Shown piece by piece: positions 1 through 64,000 of a stretch of DNA of 64,000 bases. This DNA comes from Granulicella sp. (GTDB lineage Bacteria > Acidobacteriota > Terriglobia > Terriglobales > Acidobacteriaceae). Within the stretch, counting starts at the first letter, position 1, and every line of letters starts with the position of its first letter. The translations under genes and the position numbers were made by a program. Under the pieces are notes generated by a model. That model was given only the letters and a program-made list of their open reading frames with translations. It was not told where the DNA came from and did no database searches. The stretch is taken from the NCBI GenBank assembly GCA_027339965.1, contig DAHWNL010000012.1, positions 1 through 64,000 of the forward strand, in the 5' to 3' direction.

Positions 1-153
1 CATAACAGAGAAACACACCTACCTGGCTATTCTCGACCCGGCCCGCCGTGCCGCTGTACTGGCGCTGCACTCCGGCCGAATGCATGCCCTTCTTCAGAAA
101 TCCCGTCTCATCCAGCACCAGCACCGCATCCCGGCTGCCCAAGGCCCGCACCG
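1..153 (-). mobile_element. IS701-family DDE transposase fragment, 5'-truncated, runs off window edge
   Basis: Manual minus-strand translation gives [50 protein letters not shown], the IS701 'DETGFxKKGxxSxGVxRQYSGTxG' signature. There is no room for the N-terminal part because the upstream gene ends at 177. Confidence 0.88.
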
Positions 154-176
154 AGGCTTGCCCACTGGAAGAGGGT

Positions 177-1787
177 TCAGCGTGGACGCCCTGCAGGAGC
201 ACGAGGCGCAGGCGCGGAACGGAACGCCGTGCGCGGGGCCTGCGCCCGTTGTGGTTGAGCACGGCTGGAGAAAGAGCTGCGAGACTGCAGACCGGGGCGC
301 GCTGCCGAGGCGGTGCGTGCTGCGGTCCCGGCGCGATACCCGCTGGACGGGGAGAAGTTGCCCCGTTGGCCCCCGGAGCGGCCGTAGCTGGACTGGGCGG
401 GAGATGAACCGCTTTGCCTGGAGGCGAAGCGCGACGAGGAGGCGTTAAAGGGCTGCCCGGCCATGTTGCGTCCCTGGCCACGCTGTTGCTGACCGGCAGA
501 GCCGCTGCCGCCCCGCTGCCGGGAGAAGCTCTGCTGTTGCCGGCGAATGCCGGCTGGCGCGGAGCCAAGAGTCTGGCGGGACGGGATAGTGCGGGAAAAC
601 GCAGCCTCCGCCGGACGTCCGCGATTGCTGGAGTAGAGCTGCCCGGAGTTGCGGGCGGCGAAGTTCTGCGCCTGACGCTGCGCAGGCACCGGCCCGCTGC
701 GGGCAAAGCGCGCCGCGGCCACCTCGGTGGGACGGGGGCGCGCGTTCACGCCTCCCGGGCCGCCGTTGTAGCTCACCCGGTTCAAGGGCTGCGCGGCGTA
801 CTGCCTGCCGTTGTAAAACACAGCGCGGCGGTAGCTGTATCCGCCCCGGCCCACATTGGTCACTTCGCTGTTGTAAAAGAAGCGATCACCTTGCCAATAG
901 CCGCCGAAGAAGCCAATGCCGATATAGCCAAAACCGTAGTCAATGCCCCCGTAGAAGCCCACGTAAGGCCCCCAGTAGCCGGGGAAGAAGCCATAGAAGC
1001 CGTTCATGAAACCCCAGTAGGGAGGTGTCCACAGGGCTCCGTAGTACGGCGGCATCACCCACACGCCGGGAACCCAGTAGTAGCCATACGGCCCCCAGGC
1101 CCAGTAGCCGGGGGTCCAGAGATAATTTGGACCCGGACAGGGAGGCTGGTCGTAAACCGGCAGCGGCGGTGGAGGCTGATCGGTTTGTGCCGCAGGCTCT
1201 TCACCCGGCGGCTCCGGACCACCGTCGCCCTGACCGTTGTACCCCTGACCACCGTAGTTTGGGCTGTTGTAGCTTTGTCCGCCGTAGCTTGGGCCGCTGT
1301 AACCCGACCCGCCGTAGCCTTGGCCGTTGTAACCTTGATTGCCGTAACCGTGGCTACCATAGCCTTGGCCGTTTTCACCTTGGCCGATGCCGCCCTGATC
1401 GTTGTACCCTTGCCCGCCGTAACTCGGGCCGCTGTCACCCTGGCCGGTGTACCCCGGGCTGCCGTAATCCTGGACGATGGGCGCAGGGGGTTGGCTAGGA
1501 TAGCTCTCGCTTTCTTGCTGCGGAGTGTAGGAGGAGCTAGCGCCCATCACCTGCGTAGGGCCTTGGGCAACGCCTGAGGCTGGGGCCAGGTTGGCTAACG
1601 CCGGGTCAGCGCCGTTGTGAACGCCGTCGTCGATTTGGTCCGTGGTGGCGTAGTTGTCAGAGTGGTTCTTGCAGCCGGCGAGCCCGAGGGCTAACAGGGC
1701 AAGCACGGCACAGCCCAGAGATCCTGCCCAGTGCTTTAGCCCAGAAGAGGCGAACGGAGCGGTTCGGCTACCGGGATGGGACGCCAT
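177..1787 (-). CDS. YXWGXW-repeat lipoprotein with Gly/Tyr/Gln-rich low-complexity regions
   Basis: Lipobox [46 protein letters not shown] repeats; SD AGGAAAG upstream. Confidence 0.85.
1230..1470 (-). repeat. Intragenic ~15-nt (pentapeptide GY[NGST]GQ/GQGYx) degenerate tandem repeats
   Basis: Protein segment [20 protein letters not shown] ... [40 protein letters not shown]. Confidence 0.75.
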
Positions 1788-2273
1788 CGTCTTTCCTTTC
1801 TCTCTTTTGCTCGCGCCAGACAGTGAACCGATCAGATGCCGGAGGGCGGAGGACAGTTGTCTCGGGGGTGCCTCCGCTGGCCTGCTGACCGGAATTGCGA
1901 AGAGTGGATACCGGGCGGCAATCCAGGAGGTCTAGGAGTTCGCCGGCGCGCGGTGAAGGATGGGAGGCCGGGGCAGGCGCTGCGCGGCGCTGAGGTAAGA
2001 AATTCCCCGCCAAGGGATCCTCCGACCACGCCAAACGTTGCCGGGTGAAGGTAGAATTTTTACCATGCAGCGGCAGTATGCCCCCCCATCGCGCTCCCTT
2101 CGGTCCATCCGGTTCTGCATCCGGTTGCGCAAGGCGAAGCGCTTTCTGCGGGGACGCCACGACCGCGGACGCTCCTGCTGACTCCGCGCCGGGACGTTCC
2201 CTGCCAACGATCGCGTTGCTCTCTCGACCTTTCTAAGAACTTCAACCGCGCCCAAGACTGCGGCACGGTATTA

Positions 2274-2289
2274 CGTGACCGGAATCACT
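2274..2289. promoter_or_regulatory. Possible Crp/Fnr-type box just upstream of acnA
   Basis: CGTGA-CCGGAA-TCACT, ~25 bp before the ATG. Confidence 0.4.
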
Positions 2290-2314
2290 CATCGCCCCAA
2301 GGAGAAGATACGCC

Positions 2315-5125
<2,811 letters not shown>

Positions 5126-5146
5126 GACGCGAAAGCCCCACCAGCA

Positions 5147-5181
5147 GGAACGGCGAGCCCACGAGCAGGGCTCGCCGTTCC
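5147..5181 (+). terminator. Perfect 14-bp stem hairpin after acnA
   Basis: GGAACGGCGAGCCC-ACGAGCA-GGGCTCGCCGTTCC; no U-tract, so it may be a stabilising hairpin rather than a terminator. Confidence 0.55.
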
Positions 5182-5334
5182 CGCATCAACGCCAGCCAGA
5201 TCCAGCATCCTCTGCCGGAGCCTGTCCCACAATAGGCCATGCCGCGGGAGGAAGCCACTCTGGTGACCGGCTTGGTGACCCGATTGCGAGTTGAGCCGGC
5301 AGAACCTGCTTTCCGTCGTAGCATAGTAGGGACG

Positions 5335-6165
5335 ATGGTGCCCGAGGGTTCCAAGCCGACGTTGTACCTGCCGGAGATTCTGGAGCATGCGCGCGGAGTA
5401 GTGGCCGAGCGGAAGGCTACGGCCGACATGCGGGCTCTGGAGGCGGCGGCGGCCCGGCATGTTCCGCGCGGGTTTGCGCGGGCGCTGCGGGCCCGCCAGG
5501 GCCGCGGCATGGCGGTGATCGCCGAGTTGAAGAAGGCTTCACCCTCCAAAGGCATCATCCGCGAGTCATTCGATCCGGTAGAGATTGCCCTGCAGTTGGA
5601 GGCCGGCGGCGCGGCGGCGCTCTCGGTGCTCACCGACGAAAGGTTCTTTCAGGGATCGTTGCTGAACCTGCGCCGGGCCAGCGCGGCGGTGTGGCTGCCG
5701 TGCCTGCGCAAAGACTTCATGGTGGATGAGTTCCAGATGCTGGAGGCGCGAGCCAACTGCGCCGACGCCGTTCTTCTGATTGTGGCGGCGCTGAGCGACC
5801 CGGAGTTGCGAAGACTGCGCAACAGCGCCCGCTCTTTCGGTCTGGATGTGCTCTGCGAGGTCCACGATGCCCAGGAGTTGGAGCGCGCTCTGGAGCTGGA
5901 GTGCGAGTGCGTGGGGGTGAACAGCCGCGACCTGCACACTTTTGATGTCTCCCTGGACCGCGCCTGCGAGCTGGCGCAGCGCCTTCCCCGCAGCGCGGTG
6001 CGCGTGGCGGAGAGCGGAATCCATACGCGCTCCGATATGCGCCGGTTGCGCTCGGCGGGCTATGAGGCGTTCCTGATCGGCGAATCGTTGATGCGGGAGT
6101 CGCGCCCCGGGGGAGCACTGGCGCATCTTTTGCGCGGCGAGCCGAGTGCCATGCTGGAGGCCTAG
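5335..6165 (+). CDS. trpC: Indole-3-glycerol phosphate synthase (start uncertain)
   Basis: VIAELKKASPSKG, LSVLTDERFFQGS, LRKDF, GVNSRDL, VAESGI, FLIGESLMR. Confidence 0.96.
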   Translation: MVPEGSKPTLYLPEILEHARGVVAERKATADMRALEAAAARHVPRGFARALRARQGRGMAVIAELKKASPSKGIIRESFDPVEIALQLEAGGAAALSVLTDERFFQGSLLNLRRASAAVWLPCLRKDFMVDEFQMLEARANCADAVLLIVAALSDPELRRLRNSARSFGLDVLCEVHDAQELERALELECECVGVNSRDLHTFDVSLDRACELAQRLPRSAVRVAESGIHTRSDMRRLRSAGYEAFLIGESLMRESRPGGALAHLLRGEPSAMLEA

Positions 6166-6170
6166 CCGCC

Positions 6171-6872
6171 ATGTTCGTCAAGATCTGCGCGAATACCAAC
6201 GTGGAAGACGCGCGGCTGGCCGCAGAGCTGGGCGTGGATGCGGTAGGCTTCGTCTTTGCTCCCAGCAAGCGGCGGGTGACGCCTGAGCAGGTCGAGCGGC
6301 TAACGCCCGGGCTGCCGCCGGAGATAGAGAAGGTGGGTGTCTTTGCCGGCGAGGATCCAATCGAGATTGCGGAGCAGATTCGGCGCGGCGGACTCACGGC
6401 GGCACAACTTCATGGAACCTTTGATGCGGACCGGGCGCGAGATCTGCACGCAGCGTTCGGCGGCGCACTCAAGATCATCCAGGCGGTGACCTATGCGGTG
6501 GATGTCAATGCCACAGAACTGGCAGAAGCCAATGCCCATTTTGAACAGACCCTGAGGCGGGTCTTTGCCGAACCGACCGTTTGGGCGGTGCTGATTGACG
6601 CCGCCAAGGCCGGAGCTTCGGGCGGACTTGGCATAACCTTCGACTGGAAGCGCGTGGGAGGGATGGTGCAAAGAGCCATGGCTGGCCGCGCGCCGAAGCC
6701 GAGGGTAATCCTGGCCGGCGGGCTGCGCCCGGAGAATATTGCGCAGGCGATCGCGGAGTTCCAACCCTGGGGAGTGGATGTAGCCAGCGGCGTGGAGGCT
6801 GCTCCAGGCAAGAAGGACCCGGAGCGGCTGCGCGCGTTTGTGGAGATCGCGCGCCGCGCCGCTGACGACTGA
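6171..6872 (+). CDS. trpF: Phosphoribosylanthranilate isomerase
   Basis: MFVKICANT, GFVFAPSKRRVT, QLHG, ILAGGLRPENI, GVDVASGVE; follows trpC. Confidence 0.95.
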   Translation: MFVKICANTNVEDARLAAELGVDAVGFVFAPSKRRVTPEQVERLTPGLPPEIEKVGVFAGEDPIEIAEQIRRGGLTAAQLHGTFDADRARDLHAAFGGALKIIQAVTYAVDVNATELAEANAHFEQTLRRVFAEPTVWAVLIDAAKAGASGGLGITFDWKRVGGMVQRAMAGRAPKPRVILAGGLRPENIAQAIAEFQPWGVDVASGVEAAPGKKDPERLRAFVEIARRAADD

Positions 6873-6920
6873 TGTCCCTATCGTGATGGCCGCGCTGTTG
6901 CCCCTGCTGGTAAGGCAAAC

Positions 6921-6942
6921 GGAGCGTTCTTGCCGCTCCTTT
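6921..6942. terminator. Hairpin between convergent trpF and coaE
   Basis: GGAGCG-TTCTTGC-CGCTCC followed by TTT, preceded by AAAC. Confidence 0.45.
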
Positions 6943-6946
6943 GGAT

Positions 6947-6997
6947 TCACCGATCTATCCACCCCACGGATCTATCCACCTCACCGACCTATCCGCC
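6947..6997. repeat. Three imperfect 17-bp tandem repeats overlapping the coaE stop codon
   Basis: TCACCGATCTATCCACC / CCACGGATCTATCCACC / TCACCGACCTATCCGCC. Confidence 0.8.
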
Positions 6998-7675
6998 GAT
7001 CGACGCTTTACCCTCTGCGCCTTCCCTTTCCATCTCCCCGAGTTGCTGCCACACCACATCCACCTGCCGCTCCAAAACATCCACATCGCCATCGTTGTGC
7101 AGAAGAATGACATCGTCTGGGCAGTGCGTCTGCTGTTGGATTTGCAGCCTCCGCCAGGCATCGACAGACAGAGCCGCACGCTCTTCCGCGGTGAGGGTTC
7201 GCTCGGCGGCGATCCGGGCGATGAAGCGCTCCACCTTCACTTCGTCGGGGGCGGTCACCATCAGCACCTTGTCAAAGCGGTTGCGCCAGCCGCCGATTGA
7301 CCCATGCTGGGTGGAAAAGATGAGCGCCGACTCCACTACCACAATGGCGTGCGGCTTGGCTCTGGCCAATTCGGCCATCTGAATGGCTTGCTCCTCAATG
7401 ACCGCCGGATGGATGATCGCATTGAGTTCCTCCACGCGGGGCCGCTGAGCATCAAAGGCCAGGGCCGCCAACCGCTTGCGATCGAGCGTTCCATCGGCGG
7501 AGAGAACCTCCTGGCCGAAGGCCGCAACAATTTTCCCAAAGGCCGGCCGGTCGGGCTGCATGAGTGCGCGGCCCATCTCATCGGAGGACAGAACCAGGGC
7601 GCCTCGCTCGGCGAGCATGCGGGCCACCGTTGACTTCCCGCTGCCGAGTTCGCCGGTAAGCCCTACGCGCAACAT
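6989..7675 (-). CDS. coaE: Dephospho-CoA kinase
   Basis: VGLTGELGSGKSTV P-loop, LDRKRLA, LNAIIHPAV. Confidence 0.95.
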   Translation of the reverse strand: MLRVGLTGELGSGKSTVARMLAERGALVLSSDEMGRALMQPDRPAFGKIVAAFGQEVLSADGTLDRKRLAALAFDAQRPRVEELNAIIHPAVIEEQAIQMAELARAKPHAIVVVESALIFSTQHGSIGGWRNRFDKVLMVTAPDEVKVERFIARIAAERTLTAEERAALSVDAWRRLQIQQQTHCPDDVILLHNDGDVDVLERQVDVVWQQLGEMEREGAEGKASIGG

Positions 7676-7681
7676 GCTGGT

Positions 7682-8626
7682 TCAGCCCCTCCGCAGCTCT
7701 GCGGCTTTGACCGTGTTCGCCATCAGCATAGCGATCGTCAAAGCGCCCACTCCGCCGGGGACTGGAGTGTAGGCTGCCGAGACTGCGAACGCGGCCGGAT
7801 GGACGTCCCCAACCAGCGTCGATCCACGCTTGGAGAAACCGGCATGGCGCGCCGCGTCCCCAGGGAAGAAGCGCTCCAGATCCTCAGCGGTGACGATGCG
7901 GTTGATTCCGACATCGATCAAGGTTGCACCCGGCTGAACCATTTCGGGTGTCACGAATCCCGGCCGTCCGATGGCTGCAATGAGAATGTCAGCCTGACGG
8001 GTTATGGCCTCCAGATCCTTGGTCTGCGAGTGGCAGACCGTCACCGTGGCGCTGGCATTCACCAGCATGACCGCCAACGGCTTGCCTACAATGTTGGAAC
8101 GCCCGATCACAACCGCCCGCCGCCCGCGCACGGCAATGCCACTGCGGTGCAGCACCTCCATAATGCCTGCCGGAGTGCATGGCGCAAGCACCTTCTCTGG
8201 GGGTGAACCATTCTGCAATCTCCCGGCATTGATAGGATGGAAGCCATCCACATCCTTCTCAGGAGCAACAGCCTCCAGTAGACGCGTGGTATCCACGTGC
8301 TTGGGCAGAGGAAGTTGAATCAGGATGCCATCAATCTCCTCCCGGGAATTAAGCGAAGCCACAAGTTGCAGAAGTTCGTCGGTGGTCGCAGTGGCCGGAG
8401 GCGTATGCATCTCGGAGTAGATTCCCAGCTCCCCGCAGGTCTTTACCTTGCTTCGCACATAGATTTGGGAGGCCGGATTCTCGCCGACCAGGATGACGGC
8501 CAAGCCAGGAACATGACCACGGGCGCGAGCGGAGTTCACCCGGTCGACGAGCTCTGATTTGATCTGCGCGGCGATCGCTATGCCATCAAGGATCCGCGGA
8601 ACGCTGGAAGTGAGAGTAAGAGACAT
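7682..8626 (-). CDS. folD: Bifunctional methylenetetrahydrofolate dehydrogenase/cyclohydrolase
   Basis: PGLAVILVG, GILIQLPLP, KDVDGFHP, PCTPAG, GRSNIVGKP, TPVPGGVG. Confidence 0.97.
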   Translation of the reverse strand: MSLTLTSSVPRILDGIAIAAQIKSELVDRVNSARARGHVPGLAVILVGENPASQIYVRSKVKTCGELGIYSEMHTPPATATTDELLQLVASLNSREEIDGILIQLPLPKHVDTTRLLEAVAPEKDVDGFHPINAGRLQNGSPPEKVLAPCTPAGIMEVLHRSGIAVRGRRAVVIGRSNIVGKPLAVMLVNASATVTVCHSQTKDLEAITRQADILIAAIGRPGFVTPEMVQPGATLIDVGINRIVTAEDLERFFPGDAARHAGFSKRGSTLVGDVHPAAFAVSAAYTPVPGGVGALTIAMLMANTVKAAELRRG

Positions 8627-8901
8627 ACTAACAGAATATCGCGGCCGAGAGCTGCGGGCGGAGAGTGGCAGTTCGGATTCGGGCGAAGGACGGCCAGAAT
8701 TGTGCCGTCAGTTCAGGTGGTTCGGCCTGGGCAACGACGCAAGGGCTCTCTCTGCCTTGCATCCGCGGACTTGAAGATCCCGGGGGCAGAGACTATACGC
8801 GCGACGAAATCAAGTCTACGTTGGCAACTTCTTTCCCAAGAAAACGTTCCAATGAAGTAGAGGCGGGTGGGCCACTCTCGCCGGCCATGGGAGGTTGCCC
8901 G

Positions 8902-9156
8902 ATGAACCCATTCAAAGACAACCCGAACTGTGTCGAGCGCTTTACGCCTACGGATCTGCTGCGGCTGCGCAGCGAGTTGCTGCAGTCCGGCGTTGACTCC
9001 TTCCAGGCCGCCGAGATCGTAGCCAGCTTCCTCAGCGGACGCGGATATGGAGTCTCGCATCAGGAGGCTCGCGACGTGGCTTCACGCATTGAGGTTCCGG
9101 GCTGCACCTTGGATCTGATTCAGCGCGAGCTGGAACGCGTAGCTTACGTCATGTAA
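8902..9156 (+). CDS. Small hypothetical protein (84 aa)
   Basis: GGAGG SD before ATG 8902; globular-looking sequence ERFTPTDLLRLRSELLQSGVDSFQAAEIVASFLSGRGYGVS. Confidence 0.75.
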   Translation: MNPFKDNPNCVERFTPTDLLRLRSELLQSGVDSFQAAEIVASFLSGRGYGVSHQEARDVASRIEVPGCTLDLIQRELERVAYVM

Positions 9157-9482
9157 CTTCGCCTTTATGCTCTCGCTGCGGAGCCGGCTCGAGCATAGAC
9201 CGAAAGTTCGTTTCAACGGCTCGCACGGCTGTAGAGTGGCTTACAAGATGCTCCGAGCCGCCGGAACGCGATCCTCACAAATCTGTGGAGTCGGCTGTAT
9301 GGGAGAAACGGCGCGGGGAAAAGTAGCCGTACAGGATCGCTTCAGCGCATCCTCCTTCAGCGCCGTAAACTTAACCCCGACTGCATCTTTAGATTCACCG
9401 GATCTCCTGCGACGGCGGTGCGACGGTCTTTCCCTTCCGTTCCAACCATCCCTGCTGCTGGGGCGGAGAGAACTCACGCCTT

Positions 9483-10919
9483 CTACTCGAAGCCGAGCTC
9501 GCTCAGGATCTTCGGATTGGGATCGTCCACATCCAGAAGATTGTGACATGCGGAGCAATCGTTGGTGATCGTTTGTCCGCCCGTGGAGGTATGGTTGCCA
9601 TCGTGGCAACGGAAGCAGCCAGGATAGTTGGTGTGGCCGATGTTGTCTGGATACGTGCCCCAAGTTACATGCATATCCGGGAAGACGTTCTGGTCATAGA
9701 TCTTGATCAGAGCCAGCGCGGCCTGTTCCACCTGCGCGCTCTGGCTGCTCCATATCGCGGGGTACTGGGTGCGGTAGTAGGCTTCGAGGCCGTCTTTGAT
9801 CTTCACCCCGGCTTCGGCCTGGGAGGAGTACTTGGCCTTCAGCAACACAAGACCCTCTTTGTGAACGAAAGGAAGCGCGACGCTGGGAATGCCGGAGGTC
9901 ATGGCCTCATCCAGCGCATCCCCAGGCGTCTGGAAGGAGTGCGCCGCCATGGTATGGCAGTCCATGCAGTCCATCACGCGCCGAACACCTTTGACAGGCC
10001 CCTTCCAGGTCGAGTCGACATACTCGGTCTGGGTACCGTTGGGACCCGGCGCGTAGACCGCGATGATCTTCTGGAAGGTATTGTCGGTGGCTACGTACTC
10101 GATATGATTCAGATGATGTCCATGGATGCCGCTGAGGTGAGAGAGCGAGTCCACTCCGCCAAGGTGCAGGACCAGAATCGTCTTGGTCATGTCATTCTTC
10201 TCGTCGTCAGAGAACTCCGTCTTGACCAGCAACCGGTCGCCGAGGAAGCGCGTAGGATTGTGGCACTCCTCGCAGGTGGCCCGCGCCGGCCGCAGCTCGG
10301 AGAGCGGGGCCAGAATGGGGCGAGGATAGGTATCGAAGGTGACGCCCACCAACTGCTTCGTGCCGGCCATCTTGGCGTTGATGTAGTTTTCAAAACCACT
10401 ACCGACATGGCACTCCACGCAGTCCACGTGAGAGTGGGGAGACCGCTGATATGCCACCCATTGCGGACGCATGGGAACGTGGCAGGCGGTGCCGCAGAAG
10501 GATGGGCTATCCATATACGAGACGCCGCGATAGCTGGCAATGCCGATGATGACGAAGTTGATGAACGTGGCCGCCACGACAAAGTTGAGCGCATGGCGAA
10601 ACATCGGCTCGTTCAAGTCAATATCCGGATAGATGGAGGGCAAACTGCCCGCATCCACCAGTTTCCTCCGCTGGATGGCGATTCCGATCGGAATGACGAT
10701 CAGCCCCAGGAGAAAGATCGCGGGAAGAAAGAGGAACAGCACCAGGCCGACGTAGGGATTTTTGGACCCCGAGTGGCCCAGGATATCCACGGCCCAGAAC
10801 CCAATCAGAACAAAGGCGGCTGCGGATGCCGCCGCGCCGCCGATCAAGCTGAGCGGGTTCTTCCCCAGAAAGAAGAAGGGCTGGAGCCACTGCTTTTTAA
10901 TATGTTCGAAAAGGGACAC
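9483..10919 (-). CDS. NapC/NirT-family membrane-anchored multiheme cytochrome c (ImcH-like)
   Basis: Three N-terminal hydrophobic helices, then FCGTACH (CX3CH), CVECH, CEECH, CMDCH, CFRCH, CSACH; probable GTG start at 10919 (the track ORF extends to 11045). Confidence 0.88.
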   Translation of the reverse strand: MSLFEHIKKQWLQPFFFLGKNPLSLIGGAAASAAAFVLIGFWAVDILGHSGSKNPYVGLVLFLFLPAIFLLGLIVIPIGIAIQRRKLVDAGSLPSIYPDIDLNEPMFRHALNFVVAATFINFVIIGIASYRGVSYMDSPSFCGTACHVPMRPQWVAYQRSPHSHVDCVECHVGSGFENYINAKMAGTKQLVGVTFDTYPRPILAPLSELRPARATCEECHNPTRFLGDRLLVKTEFSDDEKNDMTKTILVLHLGGVDSLSHLSGIHGHHLNHIEYVATDNTFQKIIAVYAPGPNGTQTEYVDSTWKGPVKGVRRVMDCMDCHTMAAHSFQTPGDALDEAMTSGIPSVALPFVHKEGLVLLKAKYSSQAEAGVKIKDGLEAYYRTQYPAIWSSQSAQVEQAALALIKIYDQNVFPDMHVTWGTYPDNIGHTNYPGCFRCHDGNHTSTGGQTITNDCSACHNLLDVDDPNPKILSELGFE

Positions 10920-11025
10920 GGATCGGACCTCGCCGCTGGATTTCGTTCTTATCGAACCATGCTCACGTGATTCCACGCAAGACTTGCTCGTCCGAATATC
11001 CAGTTCCGATCGTGGCGCAAAGGGC

Positions 11026-11925
11026 CTACTCCCGGATATACGCACTCACTGACAATATCAGTAACACAAGTCCGGCGGCGACGACTGTGAAGCCGATCAC
11101 TTTGCTGACCTTGAGCAGCGATCTTTCCGGCTTGCAGGTAAGTTTCTCCCCCAGTCTGCCCTCGGCCCGCAAGCGCTGATACTCCTCAGCGTGCCTCTGT
11201 TGGAACTCTTCTTCCGACTGGACGCCGGTGAAGATCGTCGTATCCATCGGAAAGTTGTCTGGACGCAGATGCCCGTTAATGAAGTGGATTGAAAAGATGA
11301 AGGTGGCGGCGAGCATGGCTTCCTCGCCATGCACGATCTGAACCGCGTTCAGCGCCCAGCCAGGCAGAAACCTGCCGAAGAAGGGCCCGAACCACATCAC
11401 ATAGCCGGAGAATCCAATGATGATCATTCCCCAGAAGACGGCCCAATAGTCAAACTTCTCCCAGTAAGCGTAACGTTCCAGACGGGGCTTGCTGCCCAGT
11501 CCCAGGAACCAGCGGAAGTTTCCGACGATGTCTTTGAGATCCTTCAGGTTTGGAACCATCGAGTCCGGACCCCAAAGCAATCCCTTCTCTTTCTTGACCA
11601 CAACGCGGAACGCGATGTTCGCAATGTGATACAGAAACTCCAAGGTCAGGATCACCGCACAGAACTTGTGAATGAACAAGATGGCTCCAAATCCGCCGAT
11701 GGCCAGCGCAAAGTGCTGCGCCCATGCGTTGCTGCTAAACAGGATCGTGAGGCCGGTCATAGCCAAGCCAAGAAAGGTGGAAAACATGATGACGTGCATC
11801 CATCGCTGTATCGGCGTAAAGCGTACATAGTACCGCTCGGCTTCGGGGTGGGCCTCTGCCGCGCCTCCAGACGAGGCCTGGGGTTCCAACTGCGTGCCTT
11901 CGATCCGAATGGATGGGTCCGTCAT
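11026..11925 (-). CDS. Di-heme cytochrome b membrane subunit (FdnI/HydC-like)
   Basis: [42 protein letters not shown] motifs; ATGA overlap with the upstream multiheme gene; SD AGGAGG. Confidence 0.9.
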
Positions 11926-13247
11926 GATCTTCCTCCTTTTGCAGTCCGACTCTGAACCTTCTCCACCAGGGAGCGGATCAGCCAAAGCACGCTGTGCAGC
12001 ACAAAGAACGTCATCACGCAGGTGATGAGCAAAACCATGAACAAGCGGATGGAGGAGAGGATCGGGAACCTGCGGAAGTTGTGCGGATTCGCATGAGGCT
12101 CATACTTCACAAAGCCCGCATTCGCTCCCGCGTGACAGCGTCCGCAGGTCCTCACCAGATTGGCCCGATTGACTGGAGAGCGCGGGTTGGATGCCGGCAG
12201 GATTCCATGTTCACCGTGACAGTCCGAGCATCTCGCAATGTCGATGTAGCTTCCCAGGGAACTGACCTTGGAGTGGAAGGTATCCCGATAGGTGGTCAAC
12301 TGAGGCTGATGGCAGTTGCCGCAAACCTGCGTCGACTCGGCCATGGTAGGAGCGGAGATCGCGTGCGCGGTGTGACAGTCGGTACAGACCGGAGCCTGTG
12401 GATTGCCTTGCTCCATGGCCTGACCGTGGATGCCCGCCATATACTTCGCAAGAATGCCTGCATGGCAACTTCCGCATGTCTTGGGAATGTTGGTTCGATA
12501 GGTGGGGCTGCGCGGGTCTTTATGGCTCAGAATGTGGTGATCGCCATGGCAACTGCTGCAGTTGGCCGCCACCAGTAGACCCTCCTTGCTGAGCGCAAAT
12601 CCATGGATGGAGTCCACATACTGCGGGTAAACATTGGAGAGATGGTGCTGTTTGGCCATGGACGCATTGCCGTGACACCTGCCGCAGGTTGCGGGAATGT
12701 TCAGGGGATAGGCGGCGGACTTCGGACTGTCCTTGGAAACAATGGCGTGAGCGTCGCCATGGCAGGCCGTACACGGCTGACGGGAGGCATGCTCGTGGAC
12801 GCTGCCGACTAGCGCGCCGGCCTGCTCGGAGTGGCAATTGGCGCAGTTGACCTGCGCCGGGTGATCGGGATGGGGATAGCCATGGATGTCGGCGTGACAA
12901 GCGGTACAGTCCAGGCCGCCATGGACGCTGGCATGGAACAGATTGGCGTCCACGCCCACATTGTGCCCGGCTGCATCCTGCATCGTCGTGTCGCCATGGC
13001 AGGAGAGGCAGTCGGTTTGCGCGCGAAGGGCCGGCCAAGAAAACAGCAGCAGCAGACCGGCACAAGCGACCGCCCAGGATCGCCCGGCAGGCTGGAAGCC
13101 GCGCCAGGCCGGCCGAGTACCCGTCAGGGCGGAAGAACGCCTCAGGGCAAGCTTTGGCCCTCCAACTGGAGACGTGGCTGTCCTGAAGGAGAGCGTGGGA
13201 CCACCCCGGGCTTTTGGCCCGGGGCTTCGTTTGGGGAAGAGAGACAA
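11922..13247 (-). CDS. 11-heme periplasmic cytochrome c with C-terminal TM anchor (start uncertain)
   Basis: Signal-peptide-like AVACAGLLLLFSWPALRA; 11 CxxCH (CLSCH, CTACH, CANCH, CTACH, CGRCH, CSSCH, CGSCH, CTDCH, CGNCH, CSDCH, CGRCH); C-terminal helix with His (FFVLHSVLWLIRS). Confidence 0.9.
   Translation of the reverse strand: MSLFPKRSPGPKARGGPTLSFRTATSPVGGPKLALRRSSALTGTRPAWRGFQPAGRSWAVACAGLLLLFSWPALRAQTDCLSCHGDTTMQDAAGHNVGVDANLFHASVHGGLDCTACHADIHGYPHPDHPAQVNCANCHSEQAGALVGSVHEHASRQPCTACHGDAHAIVSKDSPKSAAYPLNIPATCGRCHGNASMAKQHHLSNVYPQYVDSIHGFALSKEGLLVAANCSSCHGDHHILSHKDPRSPTYRTNIPKTCGSCHAGILAKYMAGIHGQAMEQGNPQAPVCTDCHTAHAISAPTMAESTQVCGNCHQPQLTTYRDTFHSKVSSLGSYIDIARCSDCHGEHGILPASNPRSPVNRANLVRTCGRCHAGANAGFVKYEPHANPHNFRRFPILSSIRLFMVLLITCVMTFFVLHSVLWLIRSLVEKVQSRTAKGGRS
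13203..13225 (-). terminator. GC-rich hairpin between the monoheme cytochromes and the 11-heme gene
   Basis: Minus strand GCCCCGGGC-CAAAA-GCCCGGGGT. Confidence 0.45.
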
Positions 13248-13420
13248 GTCCTGCCGCAAGGGGTAAGGACTTTGAAGATCACGAGGTGGGAGGGTTCTCG
13301 AGGTGTGTTGGTCTTCTAAGTGAAAACGACTCGATGGCTGCTTGCTGCGAGCGGAAACTGGGGCTGCCCCCTCTTTCCGGAGCCTACCCGACGGTGACAT
13401 GACTTGCCTCTTTCAGGTTG

Positions 13421-13735
13421 TCACTTCTGCAACGTTCGAATGTACATCACTGCCGCCTTGATCTGATCAGCCGAGAGCTTGCCTCCATAGGAAGGCATGT
13501 TGCCCTTGCCATTGGTCACGGCAGCGATCAGAGATGCGGTCGATGCCTTCTTCAACTCCGGCGAGTTGAAGGGCATCGCCCTCATGGACTTGCCAGCCAT
13601 GGTCGGCTGGCCGTTGGCACCGTGGCACATCTGGCACTTCGAGCTGTAGATCGCAGCACCCGAGGTCTGTGCAAAGGCTGGTGAAACGGAAATCGCCAGA
13701 ATGGAAGCTGCTGCGAGGGTCAGAGTACGATTCAT
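13421..13735 (-). CDS. Monoheme class I cytochrome c (c6/c553-like)
   Basis: Signal peptide ending AFA; CQMCH; distal Met in NMPSYGGKLS; SD AAGGAG. Confidence 0.93.
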   Translation of the reverse strand: MNRTLTLAAASILAISVSPAFAQTSGAAIYSSKCQMCHGANGQPTMAGKSMRAMPFNSPELKKASTASLIAAVTNGKGNMPSYGGKLSADQIKAAVMYIRTLQK

Positions 13736-13887
13736 GATTGCTCCTTGTGACTCGATTTTGGACTGCTACCTGGGCGACACGAGGAGGCTGCACCCATCTA
13801 GCGTTTCCATACTAACGGATACAATCACGTGGCACATGGTTGTAAGGAGCGAGCTGCTTTTTGAAGTTCGCCATGGGTGGTAACGGG

Positions 13888-14181
13888 CTACTTCAGGGTT
13901 TTGATATACGCGACAACGGCATTCATCTGAGCATCGGTAAGCTTACCGGCGTAAGCAGGCATCCGTGGGCTGATACCCTTCCTGGTGATGGCGATCAGGC
14001 TCGCCGCGGAGGCGCGGGGACTGAACGCGGGAACCTTCATGGCCTTGTTTCCACTTCCATCCGCCATATGGCACATCTGGCACTTGCTCTTGTAGATCGC
14101 GGCGCCGTCCTGGGCCAACATGGGGGTGGCTGCGGTTACGGCGAGGAGGAAGACTGCCAATTTGACTCGATTCGGTTTCAC
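13888..14181 (-). CDS. Monoheme class I cytochrome c, paralog of the adjacent gene
   Basis: GTG start with SD AGGAG; signal peptide; GAAIYKSKCQMCH; RMPAYAGKLT. Confidence 0.92.
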   Translation of the reverse strand: MKPNRVKLAVFLLAVTAATPMLAQDGAAIYKSKCQMCHMADGSGNKAMKVPAFSPRASAASLIAITRKGISPRMPAYAGKLTDAQMNAVVAYIKTLK

Positions 14182-14630
14182 TGGATTCTCCTGTTGCTTC
14201 TGCAAACTGTGGATTGCATCGGTTAGCTTCGTTGATCCCTGCAGCCGTCCAACGTCCAGCCGAGGCCGCACAAGGCCCTCGCCCTGGCCGGTCTTCCGCG
14301 AGATGATCTGCAATGGGCCACTCTACAGACAACAGCCGGGGGGCAGGTAAACCGGAGCTTTGATCCTCTCCCCGGCTGCTGAGCCATACCCCTCGACAAA
14401 ACATCAGGGGCTTCGGACGAAGGTCTGAAGCGCCGGAACCTTCCGCAGGGGCAGGCATGGCAGCCCGGGTACCGGAAGCGGCCGCCGCAAGGCGCTTTGC
14501 TGACCCGCAGAACCTTTTCCACATCGCGGCTTCCCCTCGATCTCGGCGAGCTGGAATCTCCGACCTCCGGAGCTGCTTCGCCGCCTGCGCTGTCTCTGCG
14601 AAGACCATAGTCCTGCGCTGGAGATCAACC

Positions 14631-14646
14631 AGTGATTTCCATCACA
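14631..14646 (-). promoter_or_regulatory. Crp/Fnr box with class II promoter geometry for the cytochrome operon
   Basis: Minus strand TGTGA-TGGAAA-TCACT; -10-like TATGGT at 14609-14604. Confidence 0.75.
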
Positions 14647-14788
14647 AAAGGAAACTTTCAAAGCGTGCTCCCCCAGTTCGCAAGCCGGCGATCGTGTCCT
14701 ACTTCGCAGATCTCAAGACATTTACCGCCAAAGAAGAGAAGGGGGATGATTCGCTGATATTCGAATCAATTGTGCGATGATCATCCAT

Positions 14789-14804
14789 TGTGACGCGGAT
14801 CACA
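14789..14804. promoter_or_regulatory. Perfect Crp-consensus box
   Basis: TGTGA-CGCGGA-TCACA in intergenic DNA. Confidence 0.7.
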
Positions 14805-15028
14805 GCAGCCTGCGCAGGCTTGGCATCTGATGGTGATGTCAGGACGTTGGGGTTGGAAGCACAAGCGGGACAAGCCTCAGAACGCATCGGCCCGACCGGG
14901 CGTCACAGACTGCGGAAGGGAGTTGCCATGTCGGATAAGCTCTCGGAACCGGTGTGGATGCTCTCAAAGCCCCGCAGCTTAGCATCTGCCGCGGCTCGCC
15001 GTTTCCGCAGGAGACGGGGAGCGAGCCT

Positions 15029-15058
15029 CAAAGAAGCCGAATGCAAAGAAGCCGAATG
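15029..15058. repeat. Exact 15-bp tandem duplication
   Basis: CAAAGAAGCCGAATG x2. Confidence 0.8.
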
Positions 15059-15073
15059 GAAGATAGGTTGCGG

Positions 15074-15226
15074 CTATCGCGGAAGCTGGGCGGAACAGAG
15101 CGTCGTCGCCAGGTTGGCGAGGAAAAGAACTGCAAAGGCAACCAGAATCACCACAACGCCGCCTACTGTTAACCGCTCCCAGAGATCTGAGCTCTTGCCC
15201 GCAAACAACTCCTGCTTTGCCGCCAT
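15074..15226 (-). CDS. Unannotated 50-aa single-TM small protein
   Basis: MAAKQELFAGKSSDLWERLTVGGVVVILVAFAVLFLANLATTLCSAQLPR; SD GAGGA; Crp box and TAGAGT -10 immediately upstream. Confidence 0.65.
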   Translation of the reverse strand: MAAKQELFAGKSSDLWERLTVGGVVVILVAFAVLFLANLATTLCSAQLPR

Positions 15227-15272
15227 GGATCTTGTCCTCATGCCCCACTCTAAAGAGTTCGACGGCGATTGC

Positions 15273-15288
15273 AGTGACCCTGGTCACA
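15273..15288 (-). promoter_or_regulatory. Crp/Fnr box between the small protein gene and the crp/fnr gene
   Basis: Minus strand TGTGA-CCAGGG-TCACT; -10-like TAGAGT at 15252-15247. Confidence 0.72.
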
Positions 15289-15391
15289 GGCAGGTTCCTG
15301 ATCGGATCCTGCCGCTGTGGCGCGGGCATCGGGATCAAAACGTCCCAACCATGACTTCGCTTTTGTCTTTCGTCAACCAGGAGGTCAATCG

Positions 15392-16105
15392 ATGAACTAC
15401 CTTCATACCCACATGAACTCCGGCTGCAAAGACTGTTCTGACCGCTCCTTGCGTATTCTGTGCGATCTCTCCGGGCAAGCTCGCTCTGACTTCGAGGCTC
15501 TTGGCATGCAAATGCGGCTGCCCAAGCGCTCCGTCATCTTTCAGGAAGATGATATCTGTGATGCCGCAACCATCATTTGCATGGGCCAGGTGAAGTTGTC
15601 CTGCACCTCGCGTGAAGGCAAGACGCATATTCTCAGAATTGCCGTCCCCGGGGATCTGCTGGGGCTGGGCGCCGCAATCTCCGGGACGCACTATGAGTTG
15701 ACCGCTGAAACCATCGAACCTTGCGTCGTGAAGAAGATTCGACGCAGCGAGTTGTTGGCCTTTCTGGAGAGATACGGGCAAGCGAGCATGCTGGCGGCCA
15801 AGGCGCTCTCCGAGGAGTACAAATCGGCGTTCTTTGATGCCCGACGGCTGGCGCTCTCCGGCTCCACGGCCGGCAGGCTGGCCGGCGTCTTGCTGGACTG
15901 GGGACGGGCTGCCGCCGGACGACACGGAACGGACATGCGCTTCACCATGGCGTTGACGCATGAGGAACTCGCCAATTTGGCCGGAACATCCCGTGAGACG
16001 GTCACTCGCGCTTTGGGAAGGTTTCAGAGAGACGGCTTGATTGAGATTCACGGCTCTTCCTTTCGCGTCCTCGCGCCGCTGGAATTGGAGAACCTGGCCA
16101 CCTAG
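15392..16105 (+). CDS. Crp/Fnr family transcriptional regulator with N-terminal Cys cluster
   Basis: SD GGAGG; CKDC-x8-C; cNMP-fold GQVKLS..PGDLLGL; HTH LTHEELANLAGTSRETVTRAL. Confidence 0.95.
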   Translation: MNYLHTHMNSGCKDCSDRSLRILCDLSGQARSDFEALGMQMRLPKRSVIFQEDDICDAATIICMGQVKLSCTSREGKTHILRIAVPGDLLGLGAAISGTHYELTAETIEPCVVKKIRRSELLAFLERYGQASMLAAKALSEEYKSAFFDARRLALSGSTAGRLAGVLLDWGRAAAGRHGTDMRFTMALTHEELANLAGTSRETVTRALGRFQRDGLIEIHGSSFRVLAPLELENLAT

Positions 16106-16413
16106 GAGTTTACTCAGCGAGCGCCAAAGCAACGATTGAGGCTCTGCAAGGTGTGTCACGGCCGAAGGGATGCGCCTTGGAAGGGGGAGCTTCGGGGACG
16201 CAACGGCGTTCCAAAACAGTCCTCGGCAACCCAGCCATCGGTGCTCAAGCTGGTCTGCGGCGAGTGGATTGGGGGCAGGCGGCGCAGTGGCCGGGGCGGA
16301 GGAGTTGAACGCATTGCGGCCACGGCGTCATCGGCTCGAATAGGATAGCTTTCCAGCCAGGACCATGATGTTCCAGCAACTCTCCAGCCGCGCCTCCGGA
16401 AGATGCATCTTCG

Positions 16414-16429
16414 TGTGACAAACGTCACC
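16414..16429 (+). promoter_or_regulatory. Crp/Fnr box upstream of usp
   Basis: TGTGA-CAAACG-TCACC. Confidence 0.65.
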
Positions 16430-16597
16430 GTCATTTCTCTTCAAACAGAATTCAATCAAGCAAAACATCGCAGGGCGGAAAGCCTTCGAGTGGCCGTGCG
16501 TGAGGCGAACTCCCATTGCTCCCTGCGTTCCACCGGGCAAGGGCCGGTGGCGATGCATCAGCGACGCGTAGAAGTCGGCTGAGGGAGGCTTGGCCTT

Positions 16598-17572
16598 ATG
16601 CAGGATTGTTCCAGCAAGACGCCATCCCCCTTCCGCAGAGTGCTGTTGGCCACAAATCTCGGCGAGGGCTCCGAAGAGGTTTTGCATGCAGCTCTGCAAC
16701 TCTGCCGGAGGAGCGGCGCTAGCCTCCGGATCCTGCATGTCTCCAAGCCATATCCACCTCTCAGCCAGGACAAGGGAGAGTCAGCCAGGTTCATCGCACT
16801 GCCCCGCTCATTGGACCAGGAGGCGTCCGAACTCCTTCGCGAGGCCAGAGAACGCGCTCTCTCGCTCAGTCTCCACTGCATCACGCGGCAGGAGTCGGGG
16901 GTTCCAGCGGAGAGGATTCTGAAGGCATTGGAGGCCGAGGAGACTGACCTGCTCATCCTTGGAACGGGGGAGCCTCACGGCTCCATTCGCAATGCCTTTG
17001 GACCAACCGCCGAGAAGGTGATGCTGCAAGCCGCCTGCCCCATCATGACGGTAGGGCGGGTAGCGGCCGAGACCTTTCAGCCCAGCCCCTCCGATGGACC
17101 CGTACTCTTTGCCACCGACTTTCACTCATGCACTCGGCAGGCGATCCACCAGGCCATCCGCTATAGCAGGAGCATCCAACAGAAGCTTCACTGTGCGCAC
17201 GTGCTGCCTCGCGCAATGCAGTCCATTCATGGAGACAACACCCTGGCCGAACTTCTGACCAATGCGCTCAAACACCTGGTAACCACCAACAACACATCAG
17301 ACCAGGACACAATCTGCGCGGTGATCTATGGAAGCGAAATCTCCAATGCCATCGTAAATTACGCCCGGCAAATCCACGCGGGCATCATCTTTCTCGGAGT
17401 ACGCAGGAACAGCATTCTTTCTTCACCGGATCGTCTCCCCATTGCTTTCCGAATCATTGTCGAATCACCCTGCCCGGTTGTGACCATCCTCTGCGGCGAA
17501 GAGGCCGAGCCGGAGAACATGACTGATTTGGGCGCCTGCAGCTTCAAGGCGCCACCCTCGCCTCTGCAGTAA
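16598..17572 (+). CDS. Universal stress protein, tandem Usp domains
   Basis: RRVLLATN..LRILHV..DLLILGT..FGPTAEKVMLQAACPIMTV and VLFATDF..IIFLGVR..ESPCPVVTI; SD GGAGG. Confidence 0.92.
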   Translation: MQDCSSKTPSPFRRVLLATNLGEGSEEVLHAALQLCRRSGASLRILHVSKPYPPLSQDKGESARFIALPRSLDQEASELLREARERALSLSLHCITRQESGVPAERILKALEAEETDLLILGTGEPHGSIRNAFGPTAEKVMLQAACPIMTVGRVAAETFQPSPSDGPVLFATDFHSCTRQAIHQAIRYSRSIQQKLHCAHVLPRAMQSIHGDNTLAELLTNALKHLVTTNNTSDQDTICAVIYGSEISNAIVNYARQIHAGIIFLGVRRNSILSSPDRLPIAFRIIVESPCPVVTILCGEEAEPENMTDLGACSFKAPPSPLQ

Positions 17573-17664
17573 GACACCGCAGAAGCTCATGGGCCTCCGC
17601 CTCCGGCCTGCTGCCGAAGGCGAAGCAGTGCCCACCCGAACCCGGCCGCTGTGGAAAGCCTGTT

Positions 17665-18807
17665 CTAGTGAACGGGCGGCTCATAGTGACAGAACGGATC
17701 GCTCGCCAGCGCATCCCCCGTTGCCGCAAAGGCTCGCGCGCGAGAACCGCCGCATAGAGCGCGATACTCACAGCGCCCGCACTTTCCCTTGAACTGATTG
17801 GGATCGTGCAACGCCCGGAAGATCGGCGCGTTGCGGTAAACATCCTGGAGCTGGTCGGTGCGTATGTTGCCGACCGCCAGCGGGAGGAAGCCGGCCGGGC
17901 AGATGTCGCCCTGATTCGAGATAAAGACAATTCCGTGACCATCGCGGATGCCAAAACCGCGATAGACGGGAGTGCGCTCGATCTCGCCGGCCGCCATGCC
18001 CGCTGCGCGCATGCGGCTGAGTGCCACGCGGCGATAAGACGGCGCTTCCGTAGTGGCCATGGCAAAGGGGGCGACCTTGGACTGGTCGTAGATCCAGTTC
18101 ATCAGTTCCTCTCCACGCTCGCTGGAGATCGGCTGCAGGACCTTGCCGCGCCCGACCTCGATCAAAAAAAACAGGCTCCAGCGCATCACCGGAAAGGTCT
18201 TGAGCAACTCATAAACAGCGGGAACGTCGTCCACCGTCTCTTCGGCGACAAGCGTGTTCACCTGAATGGGAACACCCAGGCCGGCTGCCGCCTTGGCGGC
18301 GGCGATGGTCCAGCCGAAGCAGCCCTCCACGCCGCGTACTGCCTCATGGCGAGCTGCTGTTGAGCCATCCAGGCTGAGGCCGAAGCTGTCAATCCCATGC
18401 TCCCTGAGCCGGGAGAGTACCTCCACCGTAAGGTCCGTCGTCGCGCTGGGCGTAATGGATGCGTTGATGCCCAACGAACGCGCCTCGTCGATCAAATCGA
18501 AGAGATCCGCACGCCGCAGCGGGTCGCCGCCGGTAAAGACCAGGTGCGGCGTGGGGTTCTTGAAAGCCGCGATCTGGCGCAACAGGTTTTTCCCCTCCTC
18601 AAAGGTGAGCTCATTGGGGTGCGGCGTGGAGACAGCCTCGGCGCGGCAGTGACGGCAGGCGAGCCCACAGGCTTGCGTCATCTCCCAATACACCAGCATC
18701 GGTTGCTCTGCGTAGCTGTGATTGGAGGAGTGCTGCGGGTGAGTGTGCGGATGCACGTGGCGGGCCGGCATGGAGGAGGGGATCGAACGGATATCCATGG
18801 TTGACAT
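17665..18807 (-). CDS. Radical SAM/SPASM protein, AhbD/NirJ-related (TIGR04053-like)
   Basis: WEMTQACGLACRHCRA (CxxxCxxC), TGGDPL, C-terminal KCGRCEYRALCGGSRARA..DPFC; directly downstream of hemG. Confidence 0.9.
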   Translation of the reverse strand: MSTMDIRSIPSSMPARHVHPHTHPQHSSNHSYAEQPMLVYWEMTQACGLACRHCRAEAVSTPHPNELTFEEGKNLLRQIAAFKNPTPHLVFTGGDPLRRADLFDLIDEARSLGINASITPSATTDLTVEVLSRLREHGIDSFGLSLDGSTAARHEAVRGVEGCFGWTIAAAKAAAGLGVPIQVNTLVAEETVDDVPAVYELLKTFPVMRWSLFFLIEVGRGKVLQPISSERGEELMNWIYDQSKVAPFAMATTEAPSYRRVALSRMRAAGMAAGEIERTPVYRGFGIRDGHGIVFISNQGDICPAGFLPLAVGNIRTDQLQDVYRNAPIFRALHDPNQFKGKCGRCEYRALCGGSRARAFAATGDALASDPFCHYEPPVH

Positions 18808-18818
18808 AAATGGTTCTC

Positions 18819-20330
18819 CTAAGAGCTAGAAGGGGCTTCAAGCGCAACCGGCGACGGATCGTGGGCTGTCTGAGGGCCGGCCCGATGCGGGAGCGGCCCA
18901 CCATGATGAATCTTCGCAGCGGTCTCGGCCCCGCGCTGGATGCATTCCGGTATCCCGGAGCCGTGATAGGCTGCACCCGCCAGGTAGAGACCCGGATGGT
19001 TTGCAATCTCGCGCTCGATCTCCTGAACCAGTACGCCATGGCCGATATTGTATTGGGGGACGGACTTTCTCCAACGGTAGGCACGGGCGAGGATGGGAGT
19101 TGCAGTGATGCCCAGGATCTCTCTCAACTCCTGGCGTGCCACCTCAATCAGGGCATCCTCATCCTGTTCGGCCAGATCTTCTGCAAAGACGCCGCCAATG
19201 AAGACCCGCAGAAGCACGCTGTCGGCCGGCGCGCGATGCCCGAACTTGTTGGAAGACCAGGAGCAGGCATTGATCCTTCGCCCCTCGCTGCGGGGCACAA
19301 TGAAGCCAAATCCACTCAGCGCGCAGGTGACCTCGCTGCGGCGGAACGCCAGCGAAACGGTCGCGGTGGAGACGTAGTGAATCTTGCGCAGATTGTCGGA
19401 CAGCACCGGATCCAGCCGTTCCAGGATCTCCGCGGTGACGTAGGCGGGCGTGGCGAAGACGACGTTCTCCGCCGCCACCGAAGCGCCGCTCGCCAGGGTG
19501 ACTGTGTAACCTCCGCCGCGGGCTGGATCACCCTTCCGAATCAACGAATGCACGGGGCAGTTCAGCCTGATCCGCTCCGAAGCAAGACGAGAGACCAGGG
19601 CGTCGGGAAGTTGCTGGACACCGCCGCGGAGCGTGGTAAACATCGAGGTGTGGCCTGCCGGAGCCGGCTTCGCAGCTGACGCTCCCGCTGAGGCAGAGGC
19701 TTGCGCCTTCTTGCGTCTCATCATGCCCAGCACCAGGCTGCGATGCTTTGCCTCCAGCTCCACAAACATGGGAAAGGTGCTGCGCAGACTCAGGCTGTCA
19801 GGATCTCCAGAGTGAATGCCGGCCATCAACGGACCCGCAATCTTCTCCAACATCTCGGAACCCAGGCGGCGGCGGACAAAACTACCCAGACTCTCATCTG
19901 GATCCGATGTATTCCTGCCAACAAAGATCTCCAGCCCCAAGCGCAGCTTGCCCGGCCAGGAGATCAGCCGAGAGCGAAGAACCGGAAGCATCATGGTCGG
20001 AGCCATCAGCATCATGCCTTCCGGCATGGGGTGCAGCCGTCCCTTGTTCAACACATAGGTGGAGGCCGTGGAGCTTTGGTTGGACCCGATCAGTTGATCG
20101 CCCAGGCCCAGCTCCAGGCAAAGGTCCAGCGCAGCCCGCTTCTGGGTCAGAAAGGAGTCCGGCCCGCCTTCCACCAGGAAGCCATCGCCGGCATGGGTGG
20201 TGATCTTCCCTCCCAGATGGCCGGAGCTCTCCAGCAGGAGATAGTCGGCTTCCTTGCCTTCCAGCTTCTGGAGGAAATATGCGGTCGAAAGACCTGCGAT
20301 TCCCGCACCGATGACGACTGTCCTGTGCAT
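18819..20330 (-). CDS. hemG: HemY-type flavin-dependent protoporphyrinogen/coproporphyrinogen oxidase
   Basis: VVIGAGIAGLSTA FAD motif, EGGPDSFL, GFGFIVP, PQYNIGH, GSGIPECI. Confidence 0.94.
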   Translation of the reverse strand: MHRTVVIGAGIAGLSTAYFLQKLEGKEADYLLLESSGHLGGKITTHAGDGFLVEGGPDSFLTQKRAALDLCLELGLGDQLIGSNQSSTASTYVLNKGRLHPMPEGMMLMAPTMMLPVLRSRLISWPGKLRLGLEIFVGRNTSDPDESLGSFVRRRLGSEMLEKIAGPLMAGIHSGDPDSLSLRSTFPMFVELEAKHRSLVLGMMRRKKAQASASAGASAAKPAPAGHTSMFTTLRGGVQQLPDALVSRLASERIRLNCPVHSLIRKGDPARGGGYTVTLASGASVAAENVVFATPAYVTAEILERLDPVLSDNLRKIHYVSTATVSLAFRRSEVTCALSGFGFIVPRSEGRRINACSWSSNKFGHRAPADSVLLRVFIGGVFAEDLAEQDEDALIEVARQELREILGITATPILARAYRWRKSVPQYNIGHGVLVQEIEREIANHPGLYLAGAAYHGSGIPECIQRGAETAAKIHHGGPLPHRAGPQTAHDPSPVALEAPSSS

Positions 20331-20356
20331 CACGATGTCACGCTTTCGCTAAGCAT
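20330..20356 (-). other. 8-codon upstream mini-ORF (MLSESVTS*) coupled to hemG by a TGATG overlap
   Basis: Minus strand AGGAGGAACC-ATG CTT AGC GAA AGC GTG ACA TCG TGA-TG CAC. Confidence 0.6.
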
Positions 20357-20453
20357 GGTTCCTCCTGGGAGAGGGGCGGCTGGGTTAGAAGCTCCTCCAG
20401 CGCCCCGGAGTTCGTCATCGCCTTTAAGGTTATCGGGGAAAGCCCGGGGTCAC

Positions 20454-20469
20454 GGTGACTCCAATCACA
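20454..20469 (-). promoter_or_regulatory. Crp/Fnr box with class II geometry for the hemG-radical SAM operon
   Basis: Minus strand TGTGA-TTGGAG-TCACC; -10-like TAACCT at 20432-20427. Confidence 0.75.
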
Positions 20470-20741
20470 AAGCCTCCATCCGCGCTCCCTGACCGCGCCA
20501 GAGGATAGCGCCACCCTCTTCATCCCGAGAGAAGCTTGCCTTCAGGATCGCAATAACGGCAGGTTACCGTTTGACTCCGTCCGGCGGCCACAACCTCTCG
20601 TCATTGCCCCCAGTCGACCGTGAGCTGGTTGACGGAAGCGGTCAAGTCAGCCTGCTTGTGCGTCAACCCAGCCACCGCGCTGAATCAGATGGTCAAGGCG
20701 TAACGCCCCCGGGCGATCCATGAGAGGTAATTCTCCTTTTC

Positions 20742-22262
20742 CTAAGCCAGCATGCTCCCTGTCTTCAGAAAGCGGCTGTGCCAGGAGAGAGACTCGTCAA
20801 GAAGGTGTGGAGTATGTTTGCCGGGTGCAAGTTTCTCCGCACGGTGGAAGTAGTCGCGTAGCGCCGGACGAAAGTCGGGATGTGCGCAGTTCTCAATGAT
20901 GACTTTTGCGCGCTGCTTGGGTGAGAGTCCCCGCAGATCGGCCAACCCCTGATCCGTCACCATCACCTGGAGGTCATGCTCGGTGTGATCGACATGGGAG
21001 ACCATGGGAACGATGGTGGAGATCTTGCCCTTGGCCGCAGTCGATGGCGCCATCATGAAGGTAATATAGCCATTGCGAGTAAAGTCGCCCGAACCTCCGA
21101 TACCGTTTTGCATGCTCGATCCCATGATGTGGGTGGAGTTTACGTTCCCATAGATGTCCCCCTCAATCATGGCGTTCATTGTGATCACGCCCAGGCGACG
21201 GATGATCTCCGGACTGTTCGAGACCTCCTGCTGACGGATCACAATCTGATTGCGATAACTGCCGATCTTCGGCATGATCTTGGCAATCCCCTCCGGGCTC
21301 AACGAAAACGCCGTCGCCGACAGGCTGCTCAGCTTGCCCACATCCAGCAGGTGCACCATGCCATCCTGAATGACCTCCGTGTAGGAGGTCATCCCTTCAA
21401 AAGGAGCCTCTTCCAAGCCAAAGAGAACGGCATTGGCGATGTTGCCTACGCCAGACTGTAAAGGGAAGAGATTGGAAGGCAGATGGCCCTTCTTCACCTC
21501 CCACTCAAGAAAGTTGATGATGTGGCCGGCAATCTTGCGTGAAGCATGGTCCGGTTCCTTGAAGGGGCTGGCCCGGTCTCCAATGTCCGTATGGACCACC
21601 GCAATCACCTTCTGCAAAGGAACCTTGAGATACGGAGTGCCAATTCTCTGATTGGACTTGAGCAAGGGCAGCGGAATACGGTTGGGCGGCAGGCCAAGCC
21701 CATAGAAGAGGTCGTGCATGCCCTCCAGCTCCAGCGGCTGGCCGGAGTTGACCTCCAGGATCACCTTGTCAGCGCGCTCGATCCAGGTAGTGTTATTGCC
21801 CACCGAAGAGCTAGGGACCACGCGTCCATCCTCTAGGATGGCGGTCACCTCAATGATGGCAAGATCCATCTTGCCAAAAAAGCCGTAATCCACCTGCTGC
21901 GCCTGATGGCTCAGATGGATATCCATGTAACTGGCATCGCCGTTGTTGATCCGCTTGCGTAGCTCGGGATCACCCTGGTAAGGCGCGCGCATCTCCACGC
22001 CGTTGGCTTTGCCCAGCGCTCCGTCCAGCTCGGGACCGGTGGAAGCTCCGGTGAGCACGCTCACCCGGAAGCTCTCACCCCTCTCATGGTCAGCCTCGAT
22101 GCGCTTGGCCAGCGCCTTTGGAACTGCCTTGGGGTAGCCAGATCCCGTAAAGCCGCTCATGCCGATCAAGGATCCCGGCTGGATCATCGCCGCTGCTTCG
22201 TCGGCGCTCATCACACGCTGCGCGAAAGACGAATTCAAAACTCTGGAACTGGTTGAAGCCAT
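20742..22262 (-). CDS. Succinyl-CoA:acetate CoA-transferase / acetyl-CoA hydrolase family (AarC/Ach1-like)
   Basis: MSGFTGSGYPKAVP, LTGASTG, PLQSGVGNIANAV, YTEVIQD, NGIGGSGDF, IVPMVSHVDHTEHD, DQGLADLRGLSP. Confidence 0.93.
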   Translation of the reverse strand: MASTSSRVLNSSFAQRVMSADEAAAMIQPGSLIGMSGFTGSGYPKAVPKALAKRIEADHERGESFRVSVLTGASTGPELDGALGKANGVEMRAPYQGDPELRKRINNGDASYMDIHLSHQAQQVDYGFFGKMDLAIIEVTAILEDGRVVPSSSVGNNTTWIERADKVILEVNSGQPLELEGMHDLFYGLGLPPNRIPLPLLKSNQRIGTPYLKVPLQKVIAVVHTDIGDRASPFKEPDHASRKIAGHIINFLEWEVKKGHLPSNLFPLQSGVGNIANAVLFGLEEAPFEGMTSYTEVIQDGMVHLLDVGKLSSLSATAFSLSPEGIAKIMPKIGSYRNQIVIRQQEVSNSPEIIRRLGVITMNAMIEGDIYGNVNSTHIMGSSMQNGIGGSGDFTRNGYITFMMAPSTAAKGKISTIVPMVSHVDHTEHDLQVMVTDQGLADLRGLSPKQRAKVIIENCAHPDFRPALRDYFHRAEKLAPGKHTPHLLDESLSWHSRFLKTGSMLA

Positions 22263-22445
22263 CGAAACCTTCACCTTCCTCTTCCTGAATCTTTTACAAC
22301 TGCGGTACAGCTTCAGGCAAGTAAGAAGGCTGTCCAGATCCTGATTGTCTCCAGCCCGCCGCAGAAAGGGATCCTCCCGGGGATCTCCTCCCGGGAGCAA
22401 TCTGAACACTCGTCTTCAAGAATAGCGGGCCAGGACCGAACGGCG

Positions 22446-23765
22446 TCACCGCGCGGAAGCCAGACGCTCCTCCGAGCCTGTTCCGCGAGTATACGAGTCC
22501 GGCAGCTTCCTGTACTCGTGCCCGACATAGACCTGACGAGGCCGAGCGATCTTCTGCTCCGGATCGTTGATCAGCTCCTGCCACTGCGCCAGCCAACCTA
22601 CCGCGCGCGGAATCGCAAACAGGACCGTGAACATCTTGGGCTCAAACCCCATCGCCTCATAGATGATGCCCGAGTAGTAATCGACGTTGGGATACAGCTT
22701 GCGCGAGACAAAGTAATCGTCCGTCAGCGCAATCCTCTCCAACTCCATCGCCAGATCGATCTTCTTGTTGCGGCCGGTGATCTCAAAGACCTCATCGGCG
22801 GTCTTCTTGATCATCTTGGCCCGAGGATCGTAGTTCTTGTACACCCGATGCCCAAAGCCCATCAGCTTCTGGTGTCCTTCTTTCACACCCTTGATGAACT
22901 CCGGAATGTTCTCCTTGCTGCCGATCTCATCCAACATCTTCAGCACAGCCTCATTGGCGCCGCCGTGCAGCGGACCCGCCAGACCCGCCGTTGCCGCAGC
23001 CGCGCTCAGGAAGGGATCCGCCTCCGAGCTGCCTACCGAGCGCATGGCGTTGGTCGAGCAGTTCTGCTCATGATCGATGTGCAGGATGAACAGAACATCC
23101 AGCGCGCGGGCCAGCACCGGATGCTTCAAGTGCTGCAGCGGGCTGCGGTCCCAAAGCATGTGCATGAAGTTCTCCGCATAACCCAGTTGGGGCTCCGGCG
23201 CAATGTAATCCAGACCCTTGCTGTGACGGTAGCCATAGGCTGCGATGATCGGAACCTTGCCCACCATCCGGTGGATGCTCTCCATCTGGCGGTCATGATT
23301 GCGCACCTCTTTGGATTCCGGATAGAACGTGGAAAGCGCCGCCATGGTGCTCACCAGCATGCCCATCGGATGCGCATCGTAGCGGAACCCTTCCATGAAC
23401 TTCTTGATGTTTTCGAAGATGCCCATGTGAATCCGAATCGCCGCCAGCCACTCCGCTTCCTGTTCCGGCGTTGGCAGCTCTCCGTGAATGACCAGATATG
23501 CCACCTGCGGAAAAGTGCAGTGCTCCGCCAGATCCGCGATGTCATATCCGCGATAGCGCAGAATGCCTTTGTCGCCGTCGATGAAGGTAATCTTGCTCTG
23601 GCACGATGCGGTGTTGGTAAAAGCCGGATCATAAGACATCAAGCCGAAGTCCTCGGCGTCCACCTTGATCTTGCGCAGATCCATCGCACGAATCGTTCCA
23701 CGCGTTACCGGAAACGTGTATTGCTTTTCAGTGCGGTTATCTATCACTGTTACCGTGTTATCCAT
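22446..23765 (-). CDS. gltA: Citrate synthase
   Basis: ITFIDGDKGILRYRGY, LHIDHEQNCST, GPLHGGANE, MGFGHRVYKNYDPRA, YPNVDYYSG. Confidence 0.97.
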   Translation of the reverse strand: MDNTVTVIDNRTEKQYTFPVTRGTIRAMDLRKIKVDAEDFGLMSYDPAFTNTASCQSKITFIDGDKGILRYRGYDIADLAEHCTFPQVAYLVIHGELPTPEQEAEWLAAIRIHMGIFENIKKFMEGFRYDAHPMGMLVSTMAALSTFYPESKEVRNHDRQMESIHRMVGKVPIIAAYGYRHSKGLDYIAPEPQLGYAENFMHMLWDRSPLQHLKHPVLARALDVLFILHIDHEQNCSTNAMRSVGSSEADPFLSAAAATAGLAGPLHGGANEAVLKMLDEIGSKENIPEFIKGVKEGHQKLMGFGHRVYKNYDPRAKMIKKTADEVFEITGRNKKIDLAMELERIALTDDYFVSRKLYPNVDYYSGIIYEAMGFEPKMFTVLFAIPRAVGWLAQWQELINDPEQKIARPRQVYVGHEYRKLPDSYTRGTGSEERLASAR

Positions 23766-23817
23766 AAAATACTTCCTTTCGATTGCTCAACTATCGTCTT
23801 CCCCGAGTAGCGTCGAT

Positions 23818-23833
23818 TGTGACACGCATCACA
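23818..23833 (-). promoter_or_regulatory. Perfect Crp/Fnr box upstream of gltA
   Basis: (T)TGTGA-CACGCA-TCACA(A); -10-like GATAGT at 23795-23790 on the minus strand. Confidence 0.8.
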
Positions 23834-24054
23834 ACCGTTGAAATCATCCGGGTGCTCTTTCCACGCTCGCACTCAGCCGAAATCATGGTGGCTCTCTTCG
23901 CACACCTTCCGTGCTCTCTTATTCCATCGAGATATCCCTTGCGCTCTTGATCCAGCTTGAGGTCCACTCGCATCCTTACCCATGAAATTCCATATTTCCT
24001 GGCCCCATTCTGATAGAGACGAGGCCGTCACGCTCCAAGCGCAATCTTCGACTC

Positions 24055-24092
24055 GATCACTCTGCGAAAGAGATCACTCTGCGGAAACGATC
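24055..24092. repeat. Direct repeat GATCACTCTGCG with 17-bp period in the gltA/fumC intergenic region
   Basis: Copies at 24055 and 24072; partial GATC at 24089. Confidence 0.65.
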
Positions 24093-24516
24093 TCACCAGA
24101 GCCGGAGTGAAAATTCTGAAATCGGATGCTAACAAATCCCCGGAAACCTTCTGGCCGATTACCGGAATGACACCTGCCCATCCGCCTAGCTATAGTTATA
24201 TCTGCAACCTCGTGGTGGCCGCCTGTTTCGTTCTGTATTGCACCCTGCCGGACCGGCTCCACTGGCAGAAGCTGCGCCGATGACGCCAAAGGCGCACCGG
24301 TCCAGACGGAGCGCGACGCGGCCTTCGCTTTGGGAAGAAGCCAAGGAATGGCCCGAGAGCAGGGGTTTCTGTCCGCTTCGCTCAGGGGGTTCTTCCGCAG
24401 CCCTCCCCAATCCCCACCGGGGCCCGGCGTCGTTGCAGGGCGACGGCATCGATCGCAAGATAATCATTCTTCTCGCCCGGCAGGGCGCGCGGAATTCGGA
24501 TGAGGGCAAAAGGTCC

Positions 24517-25941
24517 ATGAACGGAACAGATGAGATGAGGCAAGCTTTCACGCGGGGGGTACGCCAGGAGTCCGACAGCATGGGACAGATCGAAGTCCCT
24601 TTTAACCACTACTGGGGGGCGCAGACCCAGCGAAGCCTGCACCACTTCGCCATTGGCGAAGACCGCATGCCGCTGGAGCTGATCCGGGCCTTCGGCATCC
24701 TCAAGAAGGCCGCGGCGCTGGTGAACCACGACCTTGGCAAACTGCCCCGGGACAAGATGGAGTTGATCGTGCAAGCCGCCGACGAAGTGATCGAAGGCAA
24801 GCTCAACCAGGAGTTTCCGCTGCGCATCTGGCAGACCGGCTCCGGCACCCAGACCAATATGAATGTGAACGAGGTCATCTCCAACCGCGCCATCGAGATT
24901 GCAGGCGGCGAGATGGGCAGCAAGAAGCCGGTGCATCCCAATGACCACGTGAATATGTCGCAGTCCTCCAACGATACGTTTCCCGCGGCTATGTACATTG
25001 CCGCGGCTACAGCGGTCAAGGAGAGGCTGATCCCGGCAATACAGCATCTGCATGATTCCATTGCTGCCAAAGCCCAAGAGTTTGAATCCGTGGTGAAGAT
25101 CGGCCGCACCCATTTGCAGGACGCAACGCCGTTAACCCTGGGCCAGGAGATTGGCGGCTGGTCAAGTCTGCTCGAACGCGATATTCAGCGCCTGGAGGTC
25201 TCTCTCAGCGGCCTCTACGAGCTGGCCATCGGCGGCACCGCGGTCGGCACGGGGCTGAACACCCATCCGGAGTTCGCTGACCGCGTTGCCGCCAGAATCG
25301 CCGAACTCACCGGCCTTCCCTTCCGCTCCCATCCCAACAAATTTGCAGCGCTCTCGGCGCACGACGAGTTGGTCTTCGCCAGTGGAGCTCTGGTGACGCT
25401 CTCCGCCTCCATGATGAAGATCGCCAATGATGTCCGTTGGCTCAGCTCCGGGCCGCGCTGCGGTCTGGGCGAGCTGACGATTCCGGAGAATGAGCCTGGA
25501 AGCTCCATCATGCCCGGCAAGGTAAACCCCACGCAGAGCGAGGCCATGACCATGGTCGCCGTGCAGGTGCATGGAAACAATGCCGCCATCGCCTTTGCCG
25601 GCAGCCAGGGCAACTTTGAGCTGAATGTTTTCAAGCCGGTGATGATTTACAACTTCATGCACTCGGTCCGTCTGCTCAGCGATACCAGCCGCATGTTCGT
25701 GGAGTTCTGCATGAACGGGCTGGAAGCCAACCTGCAGCGCATCCACCAGTATGTGGAGAACTGCCTGATGCTGGTGACGGCTCTCAACCAGTACATCGGT
25801 TACGACAAGGCCGCCAAGCTAGCCAAGACCGCGCACCAAAAAGGGATCTCCTTGCGCGAGGCCAATCGTGAGCTGGGCTATCTCAGCGAAGAGGAGTTTG
25901 ACGCCTACATGAAGCCGGAGAAGATGACCACCGCGGGCTGA
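24517..25941 (+). CDS. fumC: Class II fumarate hydratase
   Basis: [65 protein letters not shown]. Confidence 0.97.
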
Positions 25942-26333
25942 TACGCAACCCTACCGGCTCGCGTACTGACGCCGATCTGGTCCGGGAGGTGGCGTACTGG
26001 ACCTTTGGCGTTCAAGAACTGGAGCAACGCGCAGAAGGCAATCCCTTCGACAACCGGAACTCCGTCTACGCCTGCGCCTATCCCGCCAACCCCGCCAAGG
26101 ACTTCGAGCGGAACGCCGGAGTGCGGCGTTACGCCTCTTCTCCATGCGCCGTCGCCAAACTTGTCCATCACCACACGCCCACTGGCCGGAGGGGCCAGCC
26201 CATGCTGCCGGCGCACACGATCTACGATCCCGTGGTTCCCATGCGTCAACGGGAGCTCTATCAGGACGAGGTCGGCCATATCTTGGATCAGATGGTTCGC
26301 CGGGCGGAGCGCGGCCCGCTCCCGGCCCACTGA
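25938..26333 (+). pseudogene. Degenerate C-terminal fragment of an alpha/beta-hydrolase-like gene
   Basis: GNPFDNRNSVY...GVRRYASSP...TPTGRRGQPMLPAHTIYDPVVP resembles the acid-residue region of a hydrolase; no N-terminus or SD; frame begins at the fumC stop. Confidence 0.5.
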
Positions 26334-26443
26334 AATCCAAGGCGGCGATTCAGGAAGCTCTGTTTCTCCACCATCCGGAGCGCTCCAAGTAACCCGGGGA
26401 GCGCAGCTCCGGCGCGGCTTGCGCGTGAACCGTATAATAAAGT

Positions 26444-29005
26444 ATGGATCCCTCGCGGCCGGAGAAGAACATCGTCTCCAGCGCTTCGAAATCATGCGTA
26501 TCCCCTCCAACCGGCGCTCTTCCGCGGAGCCCGGCCGGCGTGGAGCTCGAAGCAGCCCCTCCCGGCGCTTCGCATCCGGGCTCTGCGCCCGGCAATGCCG
26601 CGGATCGCAACGGTTACGCCAGCCAGGCCCCGGAGCCTGATTTCGACAAGAGCCCCGCCGAGTTGGCCCGGTCCTCGGCTGAGATCTCGTCCACGGTTGC
26701 TGCCGGGCTGACACCGCCGGCTCAGGCTGATGCGGGTCATCACGCGAGCGCGGCTCAAGACCTCCATCCAGACCCTCTTCGGGACACGGAGATGGAAGCA
26801 CGTTTCGAGCATCTGATGACCACCGTCAAGGCCAACCGGCCCGGCGACGATCTGGAGCTGATTCGCTCCGCCTGGAGCTTTTCTAAGCAGAAGCATGAGG
26901 GCCAGATCCGCGCCTCCGGCGAGGCCTACATCGGCCATCCCCTTGAAGTCGCTCAGGTTCTGGCCGAGCTGAAGATGGATGCCACCGCTATCGCGGCGGG
27001 CCTGCTCCACGACGCCGTGGAAGACACTGACGTCACAGCCGGCGAGATCGCCCGGATCTTCGGCGAGCAGGTAGCCCATATCGTCGAAGGCGTCACCAAG
27101 CTGGACAAGATCAAGTTCGCCAATCGCGAAGACCATCAGGCAGAAAATATTCGCAAGATGCTGCTGGCCATGGTGACCGACCTGCGCGTGGTCATCATCA
27201 AGCTGGCCGATCGGCTGCATAACATGCGCACGCTCGATCATCTGCAGCCGGAAAAGCAGCAGCGCATCGCCCGCGAGACGCTGGAGGTCTACGCCCCCCT
27301 GGCGCATCGGCTGGGCATGGGCAAGCTGCGCAGCGAACTGGAAGATCTCGCCTTCCGCTACATCGATCCCTTCGCCTTCTCCAAACTCTCCTCGGAGATC
27401 GACTCTTTGCGGGGTGAAGGCGAGGCCTTTCTGCAGCAGATCGTAAGCACCGTGGAGACACGGCTCAGGGAGGTCGGAATCCGGGCGCGCGTGGAGTCTC
27501 GCATCAAGCGTCTGTACTCCATCCAGCAGAAGCTCGTCGCGCATAATGTTCCTTTCGAACAGGTCTTCGATCTTTTCGCGGTTCGCGTCATCACCGAAAC
27601 CGAGTCCGACTGCTACGCCGTTCTCGGCCTTCTGCACAGCATCTGGCGGCCCGTGCCGGGCCGCTTCAAAGACTTCATCGCCATGCCGCGGCCGAACCTC
27701 TATCAGTCGCTGCACACCACGCTCATCGCCCAGGGAGGCCACCAGTTTGAGGTGCAGATCCGGACCGAGGATATGCACCGCGTCGCCGAAGAAGGAATCG
27801 CGGCTCACTGGAAGTACAAAGCTACCGACAACGTCAGCGCCAAGGATGAGCAGCGCCTGGCATGGGTCCGGCAGCTCATGGAATGGCAACGCGAAATGAC
27901 CGACCCCAATGAGTTCATGTCGACGCTGCGGATCGACCTGTACCCCGAGGAGGTCTACACCTTCACACCCAAGGGCAAGGTCATCGTGCTGCCCAAGGAC
28001 GCCAGTCCCATCGACTTCGCCTACGCCATCCACACCGATGTCGGCCATGCGACCACCGGGGCTAAGGTGAACGGACGCATCGTTCCCCTGCGCACTCGCC
28101 TGCGCAATGGGGACATTGTGGAGATCACCACTCAGGCTGGCCACGCGCCCTCGCGCGACTGGCTCAGCTTCACCAAAAGCTCGCGCGCGCGCAACAAGAT
28201 CAAGCACTGGCTGAATGAGAATCAGAGGGCTCGCGCCATTGAGATTGGCATCAAGCTGCTGCAGCGCGAGGCGCGCAAGTACAAGGTCTCGCTGGACAAG
28301 TTCAAGCAGAGCGACTTCGAACGCGTGGCCGCCGAGTACGGCCTGGCTCAGGTGGAGGATCTGCACAGCGGCATCGGCTTCGGCAAGTACTCCGCGCGCC
28401 AGACTCTCAATAAGCTGGAGCCAGGCAGCACCCTTCCTGTGGAACCGCAGGCCGAGGAGCCCGGCGCGCACAGCAACGCTTTGGCGCACATGTCCGAGGC
28501 GGTCAAGCGTGTCTTCTTTGGCAAAGGTTCGGAGTCCCTGCAGGTGGAGGGACAGGACGATCTGCTTGTCTACCGGGCCCGATGCTGCAACCCGATCCGG
28601 GGCGAAGAGATCATCGGCTATGTCACCCGCGGCAAAGGCGTCGCCGTGCATGCGCGGAGCTGCCCCAATGTCCAGAACCTGCTCTACGAGGCTGACCGCC
28701 GGATCGATGTCGCCTGGAATGAAGCTCCCGCGGCCGCCTCGACGGACTCCCGCAAACCGACTACCTATCCGGTCAAGCTGGTGGTGCTAACCGAGGACCG
28801 CGCCGGCCTCCTCAAGGAGTTCGCCGCCATCATCTCGGAAGACGGCACCAACATCCGATCGGTCGAGACTCGCCCGGCCGATGATGATTCGGTCTATATC
28901 GACTTCGTCATCGAGACCCTGGACCTCCGCCATCTCACCCGCCTCATTCAGAACCTGCGCAAGGTTCCCGGCGTGCGCGACGTCCATCGAGTGCAGAAGG
29001 TCTAA
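26444..29005 (+). CDS. relA: Bifunctional (p)ppGpp synthetase/hydrolase (Rel/SpoT)
   Basis: HD domain LLHDAVED, KLADRLHNMRTL, YQSLHTT, EVQIRT, AAHWKYK, TGS, CCNP zinc finger, ACT; TATAAT 5 nt before ATG. Confidence 0.97.
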   Translation: MDPSRPEKNIVSSASKSCVSPPTGALPRSPAGVELEAAPPGASHPGSAPGNAADRNGYASQAPEPDFDKSPAELARSSAEISSTVAAGLTPPAQADAGHHASAAQDLHPDPLRDTEMEARFEHLMTTVKANRPGDDLELIRSAWSFSKQKHEGQIRASGEAYIGHPLEVAQVLAELKMDATAIAAGLLHDAVEDTDVTAGEIARIFGEQVAHIVEGVTKLDKIKFANREDHQAENIRKMLLAMVTDLRVVIIKLADRLHNMRTLDHLQPEKQQRIARETLEVYAPLAHRLGMGKLRSELEDLAFRYIDPFAFSKLSSEIDSLRGEGEAFLQQIVSTVETRLREVGIRARVESRIKRLYSIQQKLVAHNVPFEQVFDLFAVRVITETESDCYAVLGLLHSIWRPVPGRFKDFIAMPRPNLYQSLHTTLIAQGGHQFEVQIRTEDMHRVAEEGIAAHWKYKATDNVSAKDEQRLAWVRQLMEWQREMTDPNEFMSTLRIDLYPEEVYTFTPKGKVIVLPKDASPIDFAYAIHTDVGHATTGAKVNGRIVPLRTRLRNGDIVEITTQAGHAPSRDWLSFTKSSRARNKIKHWLNENQRARAIEIGIKLLQREARKYKVSLDKFKQSDFERVAAEYGLAQVEDLHSGIGFGKYSARQTLNKLEPGSTLPVEPQAEEPGAHSNALAHMSEAVKRVFFGKGSESLQVEGQDDLLVYRARCCNPIRGEEIIGYVTRGKGVAVHARSCPNVQNLLYEADRRIDVAWNEAPAAASTDSRKPTTYPVKLVVLTEDRAGLLKEFAAIISEDGTNIRSVETRPADDDSVYIDFVIETLDLRHLTRLIQNLRKVPGVRDVHRVQKV

Positions 29006-30243
29006 CCCAGCAAGTTCATCCGCCGCGCCGTCGCCGCCAGAATCTCCAGGGCTCGATCCATCTGTTCGCTGGTGTGCTCGCTGGTCATGATGCAGCGGAT
29101 GCGCGCCTTGCCCTCCGGCACGGTGGGAAAGACGATGCCTGTTGCCATCACGCCCTGCTCCAGCAATGCGCGGCTGTACTCCATGGTCTTGCGGCCGTCT
29201 CCCAGGATGATCGGCGTGATCGGCGTCTCGCTGCGCGGCGTGCTTTTGCCGCCGATATCAAACCCCGCCTGCCGGAGCTGCTCCTGGAAGTACCGGGTGT
29301 TGCTCCACAACCGCTCGATACGCTCCGGTTCGTTCTCCAGGATGTCGAAGGCGGCGATGCAACTGGCCGCCACGCTGGGAGGATGCGAGGTAGAAAAGAG
29401 AAATGGCCGGGCGCGGTGATACAGATAGTCGATCAGATCCCGCGATCCGCAGACATAGCCGCCCAGCGCTCCAATCGCTTTGGAGAGCGTACCCACCTGC
29501 ACATCCACCCGATGCGTGCAGCCGAAGTGGTCCACACTGCCACGCCCATGGCGCCCCAGCACACCGCTGGCATGGGCATCATCCACCATCATGATGGCGC
29601 CGTACCGATCCGCCAGATCACACAGATCCTTTACCGGACCGATGTCCCCATCCATGGAGAAGACGCCATCGGTAATCACCAGCCTGTGCCCGGGTTGATC
29701 GGCTATCTCCTGGAGCAACTCCTCGCAGTGGGCCACGTCTTTGTGCCGGAAGACCTTGATCTTGGCCCGCGAGAGGCGCGCTCCATCGATGATGCTGGCA
29801 TGGTTCAACTCATCGGAGAGAATGAAGTCGTCCTTGCCCAGAATGCTGGACACCGTACCGGCGTTGGCGGTAAAGCCGGACTGGAAGACCACACAAGCCT
29901 CAACACCCTTGAAGCGCGCAATCTTCTCTTCCAGCTCCATGTGCAGGCGCATGGTTCCGGCGATGGTCCTCACCGCTCCTGAGCCGACTCCGAACCTGGC
30001 CGTCGCCTCGATGGCCGCCTCGCGCAGCCGGGGGTGATTGCAGAGCCCAAGGTAGTTGTTTGAAGCCAGATTGATGACCTCCCGGCCATCATAGCGGCAC
30101 ACCGGAGCCTGCGCGTCCTCCAGCACGCGCAGATTGAAGTGCGTGCCCTGAGCGCGCATCGCATCCAGTTGCTTCGTTAAGTGCGCCATCTGCGGGCGTT
30201 TCCACGTAGAATCTCCAGGAGAGGTCGCTGCTGTGCTGGTCAT
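29002..30243 (-). CDS. kbl: Glycine C-acetyltransferase / AONS-family PLP acyltransferase
   Basis: NLASNNYLGL, SDELNHASIIDG, TDGVFSMDGD, VDDAHASG, GTLSKAIG, RPFLFSTS. Confidence 0.88.
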   Translation of the reverse strand: MTSTAATSPGDSTWKRPQMAHLTKQLDAMRAQGTHFNLRVLEDAQAPVCRYDGREVINLASNNYLGLCNHPRLREAAIEATARFGVGSGAVRTIAGTMRLHMELEEKIARFKGVEACVVFQSGFTANAGTVSSILGKDDFILSDELNHASIIDGARLSRAKIKVFRHKDVAHCEELLQEIADQPGHRLVITDGVFSMDGDIGPVKDLCDLADRYGAIMMVDDAHASGVLGRHGRGSVDHFGCTHRVDVQVGTLSKAIGALGGYVCGSRDLIDYLYHRARPFLFSTSHPPSVAASCIAAFDILENEPERIERLWSNTRYFQEQLRQAGFDIGGKSTPRSETPITPIILGDGRKTMEYSRALLEQGVMATGIVFPTVPEGKARIRCIMTSEHTSEQMDRALEILAATARRMNLLG

Positions 30244-30529
30244 GCAGTGATTTTATTCCTTTCGATACTGCCTCGCCACGCTTGCCGAGGCTCTGCTTCC
30301 CGAGGTTTCAGGCAGCAAATCCGCAATGCCCCGCATCCAAACGCTGTGGAAGTCCGCAGGATCGAAGAGCTTCAGCGCCGCTCACCAGTTGTCCCTCGGG
30401 CCGGAGCAAGTCGCTCACCCCCGGCTCTACCCGGCAAGAGCCAGCCGGCGCTCCGGCAAGATCCCCAGCAGGAGCGCGGCTGCGAGACCCACCTTACTTC
30501 CGGGCGATGCAAGAGATGGAAGGAGAGTC

Positions 30530-31645
30530 ATGACCAAGCGCGCAACCGCCTCCGCCTTCCTCGGCGCGGCGGGATTCATCGCCATGCTGTTGCTGACGGG
30601 ATGCGACAGCAAGGAGCAGAAGGCGCTCCGTTTGGCCAAGGCGCGAGCCATCGCCAGCAACGTTCCTCAGCAGGTCCAATACATCAACGACAAGGGCGAC
30701 ACCGTCACCGAGACCGTGGAGCCACCTGTGCTCAATGGCCAGCAACCCACCGTCACCACCGTCATCTTGCCACCCCCGCCCGGGACCCGGCCGCACAGCA
30801 CTAACCCGGTCATTACGGCGCTTTCCTCCGCCGCGCCAATGGCTCCGCCGCCGCGCTATGGCCCTCCTCCGCAATACAACTCCGCCCCACAAGGCACATT
30901 CTCCCCGCAAGGCGACGCTGCTCCGCAGTATGGCTCCAGTCCCCGCTACAACTCCGGTCCCCGGTTCAACCCTGATCCCCGGCTTAGCCCTGGTCCTCGG
31001 TACAGCGCTGGTCCGCAGTACAACTCCAACGCCGGAGCGCCTGCGCAACCCGGACCTGGATCCTATCCCCCCAGCGGACCGGCAGGCCCTCCGCCGATTG
31101 GGACGCCACCCCCCGAATCCGCTCCTCCCGTCTCCGTGCGTATCCCCGCGGGCACGGACCTGACCATCCGCATCGATCAGCATCTTAGCAGCCGGGGCAG
31201 TCATGCCGGAGAGCGCTTTGACGGAAATCTCTACACCCCGGTCCTTTACGACGGCGAGATAATCATCCCGGCCGGCACCCCGGTGTGGGGCCGGGTGATG
31301 GAGGCGCATCACGGCGGTCACTTTCGCGGCCGATCTGTGCTGGATATCCGCCTGACCGCCATGCAACTGAACGGCTATGTGTATCCGCTGCCGACTCGTG
31401 ACGACGTCTTCTCCGTGCGCGGAAAGGGACGCCGCTCGGCAGGCATCATCGGCGGCATGACCGGCGCCGGGATGCTCCTCGGCGGACTGGCCACCGGCGG
31501 GGTCGGTCTGGCCATTGGAGCGGCGGCAGGAGCAGGCTCCGGTACGGCCATCGCCGCCGCCACCGGCAATCACAACGTCGAGATCCCCGCCGAGGCCATC
31601 GTCCGCTTCCGGCTCGCCGACTCGCTAACGTTGCGTACCCCCTGA
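30530..31645 (+). CDS. Pro-rich lipoprotein with C-terminal beta domain and glycine zipper
   Basis: SD AGGAG; lipobox LLTGC; P[QR]Y[GN]S repeats; IPAGTDLTIRIDQHLSS...IPAGTPVWGRV; GAAAGAGSG zipper. Confidence 0.8.
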   Translation: MTKRATASAFLGAAGFIAMLLLTGCDSKEQKALRLAKARAIASNVPQQVQYINDKGDTVTETVEPPVLNGQQPTVTTVILPPPPGTRPHSTNPVITALSSAAPMAPPPRYGPPPQYNSAPQGTFSPQGDAAPQYGSSPRYNSGPRFNPDPRLSPGPRYSAGPQYNSNAGAPAQPGPGSYPPSGPAGPPPIGTPPPESAPPVSVRIPAGTDLTIRIDQHLSSRGSHAGERFDGNLYTPVLYDGEIIIPAGTPVWGRVMEAHHGGHFRGRSVLDIRLTAMQLNGYVYPLPTRDDVFSVRGKGRRSAGIIGGMTGAGMLLGGLATGGVGLAIGAAAGAGSGTAIAAATGNHNVEIPAEAIVRFRLADSLTLRTP

Positions 31646-31960
31646 TCGGCCCCCTGATCGGCAAGCTTCTCTGCTTGCGAACCTGCGGAAACTTTCCAGG
31701 AATCGGCCCTCCACTCCCATCTCGTCGGCCTCTCGCCTGCGGAAAGCCGACCCCTTACAGAGAGATTCCACCTGAGATGCAAACTGAGGACACTCTGGCC
31801 ACCAGCTACACTGGAGGGGAATCGGATTGCATCGGGGACTCGCAATGCGTCTTCACGTTGACTCTTCGAGCTGGTCGCCGATCATCATCCGTGCCCCTGT
31901 CGTCCCGTCTGGCAAGCCGCGTGCCATTTGTAACTTCAGAGCCTTTGTTTTTACCTCCTC

Positions 31961-33082
31961 ATGATGAAATCCATCTCCGCCCTGTTATTGCTTGCCACGA
32001 TCGCCGCGCCGGCCCAGACGCAAGCGCCCTCCCCAACCCTTCCCCCCACAGCGATCTTGACCGTGAGCTCCAATCTGGTGGTTGTTCCGGCGCTGGTCCG
32101 CGCCAAGAACGGCCAACTGGTGTACACGCTCAAGGCCAGTGACTTTGTTCTTACCGATGATGGCGTAGCGCAGAAGATTCACCTGGAGCAGGACACGGGC
32201 TCTCAGCCCATGGCCATGGTCATCGTGGTGCAGACCGGCGGTGACGCAGCCGTTCACCTGGACCAGTACCAGCATCTTGGCCCGCTGCTGGAAAACATGC
32301 TGGGATCGATCCACCATCGCGTCGCGGTGGTTGGCTTTGACAGCACGCCCATTCTCCTGCACGGTTTTACCTCCAACCTGGACTACATCAACCACTCGCT
32401 GGACACGCTGTTCCCCGGCGATCCCCACGCCGCCGTCTTCGACGCGATCGTCTACGCCGTCAAACTGCTCGCCCAGCAGCCGACCACCTATCGCCGTTCT
32501 ATCCTTCTGCTCTCGCAGACCACCGACGACGGGAGCCAGACCTCGCTGCTGGATGCGCTGCACGCCATCAGCGACACCAACACCGTGATCTACAGCGTGG
32601 GCTTCCATACCACCGCCACAGAGAGCCGAAAAGAGGCTGAGAAGTTTGGCTCCGATGAGCCTGGACCGCAGCACGGCTGCTTCAGCCGGGATATGGGCAA
32701 GGATGCGAACGGCAAGCCCATCCCGCCCACGGAAAGCGCCGCGGCACAGGACGTGAACTGCGTTGAGGAGCTTCTGCCGCCGCTCCGTCTGGCGCATATC
32801 GCTGAGATCGCTGCCCGCCGCGCCCTGCACCGGAACATCTCCGCGTCGGTCGCCCATCTGACCGGTGGCGAGTACTTCAAGTTCAAGAACGCCAAGACCC
32901 TCGACCAGGATCTGCTGACCATCGCCAACCATATTCCCAACCGCTACGTGCTCACCTTCCAGCCCAGCGCGCCTACACCGGGCTTTCACAGCATCGTGCT
33001 GTCAGTGGATTACAAGGATCTCTCCGTCGATGCCCGCAACGGTTACTGGGTAAACCCGGACCAGGGCGCCGCCACGCCCTGA
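31961..33082 (+). CDS. VWFA-related (Acidobacterial-type) exported protein
   Basis: Signal peptide; LVVVPALV..LKASDFVLTDDGVAQKI; LTGGEYF; YVLTFQP..GFHSI..ARNGYW. Confidence 0.85.
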   Translation: MMKSISALLLLATIAAPAQTQAPSPTLPPTAILTVSSNLVVVPALVRAKNGQLVYTLKASDFVLTDDGVAQKIHLEQDTGSQPMAMVIVVQTGGDAAVHLDQYQHLGPLLENMLGSIHHRVAVVGFDSTPILLHGFTSNLDYINHSLDTLFPGDPHAAVFDAIVYAVKLLAQQPTTYRRSILLLSQTTDDGSQTSLLDALHAISDTNTVIYSVGFHTTATESRKEAEKFGSDEPGPQHGCFSRDMGKDANGKPIPPTESAAAQDVNCVEELLPPLRLAHIAEIAARRALHRNISASVAHLTGGEYFKFKNAKTLDQDLLTIANHIPNRYVLTFQPSAPTPGFHSIVLSVDYKDLSVDARNGYWVNPDQGAATP

Positions 33083-33129
33083 AGTTTTGAAAGGGCGCGC
33101 GGAGCAAACTCGCAAGGCGCCACCACGCT

Positions 33130-33507
33130 TCAGCGGCCACGAAATTGGTGAATCAAGCGCCGATCGCGTTTGGAAGGTCGCGAGGGCGGCGCCGGCTCCC
33201 TGGCATGGAGAAGCTTGCGCTCCGCAGCCGCCCTGTCTCGCGCCTGGCGGCTCTCTTCGGTCTCACTGTAGAGCGTCTGCGCCACTGCCGCCGGTCCGCG
33301 CACCTGGCTGAGCGCCAGGATGTCGATGGTGAACTCTCCGCCCTCGTTGCGCACCTGCAGGCGATCTCCGACGCGCACCTCGCGCGCAGCCTTGACCGGC
33401 GCGGCGTTCAACTGCACCCGTCCCAGTTCACAGGCTTTGGACGCCAGAGCGCGGCTCTTATAGAACCTTGCCGCCCACAACCATTTGTCGAGCCGTACGC
33501 CGTTCAA
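33130..33507 (-). CDS. hslR: S4-domain RNA-binding protein (Hsp15-like)
   Basis: VRLDKWLWAARFYKSRALA; RPSKRDRR; TTG start overlapping the miaA stop. Confidence 0.9.
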   Translation of the reverse strand: MNGVRLDKWLWAARFYKSRALASKACELGRVQLNAAPVKAAREVRVGDRLQVRNEGGEFTIDILALSQVRGPAAVAQTLYSETEESRQARDRAAAERKLLHAREPAPPSRPSKRDRRLIHQFRGR

Positions 33508-34511
33508 AGTCTCTCTCCTGTCCCGCTCCGGCCCGGACTCTTACCGGTTCGCCCGGGAGGCAAGCTGCGCGCCAAGGCAAGCGCCTCCTCCTGCACCTGC
33601 TTCTCGTCGCCAAAGCCTGCCAGCCATTGCATCTCCGTGGTGCGGCGAAACCAGGTTCCCTGGCGCTTGGCATAGTTGCGGTGCCCCTGCTGGGCCTTTA
33701 CCACCGCCGCATCCAGGGTAAGCTCCCCGCGCAGCACCGCCATCGCCTGGGCATAGCCCAGCGCCCTCAGACTCCGGCAACCATCCCCGTAGCGCTCGCG
33801 CAGCGCCTCTGTCTCCTGCAGCAGGCCGCGGGCAAACATCGCCTCTGCGCGGGCGTCAATCCGGGCATATAACCGCTGGCGAATCTCCGCGGAGTGCAGC
33901 GGAGCCAGTCCAATCTGCAGCACGCGATAGCCCCGCAGCGGATCGCGTCCCACCTTCCACTGCTCGGTCTGCGGATGACGCGCAGACAGTGTCACCTCGA
34001 TGCTGCGAATCAGCTTGGGCACATCGTGAGCATGGATGAGTGCAGCGGCGTGCGGATCAAGCCGCTGCAGCAGGCGGTGCAGCCACGTTGATCCCCTCCA
34101 TTCCGCCCGCCCCCGCAGACGCTCACGCAGCGCTTCGTCACGCCGAGGAGCCGGAGCCAGCCCCTCCAGCAGCGCACGCAGGTAAAGTCCTGTTCCACCG
34201 GTGACGATCGGCATCCGGCCACGGTCTCGAATCCCGGCCAACGCCTCCCGGGCATGGCGAGCGTAGTCCCCCGCCGTACACACCTCGTCCGGCCAATACA
34301 GATCGATGCCATGATGTGCAATCCGCCGCCGTTCCTCGGCCGTAGGCTTGGCGCTGCCGATCTCCAGCCGGCGATAGACGGCCACGGAGTCGCAACTGAC
34401 GATCTCGCCGTCCAACTCCTCGGCCAGCCGCAGCGCCAAAGCGGTCTTTCCGCTGGCCGTAGGCCCGGCAACCACCAGCAGCGGATACAGGCTCTCCTCC
34501 AGCCCCGTCAC
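33504..34511 (-). CDS. miaA: tRNA dimethylallyltransferase
   Basis: GPTASGKT, SCDSVAVYR..IGSAKP, GGTGLY, ALGY, RNYAKRQGTWFR. Confidence 0.97.
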   Translation of the reverse strand: MTGLEESLYPLLVVAGPTASGKTALALRLAEELDGEIVSCDSVAVYRRLEIGSAKPTAEERRRIAHHGIDLYWPDEVCTAGDYARHAREALAGIRDRGRMPIVTGGTGLYLRALLEGLAPAPRRDEALRERLRGRAEWRGSTWLHRLLQRLDPHAAALIHAHDVPKLIRSIEVTLSARHPQTEQWKVGRDPLRGYRVLQIGLAPLHSAEIRQRLYARIDARAEAMFARGLLQETEALRERYGDGCRSLRALGYAQAMAVLRGELTLDAAVVKAQQGHRNYAKRQGTWFRRTTEMQWLAGFGDEKQVQEEALALARSLPPGRTGKSPGRSGTGERL

Positions 34512-34592
34512 TCAAACCTCCACCTGCCGCCACGCGCCCCCTTGGAGCGGTTCGCCTGCGCCGCCAGCCGCGGTTTTGAATCCCGCGCGTCC

Positions 34593-34832
34593 CTACGGCC
34601 GCCACCAGCCATGGACAAAGACTCGATCCAGTCCCGAGCGGACGATGCTGATCGAGAGCGCCAGCAGAGCCATCAGCAAAAGGCCGCGCACGACACTGCG
34701 GCGCTCGATCTGCTCCCGCTCCCCGCAGTAGACCTCATGCGCTTGCCGCTGACGCTTCATCGCCGGCGTAGGCTGAGGGAGCCTGGGCGTCGCTGCGCGA
34801 TGCTGGATCTGTCGCCAGGAATGGGCTTGCAT
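34593..34832 (-). CDS. Small membrane protein (start uncertain)
   Basis: ERRSVVRGLLLMALLALSISIVRSGLDRVFVHGWWRP single TM helix; co-oriented with its neighbours. Confidence 0.55.
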   Translation of the reverse strand: MQAHSWRQIQHRAATPRLPQPTPAMKRQRQAHEVYCGEREQIERRSVVRGLLLMALLALSISIVRSGLDRVFVHGWWRP

Positions 34833-34989
34833 GGGTAGATTTGCCTGCCCCCCCAAGCGCCTTCGCAAGGGCTCTTTTGAAGCCTCGCTTCCCATCACGC
34901 CGTCTCCGCTCCGCAGCCTCCAGCCGCTGAGAGCTCTGCACAGAACTCGCCGAACCGACGACCAGAGAGGAACCGTCTGGGCCGGCGGA

Positions 34990-36132
34990 TCACTGTGTTC
35001 CCTCATTGACCAGGAAGTGAATCCGAAGTTCAAGATTCGGCCCATGGAACTGCCGCGGCAAAGGCGGGAACTGTCCCACTCCCGTAATCGAACCCCAAGC
35101 CGCGCGATTCAATGCATCATCGTGGCTCGAACCATCCAGATGCATCGCCGCAATCGTTCCATCCGGATTGATCGTGAAGCGGATCATCGTCATGCCACTC
35201 TTGTTCAAGGGCGGCTGCGTCTCTTCCGGCAGCAGCGGGATCCACTGCTCGTAGATCTCTTGAAGAATGCGCTGAATGTAAGGGTTGAAGTTCACTCCCT
35301 GGGTATCAGAGAGGATCTCCACGCCGCTCCCGGTCTGCGCTCCCCTAACGTTGCCGCTAATGCCCTGATTGCGATTCTGATTTGCACTCTGCGATCCCTG
35401 CATCGCCTGTTGCATCTGGTCTCGAGGCGTCTGCGGAATCAGGAAGCTCGGCCGTAGCGGCTGGGGAGTGGGAGCATTGGGCACCGGCTGGTTGGAGCGC
35501 TCTACTGGCTTGGGAGCCGAGGGCAGCGGCATCACCGGCTTCGATACCGGAGGAGCCGGGCGCATCGCTGCGGGCGGGGTTGGCTGTGGCGGAGCCGTGG
35601 CCTCCTTCTCCGGCGGAACCGGCGCCACGGGAGCCGGCGTTGCCGGCTTCGGCGCCGGCTTGGGCTCCATCGCCCGCAATCTGGCGATATCTCCGCGGCT
35701 GATCTTGGGTGGGGGACCAGGCGCGCGGTGCGGCAGGCGCGGCGCGTTCAACTCCACCTGCGCCTGTTGCTGCAGAGCTTCGGTAGGGGTAATCAGCTTG
35801 GGAGCGTGCCACAGATACTTGGGCCCATAGAACAGCACCCACGCGATCGCCAGCCAGATGAATAGGGAGATGTAGATCGACTCCCGGAATCGCGCCCGAT
35901 CACGCTCGTCCTCGATGCTGTCCAGCAGGTGAATCAGTTCGTGCTCTTCCAGTTCGCCGTAGCGGCTGGTGCGGACGCGCACCGGCGCGCTCACACTGCC
36001 CGCTGCCTCGTGGGGCACAACGGAGACAGCAGCGCCCCTTCCCAGAGGCACTTCCGGCTGGCCCTCCTGCGGTTTCTTCTGCGGCTGCGGGCTCGGCTGC
36101 TCTGGTTCGATCTGCGGGGGAGTGGTCGGCAT
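34990..36132 (-). CDS. TonB/TolA-family energy transducer
   Basis: Single TM, long Pro-rich linker, C-terminal IRFTINPDG..SSHDDALNRAAWGSI..FPPLP. Confidence 0.88.
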   Translation of the reverse strand: MPTTPPQIEPEQPSPQPQKKPQEGQPEVPLGRGAAVSVVPHEAAGSVSAPVRVRTSRYGELEEHELIHLLDSIEDERDRARFRESIYISLFIWLAIAWVLFYGPKYLWHAPKLITPTEALQQQAQVELNAPRLPHRAPGPPPKISRGDIARLRAMEPKPAPKPATPAPVAPVPPEKEATAPPQPTPPAAMRPAPPVSKPVMPLPSAPKPVERSNQPVPNAPTPQPLRPSFLIPQTPRDQMQQAMQGSQSANQNRNQGISGNVRGAQTGSGVEILSDTQGVNFNPYIQRILQEIYEQWIPLLPEETQPPLNKSGMTMIRFTINPDGTIAAMHLDGSSHDDALNRAAWGSITGVGQFPPLPRQFHGPNLELRIHFLVNEGTQ

Positions 36133-36349
36133 CGGATCTTGGTCAGTAACGAAAGTGCCCCCATCAAGATTGCACCGTCAGGGGCGGATCGCCGGACGGA
36201 AAATGGATGCTGGTCTCCTTAGTTTCTCATCTTTGCTCGATTCTGCCCATCTGAAATCAGCGGAGGCAGCAGGCGCCGCTGCCAGCCATCTCACCCCTCC
36301 ATGCTCGTTCCCGTCGCTCCTCCGCGCTTCCTTCTTCTATCTTAGAAGC

Positions 36350-36916
36350 ATGCCCCTCGCCACCCCTCTTGCCGGCCGAACCGCCGTGGTTCTCACGGTC
36401 AGCGACCGTTGCTTTGCCGGCGCCCGGACAGACCTCTCCGGTCCGGCCGTCGCGGAGATCCTCACTACATCCGGAGCCCGGCTGGTGGACACGCTCACCC
36501 TCCCCGACGAGCTTCCCCAACTCGTCGCCGCCCTTCGTCAGGCCGCCACCCGCGCCGCGCTGGTGCTCACCACCGGCGGCACCGGGTTGGGCCCGCGTGA
36601 CGTCACCCCGGAGGCCACCCTGGCCGTCTGTACCCGGCTGGTCCCCGGACTGGCCGAACTCATCCGCCAGCAGGGAGCACTCCGCACCCCCTACGCCGCC
36701 CTCAGCCGCGGCGTCTGCGGCATCGTCGATTCGCTGCCGGAAACCCCGGCTCCGGCAGCTCAGACGCGCGGCGCTCTGGTGCTTAACCTTCCCGGCAGTC
36801 CCGCAGGAGCCCGAGACTCACTGCGCGCGGTCCTTCCGCTCCTGCCGCATGCCTTGGATCTCGTCGCCGGACAGACGGAACATCCGGCCGAAGGCTCTCC
36901 CCTCGCGTCCGAGTAG
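36350..36916 (+). CDS. MogA/MoaB family molybdenum cofactor biosynthesis protein
   Basis: VLTVSDR, DLSGP, LTTGGTGLGPRDVTPEAT, LSRGVCG, NLPGSP. Confidence 0.93.
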   Translation: MPLATPLAGRTAVVLTVSDRCFAGARTDLSGPAVAEILTTSGARLVDTLTLPDELPQLVAALRQAATRAALVLTTGGTGLGPRDVTPEATLAVCTRLVPGLAELIRQQGALRTPYAALSRGVCGIVDSLPETPAPAAQTRGALVLNLPGSPAGARDSLRAVLPLLPHALDLVAGQTEHPAEGSPLASE

Positions 36917-37239
36917 CCGCAGAAGCGGCCCAAACCGCCCCAAGGCGCTGCTCCCGATCCTAGAGTCCCCTGGAAGACGCCCTGCACGGCCTGTGGCTGC
37001 GCTCCCCGCGCCGGCTGTGGATCTCGGGTTCAAAGCGATCTCGGATTCAAGGCAATCTCAGCCCCGCCGGACCCGTCTCGCTCCAAACCCGCCACATTTT
37101 CCCCCCGCAGCTTGAGCCCAGCGCATCCGCCCTGGGCAACCGTTGCTACCTCCGATTCGTGATGCTCAGGCGTTTGGCCAAGCCGGCAGACCTTCCATGA
37201 GCGAATATGGTTTGCGGCTGGGCTTAAAATAGAGATTCA

Positions 37240-37911
37240 GTGAAACCTGGACCCATCGCACTTGTGCATAAGCTCTCCACCGTCCTGTTGACCGTCCTGA
37301 AGCCTTTGGGCATCTGGGGTGTCGGTGGTCTGGCGTTGATCGACTCCGCGCTCTTCCCCATTCCGGTCTCCATGGACGGCGTCGTGATTGGGTACGTAGC
37401 CGCCAATCACCGCCTGTTTCTCGCCTACAGTCTGATGGCCGCCGCCGCCTCCACCCTGGGTTCGCTGGCTCCCTTCCTGATCGGCCGCGCCGGTGGAGAG
37501 TTCTTCCTACTGAAACGCATCAACCGCCGGCGCTACGAGAATATCCGGGATCGCTTCGAGCGTCAGGAGTTTCTGGCCATCATGATCCCGGCGATGCTTC
37601 CACCGCCCACCCCGCTCAAGCTCTTCGAGTTCTCCGCCGGAGTCTTTGAGATGCGGCCCGTCCTCTTTCTGCTGGCCATCTTCTGCGGAAAGTTCCTCCA
37701 GTTCCTCGCCTGCTCCCTGTTCACCCTCTGGTTCGGCCCGACGCTGATTCGCTCTCTGCGCGACCTCGGCCGAAACCACCACGACATCGTCGTCGGTATC
37801 GCTGCGGCAGCCGTCGCCGGGCTGATCTTTTACATCGTTCGCAGGGTCTTTGACAGCCGCAAGGGAGTCACCCTGCCCATTGAGGAAGAGGAGACGACTA
37901 CCGAACCCTGA
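37240..37911 (+). CDS. DedA/VTT (YqaA-like) membrane protein
   Basis: ALIDSALFPIP, ASTLGS..IGRAGG, PPPTPLKLF..AG hydrophobic pattern. Confidence 0.88.
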   Translation: MKPGPIALVHKLSTVLLTVLKPLGIWGVGGLALIDSALFPIPVSMDGVVIGYVAANHRLFLAYSLMAAAASTLGSLAPFLIGRAGGEFFLLKRINRRRYENIRDRFERQEFLAIMIPAMLPPPTPLKLFEFSAGVFEMRPVLFLLAIFCGKFLQFLACSLFTLWFGPTLIRSLRDLGRNHHDIVVGIAAAAVAGLIFYIVRRVFDSRKGVTLPIEEEETTTEP

Positions 37912-37941
37912 AGACGTGTCGGGGGCTCTGGCCGGGCTGAC

Positions 37942-38493
37942 TTACGCCACGGGCTGCTGCGCCGCATGCATCATCTCCGCCAGCCGAGCAACCAGGACCG
38001 GAAGCCCAAAGAAGACGGCGGCGAACAGGCCCGTGGACAGCAGGTCATTCCCATAGAATGGCAGCGCAGCGGCGTAGCACGCCACCAGGCCGCTCAGCGT
38101 AGGCGGATACATCACCAGGTCCCCTCTGCCCGCCCAGACCATGAAGTTACTCAGCAGGAAGAAGCTGGTGGCGGAGGCCAAAACCCCGCAGGAGACGCGC
38201 AGCACCGTTGTCTTGCGCAACAGCGCACTGCCCAGAAGACAGACCGCCCCGTACCATGCCCAGGTGGCCAGGTACGCACTCACATGGAACGGATACCCAT
38301 AAATCCTGGTGGTGAGAATCACATCCATCAACCCCATCACCGCCACGGCAAGCACCGCCTGCCGGCGCGCCATACGAGAACCGAAGAACAGCAGCCCTGC
38401 GCCCACTGCCGTAAAGTTGAAGGGCAGGCTATGGAAGAAGTGGGGCAGAAGGCGGCTGAGCGCGGCGAGCACGAGAGTGAGAGTGGCGACCAT
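37942..38493 (-). CDS. DUF6580-like putative transporter component (membrane protein)
   Basis: SRLLPH..NFTAVGAGLLFFG, FFLLSNFMVW, MYPPTLSGLVACYAAALPF. Confidence 0.8.
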   Translation of the reverse strand: MVATLTLVLAALSRLLPHFFHSLPFNFTAVGAGLLFFGSRMARRQAVLAVAVMGLMDVILTTRIYGYPFHVSAYLATWAWYGAVCLLGSALLRKTTVLRVSCGVLASATSFFLLSNFMVWAGRGDLVMYPPTLSGLVACYAAALPFYGNDLLSTGLFAAVFFGLPVLVARLAEMMHAAQQPVA

Positions 38494-38703
38494 GGTCAAC
38501 AGGCCTTCGCGGTTGGAGTCGGCGGCGACGCTGCCGCGCCTCTTATTGTAGCCTGAACTTGCAGCCTGAGCGCTCGGCGCCCCGCCTGCGGCCAGCGCCC
38601 TCCAGGCTGAGCGAATCATGCTCCAAACCCGACTCGCGCGAAATGCCAGCGCCGCCGGGCTCTTACCCATCCCCCACCATCCGCCAAGCCGGCCGCCGGC
38701 GCC

Positions 38704-39945
38704 CTACCTCTCTGGCCGGCCGTCCAGGCTCTCCCTGAGCACATGATTGCCGGCGTCCAGCTCAACCACGCCCATCAACGGCGTCCGCTGCGCCTCAATC
38801 CCATCGCTGCCTGAGCCTACGCCGGAGATTCCAGAGTTGCCGAAGCCGGCGCCCATGAAGCGTGGATCACGAAAGGTGACCTCGGCGGCCACCGCATCCG
38901 CGCCACGCAGCTTCGCCGAGCCTGAGCCGGCGCTCAGCGATCCGACGTTCGGCCGGATCACCTGCACAAACGGCATCGGCGACCAGTCCATGTAGACCCT
39001 TCCCAACTTGCTCGCCTCCGCGGCCCGCACCGCGGGGCTCCCTCCCGGCTTCGCGTAGGAGGTTTCGCTCATCCGAATCGTACCGTTCAGCGTCTGGATC
39101 TCCGCCAGCTTGTACACCGGCCCAAAGTCCAGCACCGCCGACCAGCGGAAGGGGTTCACCATGGCCGGACTGACCAACGCCTGCTGCACTGGCAGCCAGA
39201 TCGGAACCGGTTGCCCCAGTGGAGATAGCCCCTCCGACGGTTCCTCGATGCTCTGCCTCATCGCCAACTGCATCGCCCGCCCATGCTCCACCGCGCGCAA
39301 CCCCCACCACGCGGCAACACCCACCAGGGCCGCAATCGCCCATCCGCGCCCTGGGAACGGCCGCCGCTTCACCCCCACCTCCGAACTCACCAGGCCAAAC
39401 AGCCAGGGAGCGACCAGAGCTGCCAGCAGCAGCGTAAAGATCACGGGATCGAAGATAAAGACGATCGAACCCGCATACCAGCGATCGTCAATGGGAAAGA
39501 ACGGACGAAGCCCGTAGTTGTTGGTGTAGTCCAGAAGCAGATGGCTCAGCAGCGCCACCAGGGCCAACAGGTACAGCACTCCCCAGCGGACCGGAGCCGC
39601 GGTCAATGGCCTGGCCGGAGCAGCTTCATCCTGCCCAGCCGCGAGTCGCAGAGGAATCGCCTCCGCCTTTGCCCTGGCCGTGGCAGCCGCTCGCCGCAGC
39701 CTCCAGCGATGCAGCCCATAGACCGCTGCAACAATCAGGGCTGCCTCAAAGGGCAGCCCCACAAATGTATGCGTGATCCCGCGATGATGTTGCAAGCTCT
39801 CTATGGGGCCGCGCAGAGCCCACAGCGTATCCACATCAGGAAACTCCGCAGCCACCACCATGGTCAGCGTGGCGTAGCCAGCCAGGCGATTGCATCCACT
39901 GCGTGAGAGACAGGCTCCGGTGAGAAGGTGCGTTACCGGATCCAT
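38704..39945 (-). CDS. Membrane-bound metal-dependent hydrolase (YdjM-like)
   Basis: MDPVTH, PDVD, HRGITH, SHLLLDYTNNYG motifs. Confidence 0.9.
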   Translation of the reverse strand: MDPVTHLLTGACLSRSGCNRLAGYATLTMVVAAEFPDVDTLWALRGPIESLQHHRGITHTFVGLPFEAALIVAAVYGLHRWRLRRAAATARAKAEAIPLRLAAGQDEAAPARPLTAAPVRWGVLYLLALVALLSHLLLDYTNNYGLRPFFPIDDRWYAGSIVFIFDPVIFTLLLAALVAPWLFGLVSSEVGVKRRPFPGRGWAIAALVGVAAWWGLRAVEHGRAMQLAMRQSIEEPSEGLSPLGQPVPIWLPVQQALVSPAMVNPFRWSAVLDFGPVYKLAEIQTLNGTIRMSETSYAKPGGSPAVRAAEASKLGRVYMDWSPMPFVQVIRPNVGSLSAGSGSAKLRGADAVAAEVTFRDPRFMGAGFGNSGISGVGSGSDGIEAQRTPLMGVVELDAGNHVLRESLDGRPER

Positions 39946-39946
39946 C

Positions 39947-40933
39947 TCATCGCAGCGAGCTGCCCGTCAACGCCATGGGAGAAAAGCTCATCGGCCGGCT
40001 TGCAGCCTCAGCCAACTCCGCCTCGCGTTCGGCCTCGATCGCACGCTCCAACTCACGCTCCCGCATGTGCTGGGAACCGGCCGCAATTGCCGCCATCTCT
40101 GCCGGAGCCAGCATACCCGGCTTGAAGCCGGCAATCGCCACAACCCCAGGAGCATCGCCCAGCGCCTCCGAGATGCGGTTCCACAGGAAGTACGGCGAAG
40201 TCGTCGGGAGCAGAACCATCTTTGGTGTCGGCTCTGGGAGAGCAAAGTAGCCACCCCAGACCAACGCAGCGACGCAGTAGCTCGAACAAAAAAACGTGTA
40301 AATGGGGTCATACACTGAATGCACAGCACCCCGAGCAACCCACGCCGACTCGACCAGGCTCGCCGTGGCCCACACTCCGAGTCCCAGAGCGACGCCAAAG
40401 GTGCGGCTTCGATACGTAAGGCCCAGATAGCGGGTGGAGAAGCAGACAAAGAGCAGGAGGCAGAGGACAAGGACACAGACTCCCTGCTGCAACTGACCAA
40501 ATGCCTGAGCCATCCAACTCCCGTTTGAAGCATGGAATCCCATCGTGAAGGCTGCGGAGACAACCACCGAAACCCCTCCCACCCAGCGGAAGACCACCTT
40601 TCCAGCGCGATGCAGCCCCTCCAGCGGCCTCATCGCCTCGCGGAAAACACCATAGATGAGGAACACGAGGAGCGCAAGCTGGACGGCGAGGAGAACCCAC
40701 TCCGAATAAAAGTAGATGTCGTAGGCTTGGTAGACACTGATTCCAAAGAGGTACCGTCGGAAAAAAAGGATGGCGACCGCGACCGCGTCAGCGGCACCAT
40801 TCGCGACGATAAACGCTGCCAGGAAGGGAAACGAGCGCAACAACCGCTGGCGCTTCATCACCAGCAGCACCCCAACCGCCAGGATGAGGTCAGCGAAGAG
40901 GGAGTACTCCAGCAGCAGCTTGGTGGTAGTCAT
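39947..40933 (-). CDS. Hypothetical 7-TM membrane protein with soluble C-terminal tail
   Basis: SD GGAGG; seven hydrophobic segments, then PEPTPKMVLLPTTSPYFLWNRISEALG and a charged helix. Confidence 0.85.
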   Translation of the reverse strand: MTTTKLLLEYSLFADLILAVGVLLVMKRQRLLRSFPFLAAFIVANGAADAVAVAILFFRRYLFGISVYQAYDIYFYSEWVLLAVQLALLVFLIYGVFREAMRPLEGLHRAGKVVFRWVGGVSVVVSAAFTMGFHASNGSWMAQAFGQLQQGVCVLVLCLLLFVCFSTRYLGLTYRSRTFGVALGLGVWATASLVESAWVARGAVHSVYDPIYTFFCSSYCVAALVWGGYFALPEPTPKMVLLPTTSPYFLWNRISEALGDAPGVVAIAGFKPGMLAPAEMAAIAAGSQHMRERELERAIEAEREAELAEAASRPMSFSPMALTGSSLR

Positions 40934-41039
40934 GACGAACGCCTCCAGCGCACGATAGAGATATCGTACACAGGAGGCGCAGCCTTTGCACCAAATTATT
41001 TTCTAACTCCCACCGAAATCTTGCTCGACATTTCCCGTT

Positions 41040-41213
41040 TTAGTCCAAGCCACAGGTGCTGCCAGGATCACACGCAGGCGAGACCACACCCGGGTGCGCG
41101 ACGAAGACCTTCGCCTGATTCGCACGGGCCATGGAAGCCGAGTACATGGAGGAGGCGCTGAAACCAGCGAGGGCGAGGGCGACGACGAATGCACGGATGG
41201 CGAGGGTCTTCAT
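41040..41213 (-). CDS. Unannotated 57-aa secreted peptide with C-terminal Cys-x5-Cys
   Basis: SD AAGGAG; MKTLAIRAFVVALALAGFSASSMYSASMARANQAKVFVAHPGVVSPACDPGSTCGLD*. Confidence 0.8.
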   Translation of the reverse strand: MKTLAIRAFVVALALAGFSASSMYSASMARANQAKVFVAHPGVVSPACDPGSTCGLD

Positions 41214-41240
41214 ATGCGTATTTCTCCTTGGCGGTATCGT

Positions 41241-41397
41241 TTATTACTAGATCTCTAAAATTTTTCTCTGGACAACCCAGATGTAACCAACATAGACTGG
41301 TAAAATTAAGAAGTCTATTCATATCAACTACATAACTAATTACTATTTAGTAAATATTACTAAAGTAATTAAGAAAATTAATTGAGTTACTGTTACT
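41241..41397. promoter_or_regulatory. Very AT-rich regulatory region with inverted repeats
   Basis: TTTAGTAA-ATA-TTACTAAA (41346-41364), ATAGACT-N13-AGTCTAT (41292-41318), several TTACT/AGTAA half-sites. Confidence 0.7.
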
Positions 41398-41698
41398 GCT
41401 CGTGGCTCCGGCCCACCCTCCTCAACAAAGTTCCTCGATCCCAGCGCCCCAACTCCTGCGCGCCATCCGCTGCTCCTAACCCATCCGCTGCACACGGATT
41501 CAAGCCACCGACCCTGCTCCCTCTCTACGCATGCCGCTGCACACCCCACCTCGAATCGCCAGCCCCCGCGCATGGATCGGCTCTTCTCCGCATCCGCCCA
41601 TCCCAAAACGGGAGGCCCCGGATCGCGAGGCCCAGAGGCTCGAATTCAAACATCGCGAATCTCACGATCATGTATCCCAAAAGCAGGAGCCTTAAGCG

Positions 41699-44683
41699 AT
41701 GGCCAGGATTCCGCCCAGCTACTCCCCGGCCTCCAGCTCCTCGGAGCGCAGCGACCGCGAGCTGCTCGCTCGCATCCAACGCTCTGCCGGCGGCAAGGCC
41801 GGGTACAAGCAACTCATCCGCGAGCTCGGACTCGGGGGTGGCCGGGAGCGGCGGCTCTTGCTGGAGCAGCTTGCCCGCCTGGTGGCGCGCGGTGAACTCA
41901 CCTTTTCAGACGACCGAATGTGGTCGATTCCTCCACCAGAGACAACCGCTCCTCCAACCACTGAAGATCTGCCGCCCACCAGCCAAAGCCGCTCAGAGAC
42001 AGCCGGGGCAGCAGGCCGCTCCGGCCGCGACCGGCTGCTGACCGGACGCCTGGATCTGCACCGCGAGGGCTACGGCTTCGTCCGCCCAAACCGCGGTCCA
42101 AGCCGCGGCCCAGCCGGTGCCATCGCCGAAGACCTCTTTATCCCTCCTCACGCCCTCAACGGCGCCATGCAGGGCGACCTGGTTCTGGTCGAGCAGGAGC
42201 TCGCCGGCCGCAGCGTTGGCCGCATTCTGCGCGTGCTCACCCGGCAGAACCCCACCATCGTCGGCGTGTTTCACTCCCAAGACCGCGACCGTTCACGGCG
42301 CTTGCCGCGCCAGGAACCACTGCACAGCGACTTCGTCACCCCATGGGATGAGCGCATGGGCGGACCCATTCTCATCACAGCCGGCGACGCCATCCCTCCA
42401 GCCGCCTCAAACGCAATCTCCGGCAACCGCGCCTCGCCTCACCGCCTCCTCGGCGAGCCGGCGCGCCAGGAGCTTGCCGCCGCTCGCGGGACAGACCGGC
42501 TGCACCCCCTGGAGGGTTTGGTGGTGGACGTCGAGATCCTCAGCTTCCCCACCCTCGGCCGGCCGGCGCGGGGACGCGTCATCGAGGTGCTCGGTCCGCC
42601 GGACGGCTTCGGCGTCGATGTGGAGATCGTGATCCGGAAACACCAGATCCCCCACAGGTTTCCAACGCTGGTGCTGGAGGAGGCTGAGGACCGGGCGCTG
42701 GAGCAGGCTGCTGCGCTGGATCCGCTCGCTCCGCCGGATCCAACCGCTACGCCGGGCCCTGCGCCGCTCCACGCCCGGGAGGACTTTCGCGCTCTGCCCA
42801 TCGTCACCATCGACGTCGAGAGCGCCCGCGACTTCGATGATGCGGTGCTCGTGCGCCGCCTACCCAACGGAAACGATGAGTTGCAGGTGCATATTGCCGA
42901 TGTGAGCTGGTACGTCCGGTCAGGTTCCGCGCTGGATACCGAGGCCAGGTTCCGTGGAACCAGCGTCTACTTCCCGGATCGCGCCATTCCCATGTTGCCC
43001 CATGCACTCTCCAGCGGCATCTGCAGCCTGCTCCCCGGCCAGGACAGGCTGGTGCTGAGCTGCATCATGGAGATCGATTCGGAGGGTGAGATTGCCGGCT
43101 ATCGACTGGCCGAAGGCATCATCCGCAGCCGGCGGCGGATGACCTACACCAGCGTGCAGCACTGCCTGAACGCCGCCAACCATCTGGACCAGATCCATCC
43201 GGACCAGCGGGACGCCTCTTCGCCACAGCGAAGACCCGCCACGCCAGGATCCGCGTCTGACGCCGGCTCCGGCGAGGCCCAGCCTGGCACTCCTCCGCCG
43301 AGTGCAGAAGATATCGCTGAGCGCGAACGGATCGGCCTTGAGCATCCCGAGCTTCCATCCGCCTTCGATGCGATGCTTCGCCTGGCGCTGCGGCTGAACG
43401 CCAAGCGGGTACGGCGCGGCTCCATCGACTTCGATCTGCCGGAGCCGGTCGTGGAGTTTGACCCCGATGGCAACATGAAGGCGATTGTGCGCTCGGAGCG
43501 CGGGTGGGCGCACCGCCTGATCGAAGAGTTCATGCTCTCCGCCAACGAGTGTGTGGCCCACTGGCTGGAGGGCCGGGGACTGAACCGCCCCGGCGTACCC
43601 TCCCTCTATCGCATCCATGAGACGCCGGACCCCAAAAAGATCGTCGAATTCGAGGAGACAGCCGCGGCGTTCGGGCACTCTCTGGGCATTGGCAGCCTGC
43701 CCGTGCGGACGGTCACCCTGAAGGCGGATCGCAGGGAGCTGCGCCAGCGCGCTGCCCAGGGGAGGAACTCCGCAAGGCCCCACACCTACGAGATCCCCGC
43801 GAGCATTCCCGTCACCCCGCAGATGTACCAGGATCTGCTCCGCCGCATCCGCGCAACGCCGGAGGAGCGCATCCTCTCTTACCTGATGCTGCGCTCGCTG
43901 AAACAGGCGCGCTATGCGGAGAAGAATCAAGGTCACTTCGCCCTGGCCTCGCCCTGCTATACGCACTTCACCTCACCCATACGGCGCTATCCGGATCTTG
44001 TGGTGCACCGGCTGGTGCGCGCGATGCTCCGCCAGGGAACGGACCCGCGCGGAGCTCCGATTCGCAGCGACGACTTGCAGCCATGGCAAGCGGCGTGGAA
44101 AGCACGAACCAGCGCCACTCCGGCTGCCCGCGCCTCCATGCGAGAGCAGACCAACGCTCAGATCCAGCTGGCCCCCGGACCCATCGCCGCCGAAGAGCTG
44201 AACGACATCGCCATCGAAAGCTCGCAGGCTGAGCGCCGAGCCGCCGAAGCGGAGCGCGAGCTGATCGAGTGGAAGAAGATGAAGTTCATGGCCGATAAGA
44301 TCGGCGATGACTTCCCAGCCGTCATCCTCTCCGTAACCCGGCATGGCTTCTTCGTGGAGCTTGACGGCCTGTTCATCGAGGGGATGGTTCCGATCGGATC
44401 TCTGACCGGCGACCATTACACCTATCGTGATACGGATCGCACCATTGTGGGAGCGCGCACCGGCCATGTCTTCACCATCGGCCAGCCTGTGCAGGTGCTG
44501 CTGGATCGCATCGATCGCCAGCAGCGCCGTCTGCAGTTTGCGCTGTTGCCCGGAACAGAGCCAGGGGTGCTGACCGCCGCGCAGGGACGCGGCGGCAAGA
44601 GCGAGGCAAAGAAGGCCAAGGCGAAGGAAAAGACCAACGCCGGAAGGACCGGAGCCAAGGCAAAACGGCGCAAAGCCCGTTGA
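41699..44683 (+). CDS. rnr: Ribonuclease R (RNB domain exoribonuclease)
   Basis: N-terminal HTH, GYGFV cold-shock domain, TIDVESARDFDDA, HIADVS, LIEEFML, YTHFTSPIRRYPDL, S1 domain, Lys-rich tail. Confidence 0.94.
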   Translation: MARIPPSYSPASSSSERSDRELLARIQRSAGGKAGYKQLIRELGLGGGRERRLLLEQLARLVARGELTFSDDRMWSIPPPETTAPPTTEDLPPTSQSRSETAGAAGRSGRDRLLTGRLDLHREGYGFVRPNRGPSRGPAGAIAEDLFIPPHALNGAMQGDLVLVEQELAGRSVGRILRVLTRQNPTIVGVFHSQDRDRSRRLPRQEPLHSDFVTPWDERMGGPILITAGDAIPPAASNAISGNRASPHRLLGEPARQELAAARGTDRLHPLEGLVVDVEILSFPTLGRPARGRVIEVLGPPDGFGVDVEIVIRKHQIPHRFPTLVLEEAEDRALEQAAALDPLAPPDPTATPGPAPLHAREDFRALPIVTIDVESARDFDDAVLVRRLPNGNDELQVHIADVSWYVRSGSALDTEARFRGTSVYFPDRAIPMLPHALSSGICSLLPGQDRLVLSCIMEIDSEGEIAGYRLAEGIIRSRRRMTYTSVQHCLNAANHLDQIHPDQRDASSPQRRPATPGSASDAGSGEAQPGTPPPSAEDIAERERIGLEHPELPSAFDAMLRLALRLNAKRVRRGSIDFDLPEPVVEFDPDGNMKAIVRSERGWAHRLIEEFMLSANECVAHWLEGRGLNRPGVPSLYRIHETPDPKKIVEFEETAAAFGHSLGIGSLPVRTVTLKADRRELRQRAAQGRNSARPHTYEIPASIPVTPQMYQDLLRRIRATPEERILSYLMLRSLKQARYAEKNQGHFALASPCYTHFTSPIRRYPDLVVHRLVRAMLRQGTDPRGAPIRSDDLQPWQAAWKARTSATPAARASMREQTNAQIQLAPGPIAAEELNDIAIESSQAERRAAEAERELIEWKKMKFMADKIGDDFPAVILSVTRHGFFVELDGLFIEGMVPIGSLTGDHYTYRDTDRTIVGARTGHVFTIGQPVQVLLDRIDRQQRRLQFALLPGTEPGVLTAAQGRGGKSEAKKAKAKEKTNAGRTGAKAKRRKAR

Positions 44684-44848
44684 GTCGCCCGGGAAAGATT
44701 CCTTGCAGGCTGCACAGCATCTCTTCGCCTCGCCCATTTACTTCCTGAAAAACTTTTGCGGGAGAACCTTGGCCCGCCTGCGTGCCGCGCAAGTCTCTGC
44801 ATGGCGCAACCGCGTGGTCTGCATCCCCCCGGAGCATGGTGAGCCGAT

Positions 44849-47719
44849 CTAAAAACTGAACTTGCAGCGCAGGGTTACGGTACGGTTGGCGGAGGTGCTC
44901 ACGCCACTTACCGAGAGAGGCGAATTCAGCGAGATCGACTGCCCGAAGTAGGGTGAGCTAAGAACGCCCACCGGAGTTCCCGGGTTGTTACGGTTCAGAA
45001 GATTGTAGGCGTCCACCCCAAAGCTCAAACTGTAAGGACGGTCTGGCCTCTTCGCCGAACCCTTTCCGCCCGAACCATGGGCCGGCCGAGGACCGATCTT
45101 GAACTCCTTTTCCAGATGAGCCTCCAGAAAGAAGAAGTTCGGCGAGTTTCCATAGTTGATCGGTATCGTCTTCTCTCCCGGCTGCGGGTTCGCATCAAAG
45201 TTTCCGAAGGGAGTTCGGTAGAGGATTGAGTTTGCCGTCGGGCTGGTGGAAAACGCAGGACGATCGTTATAGATCGTGTCTCCATTCAGATCGGTGCCCG
45301 TGGTGATGTTGAAGGGAGTGCCGCCTGCCACATTGGCGAAGAGAAATCCGCTGAAACCAAGCGGAAACTTCATATTGACGTCCGCAAAGGTCTGCTGCGT
45401 CGGCTGAGCCGCGCGGCCATAATCCTGGGTCAGATCGTACTGATTGGAGGGAAAGGTCGTTGCGCCTCCAACATCCTGATCAACATGATTGAAGCTGTAG
45501 GCCACAAACCCGTTGATGCGCTTGCTGAACTGGAACTGGGAGTTCACGAAGAGAATCTCCGCTTTCTGGATTCCGCCAGAATCAAACTGATAGATGTTCT
45601 GCGTGCCCCCCAACGGTCGAACGCCACTGGAGGGATCGGCAGGATTGTAGGTTCCGGGTAGTGGCGCGTTGATGTTGCGCGAGAGCCATTGATGAACCCC
45701 GCGCATGAAGTAGTATTCCACCGAGAGGCTCCCGATCTTGCCCAGAGAGCGCTCCGCCGTCAGCCCGCCGACGATGTCGTACTCATTGCGCAGATGCGGG
45801 TTGATGTTGTACAGCGTCGGCGGCGTGGTTCCCAGCAGCGACGCCGGCGGCGGCGTGTTCAAGTACTGCTGATAGAAGTTTGGGTTCTCGACGTAGTAGG
45901 AGGTCTGGTAGGTTCCGCTCTGTTCACGGATCGCCGTCAGGATGTTGGCGGAGTCAAACCGGTCATAGAAGAAACCGCCCCCGCCGCGCAGCATCAGCAG
46001 CGCGTGGCGGTGGTTGTTCTGTCCCACGGCCCAGGCGAACCCCATCCGCGGCGCCGGATCAGCGTGGTCCGGAACCGCCGACTGGCTCTCGAAGCGAAAC
46101 CCCAAGTCCACAGTCATATTCCTGCGAATCTTCCACTCGTCCTCCGCAAAGACGCCCAGATCGCCCATCAGCAGCGACGCCTCCGCTTTCCCGGTCGTGA
46201 GGTTGTATTGGATCGTCTCGCCCGTGCCGGCGAAGATCTGCGCGGGAGTTTCGCCCTGCAGCGCCAGCGCGTAGGCCTTCTCATCCGGAAACATGTACAG
46301 ACCGTTATAACCCGTACGGTCTTCATTGGAACGATCCAGCAGGCGATACCGTCCCCCGAAACGCAGATAGTGCGCTCCGTGTTGACTCGTGAGAAGCTCC
46401 TGGAACTCGTAGCGATCTTGATTGTCCACCAGCTCCTGCGCCGGCGATCCACCGGCATTGAACAGTCCCTGGGCCACGATCGAAGCCTCCGTGCTGGCCG
46501 GCGACTGGTTCTCATGCACGCGGGCGAACTGAAAGTGCGCTTCGGAGATGGTGGAGACACCGATGATCTGCGTATCGATGAGCTGCAAGGTGTTGGTGCT
46601 CGTTGTGGAGTTCAACCCCTCGGATGGAAGCACCAGCAATCCGACTCCGCTATTGGTCACCGTCACTGCGTTGTACTCATAGCGGCCCATGAAGGTGTTG
46701 TTCTTCGTCACTCGACGATTGATCTGTCCACTGTAGGTCTGCGTCACGCTCGGCGAACGAACGGCCTCATCCAAAGGCGTGAGAAGCTCCGGATTGATGG
46801 CGTCCACAATCGCGTTGTTCTGCAGATCGTAGTACGCCCCACTGAGAAAGAAGGACGTGTTCCTATTCATCGAGCCGCTGAGGTTCGCATCCAGATTCAC
46901 CGTGTAGTACGGCGGCTCTACCGTTGTGTACGGGTTCTGGGCGTTGAACACATTGTCCGTACCCCAACTGCTCAGCTCTCCGTGCAACTTGCCGCCTCCG
47001 GGCTTGGTGTCAATCTCCACCCTCCCGAAGCCCAGCGAATCGTACTCGGCCGAGTATGGGTTCTGATTGATTCGAATCTCCTGGATCGTGTTCTTGGGTG
47101 GAAAACGACCGTTCGAAAAGCCGTTCACCAGAATCTCCGGAGCTCTCAATCCCTCCCCGCCCGCCAGCGCCTTGATCTCCTGTTGAAACACATCCTCATC
47201 GTCGGAGAACCCGTTCAACTGGCTCCCCTTGAATCGAAGCGCACTCATGTTATCGGTGGCAGCGGTGCTCTCTGCCCTTTGGGCCGGAACCGTGATCTCC
47301 TCGGCTCGCGTGGCAATCTCCAGACGAACATGGATGCCGGCGGCCGGCGACCCCTTGCTCAACTTGATGCCGGCCTTGTACTCCCGGAAGCCGGGCGCTT
47401 CGATGGCGATGCGATAGACCCCGAGGGGAAGAGCCAGATCGAACTCGCCGATTCCATTCGTCCTCACCTCGCGATGCAGGGTTCGGCCAGAGACGCGGAC
47501 CCTGGCGTGAGCAATCTTGGCGCCGGAAGGGTCTGCAACGCTTCCTCTCACGTGGCCGACGAACGCGCTTCCTTGCGCGTCGACAAAGTCCCACGGCCCT
47601 GCGCCGGCGCCGTTCCCCGCCACCGTTGCATAGCATTCTCCAGGGAATACCGCCCAGCCAATGAACAGCGCACAACCGGCCCACCAGAGGTTCCTCATCC
47701 AGAACCAGCGAAAGATCAC
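44849..47719 (-). CDS. TonB-dependent receptor-like outer-membrane beta-barrel with carboxypeptidase regulatory-like domain
   Basis: GSVADPSGAKI, EIRINQNPYSAEYD..GRVEIDTKPG, amphipathic strands, terminal Phe. Confidence 0.88.
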   Translation of the reverse strand: MIFRWFWMRNLWWAGCALFIGWAVFPGECYATVAGNGAGAGPWDFVDAQGSAFVGHVRGSVADPSGAKIAHARVRVSGRTLHREVRTNGIGEFDLALPLGVYRIAIEAPGFREYKAGIKLSKGSPAAGIHVRLEIATRAEEITVPAQRAESTAATDNMSALRFKGSQLNGFSDDEDVFQQEIKALAGGEGLRAPEILVNGFSNGRFPPKNTIQEIRINQNPYSAEYDSLGFGRVEIDTKPGGGKLHGELSSWGTDNVFNAQNPYTTVEPPYYTVNLDANLSGSMNRNTSFFLSGAYYDLQNNAIVDAINPELLTPLDEAVRSPSVTQTYSGQINRRVTKNNTFMGRYEYNAVTVTNSGVGLLVLPSEGLNSTTSTNTLQLIDTQIIGVSTISEAHFQFARVHENQSPASTEASIVAQGLFNAGGSPAQELVDNQDRYEFQELLTSQHGAHYLRFGGRYRLLDRSNEDRTGYNGLYMFPDEKAYALALQGETPAQIFAGTGETIQYNLTTGKAEASLLMGDLGVFAEDEWKIRRNMTVDLGFRFESQSAVPDHADPAPRMGFAWAVGQNNHRHALLMLRGGGGFFYDRFDSANILTAIREQSGTYQTSYYVENPNFYQQYLNTPPPASLLGTTPPTLYNINPHLRNEYDIVGGLTAERSLGKIGSLSVEYYFMRGVHQWLSRNINAPLPGTYNPADPSSGVRPLGGTQNIYQFDSGGIQKAEILFVNSQFQFSKRINGFVAYSFNHVDQDVGGATTFPSNQYDLTQDYGRAAQPTQQTFADVNMKFPLGFSGFLFANVAGGTPFNITTGTDLNGDTIYNDRPAFSTSPTANSILYRTPFGNFDANPQPGEKTIPINYGNSPNFFFLEAHLEKEFKIGPRPAHGSGGKGSAKRPDRPYSLSFGVDAYNLLNRNNPGTPVGVLSSPYFGQSISLNSPLSVSGVSTSANRTVTLRCKFSF

Positions 47720-48097
47720 GTCAAGTTCTACCCATTGAAGAGATAACTTGGGAGTGTCAGAAATTTACCGCAGAATTTTCGCGCGATGAATCTTGAATTC
47801 GTATTTCTCTTGAGATGATATCGCACCCTCTATCGAGAATCCTCCCCCATCTCATCGCCGCTCCGCTGCCTCATCGCCTCCGTCAGGCTGAAGGCAAGCG
47901 GTTGCGCTTTTGATACAGACGCGCGGCGATTCGCCAGCCTCCGCTCGTGGGCCGGCGCGTGGGCCGGCGGCGCGGATCCTCAAAACAAGCGAACTTCCGG
48001 CTTGCGCCAAGAGAGGAAGCGCTGCGGCCCGCGCTACTACGGCGCCGGACTCAACGGAAGTCCTGTTCACGTCCATCGCTGAGCAAAGGGCCATGCT

Positions 48098-49819
48098 TCA
48101 GTGCTTCAACTGATCTGCGCTTGGCTGTTGTCCCATGCTGGTTCTCAGCGCCCGGGGAGGGATGGGTCGGCGGGCTCTACGCCGGATCCCTTGCCGGCGC
48201 TGAGTGGAAGGATCCAACCGATAGAGAATCAACAGATTGCGGTCTGGATCATCATAGGCGGCAAAGCCGGCCACTCGCTTCATCTGGTAAAGCAGCGCAA
48301 GAGCATCGGCCTTATCGTCATCCACCGCGTTCCAGGCCGCGTACCATCCGGGACGATAGCTTTTCACCCGCTTGTCCAGAAGGTACGTTCCGAAGTCGTC
48401 ATCGATGGAGGGCAATCCCGTCATCAGGGTTAGATCCGATCCTGAGATGGACAGGATCAGATGAGAGTGGGTCTTGTCCGCCAGAACCAGCCGCTTGATC
48501 CCCTGGGCAGCCGCCTCAAACTGATAGGTGGGATGCAGCACAAAGCCAATCTGCTGCGCCGCATCCGGGACTGCAATGGCCAATACCAGCGCCGCCGTCA
48601 GCACCGATGCGGTGGCTGTGGCGAATCTTCTTCGACAGCGACGAAGGCTGTCCAGGCCCATGGCAACCTCCATGGTCATCGGCACGGCTAGCACCAGATA
48701 ATAACGAGGCTGCAGATTGTTGTGATAGGCAAGGAAAGAGTAGTATCCGGCGATCCAGAGCAGCAGGGAGGGGAGCAAGGGATTGGCCAGCAGCCGAGGC
48801 CGCCGGAAGAAGATCAGGGCGGCCACCGCAAAGAAGGTTCCGTAGAGCAGCATTCCCATCCATGTTCCATCCGTGATGGTGTTCAGGATGACGCTAGAGA
48901 CTGGTTCAAGATCAATTCCTGTGTAAGCATTTGCCGAAAACAGATACTGGTAATCCGCAAGATAATGCGGGCGAACCAACAGAAAGAAGTACGCGCACCA
49001 CAGCCCGGCGCCTCCCACGGCGGGCGGCAGCGCAAGCCGCAGCGCCGGGCGAAGACGATAACCCGCCCGCGCCCAGATCATGTAAAAGATCGCCGGCAGC
49101 AGAAACAGCCCCGTCGTCTTGGTCAGCACGATCGCCGGCAGCAGAACCATCAGCAGAAGCGCCGCGCCTGTGCCAACAAGCTTTCTCCCCTCCAGACGCA
49201 CCGGCTCCAGCATGGAGGCCGCCAGCAATCCCAGCGCGGTCAGGGCAATCAGCAACGGCTCCAGAATGGCCATGCGCTCAAACACATAGACAAAAGGGTT
49301 GGTGCAGAGCAGAAAGATCGCGATCGGTCCAGCCAAAGAGTGGCCATCTGCGCTCACGCCTGTGCCTTTGTGCCCTTCCATCAACCGATAGACGATGACC
49401 AGCGTCGCCCCGAAGACACACACAGTCAGCGCTCGAGCCGCGGCCAGCGAAACTCCCGTCACTTTAAAGAGCAGCCACTCCAAGACGGGCCATACCGGCA
49501 ATGCCACAGCCGGATTGAAGTCACCCTTCCAGTACCAATGACCCGTAACATAGTGCCTGATCGCAGCGTCCCCGTACCAGCCCTCGTCGGTGTACTTCGA
49601 CCAATCCATCCAAGGCGAGTTATTCGGGAAGTCTGCGGTCAGATGCAGAAAGTGCAGGCAAAAGAAGATAGCTGCAAGGCCAAGCAGCAGAATCTTTGCG
49701 AGCCTCGCCGCTTTCCATCCAGCGCTGCTCCAACCGCTCCACTGCTGCGCCCACCGATTCTTCCTGAAAAGCCTTGGGATCTTTCCCCCGACAGCGGACG
49801 GATTGGAGGTCGACGACAT
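48098..49819 (-). CDS. GT-C fold (ArnT/PMT, family 39-like) glycosyltransferase
   Basis: TDEGWY loop motif after TM1, PVWP, ERMAILEP, LTKTT, QPRYYL; many TM helices. Confidence 0.82.
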   Translation of the reverse strand: MSSTSNPSAVGGKIPRLFRKNRWAQQWSGWSSAGWKAARLAKILLLGLAAIFFCLHFLHLTADFPNNSPWMDWSKYTDEGWYGDAAIRHYVTGHWYWKGDFNPAVALPVWPVLEWLLFKVTGVSLAAARALTVCVFGATLVIVYRLMEGHKGTGVSADGHSLAGPIAIFLLCTNPFVYVFERMAILEPLLIALTALGLLAASMLEPVRLEGRKLVGTGAALLLMVLLPAIVLTKTTGLFLLPAIFYMIWARAGYRLRPALRLALPPAVGGAGLWCAYFFLLVRPHYLADYQYLFSANAYTGIDLEPVSSVILNTITDGTWMGMLLYGTFFAVAALIFFRRPRLLANPLLPSLLLWIAGYYSFLAYHNNLQPRYYLVLAVPMTMEVAMGLDSLRRCRRRFATATASVLTAALVLAIAVPDAAQQIGFVLHPTYQFEAAAQGIKRLVLADKTHSHLILSISGSDLTLMTGLPSIDDDFGTYLLDKRVKSYRPGWYAAWNAVDDDKADALALLYQMKRVAGFAAYDDPDRNLLILYRLDPSTQRRQGIRRRARRPIPPRALRTSMGQQPSADQLKH

Positions 49820-50146
49820 GGTGGATTTGGCCAGCTTCGGGACCTCGACGAGAATCTCTCCCCTTGACAGCGACTGCGATCATGCCCGGCATCACCCGAG
49901 CGGCGCTCTCGACTTCGAGGGACTGCGCCTTGGAACCCTTATTATAGGGAATCAACCCGCTGGACTCACGCCGATCTCGGCAAGGCGCTGCCCCGGCTAC
50001 TGGGTTTTACCGCCGAATAGGCAGCCGCGCTCAGCAGAGCGTCGCCCCGTCCAAGCATGCGATGCAGCCCTGACCTCCGGCGCTCGCCATGGTGCATTCA
50101 GGATCCGGCGCCGTGGACTCATCAGCGAACGATCCGTTCGGAAATC

Positions 50147-51256
50147 CTACTCATACGCCAAGGCATCGATCGGATCCTTGCGCGCCGCCTTCAGGGCCGG
50201 ATACAAAGCGCCCAGGAAGGCTCCGCCCAAAGCGATGGCGATCGCATTCAACACCCAATGCGGCGTGATCTGAAAGCTCAGCGTCGGGAAGCGCGCGCGC
50301 AACAGATCGCGCAGAATATAGGTAGACGCCACACCCAGAGCGGTTCCCGCAATCGCCAGCAATAGTGTCTCCCGCAAGACCACGGAGACAATCGTCAGCC
50401 GCCCGGCTCCCATGGACTTCAAAATGCCGATCTCCCGGGTACGCTCCAGAACAGCTGTGTACATCGATTGAAAGATCACCAGAAACCCGATGATCGTAGC
50501 AATACAGATCACCACGTTCAGCGCAATATTGAATCCAGGCAGATGCGCAGGCGTCAGCAGGGAGAGAAATTCCTGTATCGTCTGCACGCTCCAGTCCTGG
50601 AGCCCGTCGGTGGAGAGAATCTCCTGGCGCACCGCCGCCTGATACGCGGGAGGATCTTCGGTTCGGACATAAAACGCCGAGGCCTTGCCAGGATTGTTGT
50701 CGATCTCATCCATCGTGGTGAGCGGTATGTACTGACGCGCGCCCTTCCCATGTTCCACAATGCCGCAGACCGTGAAGGTGTGATTCAACTCCTTCACCCT
50801 ATCCCCTACTTTCAATCCCTTCCCTGACTGGGCCTGCAGGTCATCCACGATCAGATCGAAGGTTTGCCGGAACGGACCGCCGCTGAGAAACACGAAAGGG
50901 CGCAAGGCATTGTAGCTCTTGAAGTCGATCCCATAGATGTTCTGAGGCGAGCTTCCGGCAACGCTGAACTTGATGTTCACCGGCGCCACCACCTGCACAT
51001 GGGGCAGAGCCTCCAGCACCTTGGCGATACGCACATCGGCGGAGGCCGAACTGGTCATCATGATGGCGGTGGCAGCGCCGGGATGCACGATCATGTCCAT
51101 CCCGATGCCGGTGGTCTCCGATCGGCTTCCGTTGACCATCCCATAGAAGAGCGCCACGACGGACAGAATCATGATCACCTCGATGGCGACAGCGAGGGCG
51201 CTGATCACAGAACGCAAGGGACGATGCACGAGATTGCCGAGAATCAATTTCGTCAT
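50147..51256 (-). CDS. ABC transporter permease (MacB/FtsX family)
   Basis: ERTREIGILKSMGA; YPALKAARKDPIDALAYE; large periplasmic domain. Confidence 0.92.
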   Translation of the reverse strand: MTKLILGNLVHRPLRSVISALAVAIEVIMILSVVALFYGMVNGSRSETTGIGMDMIVHPGAATAIMMTSSASADVRIAKVLEALPHVQVVAPVNIKFSVAGSSPQNIYGIDFKSYNALRPFVFLSGGPFRQTFDLIVDDLQAQSGKGLKVGDRVKELNHTFTVCGIVEHGKGARQYIPLTTMDEIDNNPGKASAFYVRTEDPPAYQAAVRQEILSTDGLQDWSVQTIQEFLSLLTPAHLPGFNIALNVVICIATIIGFLVIFQSMYTAVLERTREIGILKSMGAGRLTIVSVVLRETLLLAIAGTALGVASTYILRDLLRARFPTLSFQITPHWVLNAIAIALGGAFLGALYPALKAARKDPIDALAYE

Positions 51257-51362
51257 GACTTAGAGAGGCATTTCCTGGTTCTGAAGGCAGCTTTCATAGT
51301 AGCGCACCAGGGGGACATTTCTAATGGGCTATGACATATGCAGTTGGGCAGAGTAGCCACGG

Positions 51363-52979
51363 TCAGGAGGACATCCTTATACTTGCCGGGCCTGGCGCCG
51401 GGGCGACAACCTGGTGGATCGGCGCCGGACGGCGGGAGGGCAGAGAGACGACCCTCCCCATGAACAAAGCTCCCAAAATCGGCGCAATACGAGTCACCAG
51501 GATGATTGCCAGGGTCATGCCGAAGTTCCCATAACCGAGAAAATAGATCATGCCGCCGAGGAGCTGCTCCGGCACGAGATGGCCAAACCACACCACCACC
51601 ATCAGGCCCCAGGGATACTTCATCACATCCCCGACCACAAAGTCGATCGTGCTGAAGAGCAGAATCCAGATCGCCGGCATCAGCCAGAAGATCCCGCCCC
51701 AGCCCTCGCAGTGGAAGGCCTCTCCCACCGGACTGAACGAGATGCCCGTCGAATAATCGTTCTCAGCCAGCCCGAAGCCGATCTCGTGGGCATAATAGTT
51801 TCCACTGTAAATTCCACCCTTGTTGGGGCTGATAAAATGCGGCAGAAGATTGCCAAAGTATTGATAGATCGGCGCCATCCCGTCGTAATGCCCCTTGGCG
51901 GAATAGGCAATGAGTTCGTCGTCTACCGGGACCATGCTCAGGCGCTCCACAAGAGAGCCCTGAGGCTGGTTGTACCACTCGCCTACGCCACTTGACTCAG
52001 CAGTCTCCTGCAGCCCTCGCACATGCGCTTGCAACTCGGAATAATGCGTCAGCAGATGACCGATCAGCTCCAGGCGCTGCGTATCGTCCAGCCCTTCGGC
52101 AAGATCGCGCGATGCCGACAGCGGAGAGATTGCCAAAAAGCTCGCGGCCACCATGAGAAGCATCGCCGCCACATGAATCACTCGCACCTTGAGTCGCGAG
52201 TAAAAGGCTCCCACCAGCCAGCAGACCATCGGCGTCAGCATCGCCTGCTTGGAGAGCGAGATCAGCCCAAGGTAGAAGAAGTAGAGCAAGGCGAGGATGC
52301 TGATCATATTCGTCGTGCGCCGTCCACCGCTGTCTTTGATCGCCCCAATGGTGACCAGGATCAATCCCAGAGGACCAAAGACGTTTACCTGGACCAGGGC
52401 GCTAACCAGACTTCCCGGCGCCTGTCCGAACATCATGTCCGCATAAACAATTCCCAGCCAGACAATCAGACATCCCAGCCCCGCGCTGGAGTAGTTCAGG
52501 TTCGTGAGGGTCAATTCGCTCGCCACCCCCATCGCTCGAAAGTCAATCTTCTTGTTCAGCATCGTCACCAGCAGCAGCATCAACATGCTGGTGGCATAGA
52601 GTGACATATCCAGCAAAGGAGTAAACAGATTGGAGTCGGCGGGCTCTCCGAGTAAAGCCTTCCATGTGACGCCAAACATGACAATCAATGTTGCGTACCA
52701 GAAGATATAAGCTCCCGAGATCCGCGAGAAGCCCTCGGCGATATTGAAGGCGGCCGCGGCGAGCAGGACAAAGGCGAAGTAGAGCAGGCTGAAGAGGAAC
52801 CCGGTATGTTCCAACTGCTGAACGCAGAAAAACAGCGACGCAAAAAGAAAGGTCTTCGGCAGCGAAACCCGCGTTGGAAGTTTGAGGCGCACCAGCTTGA
52901 GTTTACAGGACGCGCCCCACGCCAACGAGCATCTCCGAAGGGCAGGCAAATCCTGCGCGAGCGCGGCTCTCCGCATCAT
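51363..52979 (-). CDS. Hypothetical polytopic membrane protein (Wzy/polymerase-like topology; start uncertain)
   Basis: About 11-12 hydrophobic segments with one large loop; no diagnostic motif recognised. Confidence 0.7.
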   Translation of the reverse strand: MMRRAALAQDLPALRRCSLAWGASCKLKLVRLKLPTRVSLPKTFLFASLFFCVQQLEHTGFLFSLLYFAFVLLAAAAFNIAEGFSRISGAYIFWYATLIVMFGVTWKALLGEPADSNLFTPLLDMSLYATSMLMLLLVTMLNKKIDFRAMGVASELTLTNLNYSSAGLGCLIVWLGIVYADMMFGQAPGSLVSALVQVNVFGPLGLILVTIGAIKDSGGRRTTNMISILALLYFFYLGLISLSKQAMLTPMVCWLVGAFYSRLKVRVIHVAAMLLMVAASFLAISPLSASRDLAEGLDDTQRLELIGHLLTHYSELQAHVRGLQETAESSGVGEWYNQPQGSLVERLSMVPVDDELIAYSAKGHYDGMAPIYQYFGNLLPHFISPNKGGIYSGNYYAHEIGFGLAENDYSTGISFSPVGEAFHCEGWGGIFWLMPAIWILLFSTIDFVVGDVMKYPWGLMVVVWFGHLVPEQLLGGMIYFLGYGNFGMTLAIILVTRIAPILGALFMGRVVSLPSRRPAPIHQVVAPAPGPASIRMSS

Positions 52980-53121
52980 TTAGTATGGTGGGGAGCTCGG
53001 TCGAATCCATGTCTTTCTTCTCCCTCCAGCCATCCACGCCAGAGACACTGCCTGCCGAAGATCCCTGCCTGCGCTTGGTCAAAGACCGGATCACGAGCGG
53101 TTTCGGACAAAAGGAAACCGG

Positions 53122-55086
53122 ATGATCACGCTCGGCTCCCTTCTCCATCTTTTCCTGGCGATCTGCTGGGGCTGTACCGTCTTCCTTGCGATATCCGGAC
53201 TAGGCGCCATCCTGCTCCGTGGTTCGGGTCTGCGCAGGGCATCGCTCGCCATGGCTGCCGTAGCCGGCTTTGGCGTGACGATCTTTTGCGGCGGCTGCCT
53301 GAACCTTTTGCATGCTATTAACCATCCGGTGCGGCTCTGCCTGGTTGGGGCGGGGCTGGCCGGCTTCATCCTGACTCGTCCCAGATTGCCTGCCTACCCC
53401 TGCGCCGACTCTGCCCCAGCCAGACTCACAACTACCACCCTTTCAGCAGGCCCGGCGCGGCAGTATATCGCAGAGCAGGCTGCTTTCTGGCTCGCAACGG
53501 TGGTGTTTGTGGTGCGCCTCGCGGCTACGGTGCACACCCCGTATTACCAGCATGACGATGACTACAACTTCTATCTCGCCGCCCCCGTCAAGATGGATGC
53601 CCTGCATGAGTACGCTCCCGATCCCTTCAGCGAACGCCGCGTGATGTCTTCCCTGGGCGGCAACTACTTTCTCCAGTCCCTCGTACTGACCGAGCTGCCC
53701 CTGGAGGATGTGCAAATGGCCGACCGCGCCTCCGGACTGCTGCTGCTGGGCTGCGTTGCCCTGGAGCTGGGCGCCGTCTTCCGTCTCTACCCCCTGCAAC
53801 GCGCGTTGCTGACCCTCTTCCTGCTCATCACCCCACAGCTTCAGTTCAACCTCACCTTTGTCGACCTGCCGTTCGCTCTCTTCGCCGGCCTGGTCCTTCT
53901 GGCTGCGGACCTTGACACCTTTTGGGATCATCCCCGGCTCCAGGCGGTCCTGCTCGGCATCACGGCAGCAGGTATCTCGACCCTGAAGTCCACCTACCTT
54001 CCGCATGGTGTCCTTTTCCTTGCCTGCATCGTGCTTCTCCACGCCCGGTACCGCAGCCTTCGGGCGGGCGTTGAGACGCTGCTGCTGGCAGCACTGGGAT
54101 CTCTTCTGGTGCTGGCGCCGTGGATGATCGCCAGCCACAGCGCCTCCGGCACCTGGTTCTATCCCATCCTCGGCAAGGGCTATCAATACAGCGCCTACGG
54201 TCTCTTCCCTCCGCCGTCAGGCGGCCATACGGTAAAAATTGTGGCCAAGGTGATGCTCTTCAACCTGCCGCTGGCCGCCGTGCTGCTTCTGGAGTGGTTC
54301 TGGTGCGAACGGGATGAGCAGACGCGCGTGCTCGCCGCGCTCACCGCGGCGGCGCTCAGCGCATCCGTCCTGGTGGGCTTGGCCACCGGCGGCGACTCTG
54401 TGCGCCGATACAATTACCCGGCCATCCTCGCCGCCATTCTGTTCCTCTATCTCGCCGCCGCAGTCAAAGCGAATCTTGCTCCATCGCTGCGATCCCTATC
54501 GCAGCATTGGGGCAGCGCGGTGCTCTGCCTCTGTCTGGCCATGTACGTCGGCTTCAACTCCTGGACCCACGAGTACGCCATGACCTTCCAGTGTCTGAGG
54601 ACCAGCCTGACGGACTTCCACATCGAGCCGGAAGCCACGGTGCTGGCCTATCGCGCCATGGAGCTCGCCATTCCCTCCGCGCCTGGCCAAGCTCCGGGAG
54701 GCGCAACGGATGGGACCATCGCTACCGTTGACTTTCCGTTCCTGCTCGACTTCCGCTCACACGCCATTGATATCGCCGATATCCCCGGAGCCGCCAGCCT
54801 GCCTCCAGGCTGGCCCAGCCGCTCCGATGGAGATGCGCTGGCGGCCTACCTACTCTCCCACCACCTGAGGTACCTTGCCCTGAGCTTTGACAGCTCCACC
54901 CTGCCCAACGTCACCCTGCGGGAACAGGATGAGCTGGCCGATCCCAACACAACCCAGTGGATTCGGAGCGAAGCGCAGATCCGGCTGGCAAGCTATCGCC
55001 AGTTTGCCCAACTCCTGCAAAGCCGCCGCCACATCTACGATCACGGAGATCTGATCGTCCTCGACCTGGCCACGCCGGCCGGCTGA
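53122..55086 (+). CDS. Hypothetical polytopic membrane protein, possible GT-C glycosyltransferase
   Basis: Many TM helices; acidic HDDDYNFY loop; RRYNYP; soluble C-terminal domain; SD AAGGA. Confidence 0.72.
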   Translation: MITLGSLLHLFLAICWGCTVFLAISGLGAILLRGSGLRRASLAMAAVAGFGVTIFCGGCLNLLHAINHPVRLCLVGAGLAGFILTRPRLPAYPCADSAPARLTTTTLSAGPARQYIAEQAAFWLATVVFVVRLAATVHTPYYQHDDDYNFYLAAPVKMDALHEYAPDPFSERRVMSSLGGNYFLQSLVLTELPLEDVQMADRASGLLLLGCVALELGAVFRLYPLQRALLTLFLLITPQLQFNLTFVDLPFALFAGLVLLAADLDTFWDHPRLQAVLLGITAAGISTLKSTYLPHGVLFLACIVLLHARYRSLRAGVETLLLAALGSLLVLAPWMIASHSASGTWFYPILGKGYQYSAYGLFPPPSGGHTVKIVAKVMLFNLPLAAVLLLEWFWCERDEQTRVLAALTAAALSASVLVGLATGGDSVRRYNYPAILAAILFLYLAAAVKANLAPSLRSLSQHWGSAVLCLCLAMYVGFNSWTHEYAMTFQCLRTSLTDFHIEPEATVLAYRAMELAIPSAPGQAPGGATDGTIATVDFPFLLDFRSHAIDIADIPGAASLPPGWPSRSDGDALAAYLLSHHLRYLALSFDSSTLPNVTLREQDELADPNTTQWIRSEAQIRLASYRQFAQLLQSRRHIYDHGDLIVLDLATPAG

Positions 55087-55212
55087 CGCGGCCCCCGTTC
55101 TTCACAGCATCCTGAGTGTTGATGAGTTCCCCAATGAGGGGTGTAGCGTTGGATCCATCACGGAAACGCTGATCGAGGCCAGGGCGTGCCTCGGCACCTG
55201 CGCCGAAAATGC

Positions 55213-56319
55213 TCAGCGTATCTGCACCAGGCCGGAGGAAGCGCCGTGCCCCTCCCCACCGGGCGTCACTGTTGTCTTCTGGGGTGCCCGCCAGTGGTCA
55301 ATGTAGCTAACCTGGTGCACACAACTGATCGTGCAGTTCGGCGCGCAGGACTTCTCGGTGAGAAACTCGCGCTTGACCATCGCAGTCGTGTACTCGGCGA
55401 TGGGAATACCCGGATACCCGCGCTGTTGCGAGCAGTAGGAGACGATCCCGTTCTCATCGACATACAGATAACGCGACCCTGCACGGCAGCGCCAATCATT
55501 CGGCAGTCCGTTGGCGATCGCCTCCTGGAAGCCGTTGAATCGCGAGTAGCTGCGCCGCGTGAGCCGTCGAACCTCATCCCAAACCTTGCGCTCACGGCTT
55601 CCCAACGGCTTCAACTGACCGCTGCCGTCGTGGATGATCCCGATCGTCGAACTGAATCCCAACTCCAGCGCCCTGCGGGAGATGGTCAAGGCATCCTCAG
55701 GGTTTGCAATCCCACCCCCCACCACGGAGTTGATGTTCACGTGAAACTCCGCGTGCTCGGCCAGCATCGCCAGTTTCGCGTCCAGCACCTTGAGCGACTT
55801 CTTCGAGACCTCATCGGGCATCACATTATCGATGGAGATCTGCATATGATCCAGCCCAGCCTGGTTCAGCCGCTCAATCCTCTCCGGCATCAGCAGATAG
55901 CCGTTCGTGATCATGCCCGCAATCGCACCCGTGCCCCGTATGCTGCGGATAACCTCGTCCAGCTCGGGATGGAGCAGAGGCTCTCCCCCGGAGATGGTGA
56001 TCACGGAGGTTCCCAGCCGCCCCAGATGAGCCACTCTCCGCCGCATCTCTTCCACGCTCACGGGGTTGGAGACATCGTCGAACTCATTGCAATAGGTGCA
56101 AGCCAGATTGCAGCGCCGCATGGGCACAATGTGGGCCATGTACGGGTGACCCGTACTGGCCAGGGCGGAGGCGATCGACCCAACCTCGCGCAGCCGGCGG
56201 GCCGCGGCAATCAACCGCCGGCGGGCAGCGCCGCGCCGCCCGGAGTTCACCTTGACAGGCTGTGCCTTGGCCGAGGAACCCTGGAGAGCTGGATTCGGAG
56301 CTTGCGAGGTTGTTGTCAT
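55213..56319 (-). CDS. Radical SAM protein with C-terminal auxiliary Cys domain
   Basis: CNLACTYC, ISGGEPLLHP, ITNG, CRAG..YC..CAPNCTISC. Confidence 0.9.
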   Translation of the reverse strand: MTTTSQAPNPALQGSSAKAQPVKVNSGRRGAARRRLIAAARRLREVGSIASALASTGHPYMAHIVPMRRCNLACTYCNEFDDVSNPVSVEEMRRRVAHLGRLGTSVITISGGEPLLHPELDEVIRSIRGTGAIAGMITNGYLLMPERIERLNQAGLDHMQISIDNVMPDEVSKKSLKVLDAKLAMLAEHAEFHVNINSVVGGGIANPEDALTISRRALELGFSSTIGIIHDGSGQLKPLGSRERKVWDEVRRLTRRSYSRFNGFQEAIANGLPNDWRCRAGSRYLYVDENGIVSYCSQQRGYPGIPIAEYTTAMVKREFLTEKSCAPNCTISCVHQVSYIDHWRAPQKTTVTPGGEGHGASSGLVQIR

Positions 56320-56441
56320 AGAAGCCTGCTGGTTTCCGCGTTGCTGAACCGATCTGCCTATTCTATCGCGCCACCCCCCTTGGCCGCCGCAACGCAACCC
56401 TGCATTGCCGGTCGTAAAATGTAGCTCGGGAGGCGAGACGG

Positions 56442-56663
56442 ATGCCGCGCGAACTTGACTGGTCTGACGCTCTGGAGATTGGAATTCAACTGCAGGAGAT
56501 GTTCCCGGATACCGATCCCTACTCGGTTCGATTCACCGATCTGCATAAGTGGGTCACCCAGCTTCCGGGCTTCATTGGAGATCCCGCCAAGTCCAATGAA
56601 AGCATCCTGGAGGCCATCCAAATGGCGTGGCATGAAGAGTACGAGGACGCCAAAAACCCGTAG
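56442..56663 (+). CDS. iscX: Fe-S cluster assembly protein IscX
   Basis: LDWSDALEIGIQL..DPYSVRFTDLHKWV..SNESILEAIQMAW; SD GGAGG. Confidence 0.93.
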   Translation: MPRELDWSDALEIGIQLQEMFPDTDPYSVRFTDLHKWVTQLPGFIGDPAKSNESILEAIQMAWHEEYEDAKNP

Positions 56664-56957
56664 TCCTATCGTTCCGCAGGGACAAGGTATTGACCGGATC
56701 CCCGTTAACCCTTCCTACCCCTCTTGGTGGAAGTATCTGCAGCAGCGGTAGAGCCCGGCTTCTCGTCCCCGTGTGAGCATCTGTAGGCCCGGTTCTCCGG
56801 CAGGCTGGACGGCGGGGCAATCTGCCCTGATCCTCGCCTGCAGGGAGATCTTTTGGGTCTATCGAAAAATCTTGCTGCGCAAGTCGCTCTGGCGGAGATA
56901 ACATCTTTCGATATGAGTCTTTCGGCTTCGCCCACGCCGTTTCTCACTTCACCTCCG

Positions 56958-57560
56958 ATGGCTGGACGGCCTCACTCCGGTCGTCCCCGCTCTTTTGATC
57001 GCGATCAAGCTCTGGACGCAGCCATGCGGGTCTTCTGGAGACAAGGCTATGAAGGGGCATCGCTCAGCGACCTGACGGCCGCCATGGGGATCAATCGTCC
57101 CAGCCTGTACGCCGCCTTCGGCGACAAAGCCGGCCTCTTCCGCGAGGCGGTTGCCCGCTACGGCATCGGCCCGGGACGGTACGTTCGCCGCGCCCTCGGC
57201 CTGCCCCGAGCCCGCCAAGTTGCCGAGATGCTTCTCCGCGGCACAGTCGATATCGCCACCGACGAGGCCAATCCCGGCGGCTGCCTCTGGGTCCAGGGAG
57301 CCCTGGTCACCAGCTCCGAAGGGGAGCCGATCTGCCGTGAGATGGCAGCCATCCGGGAACGCGGCATCGCTCAGATGCGGGAGCGCTTCGAGCGCGCCTG
57401 CCGGGAAAGCGACCTGCCCGCCACCACCAACGTTCCCGCTCTCACGCTCTTCCTGGTGAGCATGATGAACGGCCTGGCGGTGCAGGCATGCAGCGGCCAC
57501 AGCCGCGAGGCCCTCAACAGCGCCGTCGATCTGGCCTTGAAGGCTTGGCCCAGCGCCTGA
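56958..57560 (+). CDS. TetR/AcrR family transcriptional regulator (start may be 56913)
   Basis: GRPRSFDRDQALDAAMRVFWRQGYEGASLSDLTAAMGINRPSLYAAFGDK. Confidence 0.93.
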   Translation: MAGRPHSGRPRSFDRDQALDAAMRVFWRQGYEGASLSDLTAAMGINRPSLYAAFGDKAGLFREAVARYGIGPGRYVRRALGLPRARQVAEMLLRGTVDIATDEANPGGCLWVQGALVTSSEGEPICREMAAIRERGIAQMRERFERACRESDLPATTNVPALTLFLVSMMNGLAVQACSGHSREALNSAVDLALKAWPSA

Positions 57561-57703
57561 ACAGCCTGCCCTCCGGCGGCTCGGCAGGACCGGCGCCGCC
57601 GGGCACGACCCGGCTGCAGCCCATGGCCGCACAGAAGCCCATCCAGCAGAGAAGGCCGCCCCGGAGGGAGACAGCCTGTCACTTTGCGCAAATCTTCGTG
57701 AAT

Positions 57704-58351
57704 CTATTTTGATTTGGAAGCGGAGTGATTCGGCGCGGAGGACTTCACCATGGCCTCGGCCTGATCGATCGCCTGATAGAGGTCGGATACATCCTTGACC
57801 TGTATCCATCCCTTTGTCGTCGCCACAACAATCGTAGGGGTCTCCATAAGGCCCAGCTTCACGCCCAGCGCATTGTCCGCATCCACCTCCCGCGCCAGTT
57901 GCCCGTGAGGATCGAGGACGAACGGCAACTGCTTGCCATGCCGCGCAAAAAACTGCTGGGTGAATTTGGTGAGATCGTCCGGGCTGGCGATCTCGAACTG
58001 GGAGGCGAAGACCTCCCGGCGATACTCCGTGGCCAGTTCCGGCGAGACTTCATCCTGCAGATAGCGCGCATAGAGCGAAGCCTGATAGCTCCACATGTGG
58101 CCCGGAATGTGAAAGTCATACCGGACATAGGGAATGTGGTAGTGGTCCACCGCCATGTGAACAAACGGGAACGCATGCGCGCATGCGGGGCACTCCAGAT
58201 CTTCCCATTCGATCAGCGCGATCTTGTCTCCGGGGGGTGGTACCAGCATCGAGGTGTTCTTGAAGTGGTCAACTTCATTGGGTGGGAGCGAAGTCTGGGC
58301 GCTCGCCGCAACGGCTGCGAACGAAGCCAGAAGGATTGCGGGAAGAATCAT
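57704..58351 (-). CDS. DsbA-like thioredoxin-fold periplasmic protein
   Basis: Signal peptide; EWEDLECPAC; cis-Pro motif ETPT. Confidence 0.88.
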   Translation of the reverse strand: MILPAILLASFAAVAASAQTSLPPNEVDHFKNTSMLVPPPGDKIALIEWEDLECPACAHAFPFVHMAVDHYHIPYVRYDFHIPGHMWSYQASLYARYLQDEVSPELATEYRREVFASQFEIASPDDLTKFTQQFFARHGKQLPFVLDPHGQLAREVDADNALGVKLGLMETPTIVVATTKGWIQVKDVSDLYQAIDQAEAMVKSSAPNHSASKSK

Positions 58352-58595
58352 CTTTTTTGACAGAGGAGATAGACGCAAGCGCTGTGCCTTTGCGAGCAAG
58401 TGTGCTCAAATCCCTATTGAATCATCAAGTCGTCAAATCGCCAAACGATAGGTCGTGGCGCTTCTCCCCGGGGCGGCAGGCGTACTGCGCGGCGGCCCAT
58501 GCCCATCGGCAGCCCGCCGCAGCCCTGCGCGCAACGCCAGCAGCCCCAGCCAGATTCAGGAGCCTCCGCCACCGGGTAGAGTCAACGCCATCCGG

Positions 58596-60002
58596 CTACT
58601 TCCCGGGGCTATTTTCTGGGGCCGGCGCTGGGGCGGGCAGAACCGCCTGCCCCTCCAGCCAATCGCCCGCCGTCAAGTCCCGAGGCATCACTTCGATCGG
58701 TTCAAGATCGGCCAGCTCCTTTTCGGCTCCGCTGATGCGCTGCAACTTGCGCGCCTGTGGGAAGACGCGGGCCTCGACGGATCCGACAAAGCCGTTGTAC
58801 TCCTTGATCGAAGCCTTAAGACCTTTCCCAACCCCTTCCAAAAACTCGGTCGACCGCCGGAAGCGCTCATAGAGTTCCGTCGCCACCTGGAAGATTTGCT
58901 TGGCCTCCTGAGCTACCTTGGCCTCTCGCCAGCCCAGGGCAACTGCGCGCAGGATGGTAAGCAGCGTGGTGGGCGAAGCCAGAATCACCGACTTGCGCGC
59001 GGCGTAGTCCAGCAGATCCGCATCGGCTGCAACAGCCGCGCTGAAGTACGCCTCCAGAGGCAGAAAACAGACGACGAAGTCCGCCGATCCCTCCATGTGG
59101 CTCTGATACTCTTTACCGGCCAGCTCGTCCACCCGCTGCCGCACCGCTCTGGCGTGCTCCACCAGCTTCTGCTGTTGCACCGCCGGATCGCTCGAGCTCG
59201 CGGCCTCCGCATAGGCCACCATCGACACCTTGGAATCCACCACAATCACCCGATGGTTGGGCAAATGGACGATCATATCGGGATAGAGCCTGCGCTTCTC
59301 CTCTGTAACCGCATCTTCCCTGGTGACATAGGCCTGCAGCGTGAAGTCACAGCGCTCTTCCATGCCGGAGAGCTCCGCAATGCGCTTGAGCTGCAACTCC
59401 CCCCAGTTCCCCCGCTTCTTGGTCTCCTTGAGAGCCGCCGCCAACTGCCGCGTCTCAGCCAGCAGGCCGGCTTCGGACTGGCGCAGGCTCCTGACGCTCT
59501 CATCCAGACTCTTCAGCTTTTCAGCCATTGGCTGAATGAGACCATCCATCTCCGCCTTGCGGGTCTTCAACTCTCCGGACGATTCTTTCTGCAGCTCCTT
59601 GAGCTTGCTCTCCGCCAGGTCCAGAAAGGTCTTTCCGTTGCTTTGCAGCGCGTCCACGGCGGCCTCGGCAAACTGCGCCTTCAGCAGGTTCTTGGCCTCC
59701 TCTTCAGCCTGCGCCCTGCTGCGCAGCGCGGCATGGTCCTGCCGAAGCCGGCTGAGATCCTGCTGGAGTGTTGTTCGCTCCTCCACCAGTTCCTGACGCT
59801 GCTGGGTCAAGTCTCTGAACTCCGCATCCCGATTCGCCAGCCGTTCACTCAAAACCGCCAGCTCGCGGTCCTTTTCAACCACCAGCTCCCGGGACAAGGC
59901 GGCTTCGGCCTGTGACTGACGCTCTCTGCGGGCAAAATGAAACAGAAGCGCCACCAGCAGCAGAAGCACCGCGGTGAAAGCCAACACGATGATGGATTGC
60001 AT
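58596..60002 (-). CDS. rmuC: DNA recombination protein RmuC
   Basis: N-terminal TM, coiled coil, RGNWGELQL, PDMIVHLP..VVDSK, DFVVCFLPLE, ASPTTLL. Confidence 0.93.
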   Translation of the reverse strand: MQSIIVLAFTAVLLLLVALLFHFARRERQSQAEAALSRELVVEKDRELAVLSERLANRDAEFRDLTQQRQELVEERTTLQQDLSRLRQDHAALRSRAQAEEEAKNLLKAQFAEAAVDALQSNGKTFLDLAESKLKELQKESSGELKTRKAEMDGLIQPMAEKLKSLDESVRSLRQSEAGLLAETRQLAAALKETKKRGNWGELQLKRIAELSGMEERCDFTLQAYVTREDAVTEEKRRLYPDMIVHLPNHRVIVVDSKVSMVAYAEAASSSDPAVQQQKLVEHARAVRQRVDELAGKEYQSHMEGSADFVVCFLPLEAYFSAAVAADADLLDYAARKSVILASPTTLLTILRAVALGWREAKVAQEAKQIFQVATELYERFRRSTEFLEGVGKGLKASIKEYNGFVGSVEARVFPQARKLQRISGAEKELADLEPIEVMPRDLTAGDWLEGQAVLPAPAPAPENSPGK

Positions 60003-60411
60003 AGAACCTCAGCAAGATTCTATTCTCGGGCACTCCCGTTATCTGCTCCGGCGCATGAATGTCTTGCGGCGACAGATCACGCACTCCCAAGGGAACCACC
60101 CCGCCACACTGAGCAGATAGCGCTGCAACACGCCGCGACGATTGACTCTGCGGAATCTTGCCGATCCGCACCAGAAACACACCTTGACAGCCATGGAAAG
60201 ACCTTTGCCGCTGCGCCTGGATGCTTGCGATCCCGGCCTCTTGCGGCAGCAACGCACCTGGAGGCAGCCGCACCGAAATTCTCTTGCCCTTCCCCTGGCT
60301 GGCTTATGCTCTGGCGGGCAAGTTCAGGCTAGAATATACCTGAGTTTCATCGCCGGGGTGGTTCCGGGGTTGACCGGCATCTGATTTCACGGTTGTGACC
60401 CGCCCGGCTTC

Positions 60412-60440
60412 TTTACACCGTCCAAGCGCGTCGGTATGCT
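60412..60440 (+). promoter_or_regulatory. Sigma70-type promoter for acpP-fabF
   Basis: TTTACA-N17-TATGCT. Confidence 0.6.
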
Positions 60441-60528
60441 TTCACACTGGGGCAGTCAGTGGGGCACCTCACGGAGAGAGAGGCCCTTGTCCGCGCCCTA
60501 ACCCAAGGACTTCATAGGAGATCGCACG

Positions 60529-60771
60529 ATGGCAGCAGTTGATGAGAAGGTGAAACAGATTATTGTCGAACAGCTTCAGGTGGATGAAGCCGAAGTCACT
60601 CCCGGAGCCAGCTTTCAGGAGGATCTCGGAGCCGACTCACTCGACGTCGTCGAACTGGTGATGCAGTTCGAAGAGGCCTTCGACATCCAGATCCCCGATG
60701 AGGATGCCGAGAAGATCAAGACGGTGAAGGACGCGATCGAGTACATCGAGAAACACCAGAAGGCGAAGTAG
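60529..60771 (+). CDS. acpP: Acyl carrier protein
   Basis: [14 protein letters not shown] phosphopantetheine site; SD AGGAG. Confidence 0.98.
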
Positions 60772-60908
60772 TTCGCTCCGCTCGTTTCGGATGGAATGCC
60801 AGGCTTCGCCGCCGGTCAACAGATGACCATGGCTGAGACCATTCCGGCCTTCCGGCATCGACACCGAAGCAGCCGCGGCTGGCGGAGAAAAAGAGGATTG
60901 AGAGAAAG

Positions 60909-62162
60909 ATGTCGCAACGTCGTGTCGTTGTAACGGGTATGGGCCTGATCTGTGGAGTGGGGAACACCGCTCCGCAGGTGTGGGAGAGCCTGCTGGCAGG
61001 AAAGAGCGGCATGGCGGAGATCACGGCATTTGATCTCACCGGTCACTCCGTCCGTATCGCCGCCGAGGTGAAGAACTTCGACGTACACCAGTTTGTGGAG
61101 AAGAAGGAGGCCCGCAAGATGGGCCGCTTCATCCACTTCGCGGTGGCGGCCGCGCAGGAGGCCATGCAGCACTCCGGCCTCTCCGTTACCCCCGAAAACT
61201 GCGACCGGATCGGCGTCCATATCGGCTCCGGCATCGGCGGATTCGACATCATCGAACGTGAGCACACGGCGCTGATGAACGGCGGCCCACGCAAGATCTC
61301 TCCCTTCTTCATTCCCGCCACCATCATCAACCTGGCCGCCGGCCATGTCTCCATCCGCTTCGGCGCCAAGGGCCCGAATGAGGCCACCGCGACCGCTTGC
61401 ACCAGTTCCGCTCATTCGATTGGTGACGCCTTTCGCATCATCCAGCGTGGAGATGCAGACGCGATGATCGCCGGTGGAGCGGAGGCCGCCATCACTCCCC
61501 TCTCCGTGGGCGGCTTCGCCTCCATGAAGGCCCTTTCCACCCGCAACGATGACCCTACCCACGCCTGCCGGCCTTTTGACCGGGATCGTGACGGCTTCGT
61601 CTGCGGCGAAGGCGCCGGCATGCTCATCCTGGAGGAGTTAGGCATGGCCCAGGCTCGGGGCGCTCACATCCTGGCTGAGATCGTTGGCTATGGAATGAGC
61701 GGAGACGCTTACCACATCACGGGCATGGCTCCGGACGGAGACGGCTGCCGCCGCGCCATGCAGGCGGCTCTGCGCGTTGCCGGCCTCTCTTCGGACAAGA
61801 TCGATTATGTCAACGCCCACGCTACTTCCACCGCCGTCGGCGACTCGCTCGAGTCGCAGGCGATTGAAAACGTCTTTGGAGAAAAGGCAAAGAGCCACCA
61901 GCTTCTGGTCAGCTCCACCAAGTCCATGACCGGCCATCTGCTGGGCGGCGCTGGAGGCCTGGAAGCCGGCATCACCATCATGGCTTTGCTGCATCAGATT
62001 GCCCCCCCCACCATCAACCTGGACAACGTAGACCCGAGCTGCCGCCTCAACTATGTTCCCAACCGGCCCCAGCCGGCCAGAATCGACTACGCGATCTCCA
62101 ACAGCTTTGGCTTCGGCGGCACCAACGGTTCGCTGGTCTTCAAGCGCTGGGGAGCGGAGTAG
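60909..62162 (+). CDS. fabF: Beta-ketoacyl-ACP synthase II
   Basis: RRVVVTGMG, TACTSS, NAHATST, STKSMTGHLLG, SNSFGFGGTN. Confidence 0.97.
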   Translation: MSQRRVVVTGMGLICGVGNTAPQVWESLLAGKSGMAEITAFDLTGHSVRIAAEVKNFDVHQFVEKKEARKMGRFIHFAVAAAQEAMQHSGLSVTPENCDRIGVHIGSGIGGFDIIEREHTALMNGGPRKISPFFIPATIINLAAGHVSIRFGAKGPNEATATACTSSAHSIGDAFRIIQRGDADAMIAGGAEAAITPLSVGGFASMKALSTRNDDPTHACRPFDRDRDGFVCGEGAGMLILEELGMAQARGAHILAEIVGYGMSGDAYHITGMAPDGDGCRRAMQAALRVAGLSSDKIDYVNAHATSTAVGDSLESQAIENVFGEKAKSHQLLVSSTKSMTGHLLGGAGGLEAGITIMALLHQIAPPTINLDNVDPSCRLNYVPNRPQPARIDYAISNSFGFGGTNGSLVFKRWGAE

Positions 62163-62297
62163 TCTCCCAAAAGCTCCAACTTGCGTCTCGGAAGAGCCTG
62201 GCCGGACGCCGGGCTCTTCTCTTGCTGGCCGCATCCAACTCAACCAGGCAGCGCACCTTCTGACCAAACCAAGCAACCTTCGCAGGAGAGCCAGACC

Positions 62298-63152
62298 ATG
62301 GCCTATCTGAACGTTGGCAAAGAAAACAGCGCAGACATCGATCTCTACTACGAAGATCGCGGGACCGGCAAACCTGTAATTCTCATCCATTGCTGGCCAC
62401 TCAACGGCTCCTCCTGGGAGCGCCAGACCGCGGCCCTGCTCGCCTCCGGGCACCGCGTCATCACCTATGACCGGCGCGGTTTTGGGCGATCCTCGCAGCC
62501 CAGCATCGGCTACGACTATGACACCCTGGCCGGCGATACCCATAAGCTGATCCAGGCCCTCGACCTGCATGGGGTCACGCTGGTAGGCAACAGCATGGGA
62601 GGCGGCGAAGTCGCCCGCTACCTGAGCAAGTACGCCGAACCGGGCCGCGTCACCCAGGCCGTCTTCATAGCCTCGATCACCCCCGCGCTCCGTCACGCCG
62701 CCAACAATCCCGAAGGGGGCGATCCGGCCGTCTTCGAAGGCATCAAACAGGCCATCCAGGCCGATCGCTTTGCCTTCTTCGAGGCCATGTTCAAGAGCTT
62801 CTACAACCAGGATCTGCTCTTAGGCACTCACATCTCCCCGGCTGCCGTTCAGGCCAGCTTTGCCGCGGCTTGCTCGTCCAGCTACCAGGCCGCGCTCAAC
62901 TGCGTGGATGCGTGGCTGGAGGACTTCCGCCAGGATATCTCGCGGATCACGATTCCCACCCTGGTGCTCCACGGCGACAGCGACCACATGGTTCCCTTCG
63001 AGGTCAGCGGCAAGCGCATGGCGGATCTTCTCCCTGTCGCTCAGCTTCACCTCGTCAAGGGTGGACCGCATGGCATCTTCTGGACCCACGCAACCGAAGT
63101 CAACCAGGTTCTGCTCCGCTTCATCGCCCAGGATCGCACCGGGCTCTCGTAG
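62298..63152 (+). CDS. Alpha/beta hydrolase, non-heme haloperoxidase/arylesterase family
   Basis: LYYEDRGTGKPVILIH, YDRRGFGRSSQP, GNSMGG, LHGDSD, GGPHG; SD AGGAG. Confidence 0.92.
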   Translation: MAYLNVGKENSADIDLYYEDRGTGKPVILIHCWPLNGSSWERQTAALLASGHRVITYDRRGFGRSSQPSIGYDYDTLAGDTHKLIQALDLHGVTLVGNSMGGGEVARYLSKYAEPGRVTQAVFIASITPALRHAANNPEGGDPAVFEGIKQAIQADRFAFFEAMFKSFYNQDLLLGTHISPAAVQASFAAACSSSYQAALNCVDAWLEDFRQDISRITIPTLVLHGDSDHMVPFEVSGKRMADLLPVAQLHLVKGGPHGIFWTHATEVNQVLLRFIAQDRTGLS

Positions 63153-63342
63153 AGCATCTCCGCTGTGGATGGGTTCCCCAGAAACCGCCGTGAAGCGGCG
63201 AGTTTCTTACCCGCCGGCAGGCAAGCCTTCCGAAGACCCCGAACTCTTTCACTCGAAACCTTGTGCAGAAACATCCCCGCGCTCGCTGTATCTTCCATCT
63301 TCCGCGGCCCAACAGATGCCCCGGCGGCAACGCCGGAACCGC

Positions 63343-64000
63343 TCAACCCCTCATGGCCGTCAATCCGGCAGTGGCCAGCAAACTCAGCAGCCACCAGCCC
63401 ACCACAATCACAGCGGCCTGCGTCTTGCTCCTGCGCGAGATGATCGCCATCCCCAGCACCATCAGCACCAATGACCAAAGGCCGAAGAGGTCCAGAAAGC
63501 TCAACGCCGTACGTATCCAGTTCGGCGCATCGGAAAAGTAATAACCAAGGCTGGTCCCCACAGGAAAGTTGACGTCAAAGTTCTCCGTATTCACCCCCAT
63601 CCAAAGGAACACGATCTCCAGCAGCACGAGGAACAGATGCGGCAGGTACGCATAAAGAAAGACGGCAAGGTTTTGTCCATACGTCGTCTGCGCTCCCAGC
63701 CCAAAGTTGAAGCTCGCCCACAGCAACAGCGCTCCTAGCGCGGCGATGGCCAGCAGAAACAGGCCTCCGGCATAAACGGAATCTTTTGTGATCACCGTGG
63801 CGATGCTCATCCGCGCGGCCTGCTCTTCGGGCGTCAAATGGGCCATTTGATCGGCTGCCTGCGGGTTCTGCATCACCGCCATCTGGGTCACACGATCGAA
63901 GCCGACTTTTTTGTCGATGCTGAAGGCCGCAGCGACACTCGCCAGCAGCATGAGCAGAAACGGCAGCCACCAACTGGCGCTGCGCAGAATATCGGTAAAG
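63343..64000 (-). CDS. Yip1-domain membrane protein, 5' end outside the window
   Basis: Frame open to the edge (FTDILRSASWWLPFLLM...); multiple TM helices; DLFGLW. Confidence 0.8.
   Translation of the reverse strand, partial: FTDILRSASWWLPFLLMLLASVAAAFSIDKKVGFDRVTQMAVMQNPQAADQMAHLTPEEQAARMSIATVITKDSVYAGGLFLLAIAALGALLLWASFNFGLGAQTTYGQNLAVFLYAYLPHLFLVLLEIVFLWMGVNTENFDVNFPVGTSLGYYFSDAPNWIRTALSFLDLFGLWSLVLMVLGMAIISRRSKTQAAVIVVGWWLLSLLATAGLTAMRG

What the first reader, a model, noticed from the sequence alone, without database searches (positions are those of the whole stretch)
14604..23833. Self-contained Crp/Fnr regulon readable from sequence: six boxes, four with class II geometry
Seen: GTGA-N6-TCAC boxes at 14631, 14789, 15273, 16414, 20454 and 23818, all intergenic and two of them perfect TGTGA-N6-TCACA. 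For four, a -10-like hexamer starts 28.5-30.5 bp from the box centre toward the target gene: TATGGT (cytochromes), TAGAGT (small protein), TAACCT (hemG) and GATAGT (gltA). Established: class II Crp/Fnr sites centre near -41.5, and the R-E-x-x-x-R recognition helix (here RETVTR) specifies TGTGA rather than the FNR TTGAT. Inference: the local regulator co-activates electron transfer, heme synthesis, Usp and acetate/TCA genes.
Basis: partly seen in the sequence, partly recalled or inferred. Interest (0 to 1): 0.82.

Follow-up and report, generated by a model that had tools for sequence, protein, structure and literature searches.

The report
Cysteine-sensor Crp/Fnr regulon in peat Granulicella
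The six palindromes are real, conserved docking sites of a Crp/Fnr-type gene switch in a peat-soil Granulicella, placed to turn on cytochrome, haem, stress-protein and citric-acid-cycle genes; it is a familiar kind of switch in a little-studied phylum, and it reaches well beyond this locus.

Summary
The window holds 9 GTGA-N6-TCAC matches against 0.71 expected.

Genome-wide, a PWM at the score of the weakest box finds 17 intergenic sites against 0.65 in shuffles. Six of them lie in this 9.2-kb span.

The boxes sit at orthologous places in related Granulicella genomes, with invariant half-sites and varying spacers: 20/20, 24/24, 15/15 and 8/8 for four positions. Perfect boxes number 4-14 in the 10 genomes with the regulator and 0-2 in the 30 counted without it.

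All six boxes have a conserved -10-like hexamer starting 28.5-30.5 bp from the centre, not just four. The same peak appears across the regulon.

The regulator has the CRP-type R-E-T-V-T-R helix, lacks CRP's cAMP contacts, and has four invariant cysteines.

The regulon is not self-contained. Eleven more intergenic sites precede porin-cytochrome-like operons, sucA, nuoA/PFOR, ccmF and others. Two paralogues carry the same helix type (R-E-T-x-x-R).

Activation and the low-oxygen or redox signal are inferred. This scan noted the same kind of switch in other Acidobacteria. Verdict: a new member of a known kind.

The parts
14631..14646 (.). Box 1, AGTGATTTCCATCACA. It faces leftward to the cytochrome operon.
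   Evidence: Present in all 20 related loci stacked. PWM score 20.2 bits.
14604..14609 (-). -10-like TATGGT, starting 29.5 bp from the centre of box 1.
   Evidence: Anchored stack consensus CTAtggT at a fixed offset in 20 loci; one locus is shifted by 1 bp.
9483..14182 (-). Electron-transfer operon downstream of box 1: two mono-haem cytochromes c (13888-14182, 13421-13735), a multihaem cytochrome (11922-13400), a cytochrome b561-type membrane protein (11026-11985) and a NapC/NirT-like multihaem cytochrome (9483-11045).
   Evidence: Pfam and NCBIfam matches. That they form one operon is inferred from strand and spacing.
14789..14804 (.). Box 2, a perfect TGTGACGCGGATCACA. Its target is unresolved.
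   Evidence: Both boxes 1 and 2 are present in 18 of 19 close loci that cover the region. Their spacing is 153-158 bp.
14826..14831 (+). -10-like TCTGAT (TTnnAT in relatives), 29.5 bp to the right of the centre of box 2.
   Evidence: The conserved block TTGGCAT..AT.G.GAT lies to the right of the box in 19 loci. It is a weak hexamer without A at position 2.
15273..15288 (.). Box 3, AGTGACCCTGGTCACA, between the divergent small-protein gene and the regulator gene.
   Evidence: Present in all 20 loci whose regulator is at least 82% identical.
15247..15252 (-). -10-like TAGAGT, starting 28.5 bp from the centre of box 3.
   Evidence: TA.AGT is conserved at a fixed offset in 20 loci.
15074..15241 (-). 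Small hydrophobic protein gene of 55 codons, or 50 from the second ATG, which follows a GAGGA.
   Evidence: ORF. No family at the default threshold; at E up to 5 only a weak PsbX match (E 0.37). Recognisable in relatives by tblastn.
15392..16105 (+). Crp/Fnr-family regulator of 237 aa. It has the R201-E-T-V-T-R206 helix and invariant C12, C15, C24 and C63.
   Evidence: PF00027, PF13545 and PF00325; alignments A1 and A2; AlphaFold2 model.
16414..16429 (.). Box 4, TGTGACAAACGTCACC, between the regulator gene and usp.
   Evidence: Present in all 24 loci with usp downstream of the regulator, including 8 loci with a regulator of only 60-69% identity.
16451..16456 (+). -10-like TTCAAT, starting 29.5 bp from the centre of box 4.
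   Evidence: TTSAAT in close relatives. TACATT, TACAGT, TAAGAT (three loci), TACCTT and TATAGT at the same offset in distant ones.
16598..17572 (+). Tandem universal stress protein.
   Evidence: PF00582 in two stretches.
17665..20333 (-). HemY-type oxidase (18819-20333) followed by an AhbD-like radical SAM/SPASM protein (17665-18807).
   Evidence: TIGR00562 at 326 bits and TIGR04053 at 457 bits.
20454..20469 (.). Box 5, GGTGACTCCAATCACA, upstream of hemY.
   Evidence: Present in all 15 loci that cover the place.
20427..20432 (-). -10-like TAACCT, starting 29.5 bp from the centre of box 5.
   Evidence: TAaCCT is conserved in 15 loci.
20742..23765 (-). Citrate synthase (22446-23765) followed by succinyl-CoA:acetate CoA-transferase (20742-22409; the true start is probably near 22264).
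   Evidence: NCBIfam NF004126 and TIGR03458. Co-transcription is inferred.
23818..23833 (.). Box 6, a perfect TGTGACACGCATCACA, with its centre 60 nt upstream of the gltA ATG.
   Evidence: Perfect box in all 8 genomes that hold this gltA, 58-63 nt from the ATG, with differing spacers.
23790..23795 (-). -10-like GATAGT, starting 30.5 bp from the centre of box 6.
   Evidence: GATAGT or GATTGT in relatives, and TATAGT in G009.

Best explanation
The boxes are operators of a dimeric Crp/Fnr-family transcription factor of a peat/soil Granulicella (Acidobacteriaceae).

DNA recognition (shown at sequence level). The recognition helix carries the CRP-type residues R-E-x-x-x-R. The site is the 16-bp palindrome cTGTGAY-N4-RTCACAg.

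Promoter geometry (anatomy shown, activation inferred). At the six local promoters, and at six or more promoters elsewhere, the site centre lies about 41.5 bp upstream of the predicted start. A -10-like hexamer starts 28.5-30.5 bp from the centre and no -35 hexamer is present. The protein most likely acts as a class II activator that contacts RNA polymerase in place of a -35 element.

Signal (inferred). The protein lacks CRP's cAMP-contacting residues. It has four invariant cysteines, three in an N-terminal C-x2-C-x8-C extension and one in the beta-roll. The signal is therefore most likely oxygen or redox state, read through a cysteine-bound cofactor such as an Fe-S cluster.

Output (inferred from the targets).
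- c-type and multihaem cytochromes, including two operons that look like porin-cytochrome conduits.
- Cytochrome c maturation (ccmF).
- Haem synthesis, including an oxygen-independent radical-SAM step.
- A second citrate synthase with a succinyl-CoA:acetate CoA-transferase.
- nuoA/PFOR, Usp proteins and a small membrane protein.

The regulon is genome-wide, with its densest cluster around the regulator gene.
For: 1. Enrichment. The window has 9 core matches against 0.71 expected. At or above the weakest box's PWM score the genome has 17 intergenic sites against 0.65 +/- 0.91 (largest 3) in 20 shuffles. At 18.5 bits the figures are 12 against 0.15.

2. Footprinting. Half-sites are invariant and spacers vary at orthologous places.
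- Box 3: 20 of 20 close loci.
- Boxes 1 and 2 together: 18 of 19.
- Box 4: 24 of 24.
- Box 5: 15 of 15.
- The gltA box: 8 of 8 genomes, including G007 and G009, where gltA is not beside the regulator.

3. Co-occurrence. Perfect TGTGAY-N4-RTCACA counts are 4-14 in the 10 genomes with an orthologue of at least 57% identity. They are 0-2 in 15 same-genus and 15 other-family genomes without one. G036 was left out. The reversed control pattern gives 0-2.

4. Geometry. Conserved hexamers sit at fixed offsets of 28.5-30.5 bp for all six boxes. In 40 oriented flanks of 20 sites, 9 of 17 TAnnnT occurrences start at 28.5-30.5 bp, and each of the nine points to the adjacent gene. No promoter with both sigma-70 hexamers was found in 13800-16700, against 0.9 expected.

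5. Regulator. It has the PF00027 and PF13545 domains. R201, E202, T203 and R206 are invariant in 23 sequences, as are C12, C15, C24 and C63. CRP's E72, R82 and S83 align to a gap, Y and E.

6. Coherent targets. A box precedes the homologue of the 311-aa multihaem cytochrome in 4 of 4 relatives that hold one, and precedes nuoA in 3 of 5.
Against: - No transcription start, binding or expression data exist. The -41.5 position rests on -10-like hexamers, and two of them (TCTGAT, TTCAAT) lack the usual A at position 2.
- Three paralogues share the helix type R-E-T-x-x-R, so which protein occupies which site is unknown. Every genome with the orthologue also has paralogues.
- The cysteine pattern differs from FNR's. 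The cysteine nearest FNR C122 (C111) is not conserved. The N-terminal 20 residues are modelled with pLDDT below 50. No cofactor is shown.
- Some outlying sites are poorly conserved: ccsA-hemA in 1 of 5 relatives, sucA strongly in 2 of 5, and the weak aconitase match in 0 of 5.
- The terminal oxidases, which are classical FNR targets, have no box reaching the 16.5-bit threshold within 6 kb; only two sub-threshold matches (13.5 and 11.3 bits) occur there.
- Related genomes are not independent, so the conservation and co-occurrence counts overstate the support.
- The PWM was built from relatives' boxes that were selected by the core pattern.
Confidence: 0.75

Rival explanations
1. The boxes are real, but they are served mainly or jointly by the two paralogous Crp/Fnr proteins with the same helix type (on contigs C32 and C17). 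The local gene would then be only one of several readers, or would govern only its immediate neighbours.
For: - Three of the eight Crp/Fnr paralogues in the genome carry R-E-T-x-x-R and an N-terminal cysteine motif.
- The C17-type paralogue lies beside sucA in G001, G007 and G012 and about 2.3 kb from it in G015, and in two of these genomes (G001, G012) a strong box precedes sucA.
- The C32 paralogue lies about 2.2 kb from a site between a histidine kinase gene and a response regulator gene.
Against: - Boxes 3 and 4 flank the local gene wherever its orthologue occurs.
- Four same-genus genomes whose best match is only 40-42% identical (G003, G014, G016, G021) hold only 1-2 perfect boxes, against 4-14 where the orthologue is present.
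Confidence: 0.3
2. The protein binds these boxes but is a repressor or dual regulator, or it answers a signal other than oxygen or redox state, such as nitric oxide, a cyclic nucleotide, haem or CO.
For: - Crp/Fnr proteins with TGTGA-type sites sense many different signals. Named examples such as HcpR and CooA are recalled, not checked here. Passages of a review describe CRP proteins in many phyla that read TGTGA-type sites in response to cyclic nucleotides (PMC10187061).
- Box 3 has no conserved promoter element on the regulator's side, so its effect on the regulator gene itself is open.
- The terminal oxidases are not in the regulon.
Against: - A site centred near -41.5 without a -35 element is the classical activator layout. 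None of the six boxes overlaps its predicted -10 or start.
- The cAMP contacts are missing.
- The targets are cytochromes, haem synthesis, an oxygen-independent radical SAM enzyme and PFOR, which fit oxygen limitation.
Confidence: 0.2
3. The palindromes are chance matches or copies of a repeated or mobile element without regulatory meaning.
For: Short palindromes do arise by chance. Eight PWM hits lie in coding DNA against 3.8 expected. The aconitase match at 2275 is not conserved.
Against: - Enrichment is 13-fold in the window and 26-fold in intergenic DNA.
- Spacers and flanks differ between copies, so the boxes are not copies of one element.
- Positions are conserved across genomes.
- Box counts track the presence of the regulator.
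Confidence: 0.02

Closest known systems
E. coli CRP (CAP) and class II CRP-dependent promoters
   Same: - The R-E-T-V-x-R recognition helix. Passages of review PMC10187061 say that R180, E181 and R185 contact the TGTGA motif.
- The site TGTGA-N6-TCACA.
- A site centre about 41.5 bp from the predicted start, with no -35 element.
   Different: - Only 22% identity.
- The cAMP contacts E72, R82 and S83 are not kept.
- There is an extra N-terminal cysteine-bearing extension.
- The targets are respiratory genes, not catabolic ones.
E. coli / Aliivibrio fischeri FNR (N-terminal [4Fe-4S] oxygen sensor)
   Same: - An N-terminal cysteine-rich extension. Alignment to PDB 5cvr and to NCBIfam NF008365 begins at residue 11-12.
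- Class II activation.
- The theme of respiratory remodelling.
- The gene lies next to a tandem usp gene, as fnr lies next to uspE in E. coli K-12.
   Different: - The helix is R-E-T-V-T-R, not V-E-T-I-S-R.
- The site is TGTGA-N6-TCACA, not TTGAT-N4-ATCAA. The FNR site is recalled.
- Cysteine spacing is C-x2-C-x8-C.
- C111, the cysteine nearest FNR C122, is not conserved, while C63 in the beta-roll is invariant.
- The terminal oxidases have no box reaching the 16.5-bit threshold.
Bacillus/Paenibacillus-type Fnr
   Same: An oxygen-sensing Fe-S Crp/Fnr protein that reads TGTGA-N6-TCACA, according to passages of bioRxiv 10.1101/2020.01.03.894683. The pairing of an 'FNR-like sensor' with a 'CRP-like site' therefore has precedent.
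   Different: In B. subtilis Fnr the cluster ligands are C-terminal (C227, C230, C235 plus D141; same passages). Here the C-terminus has no conserved cysteine and the conserved cysteines are N-terminal.
Shewanella oneidensis CRP at omcA/mtrC
   Same: A CRP-type regulator that directly activates the genes of outer-membrane multihaem cytochromes used in extracellular electron transfer (passages of PMC4417206).
   Different: It depends on cAMP. Its sites are centred at -61.5 and -60.5, a class I-like layout. It belongs to a different phylum.
Mycobacterium tuberculosis Crp (Rv3676) and Corynebacterium glutamicum GlxR
   Same: These are the best sequence matches among solved structures (E 2e-13 and 4e-12), with an S-R-E-T-V helix. 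That GlxR controls gltA and other citric-acid-cycle genes is recalled, not checked here.
   Different: They bind cAMP and have no N-terminal cysteine motif.
Earlier notes of this scan on other Acidobacteria (e1-4263454, e1-3025465, e1-3218567)
   Same: They describe a cysteine-bearing CRP-helix regulator with TGTGA..TCACA boxes before cytochrome, haem and anaerobic-metabolism genes.
   Different: They concern other genomes. No look-alike of this regulator was found by sequence among earlier findings. They are unchecked AI notes, not independent evidence.

Membership tests
Crp/Fnr superfamily | An N-terminal cNMP-binding-like beta-roll followed by a long dimerisation helix. | tested here: met
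   PF00027, E 1.5e-16, residues 41-128. The AlphaFold2 model has beta strands at 39-117 and a helix at 129-155, with mean pLDDT 82.
Crp/Fnr superfamily | A C-terminal Crp-type winged helix-turn-helix. | tested here: met
   PF13545, E 5.4e-19, and PF00325, E 8.8e-11.
CRP proper (cAMP receptor protein) | The cAMP-contacting residues, E72, R82 and S83 in E. coli numbering. | tested here: not met
   In alignment A1 they align to a gap, Y101 and E102.
CRP proper (cAMP receptor protein) | An R-E-x-x-x-R recognition helix and a TGTGA-N6-TCACA site. | tested here: met
   R201, E202 and R206 are invariant in 23 sequences. The PWM consensus is cTGTGAY-N4-RTCACAg.
FNR (E. coli type) | Four cluster ligands: C20, C23, C29 and C122. 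| tested here: inconclusive
   Three N-terminal cysteines (C12, C15, C24) are invariant, but their spacing differs from FNR's. C111, which lies 3 columns from C122, is replaced by A or T in 13 of 23 sequences. C63 is invariant. No cofactor can be shown with these tools.
FNR (E. coli type) | An E-x-x-S-R helix reading TTGAT-N4-ATCAA. | tested here: not met
   The helix is R-E-T-V-T-R where E. coli FNR has V-E-T-I-S-R. The enriched site is of the TGTGA type.
Bacillus-type Fnr | A C-terminal cysteine cluster (C227, C230, C235). | tested here: not met
   No conserved cysteine lies beyond column 180 of alignment A2. The defining residues are taken from passages read.
Class II activator-dependent promoter | A site centred near -41.5 relative to the transcription start. 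| not testable with these tools
   No RNA run holding the stretch was listed. As a proxy, -10-like hexamers start 28.5-30.5 bp from the centre at all six boxes and are conserved at fixed offsets. Across the regulon, 9 of 17 TAnnnT occurrences start there.
Class II activator-dependent promoter | A weak or absent -35 hexamer. | tested here: met
   No promoter with both hexamers was found in 13800-16700, against 0.9 expected.

The most novel reading that the evidence does not exclude
This cysteine-sensor Crp/Fnr protein would be the low-oxygen master switch that lets peat Granulicella, a genus known as aerobic heterotrophs, turn on a complete kit for respiring without oxygen by extracellular electron transfer. 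The kit would comprise two MtrAB-like porin-cytochrome conduits, periplasmic and membrane cytochromes, cytochrome c maturation, oxygen-independent haem synthesis, and a rewired citric acid cycle with its own citrate synthase and a CoA-transferase. The signal would be read by a four-cysteine site (three N-terminal cysteines plus one in the beta-roll) that differs from both known FNR cluster architectures.
Probability: 0.3. Interest if true: 0.7.

Novelty: new member of a known kind. Interest (0 to 1): 0.45.

Why it matters
Acidobacteria dominate peat and acid soils, yet almost nothing is known about how they regulate respiration.

A 2026 preprint (10.64898/2026.05.27.727921) reports that porin-multihaem-cytochrome clusters of peat Acidobacteriota are transcribed at depth. 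Its main text never mentions Crp or FNR; I read passages and section 9.

The regulon described here supplies a candidate regulator, a defined DNA site and a list of promoters. It recurs in a cultured isolate, Granulicella sp. L46, so the question 'what turns these cytochromes on?' can be tested with ordinary genetics.

The regulon also marks a second, conditionally expressed citrate synthase with a CoA-transferase as part of the same response.

Tried and rejected
- RNA evidence. No RNA holder was listed for 14000-23999. The three metatranscriptome runs listed hold next to none of its words. I did not lay reads.
- Rfam. There was no match at gathering thresholds over the whole window, and none at E up to 1 over 14000-24600.
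- ORFs overlapping boxes 1 and 2 (13943-14608, 14223-14522, 14404-14661, 14457-14780, 14699-14887, 14790-15395, 14830-14982, 14954-15172). None has a Pfam family, and the DNA there is poorly conserved.
- The match at 2275 before aconitase scores 12.9 bits, and none of 5 relatives has a box there. I rejected it as a site.
- The match at 22051 lies inside the CoA-transferase gene, scores 5.5 bits, and is conserved as coding sequence. I rejected it.
- The match at 11087 scores 15.8 bits and lies at the 3' end of the cytochrome b gene, about 48 nt before the NapC/NirT-like gene. Its spacer is conserved too, so coding constraint cannot be separated from function. I left it open.
- Box 4 as a terminator. 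The scanner flags its palindrome followed by a T-rich tail. However, the stem has only 5 pairs, it lies 310 nt after the stop codon, and relatives keep the half-sites but not the tail. I rejected this reading.
- Sigma-54 reading of the TTGGCAT to the right of box 2. By eye, the GG-N10-GC register does not fit in the window sequence. I rejected it.
- Pfam for the 901-aa partner of the 311-aa cytochrome. There was no family even at E up to 5. The only lead is a language-model match to MtrB/PioB-like clusters.
- Alignment of the N-terminal domain alone against solved structures did not bring up FNR.
- Literature. Searches found no paper on a Crp/Fnr regulon in Acidobacteria, and one search returned 0 papers.

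Full report
**Observation**

The six boxes are in the sequence exactly as described. They lie at 14631-14646, 14789-14804, 15273-15288, 16414-16429, 20454-20469 and 23818-23833. The second and sixth are perfect TGTGA-N6-TCACA.

The core GTGA-N6-TCAC occurs 9 times in the 64-kb window. One hundred dinucleotide-preserving shuffles gave a mean of 0.71 and a maximum of 3.

They start 29.5, 28.5, 29.5 and 30.5 bp from the box centres.

**The genes**

| Box | Position relative to genes | Genes served |
|---|---|---|
| Box 1 | Left-facing | Minus-strand run: two mono-haem cytochromes c, a 492-aa multihaem cytochrome, a cytochrome b561-type membrane protein and a NapC/NirT-like multihaem cytochrome (9483-14182) |
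| Box 3 | Between divergent genes | A 55-codon hydrophobic ORF and a 237-aa Crp/Fnr-family regulator (15392-16105) |
| Box 4 | Before usp | A tandem Usp protein |
| Box 5 | Before hemY | A HemY-type protoporphyrinogen/coproporphyrinogen oxidase, then a radical SAM/SPASM protein of family TIGR04053, whose next-best match is the haem b synthase AhbD |
| Box 6 | Before gltA | A citrate synthase, then a succinyl-CoA:acetate CoA-transferase |

Relatives with named records place the organism in Granulicella (Acidobacteriaceae). Most come from bog and peat samples.

**Is it more than chance genome-wide?**

The window's genome has 3.82 Mb in 88 contigs and holds 81 core matches. Twenty-seven lie in the 16% of the genome that my own crude gene calls leave uncovered.

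I built an 18-nt weight matrix from 125 boxes of related loci. I set the threshold at the score of the weakest of the six boxes, 16.5 bits.

| Threshold | Intergenic hits | Shuffled intergenic DNA |
|---|---|---|
| 16.5 bits | 17 | 0.65 +/- 0.91, largest 3 (20 shuffles) |
| 18.5 bits | 12 | 0.15 |
| 20.5 bits | 5 | 0 |

At 16.5 bits the genome gives 25 hits in all. Eight are in coding DNA, against 3.8 in 5 shuffles. Six of the 17 intergenic hits lie in the 9.2-kb span of the finding.

Two cautions apply. The gene calls are approximate. The matrix comes from boxes chosen by the core pattern in relatives.

**Conservation**

I examined 29 related loci fetched with the regulator protein, plus the window. 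The boxes recur at orthologous places. The half-sites stay fixed and the six spacer bases change.

| Position | Loci with a box / loci covering the place |
|---|---|
| Box 3 | 20 of 20 with a regulator at least 82% identical; 2 of 10 with one 58-69% identical |
| Boxes 1 and 2 together | 18 of 19 close loci; the remaining locus has box 1 only |
| Box 4 | 24 of 24 with usp downstream of the regulator, 8 of them with a 60-69% identical regulator |
| Box 5 | 15 of 15 |

Boxes 1 and 2 lie 153-158 bp apart.

This citrate synthase is an accessory gene. At E up to 1e-100 it is found in 8 of 41 related genomes searched. The window's genome has a second citrate synthase on contig C87 that carries no box. 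All 8 genomes with the accessory gene have a perfect box 58-63 nt before its ATG. That includes G007 and G009, where the gene is not beside the regulator.

**Co-occurrence**

Perfect TGTGAY-N4-RTCACA boxes were counted in the same 41 genomes.

| Genomes | Perfect boxes per genome |
|---|---|
| 10 with an orthologue of the regulator at least 57% identical | 4-14 (8, 7, 7, 12, 6, 14, 4, 7, 9, 12) |
| 15 same-genus genomes without one | 0-2 |
| 15 genomes of the neighbouring family | 0-2 |

G036 is flagged unpublished and is left out. The control pattern, read backwards, gives 0-2 everywhere. The genomes are kin, so this is not a statistical test, but the separation is complete.

**Geometry**

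I stacked the related loci on the box centre without gaps. This shows short conserved blocks at fixed offsets on the side of the target gene.

| Box | Conserved hexamer | Start, bp from box centre |
|---|---|---|
| 1 | TAtggT | 29.5 |
| 3 | TA.AGT | 28.5 |
| 5 | TAaCCT | 29.5 |
| 6 | GATnGT (TATAGT in G009) | 30.5 |
| 4 | TTSAAT | 29.5 |
| 2 | TTnnAT, rightward | 29.5 |

For box 4, the more distant orthologues have TACATT, TACAGT, TAAGAT (three loci), TACCTT and TATAGT at exactly the same offset. All six boxes therefore fit the class II layout, not four.

I then looked at 20 sites across the genome. These were the 17 intergenic hits plus three hits that my gene calls placed just inside ORF edges and that I added by hand because a gene starts just beyond them. 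Their 40 oriented flanks hold 17 TAnnnT occurrences. Nine of these start at 28.5-30.5 bp, and no other offset has more than one. All nine point to the adjacent gene:
- boxes 1, 3 and 5;
- nuoA;
- ccsA-hemA (one of the three hand-added sites);
- ccmF;
- a response regulator gene;
- the two multihaem cytochrome operons.

No promoter with both sigma-70 hexamers is found in 13800-16700. The transcription starts themselves could not be checked.

**The regulator**

It has the cNMP-binding-like and Crp-type HTH domains. I aligned it with E. coli CRP and FNR, using sequences taken from the K-12 record.
- Its helix reads S-R-E-T-V-T-R. CRP has S-R-E-T-V-G-R and FNR has T-V-E-T-I-S-R.
- Passages of a review state that R180, E181 and R185 of CRP contact the TGTGA motif (PMC10187061).
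- CRP's cAMP contacts E72, R82 and S83 are not kept.

In 23 orthologues and one paralogue, C12, C15, C24 and C63 are invariant and C71 nearly so. C111, the cysteine nearest FNR C122, is replaced in 13 of the 23 sequences.

The AlphaFold2 model has mean pLDDT 82. It shows the expected fold but leaves residues 1-20 undefined.

The best sequence matches among solved structures are M. tuberculosis Crp and C. glutamicum GlxR. A. fischeri FNR aligns from residue 12.

**The wider regulon**

Sites elsewhere in the genome precede:
- two paralogous operons of a 311-aa multihaem cytochrome and a 901-aa protein. The latter has no Pfam family, and a language-model search likens it to MtrB/PioB porins (a lead only);
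- sucA;
- the divergent PFOR and nuoA genes;
- a second tandem usp;
- a histidine kinase and response regulator pair near a paralogous regulator;
- an ArsR-type gene;
- a multihaem cytochrome with an Fe-S protein;
- a gene pair ending in a Pyr_redox/4Fe-4S oxidoreductase (contig C70);
- ccmF.

Two further intergenic hits have no clear target: one lies 466 nt before a base-excision DNA glycosylase gene (C19) and one between convergent genes (C34). Three hits that my gene calls place just inside ORF edges precede the second tandem usp listed above, ccmE and ccsA-hemA.

In five relatives, a box precedes the cytochrome homologue in 4 of the 4 that hold one, nuoA in 3 of 5, and ccsA-hemA in 1 of 5. 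sucA has a strong box in 2 of 5 and aconitase in 0 of 5.

In G001 and G012 (and apparently G008, by its weak match to the window's 492-aa cytochrome), the gene served by box 1 is this 311-aa cytochrome.

The two haem-copper oxidase loci and cydA have no box reaching the 16.5-bit threshold within 6 kb; two sub-threshold matches (13.5 and 11.3 bits) occur.

Two further paralogues in the genome share the helix type R-E-T-x-x-R and an N-terminal cysteine motif. One type lies beside sucA in G001, G007 and G012 and about 2.3 kb from it in G015.

**Reading**

Shown:
- a strongly enriched, conserved palindrome;
- its fixed distance to conserved -10-like elements;
- its co-occurrence with a Crp/Fnr protein whose helix matches it.

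Inferred:
- that this protein binds the boxes;
- that it activates from about -41.5;
- that the four cysteines hold a redox- or oxygen-sensitive cofactor;
- that the response serves oxygen-limited, cytochrome-based respiration.

**Comparison with what is known**

An oxygen-sensing Fe-S Fnr that reads TGTGA-N6-TCACA is known in Bacillus and Paenibacillus, with C-terminal ligands (passages of 10.1101/2020.01.03.894683).

A CRP that activates extracellular-electron-transfer cytochromes is known in Shewanella, from sites at -61.5 and -60.5 (passages of PMC4417206).

My searches of the held library found no described Crp/Fnr regulon in Acidobacteria. The peat preprint on their cytochrome clusters does not mention Crp or FNR in its main text.

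Earlier notes of this scan describe the same kind of switch in other Acidobacteria. None concerns a close relative of this protein.

This is therefore a new member of a known kind. It is well supported as a regulon, and it is of moderate interest because it makes the regulation of peat acidobacterial cytochromes testable.

Noticed in passing
window 20330-20425, minus strand: The hemY leader is conserved far beyond a promoter. It holds a hairpin whose distal stem changes by compensatory substitutions between genomes, then UCUCCCAGGAG, which could pair with the Shine-Dalgarno sequence. An 8-codon upstream ORF follows (ATG at 20356), and its stop overlaps the hemY start (TGATG or TAATG in relatives). 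There is no Rfam match. In locus L064 the leader is absent.
   Followed up: partly
window 14755-14783 and 23804-23812: A conserved inverted repeat of the form CGnTnAnCG-N11-CGnATAtCG lies 13.5-41.5 bp to the left of the centre of box 2 in all 19 loci stacked. A similar 9-mer (CGATAATCG in relatives, CGCTACTCG here) lies at the same offset between the gltA box and its -10. It may be the site of a second regulator. The half-site recalls GATAAT-type iron boxes, but I did not test this.
   Followed up: partly
window 22446-23765; G000 contig C87:40930-41979: The genome has two citrate synthases. The boxed one is an accessory gene found at E up to 1e-100 in only 8 of 41 related genomes, and each of those 8 also holds an orthologue of the regulator. 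The other citrate synthase has no box.
   Followed up: yes
window 17665-20333: A HemY-type oxidase gene is followed directly by an AhbD-like radical SAM/SPASM gene (TIGR04053). This pairing suggests an oxygen-independent last step of the coproporphyrin-dependent haem pathway.
   Followed up: no
window 15392-17572; E. coli K-12 locus L116: The Crp/Fnr gene is followed on the same strand by a tandem usp gene in 24 Granulicella loci. E. coli K-12 has the same pairing, fnr followed by uspE.
   Followed up: partly
window 14183-14600: About 415 nt separate the start predicted for box 1 from the first cytochrome gene. No recognisable gene lies there. In G019 a third cytochrome c gene fills the gap. 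In G001, G012 and G008 a multihaem cytochrome starts about 100 nt from the box.
   Followed up: partly
window 11086-11101: TGTGAAGCCGATCACT lies at the 3' end of the cytochrome b gene, about 48 nt before the NapC/NirT-like cytochrome gene. It is conserved with its spacer in at least 9 relatives. It is either an internal promoter site or a product of coding constraint.
   Followed up: partly
G000 contigs C44:28047-31926 and C80:11021-14873: Two paralogous operons each encode a 311-aa multihaem cytochrome and a 901-aa protein without a Pfam family. Each operon is preceded by a high-scoring box with TAGGCT starting 30.5 bp from its centre. A language-model search likens the large protein to MtrB/PioB porins.
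   Followed up: partly
window 23834-24558: An intergenic stretch of about 720 nt lies between box 6 and the probable start of class II fumarase. It has no gene call and no Rfam match.
   Followed up: no

Follow-up and report, generated by a model that had tools for sequence, protein, structure and literature searches.

A citrate synthase and AarC-type CoA-transferase gene pair of Granulicella sp. as part of a probable Crp/Fnr-type regulon with multihaem cytochromes

Background

Tricarboxylic acid (TCA) cycle genes lying near multihaem cytochrome genes raise the question of whether the two sets belong together functionally or are merely neighbours. We address it for a 64,000-nucleotide stretch of Granulicella sp. 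(GenBank assembly GCA_027339965.1, contig DAHWNL010000012.1; hereafter the window), for which a preliminary description had proposed that a citrate synthase, a CoA-transferase (CoAT) and a fumarase form an acetate-oxidising module attached to a cytochrome block.

Results and discussion

Identity and copy number of the TCA-cycle genes

The features of the proposed module are:

20742..22262, minus strand: CoAT, AarC/ScpC-type succinyl-CoA:acetate CoA-transferase of 506 aa (NCBIfam profiles)
22263..22445, minus strand: gltA-CoAT spacer of 183 bp with a GC-rich hairpin
22446..23765, minus strand: gltA, type I citrate synthase (TIGR01798 and NF004126 above cut-offs)
23790..23795, minus strand: -10-like hexamer GATAGT of gltA, its first base 30 nt downstream of the centre of the box
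23818..23833, no strand: perfect TGTGA-N6-TCACA box at gltA, in class II (-41.5) position
24517..25941, plus strand: fumC, class II fumarase (TIGR00979; ORF from 24238)

The CoAT ORF spans 20742-22409 on the minus strand, with a likely ATG at 22262 that yields the 506-aa protein. This protein scores 765.6 bits against TIGR03458 (cut-off 658.7) and 723.2 bits against the ScpC profile NF053853 (cut-off 500), and matches Acetobacter aceti AarC (4eu3) over its full length with 620 bits. It carries equivalents of AarC Glu294, Asn347, Gly388, Val270, Ser71 and Arg228, whose roles we take from the available text of PMC4876117, and the catalytic and oxyanion residues are kept in 76 of 76 CoAT homologues. 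These matches identify the predicted protein as an AarC-type class I CoA-transferase. The position of AarC Thr94, the hydroxyl of which is described as an aid to acetate binding (PMC4876117, in part), is occupied by Ser in 72 of the 76 relatives and by Gly only in the window CoAT and three close relatives; because the hydroxyl residue is replaced by Gly in this genus, the substrate preference of CoAT may differ from that of AarC.

The citrate synthase scores 527.8 bits against the type I profile TIGR01798 (cut-off 485.15) and 550.7 bits, likewise above cut-off, against NF004126; profile assignment makes it a type I enzyme and the sole dedicated citrate synthase found in the genome. For fumC (766.6 bits against TIGR00979, cut-off 664.75), the start is probably near 24517, because the profile match begins at residue 108 of the ORF 24238-25941 on the plus strand; with no class I fumarase in the genome and no close paralogue, its product is, by the same kind of assignment, the only fumarase. 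Thus all three genes are real at the ends first given for them, gltA and CoAT being co-oriented and fumC divergent. A search for other gltA, fum and sucCD copies, the check suggested in the preliminary description, returned as the sole other PF00285 match prpC, within a prpB-prpC-prpD cluster on contig C87, no second fumarase, and both sucC and sucD above cut-off. The last result contradicts the proposal that CoAT replaces succinyl-CoA synthetase (SCS); because the genome encodes sucCD as well as acs and ackA, CoAT would be dispensable for the TCA cycle and for acetate activation. Genes for 2-oxoglutarate dehydrogenase and for a nuo-type NADH dehydrogenase subunit are found there too.

The suspicion that these are second copies of housekeeping genes does not apply to this genome, in which CoAT is single in a genome-wide search, but is nearly right for the family. 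Among 60 sampled genera of Acidobacteriaceae, type I gltA occurs in 21 and CoAT in nine, eight of which also have type I gltA, and a short citrate synthase, absent from this genome, is ubiquitous. In the family as a whole, the short enzyme is joined only patchily by type I gltA and CoAT, which are accessory extras.

A common box at gltA, cytochrome, haem-synthesis and stress genes

The neighbouring genes and boxes, the latter from a window scan allowing at most one mismatch, are:

9483..14313, minus strand: cytochrome block
9483-11045: NapC/NirT-like cytochrome of the block, five CXXCH motifs
11026-11985: b-type cytochrome of the block
11086-11101: box within the block
11922-13400: 11-CXXCH cytochrome of the block
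13421-13735 and 13888-14313: two small monohaem c genes of the block
14631-14646 and 14789-14804, no strand: two boxes upstream of the block, both kept in G002
15273-15288: box preceding the regulator gene
15392..16105, plus strand: Crp/Fnr-family regulator gene (ORF from 15317)
16414-16429: box preceding usp, kept in G002
16598..17572, plus strand: usp, universal stress protein gene (Pfam Usp)
17665-18807, minus strand: TIGR04053 radical SAM/SPASM protein (456.8 bits, cut-off 395)
18819-20333, minus strand: hemY/CgoX-type protoporphyrinogen oxidase (TIGR00562, 326 bits, cut-off 97.85)
20454..20469, no strand: box with one mismatch upstream of hemY, TAACCT 29 nt from its centre

The perfect Crp box already recognised before gltA, at 23818-23833, reads TGTGACACGCATCACA, is centred 60 bp 5' of the gltA ATG, and belongs to a set above chance. 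The seven window boxes with at most one mismatch are clustered at 11086-23818, against a mean of 1.19 in shuffled sequences (0 of 100 shuffles reached seven); the 3.82-Mb genome holds 11 perfect boxes where its base composition would predict about 1.85, and 23 of its 53 sites with at most one mismatch are intergenic, though the contigs are 90% coding. Box positions are kept in sister species (G002, L005, L003 and L085) and the six spacer letters vary; this is so for the gltA box in G002 and L005, and the hemY box is kept in G002 and L005 (perfect in both) and in L003. In the window, the box precedes the cytochrome block, the regulator gene, usp, hemY with the radical-SAM gene (related to the haem b synthase AhbD) and gltA. 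Elsewhere in the genome it lies upstream of a further three genes for multihaem cytochromes and of ccmE, hcp/scdA, a FixG-like gene, nuoA/PFOR and sucA. In a literature search, no account of a regulon of this kind came up for Acidobacteriota, and the probable regulatory link of gltA/CoAT to cytochrome, haem-synthesis and stress genes is the new part of this work. No box lies near fumC in the window scan; fumC is about 750 bp from gltA, and their adjacency is confined to the two closest relatives, being absent in the next genus, G027. Accordingly fumC, earlier counted as a member of the module, is most likely a housekeeping neighbour outside the regulated unit.

The spacing of these boxes points to class II promoters. 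At CoAT, a box is found in 30 of 44 acidobacterial-type loci and in none of 32 other loci, so that the association is, on these sequences, clade-specific; at other type I gltA genes it is found in 18 of 25 loci. At 29 of 30 CoAT promoters a TAnnnT hexamer begins 29-30 nt from the centre of the box (mirror side, 0 of 30); for type I gltA, NAnnnT lies at 29-30 nt in 14 of 19 promoters (mirror side, 2 of 19). The same 29-30 nt spacing recurs at hemY, a small cytochrome c gene, both 311-aa multihaem cytochromes and scdA; at ccmE, the FixG-like gene and nuoA the hexamer is 28-31 nt out from the box. TATGGT lies 29 nt from the box at 14631-14646, with the same geometry in the G002 counterpart, and the cytochrome operons of G020 and G019 share the class II spacing, that of G014 being two bases further out. 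The sucA and PFOR boxes lack clean class II geometry. It is thus well supported that gltA is driven from a class II promoter with its box at -41.5, and equally that CoAT of other Acidobacteriaceae has its own class II box promoter of exactly the gltA design. In this genus and G027, CoAT lies behind gltA without a box of its own, and its transcription therefore probably begins at the gltA promoter and crosses the hairpin spacer, which in the window has neither a box nor a promoter-like site. Since 183 bp with a hairpin separate the two genes, a single transcript is something that we infer; the spacer hairpins, two strong ones in the corresponding spacers of L004 and L005 (z -4.7 and -6.0) and a weaker one in the window (z -0.7), could be terminators.

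The Crp/Fnr-family regulator gene at 15392-16105, which the preliminary description did not mention, is flanked by the box cluster. No other protein of the genome matches HTH_Crp_2 as well as its product (70.7 bits), which has the recognition helix SRETVTR and a Cys-x2-Cys-x8-Cys pattern followed by one later Cys. Its best solved relatives are Mycobacterium tuberculosis CRP and GlxR-type entries; these cAMP-type CRP matches stop short of the N-terminal stretch holding three of the Cys residues, whereas the FNR match extends back to residue 12, the first Cys. A second regulator, a paralogue on contig C32, shares this Cys pattern and likewise has a CRP-like helix (RETV/I-TR); in the G020 regulator three of the four Cys are missing.

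Attachment to the cytochrome block is to be understood loosely, since 14313 and 20742 are about 6.4 kb apart, with five or six genes in the interval. In another genus, G020, the type I gltA sits inside a homologous cytochrome operon, with the NapC/NirT-like cytochrome on one side and a 13-haem c cytochrome fused to a b cytochrome on the other, and adjoins boxes and a regulator of the Crp family. To be set against this, the NapC/NirT-like cytochrome has close orthologues (at least 48% identity) in 10 genera, three with type I gltA and one with CoAT; G027 has the gltA-CoAT pair and box without this cytochrome.

A proposed acetate-oxidising TCA variant and its alternatives

We consider it somewhat probable (about 0.55) that these genes constitute the known AarC-type TCA variant, here belonging to a Crp/Fnr-type regulon with the cytochromes. 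That gltA and CoAT share one activator with the cytochromes is well supported, because the boxes are clustered, conserved in position and of class II type at CoAT and gltA loci. Because the same DNA switch precedes both gene sets, acetate oxidation and cytochrome respiration are probably switched on together; the proposed tie between the two is supported by the same class II box on gltA, cytochrome, haem-synthesis and usp genes. The regulator, whose four Cys are arranged similarly to those of FNR, may respond to low oxygen or to redox state and then switch the set on. Succinyl-CoA would come from 2-oxoglutarate dehydrogenase, CoAT would move its CoA to acetate, and citrate synthase would use up the acetyl-CoA; oxidation of acetate, or its detoxification at low pH, would cost one ATP equivalent, and the reducing power would enter the co-induced respiratory chain. 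The inducing signal, the flux direction and any passage of electrons to Fe(III) are what we infer. A sole citrate synthase under a strict low-oxygen activator would be awkward and counts against this explanation; in Table S4 of PMC11636273, Acidobacterium capsulatum gltA (type I or other) has no significant change under nanoxia.

These could instead be nothing more than housekeeping genes of the TCA cycle, subject to general catabolite control of the CRP type, the box reporting carbon or energy status and the cytochromes being neighbours by an accident of gene order at genus level. GlxR of Corynebacterium and Escherichia coli CRP act at gltA, the window genes are sole copies of essential functions, and the regulator's nearest solved relatives are of the cAMP type. 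Adjacency to the cytochrome block is moreover confined to this genus and G020 among the 21 type I gltA genera, and the cytochrome orthologues mostly lack type I gltA or CoAT. However, respiratory and low-oxygen themes dominate the regulon (four multihaem loci, ccmE, the FixG-like gene, hcp/scdA, the AhbD-like gene and usp), both regulators have the FNR-like Cys pattern that the CRP matches miss, and type I gltA and CoAT are accessory rather than core in the family, so that we regard this explanation as unlikely. A role in aerobic acetic-acid resistance, clearing acetate that enters as the protonated acid independently of cytochromes, as with A. aceti aarA and aarC, appears to us no less doubtful. 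It would account for the adjacency of the same two enzymes (PMC7889782, in part) and for the close match of CoAT to AarC, and the stretch occurs in sequencing runs, none of them recorded as RNA, that are labelled mine drainage and mine tailings, as known from the run labels only; against it are the promoter type common to low-oxygen-type genes, the lack of an aarB-like ORF between gltA and CoAT, and the presence of sucCD, whereas AarC replaces SCS in the account of PMC7889782. Its chemistry is the same as in our preferred explanation, and only the physiological role differs.

Least probable of the three is a reversal of CoAT at low oxygen, wherein acetyl-CoA from PFOR and succinate would give acetate and succinyl-CoA, the latter yielding ATP through SucCD, a scheme identical to the ASCT/SCS cycle known from hydrogenosomes and trypanosomes. 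The reaction can proceed either way, and eukaryotic enzymes run it towards acetate together with SCS (PMC9768450, in part), sucCD is retained, the PFOR box is perfect, and under nanoxia A. capsulatum is described as turning to the formation of acetate and ethanol (PMC11636273, in part). Yet CoAT lies directly behind citrate synthase, a consumer of acetyl-CoA, and accompanies type I gltA in all but one of its genera; the box of sucA, which makes the CoA donor, is kept within the genus; no box lies near sucCD, the only site on its contig, C12, being about 6 kb from the sucC start; and ackA already provides the usual bacterial acetate route.

Comparison with known systems

As in the aarA-aarB-aarC genes of A. 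aceti, described in the available part of PMC7889782, genes for a citrate synthase (AarA) and an AarC-type CoA-transferase lie side by side, the nucleophile Glu294 and both oxyanion-hole residues of AarC are kept, and the setting is acidic, for the window organism from run labels alone. In contrast to A. aceti, the window organism, from another phylum, lacks the intervening aarB-like gene, keeps sucCD, has Gly for Thr94, and has a Crp/Fnr class II promoter common to multihaem cytochromes.

Oxidative TCA cycles dependent on succinyl-CoA:acetate CoA-transferase (SCACT) are described in Desulfobacter and Desulfurella acetivorans and proposed for Geobacter sulfurreducens, the transferases of separate lineages being different families of convergent origin (PMC9768450, in part). 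There, as would be the case here, the transferase ties succinyl-CoA to acetate activation and spares ATP (PMC9768450). A further likeness is that CoAT of the window belongs to a predicted regulon with quinone-linked-type multihaem cytochromes. Unlike these oxidisers, the window organism has 2-oxoglutarate dehydrogenase and a nuo-type subunit gene as well.

With global regulators of the CRP/FNR family, the window shares the box, the recognition-helix motif RETV, the class II -41.5 design and the targeting of TCA and respiratory genes together. TGTGA-N6-TCACA is recognised by M. tuberculosis CRP, Corynebacterium glutamicum GlxR and Bacillus Fnr, and CRP of Shewanella reportedly governs anaerobic respiration. 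What sets the window regulator apart from the cAMP-type CRPs is the sensor domain, with its Cys-x2-Cys-x8-Cys motif and later Cys.

Gene identities, copy number and other enzymes of the cycle

The window, contig C21, belongs to a genome (G000) of 3.82 Mb that is 98.9% complete, and the span under study, 20742-25941, is delimited by the stop codons of its two outer genes, coding for a predicted succinyl-CoA:acetate CoA-transferase of the AarC/ScpC type (CoAT) and a fumarase. The genes are as follows:

20742-22409, minus strand: open reading frame of CoAT, 506 aa from the likely ATG at 22262, which lies behind a GGAAGGTGAAGG stretch
22446-23765, minus strand: gltA, citrate synthase of type I (TIGR01798)
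24238-25941, plus strand: open reading frame of fumC, class II fumarase (TIGR00979), with the profile match starting at residue 108

All three genes, and the perfect Crp/Fnr-type palindrome (TGTGA-N6-TCACA, here termed box) that the preliminary description placed ahead of gltA, are real: curated profiles are matched above their cut-offs, and the box, TGTGACACGCATCACA, lies at 23818-23833 with its centre 60 bp ahead of the gltA start. Over the full-length profiles CoAT scores 765.6 bits on TIGR03458 (cut-off 658.7) and 723.2 bits on NF053853 (ScpC; cut-off 500). The gltA product scores 527.8 bits on the type I model (cut-off 485.15) and 328.3 on the type II citrate synthase model, under its cut-off of 421.3, while FumC reaches 766.6 bits on TIGR00979 (cut-off 664.75) and has both the Lyase_1 and FumaraseC_C Pfam domains. 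gltA and CoAT share a strand and are 183 bp apart. An AarC-type cycle is a sound interpretation of these enzymes, and one of an already-known kind.

It had also been proposed that these genes might be second copies of housekeeping genes, and that the transferase replaces succinyl-CoA synthetase (SCS). Neither proposal survives inspection of G000. By tblastn the genome has a single CoAT and a single fumC, and no class I fumarase was found in it; the only other citrate-synthase homologue, on contig C87, is 30% identical to gltA and sits within a prpB-prpC-prpD cluster, and is therefore the 2-methylcitrate synthase, prpC. The alternative that this homologue is the standard citrate synthase of the family is ruled out by its 75% identity to prpC of genome G006, against 37-38% to the ubiquitous short enzyme. 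Both SCS genes are encoded on contig C12 and exceed their cut-offs (sucC with 516.9 bits, sucD with 446), so CoAT is predicted to supplement SCS rather than to replace it. acs and ackA are also encoded in G000, and no G000 match to isocitrate lyase reaches the cut-off. The sole aconitase gene found by tblastn of G000, acnA, lies in the window at 2315-5125, without a box, and a RelA/SpoT gene at 26444-29005 is likewise without one.

The active site of the transferase

Along its entire length CoAT matches Acetobacter aceti AarC (4eu3), with 620 bits. PMC4876117 assigns Glu294 of AarC as nucleophile, Asn347 to the internal and Gly388 to the external oxyanion hole, Val270 as a gate, and the side chains of Ser71, Thr94 and Arg228 to an acetate-binding triad. 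Equivalents of Glu294, Asn347, Gly388, Val270, Ser71 and Arg228 are present in the window CoAT and in all 76 aligned homologues from the fetched loci. The position of Thr94 (residue 97 of the product of 20742-22262) is occupied by Gly in the window CoAT and its three closest relatives only, and by Ser in 72 of the 76 homologues. With its catalytic residues kept and Gly at the Thr94 position, the predicted protein is filed as an AarC-type class I CoA-transferase whose exact acid preference may differ. Glu435 of AarC is not mentioned in PMC4876117 and is not counted here as an active-site residue.

Gene order in the window and in relatives

Beyond CoAT, the neighborhood continues towards lower coordinates in the following order:

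17665-20333, minus strand: hemY/CgoX, then an AhbD-like radical SAM gene (TIGR04053)
between the radical SAM gene and the cytochrome block, plus strand: usp and a Crp/Fnr-family regulator gene
next, minus strand: two small monohaem cytochromes c, an 11-CXXCH cytochrome, a b-type cytochrome and a NapC/NirT-like cytochrome

The last of these has a NapC/NirT N-terminal region and five CXXCH motifs, with the b-type (Ni_hydr_CYTB) and 11-CXXCH proteins being encoded by separate genes in the window. The hemY/CgoX pair, which is preceded by a box, includes a radical SAM/SPASM protein akin to the haem b synthase AhbD; it could supply an oxygen-independent last step of haem synthesis that is switched on with the cytochromes.

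The sister genome G002 is colinear with the window through cytochromes, usp, the radical SAM gene, hemY, CoAT, gltA, fumC and relA. Among 80 loci around CoAT homologues, gltA and fumC lie beside CoAT only in the closest two (L004 and L005), with a third relative (L003) being too short on that side to judge. A genome of another genus, G027, has gltA followed by CoAT, with neither fumC nor a cytochrome homologue. In other loci CoAT stands alone among unrelated neighbors, and no conserved metabolic partner was found next to it in other genera, the commonest neighbors being a Ser/Thr kinase with TPR repeats, DksA, a sigma-54 activator and GvpL/F. L004 (8671-10530), and likewise L005, has a 619-aa open reading frame without an NCBIfam match between CoAT and hemY; it is missing from the window, where the CoAT-hemY gap is only about 400 bp.

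The intergenic region between gltA and fumC (23766-24516) is unusually long, at about 750 bp. A direct repeat, GATCACTCTGCG, occurs in it in two copies around 24055-24090, and at 24167-24196, some 320 bp ahead of fumC, it has the region's best sigma-70-like site. Scanned against Rfam at gathering thresholds, the window as a whole, this gap included, gave no match. At least half of the sampled words from 20300-24600 occur in sequencing runs labelled mine drainage, sediment, wastewater or mine tailings; these runs, several of which may be the source sample, come from six studies, and none is on record as RNA.

A probable box-dependent regulon with a predicted class II promoter design

Allowing up to one mismatch, the window has seven boxes, all within 11086-23818, as compared to a mean of 1.19 in shuffled sequences, with none of 100 shuffles reaching seven. 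They lie upstream of gltA, hemY, usp, the regulator gene, the cytochrome block (two boxes) and the NapC/NirT-like gene. In G002 and the fetched loci L005, L003 and L085 boxes occur at matching positions, with the six spacer letters being different; such retention of place with variation of spacer is the pattern expected of a conserved binding site. The entire G000 genome has 53 sites at the same tolerance, of which 23 fall between genes, in contigs with 90% coding sequence. Further G000 boxes lie ahead of these genes:

sucA
PFOR, divergent from nuoA
two paralogous 311-aa multihaem cytochromes
a 189-aa multihaem cytochrome
a cbb3-type cytochrome c gene
ccmE
a FixG-like ferredoxin
hcp, divergent from scdA
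a second Crp/Fnr-family regulator, on contig C32 (two boxes)

The two 311-aa paralogs (C44:28165-29100 and C80:13819-14754) have near-identical promoters, in which a perfect box is followed at 30 nt by TAGGCT and the leader is shared. At C34:60433-63097 the hybrid-cluster protein gene hcp and the di-iron repair gene scdA diverge around one box, a combination typical of regulons that answer nitrosative or anaerobic stress.

The arrangement around the boxes was assessed against the class II activator geometry, in which the box centre lies about 41.5 bp ahead of the transcript start, that is, with a -10 hexamer beginning 29-30 nt from the box centre. A box is found 72-172 bp before the CoAT start codon in 30 of 44 acidobacterial-type loci, and in none of 32 other loci with sufficient upstream sequence. 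In 29 of the 30 boxed CoAT loci TAnnnT begins at a distance of 29 or 30 nt from the centre of the box, as against 0/30 on the mirror side, which would place the box at about -41.5, the position of a class II activator. Similarly, a box lies within 400 bp upstream in 18 of the 25 other loci with type I gltA, and NAnnnT at 29-30 nt is seen in 14/19 type I gltA promoters versus 2/19 on the mirror side; the predicted gltA promoter of the window has GATAGT at 30 nt. Within G000 the 29-30 nt spacing recurs at scdA, hemY, the gene for the small cytochrome c and those for both 311-aa cytochromes, while at ccmE, the FixG-like gene and nuoA the hexamer lies 28-31 nt from the box centre. The G002 counterparts keep the 29-30 nt spacing, as do cytochrome operons in the genomes G020 (another genus) and G019; in the genome G014 the hexamer is shifted outwards by two bases. 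At sucA and PFOR boxes are present and the class II geometry is not clean.

None of the four loci in which CoAT follows gltA has a box directly before CoAT, and for such loci the simplest reading would be that two regulon members have merged behind one box. The spacer forms hairpins, which are strong in L004 (z -4.7) and L005 (z -6.0) while that of the window is weak (z -0.7), so that read-through from gltA into CoAT is only probable. A terminator and promoter scan of 20200-24600 gave site numbers no higher than in shuffles, and no site in the minus-strand gltA-CoAT spacer.

The preliminary description tied these genes to the cytochromes and overlooked the regulator gene lying among them. Co-regulation is supported, as a prediction, by the conserved promoter architecture together with this gene, whose product (15317/15392-16105, plus strand) is the best HTH_Crp_2 match of G000. 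Its best solved relatives, aligned from residue 41, are M. tuberculosis CRP and GlxR-type entries, and these CRPs read TGTGA-N6-TCACA. The FNR structure aligns to it from residue 12, its first Cys. In common with its G002 ortholog and the C32 paralog, it has a Cys-x2-Cys-x8-Cys pattern, a fourth Cys (Cys111) after the beta-roll, and a helix of the form S/T-RETV/I-TR. In FNR, four cysteines, three N-terminal and one central, bind a [4Fe-4S] cluster; the E. coli protein has the spacing Cys-x2-Cys-x5-Cys, whereas the window regulator has eight residues in the second interval. Because of this cysteine pattern and the content of the regulon, we infer that the regulator may respond to a low-oxygen or redox signal.

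Distribution of the enzymes and their proposed link to the cytochromes

We surveyed 60 other genera of Acidobacteriaceae, with one genome each, G005 and G028 (unpublished) being counted in the tallies of type I gltA, CoAT, the citrate-synthase domain and CoAT/gltA co-occurrence. As raw counts that ignore kinship, type I gltA occurs in 21/60 genera, CoAT in 9/60 (including G012, at only 47% identity) and a citrate-synthase domain in 59/60, and type I gltA is present in 8/9 CoAT-bearing versus 13/51 CoAT-less genera. This patchy occurrence and co-occurrence suggest that type I gltA and CoAT behave as accessory genes tending to travel together. Most sampled genera have a shorter citrate synthase, only 34-38% identical to both the gltA and the prpC of G000, which was not found in G000 or G027. 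These genomes suggest that, in the lineage of the window, the accessory citrate synthase has ended up as the sole one. G000 and G027 are the two genomes with type I gltA followed by CoAT, and both are without the short enzyme.

Might the enzymes and the cytochromes be an inherited unit? Counting similarity of any degree, a NapC/NirT-like homolog is present in 20/21 genera with type I gltA versus 16/39 without it. Among the ten genera in which this homolog is at least 48% identical, type I gltA is seen in three and CoAT in one; outside the genus of the window and G020, type I gltA and the NapC/NirT-like gene are far apart or on separate contigs. G027, too, speaks against a link, having the gltA-CoAT pair and no such cytochrome. 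In G020 (locus L146, G020:C9 7500-14500) a box precedes a small cytochrome c and a NapC/NirT-like cytochrome, and a further box precedes type I gltA and a fused cytochrome, a 734-aa open reading frame joining a 13-CXXCH multihaem c region to a b-type one, with a divergent Crp-family regulator. On this genomic evidence the link of gltA and CoAT to the cytochromes is a predicted shared switch in some lineages and not an inherited unit.

Significance and comparison with known systems

In acidic soils, peat and mine waters the Acidobacteriaceae rank with the most abundant bacteria, and they are usually treated as aerobic heterotrophs; to our knowledge, little is known of their metabolic control. 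The most far-reaching interpretation, to which we give a probability of only about 0.3, is that some of them possess a low-oxygen program, switched by an FNR-like regulator and comprising the accessory citrate synthase, the AarC-type CoAT, haem synthesis, cytochrome c maturation and ImcH/CbcL-like cytochromes. This would amount to a Geobacter-like anaerobic oxidation of acetate to CO2 in which extracellular Fe(III) is the acceptor, independently assembled in another phylum, and in which the accessory citrate synthase would even have replaced the standard one in the mine-water lineage. Since the enzymes are of known kind, what matters here is the regulatory link, together with this evolutionary replacement. 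If the regulatory interpretation holds, a single short and easily recognized promoter design, TGTGA-N6-TCACA and a -10 hexamer at 29-30 nt from the box centre, labels an entire respiratory and central-carbon program in Acidobacteriaceae, and could allow regulons to be read straight from metagenome-assembled genomes; it would also tie, in a testable manner, the turnover of acetate to respiration through multihaem cytochromes where habitats are acidic and rich in iron, with a bearing on carbon and iron cycling.

We found no description of such a regulon in Acidobacteriota in the literature searched, a scope outside which most subscription journals fell. According to PMC11636273, Acidobacterium capsulatum makes acetate and ethanol under nanoxia; its gltA, which may be of either type, did not change significantly under that condition (Table S4), a result that is not decisive here. 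PMC9768450 describes CoA-transferase-dependent cycles in anaerobic acetate oxidizers, and use of the reverse direction by eukaryotes. By domain make-up the window cytochromes may resemble the quinone-linked ImcH and CbcL of Geobacter, for which one would expect a multihaem membrane cytochrome of the NapC/NirT type and a b-type cytochrome joined to a multihaem c domain. The closest parallel for the enzymes is the aar cluster of A. aceti: in the review PMC7889782, aarA is paired with aarC, and AarC has its place in a cycle where the transferase stands in for SCS. Unlike that system, G000 retains SCS; like it, the window has its citrate synthase and succinyl-CoA:acetate CoA-transferase genes adjacent to each other.

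Follow-up and report, generated by a model that had tools for sequence, protein, structure and literature searches.

On the minus strand of the window, the 64,000-nt stretch of Granulicella DNA analysed here, a small gene for a peptide with a Sec-type signal is followed by a co-oriented gene for a protein with seven transmembrane helices (7TM). The initial annotation had singled out the short frame by its AAGGAG Shine-Dalgarno (SD) sequence, its Sec-type signal and two cysteines able to close a 7-residue ring, and all of these features and their coordinates hold. The same is true of the 328-aa frame 106 nt downstream with its seven helices and soluble tail, with which the AlphaFold2 model agrees. 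The short frame had also been described as missed; it is indeed absent from the ORF track of the window, but its relatives have been called elsewhere, as public records contain 361 matches to the peptide, annotated as hypothetical proteins, Granulicella and Edaphobacter included. The features of the locus are collected in Table 1.

Table 1 Features of the peptide/7TM locus in the order of transcription; the -35-like and -10-like elements are putative, the signal cleavage site is predicted
Feature	Position	Strand	Remarks
Operator with flanks ATTACTTTAGTAAT	41356-41369		
Palindromic operator TTAC-N4-GTAA, TTACTTTAGTAA	41357..41368	.	~155 nt ahead of the peptide ATG
-35-like element TAGACT	41312..41317	minus	window variant of the conserved wTGGACTTA
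-10-like element TATGTT	41289..41294	minus	17 nt past the -35-like element
5'-leader hairpin CTGG-N5-CCAG	41268..41280	minus	just past the -10-like element; by eye
SD AAGGAG of the peptide gene	41224..41229	minus	10 nt ahead of the ATG
Peptide gene, 57 aa, MKTLAIRAFVVALALAGFSASSMYSASMARANQAKVFVAHPGVVSPACDPGSTCGLD	41040..41213	minus	stop codon 41042-41040
Signal-peptide part, residues 1-21, MKTLAIRAFVVALALAGFSA	41151..41213	minus	cut after FSA predicted by eye
Predicted mature peptide, residues 22-57	41043..41150	minus	S/T/A-rich spacer, then Cys loop
Cys loop P-A-C-D-P-G-S-T-C-G	codons 41078-41049	minus	within the predicted mature peptide
Intergenic RNA hairpin, ~19 pairs	40939..40980	minus	3' arm holds the 7TM SD GGAGG (40946-40942)
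7TM membrane protein, 328 aa	39947..40933	minus	start 106 nt past the peptide stop codon

The N-terminal part of the peptide has the features of a signal for the Sec pathway and signal peptidase I, as read from the alignment: a charged n-region, a hydrophobic core of about 12-17 residues and small residues at -3/-1. Lys2 and Arg7 hardly vary. The hydrophobic run, of mostly 13-17 residues and reaching up to 22 in five of the aligned sequences, gives way to small residues; in the relatives of classes II and III introduced below, a classical A-x-A is followed by a D-G-G junction. The peptide would thus be a Sec-exported and cleaved one. Pro44, Pro46, Cys48 and Cys54 are nearly invariant among the 40 aligned peptides, 39 of which have at least two cysteines in the tail; 36 of the 40 contain P-x-C and 25 contain C-x(n)-C-G. 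Cys48 and Cys54 flank five residues, which gives a 7-residue ring if closed, and the cysteine spacing is 7 in 23 of the 40 peptides, 6 in six, 5 in three and 4 in four. The host genome encodes extracytoplasmic disulphide machinery (VKOR and three DsbA-like thioredoxin-fold genes), in keeping with a probable disulphide in the mature peptide. Such a bridge is not universal in the family, since single-cysteine variants occur (L018 and L025) and in two class-III loci the Cys loop is replaced by cysteine-free proline-rich repeats. The peptide has no family match in Pfam, NCBIfam or PADLOC. Weak NCBIfam echoes (MTB12, MarB, CwrA, PatX and BufA2, E 0.001-0.04) were rejected as a clue to its identity, being driven by the signal peptide and lying far below the cut-offs. 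A PDB sequence search with the peptide returned nothing meaningful, and in the ESM Atlas both the peptide and the 7TM protein match only unnamed Acidobacteriota clusters.

A short frame that lies outside the ORF track, in an AT-rich region of intergenic appearance, could in principle be a chance opening in the 5' leader of a 7TM gene that alone is real. The comparative data refute this reading, whose probability we regard as negligible. A peptide ORF is present in 40 of 43 informative loci, its SD sequence and start codon are conserved, with purine-rich SD-like runs ahead of the peptide start in the loci other than the window's, and a profile search places the peptide only beside 7TM genes. 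Differences between close pairs and between tandem copies are mostly synonymous (pN/pS 0.04-0.5; for example, 18 synonymous versus 2 nonsynonymous changes in one comparison and 21 versus 7 in another), and old tandem copies have been retained (pS 0.07-0.46). Together with the public relatives mentioned above, this bears out the conservation of the short ORF, which is, judging from the sequences, a real coding gene under purifying selection. That the selection is purifying, not diversifying, and that the loop C-P-P-S-D-P-N-G-C is identical in several genera, disfavours the role in kin recognition that had been suggested for the pair.

To follow the linkage of the two genes, the loci of the nearest relatives of the 7TM protein were collected from 45 further genomes; two of these provided no upstream DNA, leaving 43 informative class-I loci. 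A co-oriented ORF of 45-68 aa with a signal peptide ends 50-210 nt ahead of the 7TM start in the 40 positive loci, with the tail pattern P-x-P-x-C-x(3-8)-C, so the upstream Cys-loop peptide predicted for the homologues was found; in three class-I-like loci (G061, G062 and G121) no peptide gene was detectable within the DNA examined. The peptide gene is present in tandem, often as 2-3 copies, in six genomes of the locus set and in two more from the profile scan. Paralogous 7TM proteins keep a partner as well: in all nine class-II loci a peptide gene of the same type lies 250-330 nt downstream, and class III has an upstream signal-peptide ORF in 14 of 14 loci, with a cysteine pair in 12 of these. 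A whole-genome scan of 201 family genomes with the peptide profile gave 55 matches at E ≤ 1.8e-5, 48 of them within ~400 nt of a listed 7TM match and none clearly elsewhere, the other seven being at contig ends or at unlisted coordinates. The 7TM superfamily is found in 185 of the 201 genomes, many of which have 2-6 matches, and 16 have none. With linkage preserved in all three paralogous classes, the two genes must have duplicated and diverged as a unit. These results support the view that the two are a cognate, co-inherited pair, as had been claimed from the single locus, and the differing gene orders of the classes strengthen it. The family in which the pair is conserved comprises soil and acid-habitat acidobacteria.

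The pair lies among core genes. In 11 of 19 wider loci it has gyrB on one side and rplU/rpmA on the other, and in the genus of the window it adjoins RNase R. A Pfam search of the 114 flanking ORFs of these 19 loci revealed no conserved kinase, transcription factor, cyclase, transporter or modifying enzyme; response-regulator genes flank the pair in two loci of one genus and are conserved nowhere else. The statement of the initial annotation that no AgrB, histidine kinase or TPR regulator adjoins the pair was confirmed for the neighbours in the window and extended to the 114 flanking ORFs. In the window's genus, a YdjM-family inner-membrane gene starts 1 nt from the 7TM stop codon; it was rejected as a part of the module, as it follows the 7TM gene in that genus only. 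In class III, the 7TM stop codon is overlapped by the gene of a membrane-anchored helical protein of ~180 aa, for which a confident model was obtained (pLDDT 89.2; best PDB fold match with E 0.36), and there is also a divergent gene of ~140 aa. Neither has a Pfam family or a homologue in the window's genome, and neither explains the class-I pair of the window, so they were set aside as a clue to the output.

The transcription of the pair appears to be governed by elements of its own. Of 28 class-I loci, 18 have an exact TTAC-N4-GTAA palindrome 125-155 nt ahead of their first peptide gene, invariably 50-52 nt before a -35-like motif; the remaining 97,327 nt of those loci contain no match. Across the 3.8-Mb genome, TTAC-N4-GTAA occurs seven times and the extended RTTAC-N4-GTAAY only twice; the second extended site (contig C33) is inside a metallophosphoesterase-like ORF and was judged to be a chance occurrence. 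One of the five further TTAC-N4-GTAA sites, on contig C47, is intergenic. In 20 of the 28 loci, the region -77 to -104 relative to the peptide ATG contains the conserved motif [AT][TAG]GAC[TG]T, which is probably a promoter element, and at the same spacing as in the window the other loci have TATACT, TATGGT or TAAGGT in the -10-like position (by eye). The leader hairpin was also recognised by eye in loci of the genera g1 and g59.

The second RNA element lies between the genes. The 131-nt stretch from 41050 to 40920, which contains it, folds with a minimum free energy of -50.1 kcal/mol (z -4.71), a value reached by none of 200 shuffled sequences, and z < -2 is obtained for the intergenic regions of 16 out of 23 loci, although these are unrelated in sequence. 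The mean pairing probability of the SD zone is 0.78 for the 7TM gene versus 0.53 for the peptide gene, being higher for the 7TM gene in 19 of 23 loci, and in the window the SD zone of the peptide gene is predicted to be mostly unpaired (0.28). An intrinsic terminator was considered and rejected, as no T-run follows the hairpin and a terminator scan made no call. Rfam contains no family that reaches the gathering score in the window or in ten of the loci. We propose that the hairpin buries the ribosome-binding site of the 7TM gene, which would therefore be sparingly translated, and the output of peptide would greatly exceed that of the membrane protein.

The 7TM protein was modelled with AlphaFold2 (pLDDT 84.5, pTM 0.75) as seven transmembrane helices and a soluble tail, with the N-terminus outside, conserved cytoplasmic loops, a short helix past TM7 and a long C-terminal helix. 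This topology agrees with the distribution of Lys and Arg in 33 sequences: 3.3, 1.85 and 2.1 per loop on the predicted inside versus 0.45, 0.42 and 0.55 on the outside. Conservation amounts to 0.67-0.74 in the cytoplasmic loops (0.63-0.74 when the proximal tail is included) and to 0.35-0.37 in the periplasmic ECL2 and ECL3, and the halves of the transmembrane helices differ in the same sense (0.565 cytoplasmic vs 0.44 periplasmic). Such a pattern, with a conserved cytoplasmic face and a variable outer one, is receptor-like. The invariant residues of the alignment are only Gly and Trp (G106, W117, G180, W226 and W251), and no catalytic signature is seen in it. Pfam (33 aligned members included, E ≤ 1), NCBIfam and PADLOC contain no matching family, so that, as anticipated, the protein does not map to a known transporter or enzyme family in the Pfam and NCBIfam scans. 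A search of PDB sequences with the 7TM profile returned chance-level rows only, JNK kinases with E 0.011 among them.

Two further analyses relate the peptide to the 7TM protein. In a partial Mantel test (24 pairs, 5000 permutations), a test inflated by shared ancestry and by the tendency of fast-evolving parts to correlate with one another, the distance between mature peptides correlates with that of the periplasmic 7TM half given the cytoplasmic one (r 0.38, p = 0.0002), and not with the cytoplasmic half given the periplasmic one (r = 0.02, p = 0.38). The signal-peptide part is without such a bias (0.13 and 0.22). These results support the conclusion that the divergence of the mature peptide tracks the periplasm-facing half of its partner and not the cytoplasmic half, which adds to the case for a cognate pair. 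The predicted complex of the two proteins scored 0.35 (runs 0.35, 0.36 and 0.26, sharing at least 71% of contacts, with partner pLDDT of at least 60), against 0.00 for the best of three controls; 116 of 157 solved complexes attain the mark used for such scores, as do 2 of 215 mismatched pairs. Scores up to 0.60 account for only 18 of the 157 and for both mismatches that passed; in this weak band, a pass is wrong more often than right, except where the prior is high. Of the two checks suggested for the pair, the co-variation was seen, and the modelled complex lends weak support to the pairing.

Linkage, co-variation and the weak support from the complex fit any physical partnership equally well, and the peptide could be an abundant periplasmic accessory factor, a substrate or a redox-sensitive regulator of a membrane protein with another job, such as envelope homeostasis, transport or anchoring. 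Small proteins are known to modulate membrane proteins, as MgrB does with PhoQ. A housekeeping-like, vertically inherited locus among core genes, the absence of a signalling output domain, the YdjM-family gene that all but adjoins it in the window's genus and the class-III helical protein that overlaps it would all suit such a role. We nevertheless think it unlikely that the partnership is a non-signalling one: the membrane core shows no conserved polar or charged residues that would hint at transport or catalysis, a large excess of peptide, as suggested by the tandem copies and the masked SD of the 7TM gene, ill fits a structural subunit in 1:1 ratio, and the short hydrophobic core with small residues at the predicted cut site points to a cleaved peptide and not to a membrane anchor. 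In addition, the most conserved surface of the 7TM protein is the cytoplasmic one, away from the peptide.

The initial annotation had named a toxin/immunity pair as the alternative to signalling, and this is still the main rival, although it is weakened by the vertically inherited core-genome setting of the locus. The exported disulphide peptide would be antimicrobial or self-toxic, and the 7TM protein would be a membrane immunity protein, perhaps a sensor as well. In bacteriocin-immunity cassettes, a small gene with a signal peptide is followed by a membrane protein gene on one transcript, and tandem multi-copy genes and cysteine pairs are common among bacteriocins. The gene order studied here matches that of these cassettes, the tandem peptide genes and the cysteine pair recur, and the additional 7TM paralogues of many genomes and the variable outer face of the 7TM protein also count in favour. 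A precedent for a polytopic protein that is both immunity protein and receptor is SdpI (PMC2910880). Against it, the locus is core and syntenic, neither patchy nor mobile, the 7TM superfamily is spread over nearly the whole family, and the peptides are under purifying selection and share identical loops across genera. With three exceptions, every paralogue examined keeps its peptide gene, i.e. there are pairs and no orphan immunity genes. No exporter for passage through the outer membrane is linked to the locus, the mature peptides are by eye neither cationic nor amphipathic, and no bacteriocin, immunity, Abi/CAAX or SdpI match was obtained with Pfam, NCBIfam or PADLOC. Taken together, we consider a toxin/immunity function distinctly unlikely.

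The reading that we prefer, with a probability of roughly 0.45, is that the peptide and the 7TM protein form a lineage-specific two-gene peptide-receptor module with a periplasmic peptide. The small gene would be transcribed from a strong dedicated promoter under the TTAC-N4-GTAA operator, and its product would be translated efficiently, exported by Sec and freed of its signal peptide, after which the two cysteines would be oxidised in the periplasm to give a proline-rich disulphide loop. Sparing translation of the 7TM gene from the same transcript would leave the peptide in excess, an effect that the 2-3 tandem peptide genes of relatives would reinforce. The mature peptide may then bind to the variable, periplasm-facing side of the bundle, where TM3 offers, at its outer end, a conserved run of aromatic residues as a candidate site for the P-x-P-x-C part of the peptide, and the binding may be relayed through the bundle to ICL2, ICL3 and the post-TM7 helix with its invariant Trp. 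This cytoplasmic face would engage a cytoplasmic partner, and feedback on the operator is conceivable. As no output component is conserved beside the pair, signalling is here read from pattern only. In a diderm cell, a peptide with a Sec signal only gets no further than the periplasm, an argument against cell-to-cell signalling of the classical kind, and a quorum-sensing role is unproven, given the Sec signal alone in a diderm organism and the lack of a linked exporter.

Acidobacteriaceae rank with the most abundant bacteria of soils, yet the ways in which they perceive their environment and one another are very poorly known; the module described here is nearly family-wide and vertically inherited, and consists of two proteins without known relatives. 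Should the 7TM protein be a peptide receptor, it would represent a third way of peptide sensing in bacteria, beside membrane kinases and the cytoplasmic RRNPP receptors, and a rare instance, in a diderm bacterium, of a peptide ligand that is genetically encoded. Synthetic biology would gain a simple orthogonal set of ligand, receptor and operator, and the system would be a test case for a bacterial origin of GPCR-like bundles. With so few parts, a single peptide, receptor, operator and hairpin, the module lends itself to direct tests of this question. A more far-reaching picture, which we regard as doubtful, is that of a signalling system of Acidobacteriaceae with stand-alone, GPCR-like seven-helix receptors, each with its own genetically encoded, Sec-exported, disulphide-looped, proline-rich peptide, up to three orthogonal pairs per genome, an operator for each pair, receptors kept scarce by an RNA hairpin and a conserved cytoplasmic platform; it would be a convergent or very distant counterpart of peptide-GPCR signalling.

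Full-text literature searches, judged from their returns alone, yielded no description of such a pair, and it may be compared with several known systems. In agr (AgrD/AgrB/AgrC), a small cyclised peptide with a thiolactone ring is encoded beside its sensor. A small encoded peptide adjoins the presumed sensor gene here too, and, as in agr and RRNPP systems, autoregulation of the peptide operon is possible. The pair differs from agr in that no AgrB-type protease, histidine kinase or response regulator accompanies it, the signal is a plain Sec one and the ring would be a disulphide, and from RRNPP systems in that the flanks contain no cytoplasmic TPR receptor, the conserved partner being a membrane protein. 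Unlike in both, the peptides are conserved across genera and not split into pherotypes. Sec-dependent class II bacteriocins form two-gene cassettes, which the pair resembles in its precursor-then-partner layout, cysteine pairs and multiple precursor copies. It departs from them in that no family match is obtained, the locus is core and syntenic, selection is purifying and no route leads across the outer membrane, and the supposed immunity protein is large, with seven transmembrane helices and a conserved platform on the cytoplasmic side. Bufferin-type periplasmic RiPPs are derived from small, cysteine-bearing precursors with Sec signals in diderm bacteria, as these peptides would be. The BufA2 model, however, matches 1 of 40 peptides with E 0.038, far below any cut-off, and no MNIO/DUF692 modifying enzyme or partner is present among the 114 flanking ORFs or the window's neighbours.

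The 7TM protein shares with GPCRs the seven helices, the outer N-terminus and the inner C-terminus, as judged from the model and the positive-inside counts. All top 50 structural neighbours of the model are GPCRs or GPCR-like designs, and Foldseek gave no match in PDB at E ≤ 0.001. There is no sequence similarity, none of the 33 members has a 7tm match in Pfam, and motifs of the DRY, CWxP and NPxxY type, which are GPCR class motifs, are by eye not conserved in the alignment. To our knowledge, bacteria have no G proteins. The resemblance, modelled as it is, would be one of fold, and is not shown to be kinship.

As to Sdp, Pfam contains an SdpI model, which matches none of the 33 members of the 7TM family (E ≤ 1). 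SdpI has a basic 6-TMS unit, binds its ligand through an outer part and engages a cytoplasmic regulator through an inner one, and the sdpI operon of Bacillus subtilis, an accessory cannibalism operon, also encodes the ArsR-type autorepressor SdpR (PMC2910880). The present system has a GPCR-like 7-TM bundle in place of the 6-TMS unit, neither an SdpR/ArsR regulator nor sdpAB-type maturation genes among its flanking ORFs, and a core, family-wide locus in a diderm host instead of an accessory operon. The extracellular peptide SdpC binds the polytopic SdpI, which then sequesters the cytoplasmic repressor with no kinase involved (PMC2910880). The likeness lies in a secreted peptide and a kinase-less polytopic partner, and SdpC/SdpI shows that peptides can be sensed without a two-component kinase.

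The initial annotation had described on the minus strand a 57-aa ORF with a Shine-Dalgarno (SD) sequence, a spacer and a co-oriented 328-aa gene, and all these details proved correct. Searches of Pfam and NCBIfam gave no family for the peptide or for the 328-aa protein, and each gene was found as a single copy in the 3.8-Mb genome of the window. Public DNA runs containing window positions 39900-41500 came from mine-drainage, mine-tailings, sediment and wastewater metagenomes (20 rows, 10 studies); no RNA runs covering this region were among the matches listed.

Features of the peptide/7TM locus and its neighbourhood in the window
Feature	Position	Strand	Remark
TonB-C protein	34990-36132	-	long proline-rich region; ordinary neighbour
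Molybdopterin-binding MoCF_biosynth protein gene	35969-36916	+	ordinary neighbour
VTT/DedA-domain protein gene	37240-37911	+	ordinary neighbour
DUF6580 membrane protein gene	37942-38670	-	next after YdjM gene
YdjM-family (PF04307) inner-membrane gene	38704-39945	-	start 1 nt from 7TM stop codon
7TM gene	40933-39947	-	328-aa ORF, after 106-nt spacer from peptide gene
Hairpin between peptide and 7TM genes	40980-40939		predicted; about 19 pairs, buries 7TM SD
Peptide gene	41213-41040	-	57-aa ORF
Peptide-gene SD AAGGAG	10 nt before ATG	-	sequence reading
AT-rich island	41230-41420		GC about 0.33 vs 0.61 for genome; palindrome, promoter-like motifs, leader hairpin
RNase R (RNB, CSD2, S1)	41699-44683	+	divergent, upstream of peptide gene
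CarboxypepD_reg and outer-membrane beta-barrel protein	44849-47719	-	ordinary neighbour

For comparison, loci encoding the proteins most similar to the 328-aa protein were gathered from 45 other genomes of the Acidobacteriaceae; two of these loci lack upstream DNA. Of the 43 informative loci, 40 have an ORF of 45-68 aa in the same orientation as the 7TM gene, with its end 50-210 nt ahead of the start of that gene. A scan for a signal-peptide Cys-loop ORF upstream of 7TM homologs was among the checks proposed in the initial annotation. The 40 aligned peptides share the layout M-K-x-x-V-R, hydrophobic core, small residues, S/T/A-rich spacer and P-x-P-x-C-x(n)-C tail, with K2, R7, P44, P46, C48 and C54 nearly invariant; 39 carry at least two tail cysteines, spaced by 7 in 23 peptides. 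No peptide gene was detected near the class-I-like 7TM genes (class I being the subfamily of the window's pair) of genomes G061 (loci L031/L081), G062 (L032/L053) and G121 (L056), with up to 12.8 kb covered; the peptide gene may have been lost or moved elsewhere, or the peptide may have diverged strongly. Two to three tandem peptide copies occur in six genomes, and in two more found by a profile search of 201 genomes. That search gave 55 peptide matches (E <= 1.8e-5), 48 of them within about 400 nt of a 7TM match as read off the coordinates by eye; none was clearly away from 7TM genes, seven of the 55 not being checkable. A large protein database holds 361 members of the peptide family, and among the 120 listed, which include Granulicella, Edaphobacter and Acidobacteriaceae as sources, the named entries are 'hypothetical protein' or UniRef 'Uncharacterized protein', with one JGI label 'FliL'. 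Differences between close orthologs and tandem copies are mostly synonymous (pN/pS 0.04-0.5; for example, 18 synonymous vs 2 nonsynonymous and 21 vs 7). Judged from these comparisons, the 57-aa ORF is a real, conserved gene. Kin recognition, suggested initially, is unlikely, given purifying selection and the recurrence of identical loops across genera.

A 7TM match of any class was found in 185 of 201 genomes of the family, a tally including three genomes flagged as unpublished. A phylum-wide search of 401 genomes gave matches in 33, namely G000, 30 of the 33 other family genomes and two outside the family, the last being the only, and weak, matches among 367 genomes; an all-against-profile search returned 1655 representatives at E <= 0.001. 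Wider surroundings were compared for 19 loci. In 11 of them the pair is flanked by gyrB and rplU/rpmA; in the genus of the window its neighbours are RNase R and YdjM, and in one more genus they are other housekeeping genes. No kinase, regulator, ABC exporter or enzyme for peptide modification is conserved next to it. The locus is a core, vertically inherited one. Such a core, syntenic, family-wide distribution, together with the lack of an export route, speaks against a toxin and its immunity protein, the alternative raised initially, and we consider it improbable. YdjM is probably co-transcribed with the 7TM gene in the window's genus; it was rejected as a member of a conserved module, being kept in that genus only (L006/L065, L084).

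Beyond class I, the 7TM profile picked up two groups of paralogs in the family, classes II and III. Class II proteins (about 300-310 aa, with their own C-tail) have a peptide gene of the same type 250-330 nt downstream in 9/9 loci, with three copies in one locus; in two more loci of similar 7TM length the peptide gene lies upstream. Class III proteins (about 250 aa) are preceded by a signal-peptide ORF, often with a GTG start, in 14/14 loci; in 12 the mature peptide is short, starts with D-G-G-P and has a Cys pair, and two have Cys-free proline-rich repeats. In L093, L094 and L100, one of which is from another family of the same taxonomic class (G545), the signal-peptide ORF upstream encodes three to four proline-rich repeats in tandem in place of a Cys loop. 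The class III 7TM genes (L087-L097, other genomes) belong to clusters of four genes. The first, coding for about 140 aa (N-terminus M-T-L-K-S-A-L-E-D-L, motif H-W-G-L), is divergent and faces the peptide gene across a TTTCCGAAA-type palindrome; the 7TM gene comes next, and its stop is overlapped by the start of the fourth gene, for an about 180-aa protein that has a single TM helix and a helical bundle. No gene of this cluster has a Pfam family, the 180-aa protein has no PDB fold match, and neither extra gene has a homolog in the window's genome. Since classes II and III keep peptide genes of their own, peptide and 7TM protein have duplicated and diverged together, which is the strongest argument that the two work together, and their pairing is older than the window's subfamily.

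The seven hydrophobic segments noted initially correspond to seven TM helices in an AlphaFold2 model (33-row alignment, pLDDT 84.5, pTM 0.75), which also has a small beta pair and, beyond TM7, a short helix and then a long C-terminal one. From the Lys+Arg counts, the N-terminus is outside, and loops 1 and 5 as well as the post-TM7 segment are inside. The cytoplasmic loops (0.67, 0.74) and proximal tail (0.63) are the most conserved parts, and periplasmic loops ECL2 (0.35) and ECL3 (0.37) the least; the invariant residues (G106, W117, G180, W226, W251) include none that look catalytic, in keeping with the initial reading. Foldseek gave no match in the PDB at E <= 0.001, the best rows being GPCRs at E 0.03-0.2. 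Over 24 pairs, the mature peptide tracks the periplasm-facing 7TM half with the cytoplasmic half controlled (partial r 0.38, p 0.0002), while the reverse test gives r 0.02 (p 0.38) and the signal-peptide part has no periplasmic bias; such distance correlations can be inflated by shared ancestry and rate classes. Modelling of the complex, proposed initially as a check, passed the mark (0.35 vs 0.00 for the best of three controls, at least 71% of contacts agreeing between runs, partner pLDDT at least 60) and gave weak support, as the mark was reached by 116/157 solved complexes and 2/215 mismatched pairs, and at 0.60 or under by only 18/157 solved complexes and both of those mismatches. A periplasmic disulfide in the peptide is plausible given the VKOR and three DsbA-like thioredoxin-fold genes of the genome.

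Several putative regulatory features go beyond the initial description. In the AT-rich 200 nt that precede the peptide gene, GC is 0.33 vs 0.62 for the locus, and such an island is present upstream in loci L006-L052 as well. The palindrome, TTAC-N4-GTAA, occurs across genera in 18/28 loci, always 50-52 nt before a conserved wTGGACTTA -35-like motif, with a TATACT-like -10 following the latter by 16-17 nt. It has no match in the other 97 kb of these loci and, two stray sites excepted, is absent from class II and III loci; with its flanks it has only two sites in the window's genome, the second inside an ORF. An intergenic TTAC-N4-GTAA was also seen on contig C47 of this genome, at about position 103610. 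If the -10 assignment is right, the palindrome would be centred near -82, presumably a position used by upstream activators. Between the two genes, the 131-nt stretch with the hairpin folds with z -4.71, and intergenic z is below -2 in 16/23 loci of unrelated sequence. The SD zone is more likely to be paired in the 7TM gene than in the peptide gene (pairing probability 0.78 vs 0.53), and this holds in 19/23 loci. The buried 7TM SD and the tandem peptide copies predict that far more peptide than 7TM protein is made.

From these results we infer, with a probability of roughly 0.45, a cognate pair in which an abundant, disulfide-looped periplasmic peptide acts on a scarce, receptor-like 7TM protein whose conserved face looks into the cytoplasm. 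A non-signalling partnership fits the linkage equally well but accounts less well for the predicted stoichiometry and the cytoplasmic conservation, and seems rather unlikely. Classical quorum sensing by the candidate ligand and receptor is unproven, as only Sec export is evident in this diderm cell. No prior description of the pair was found in the full-text literature search results or in any of the family libraries; we rate it as categorically new, its function being inferred. Both proteins are without a known family, and their architecture is unlike described peptide-sensing or bacteriocin systems. A kinase-free precedent for the receptor-like design is SdpC/SdpI/SdpR, which is alike in that a peptide acts on a membrane protein without a kinase (PMC2910880).
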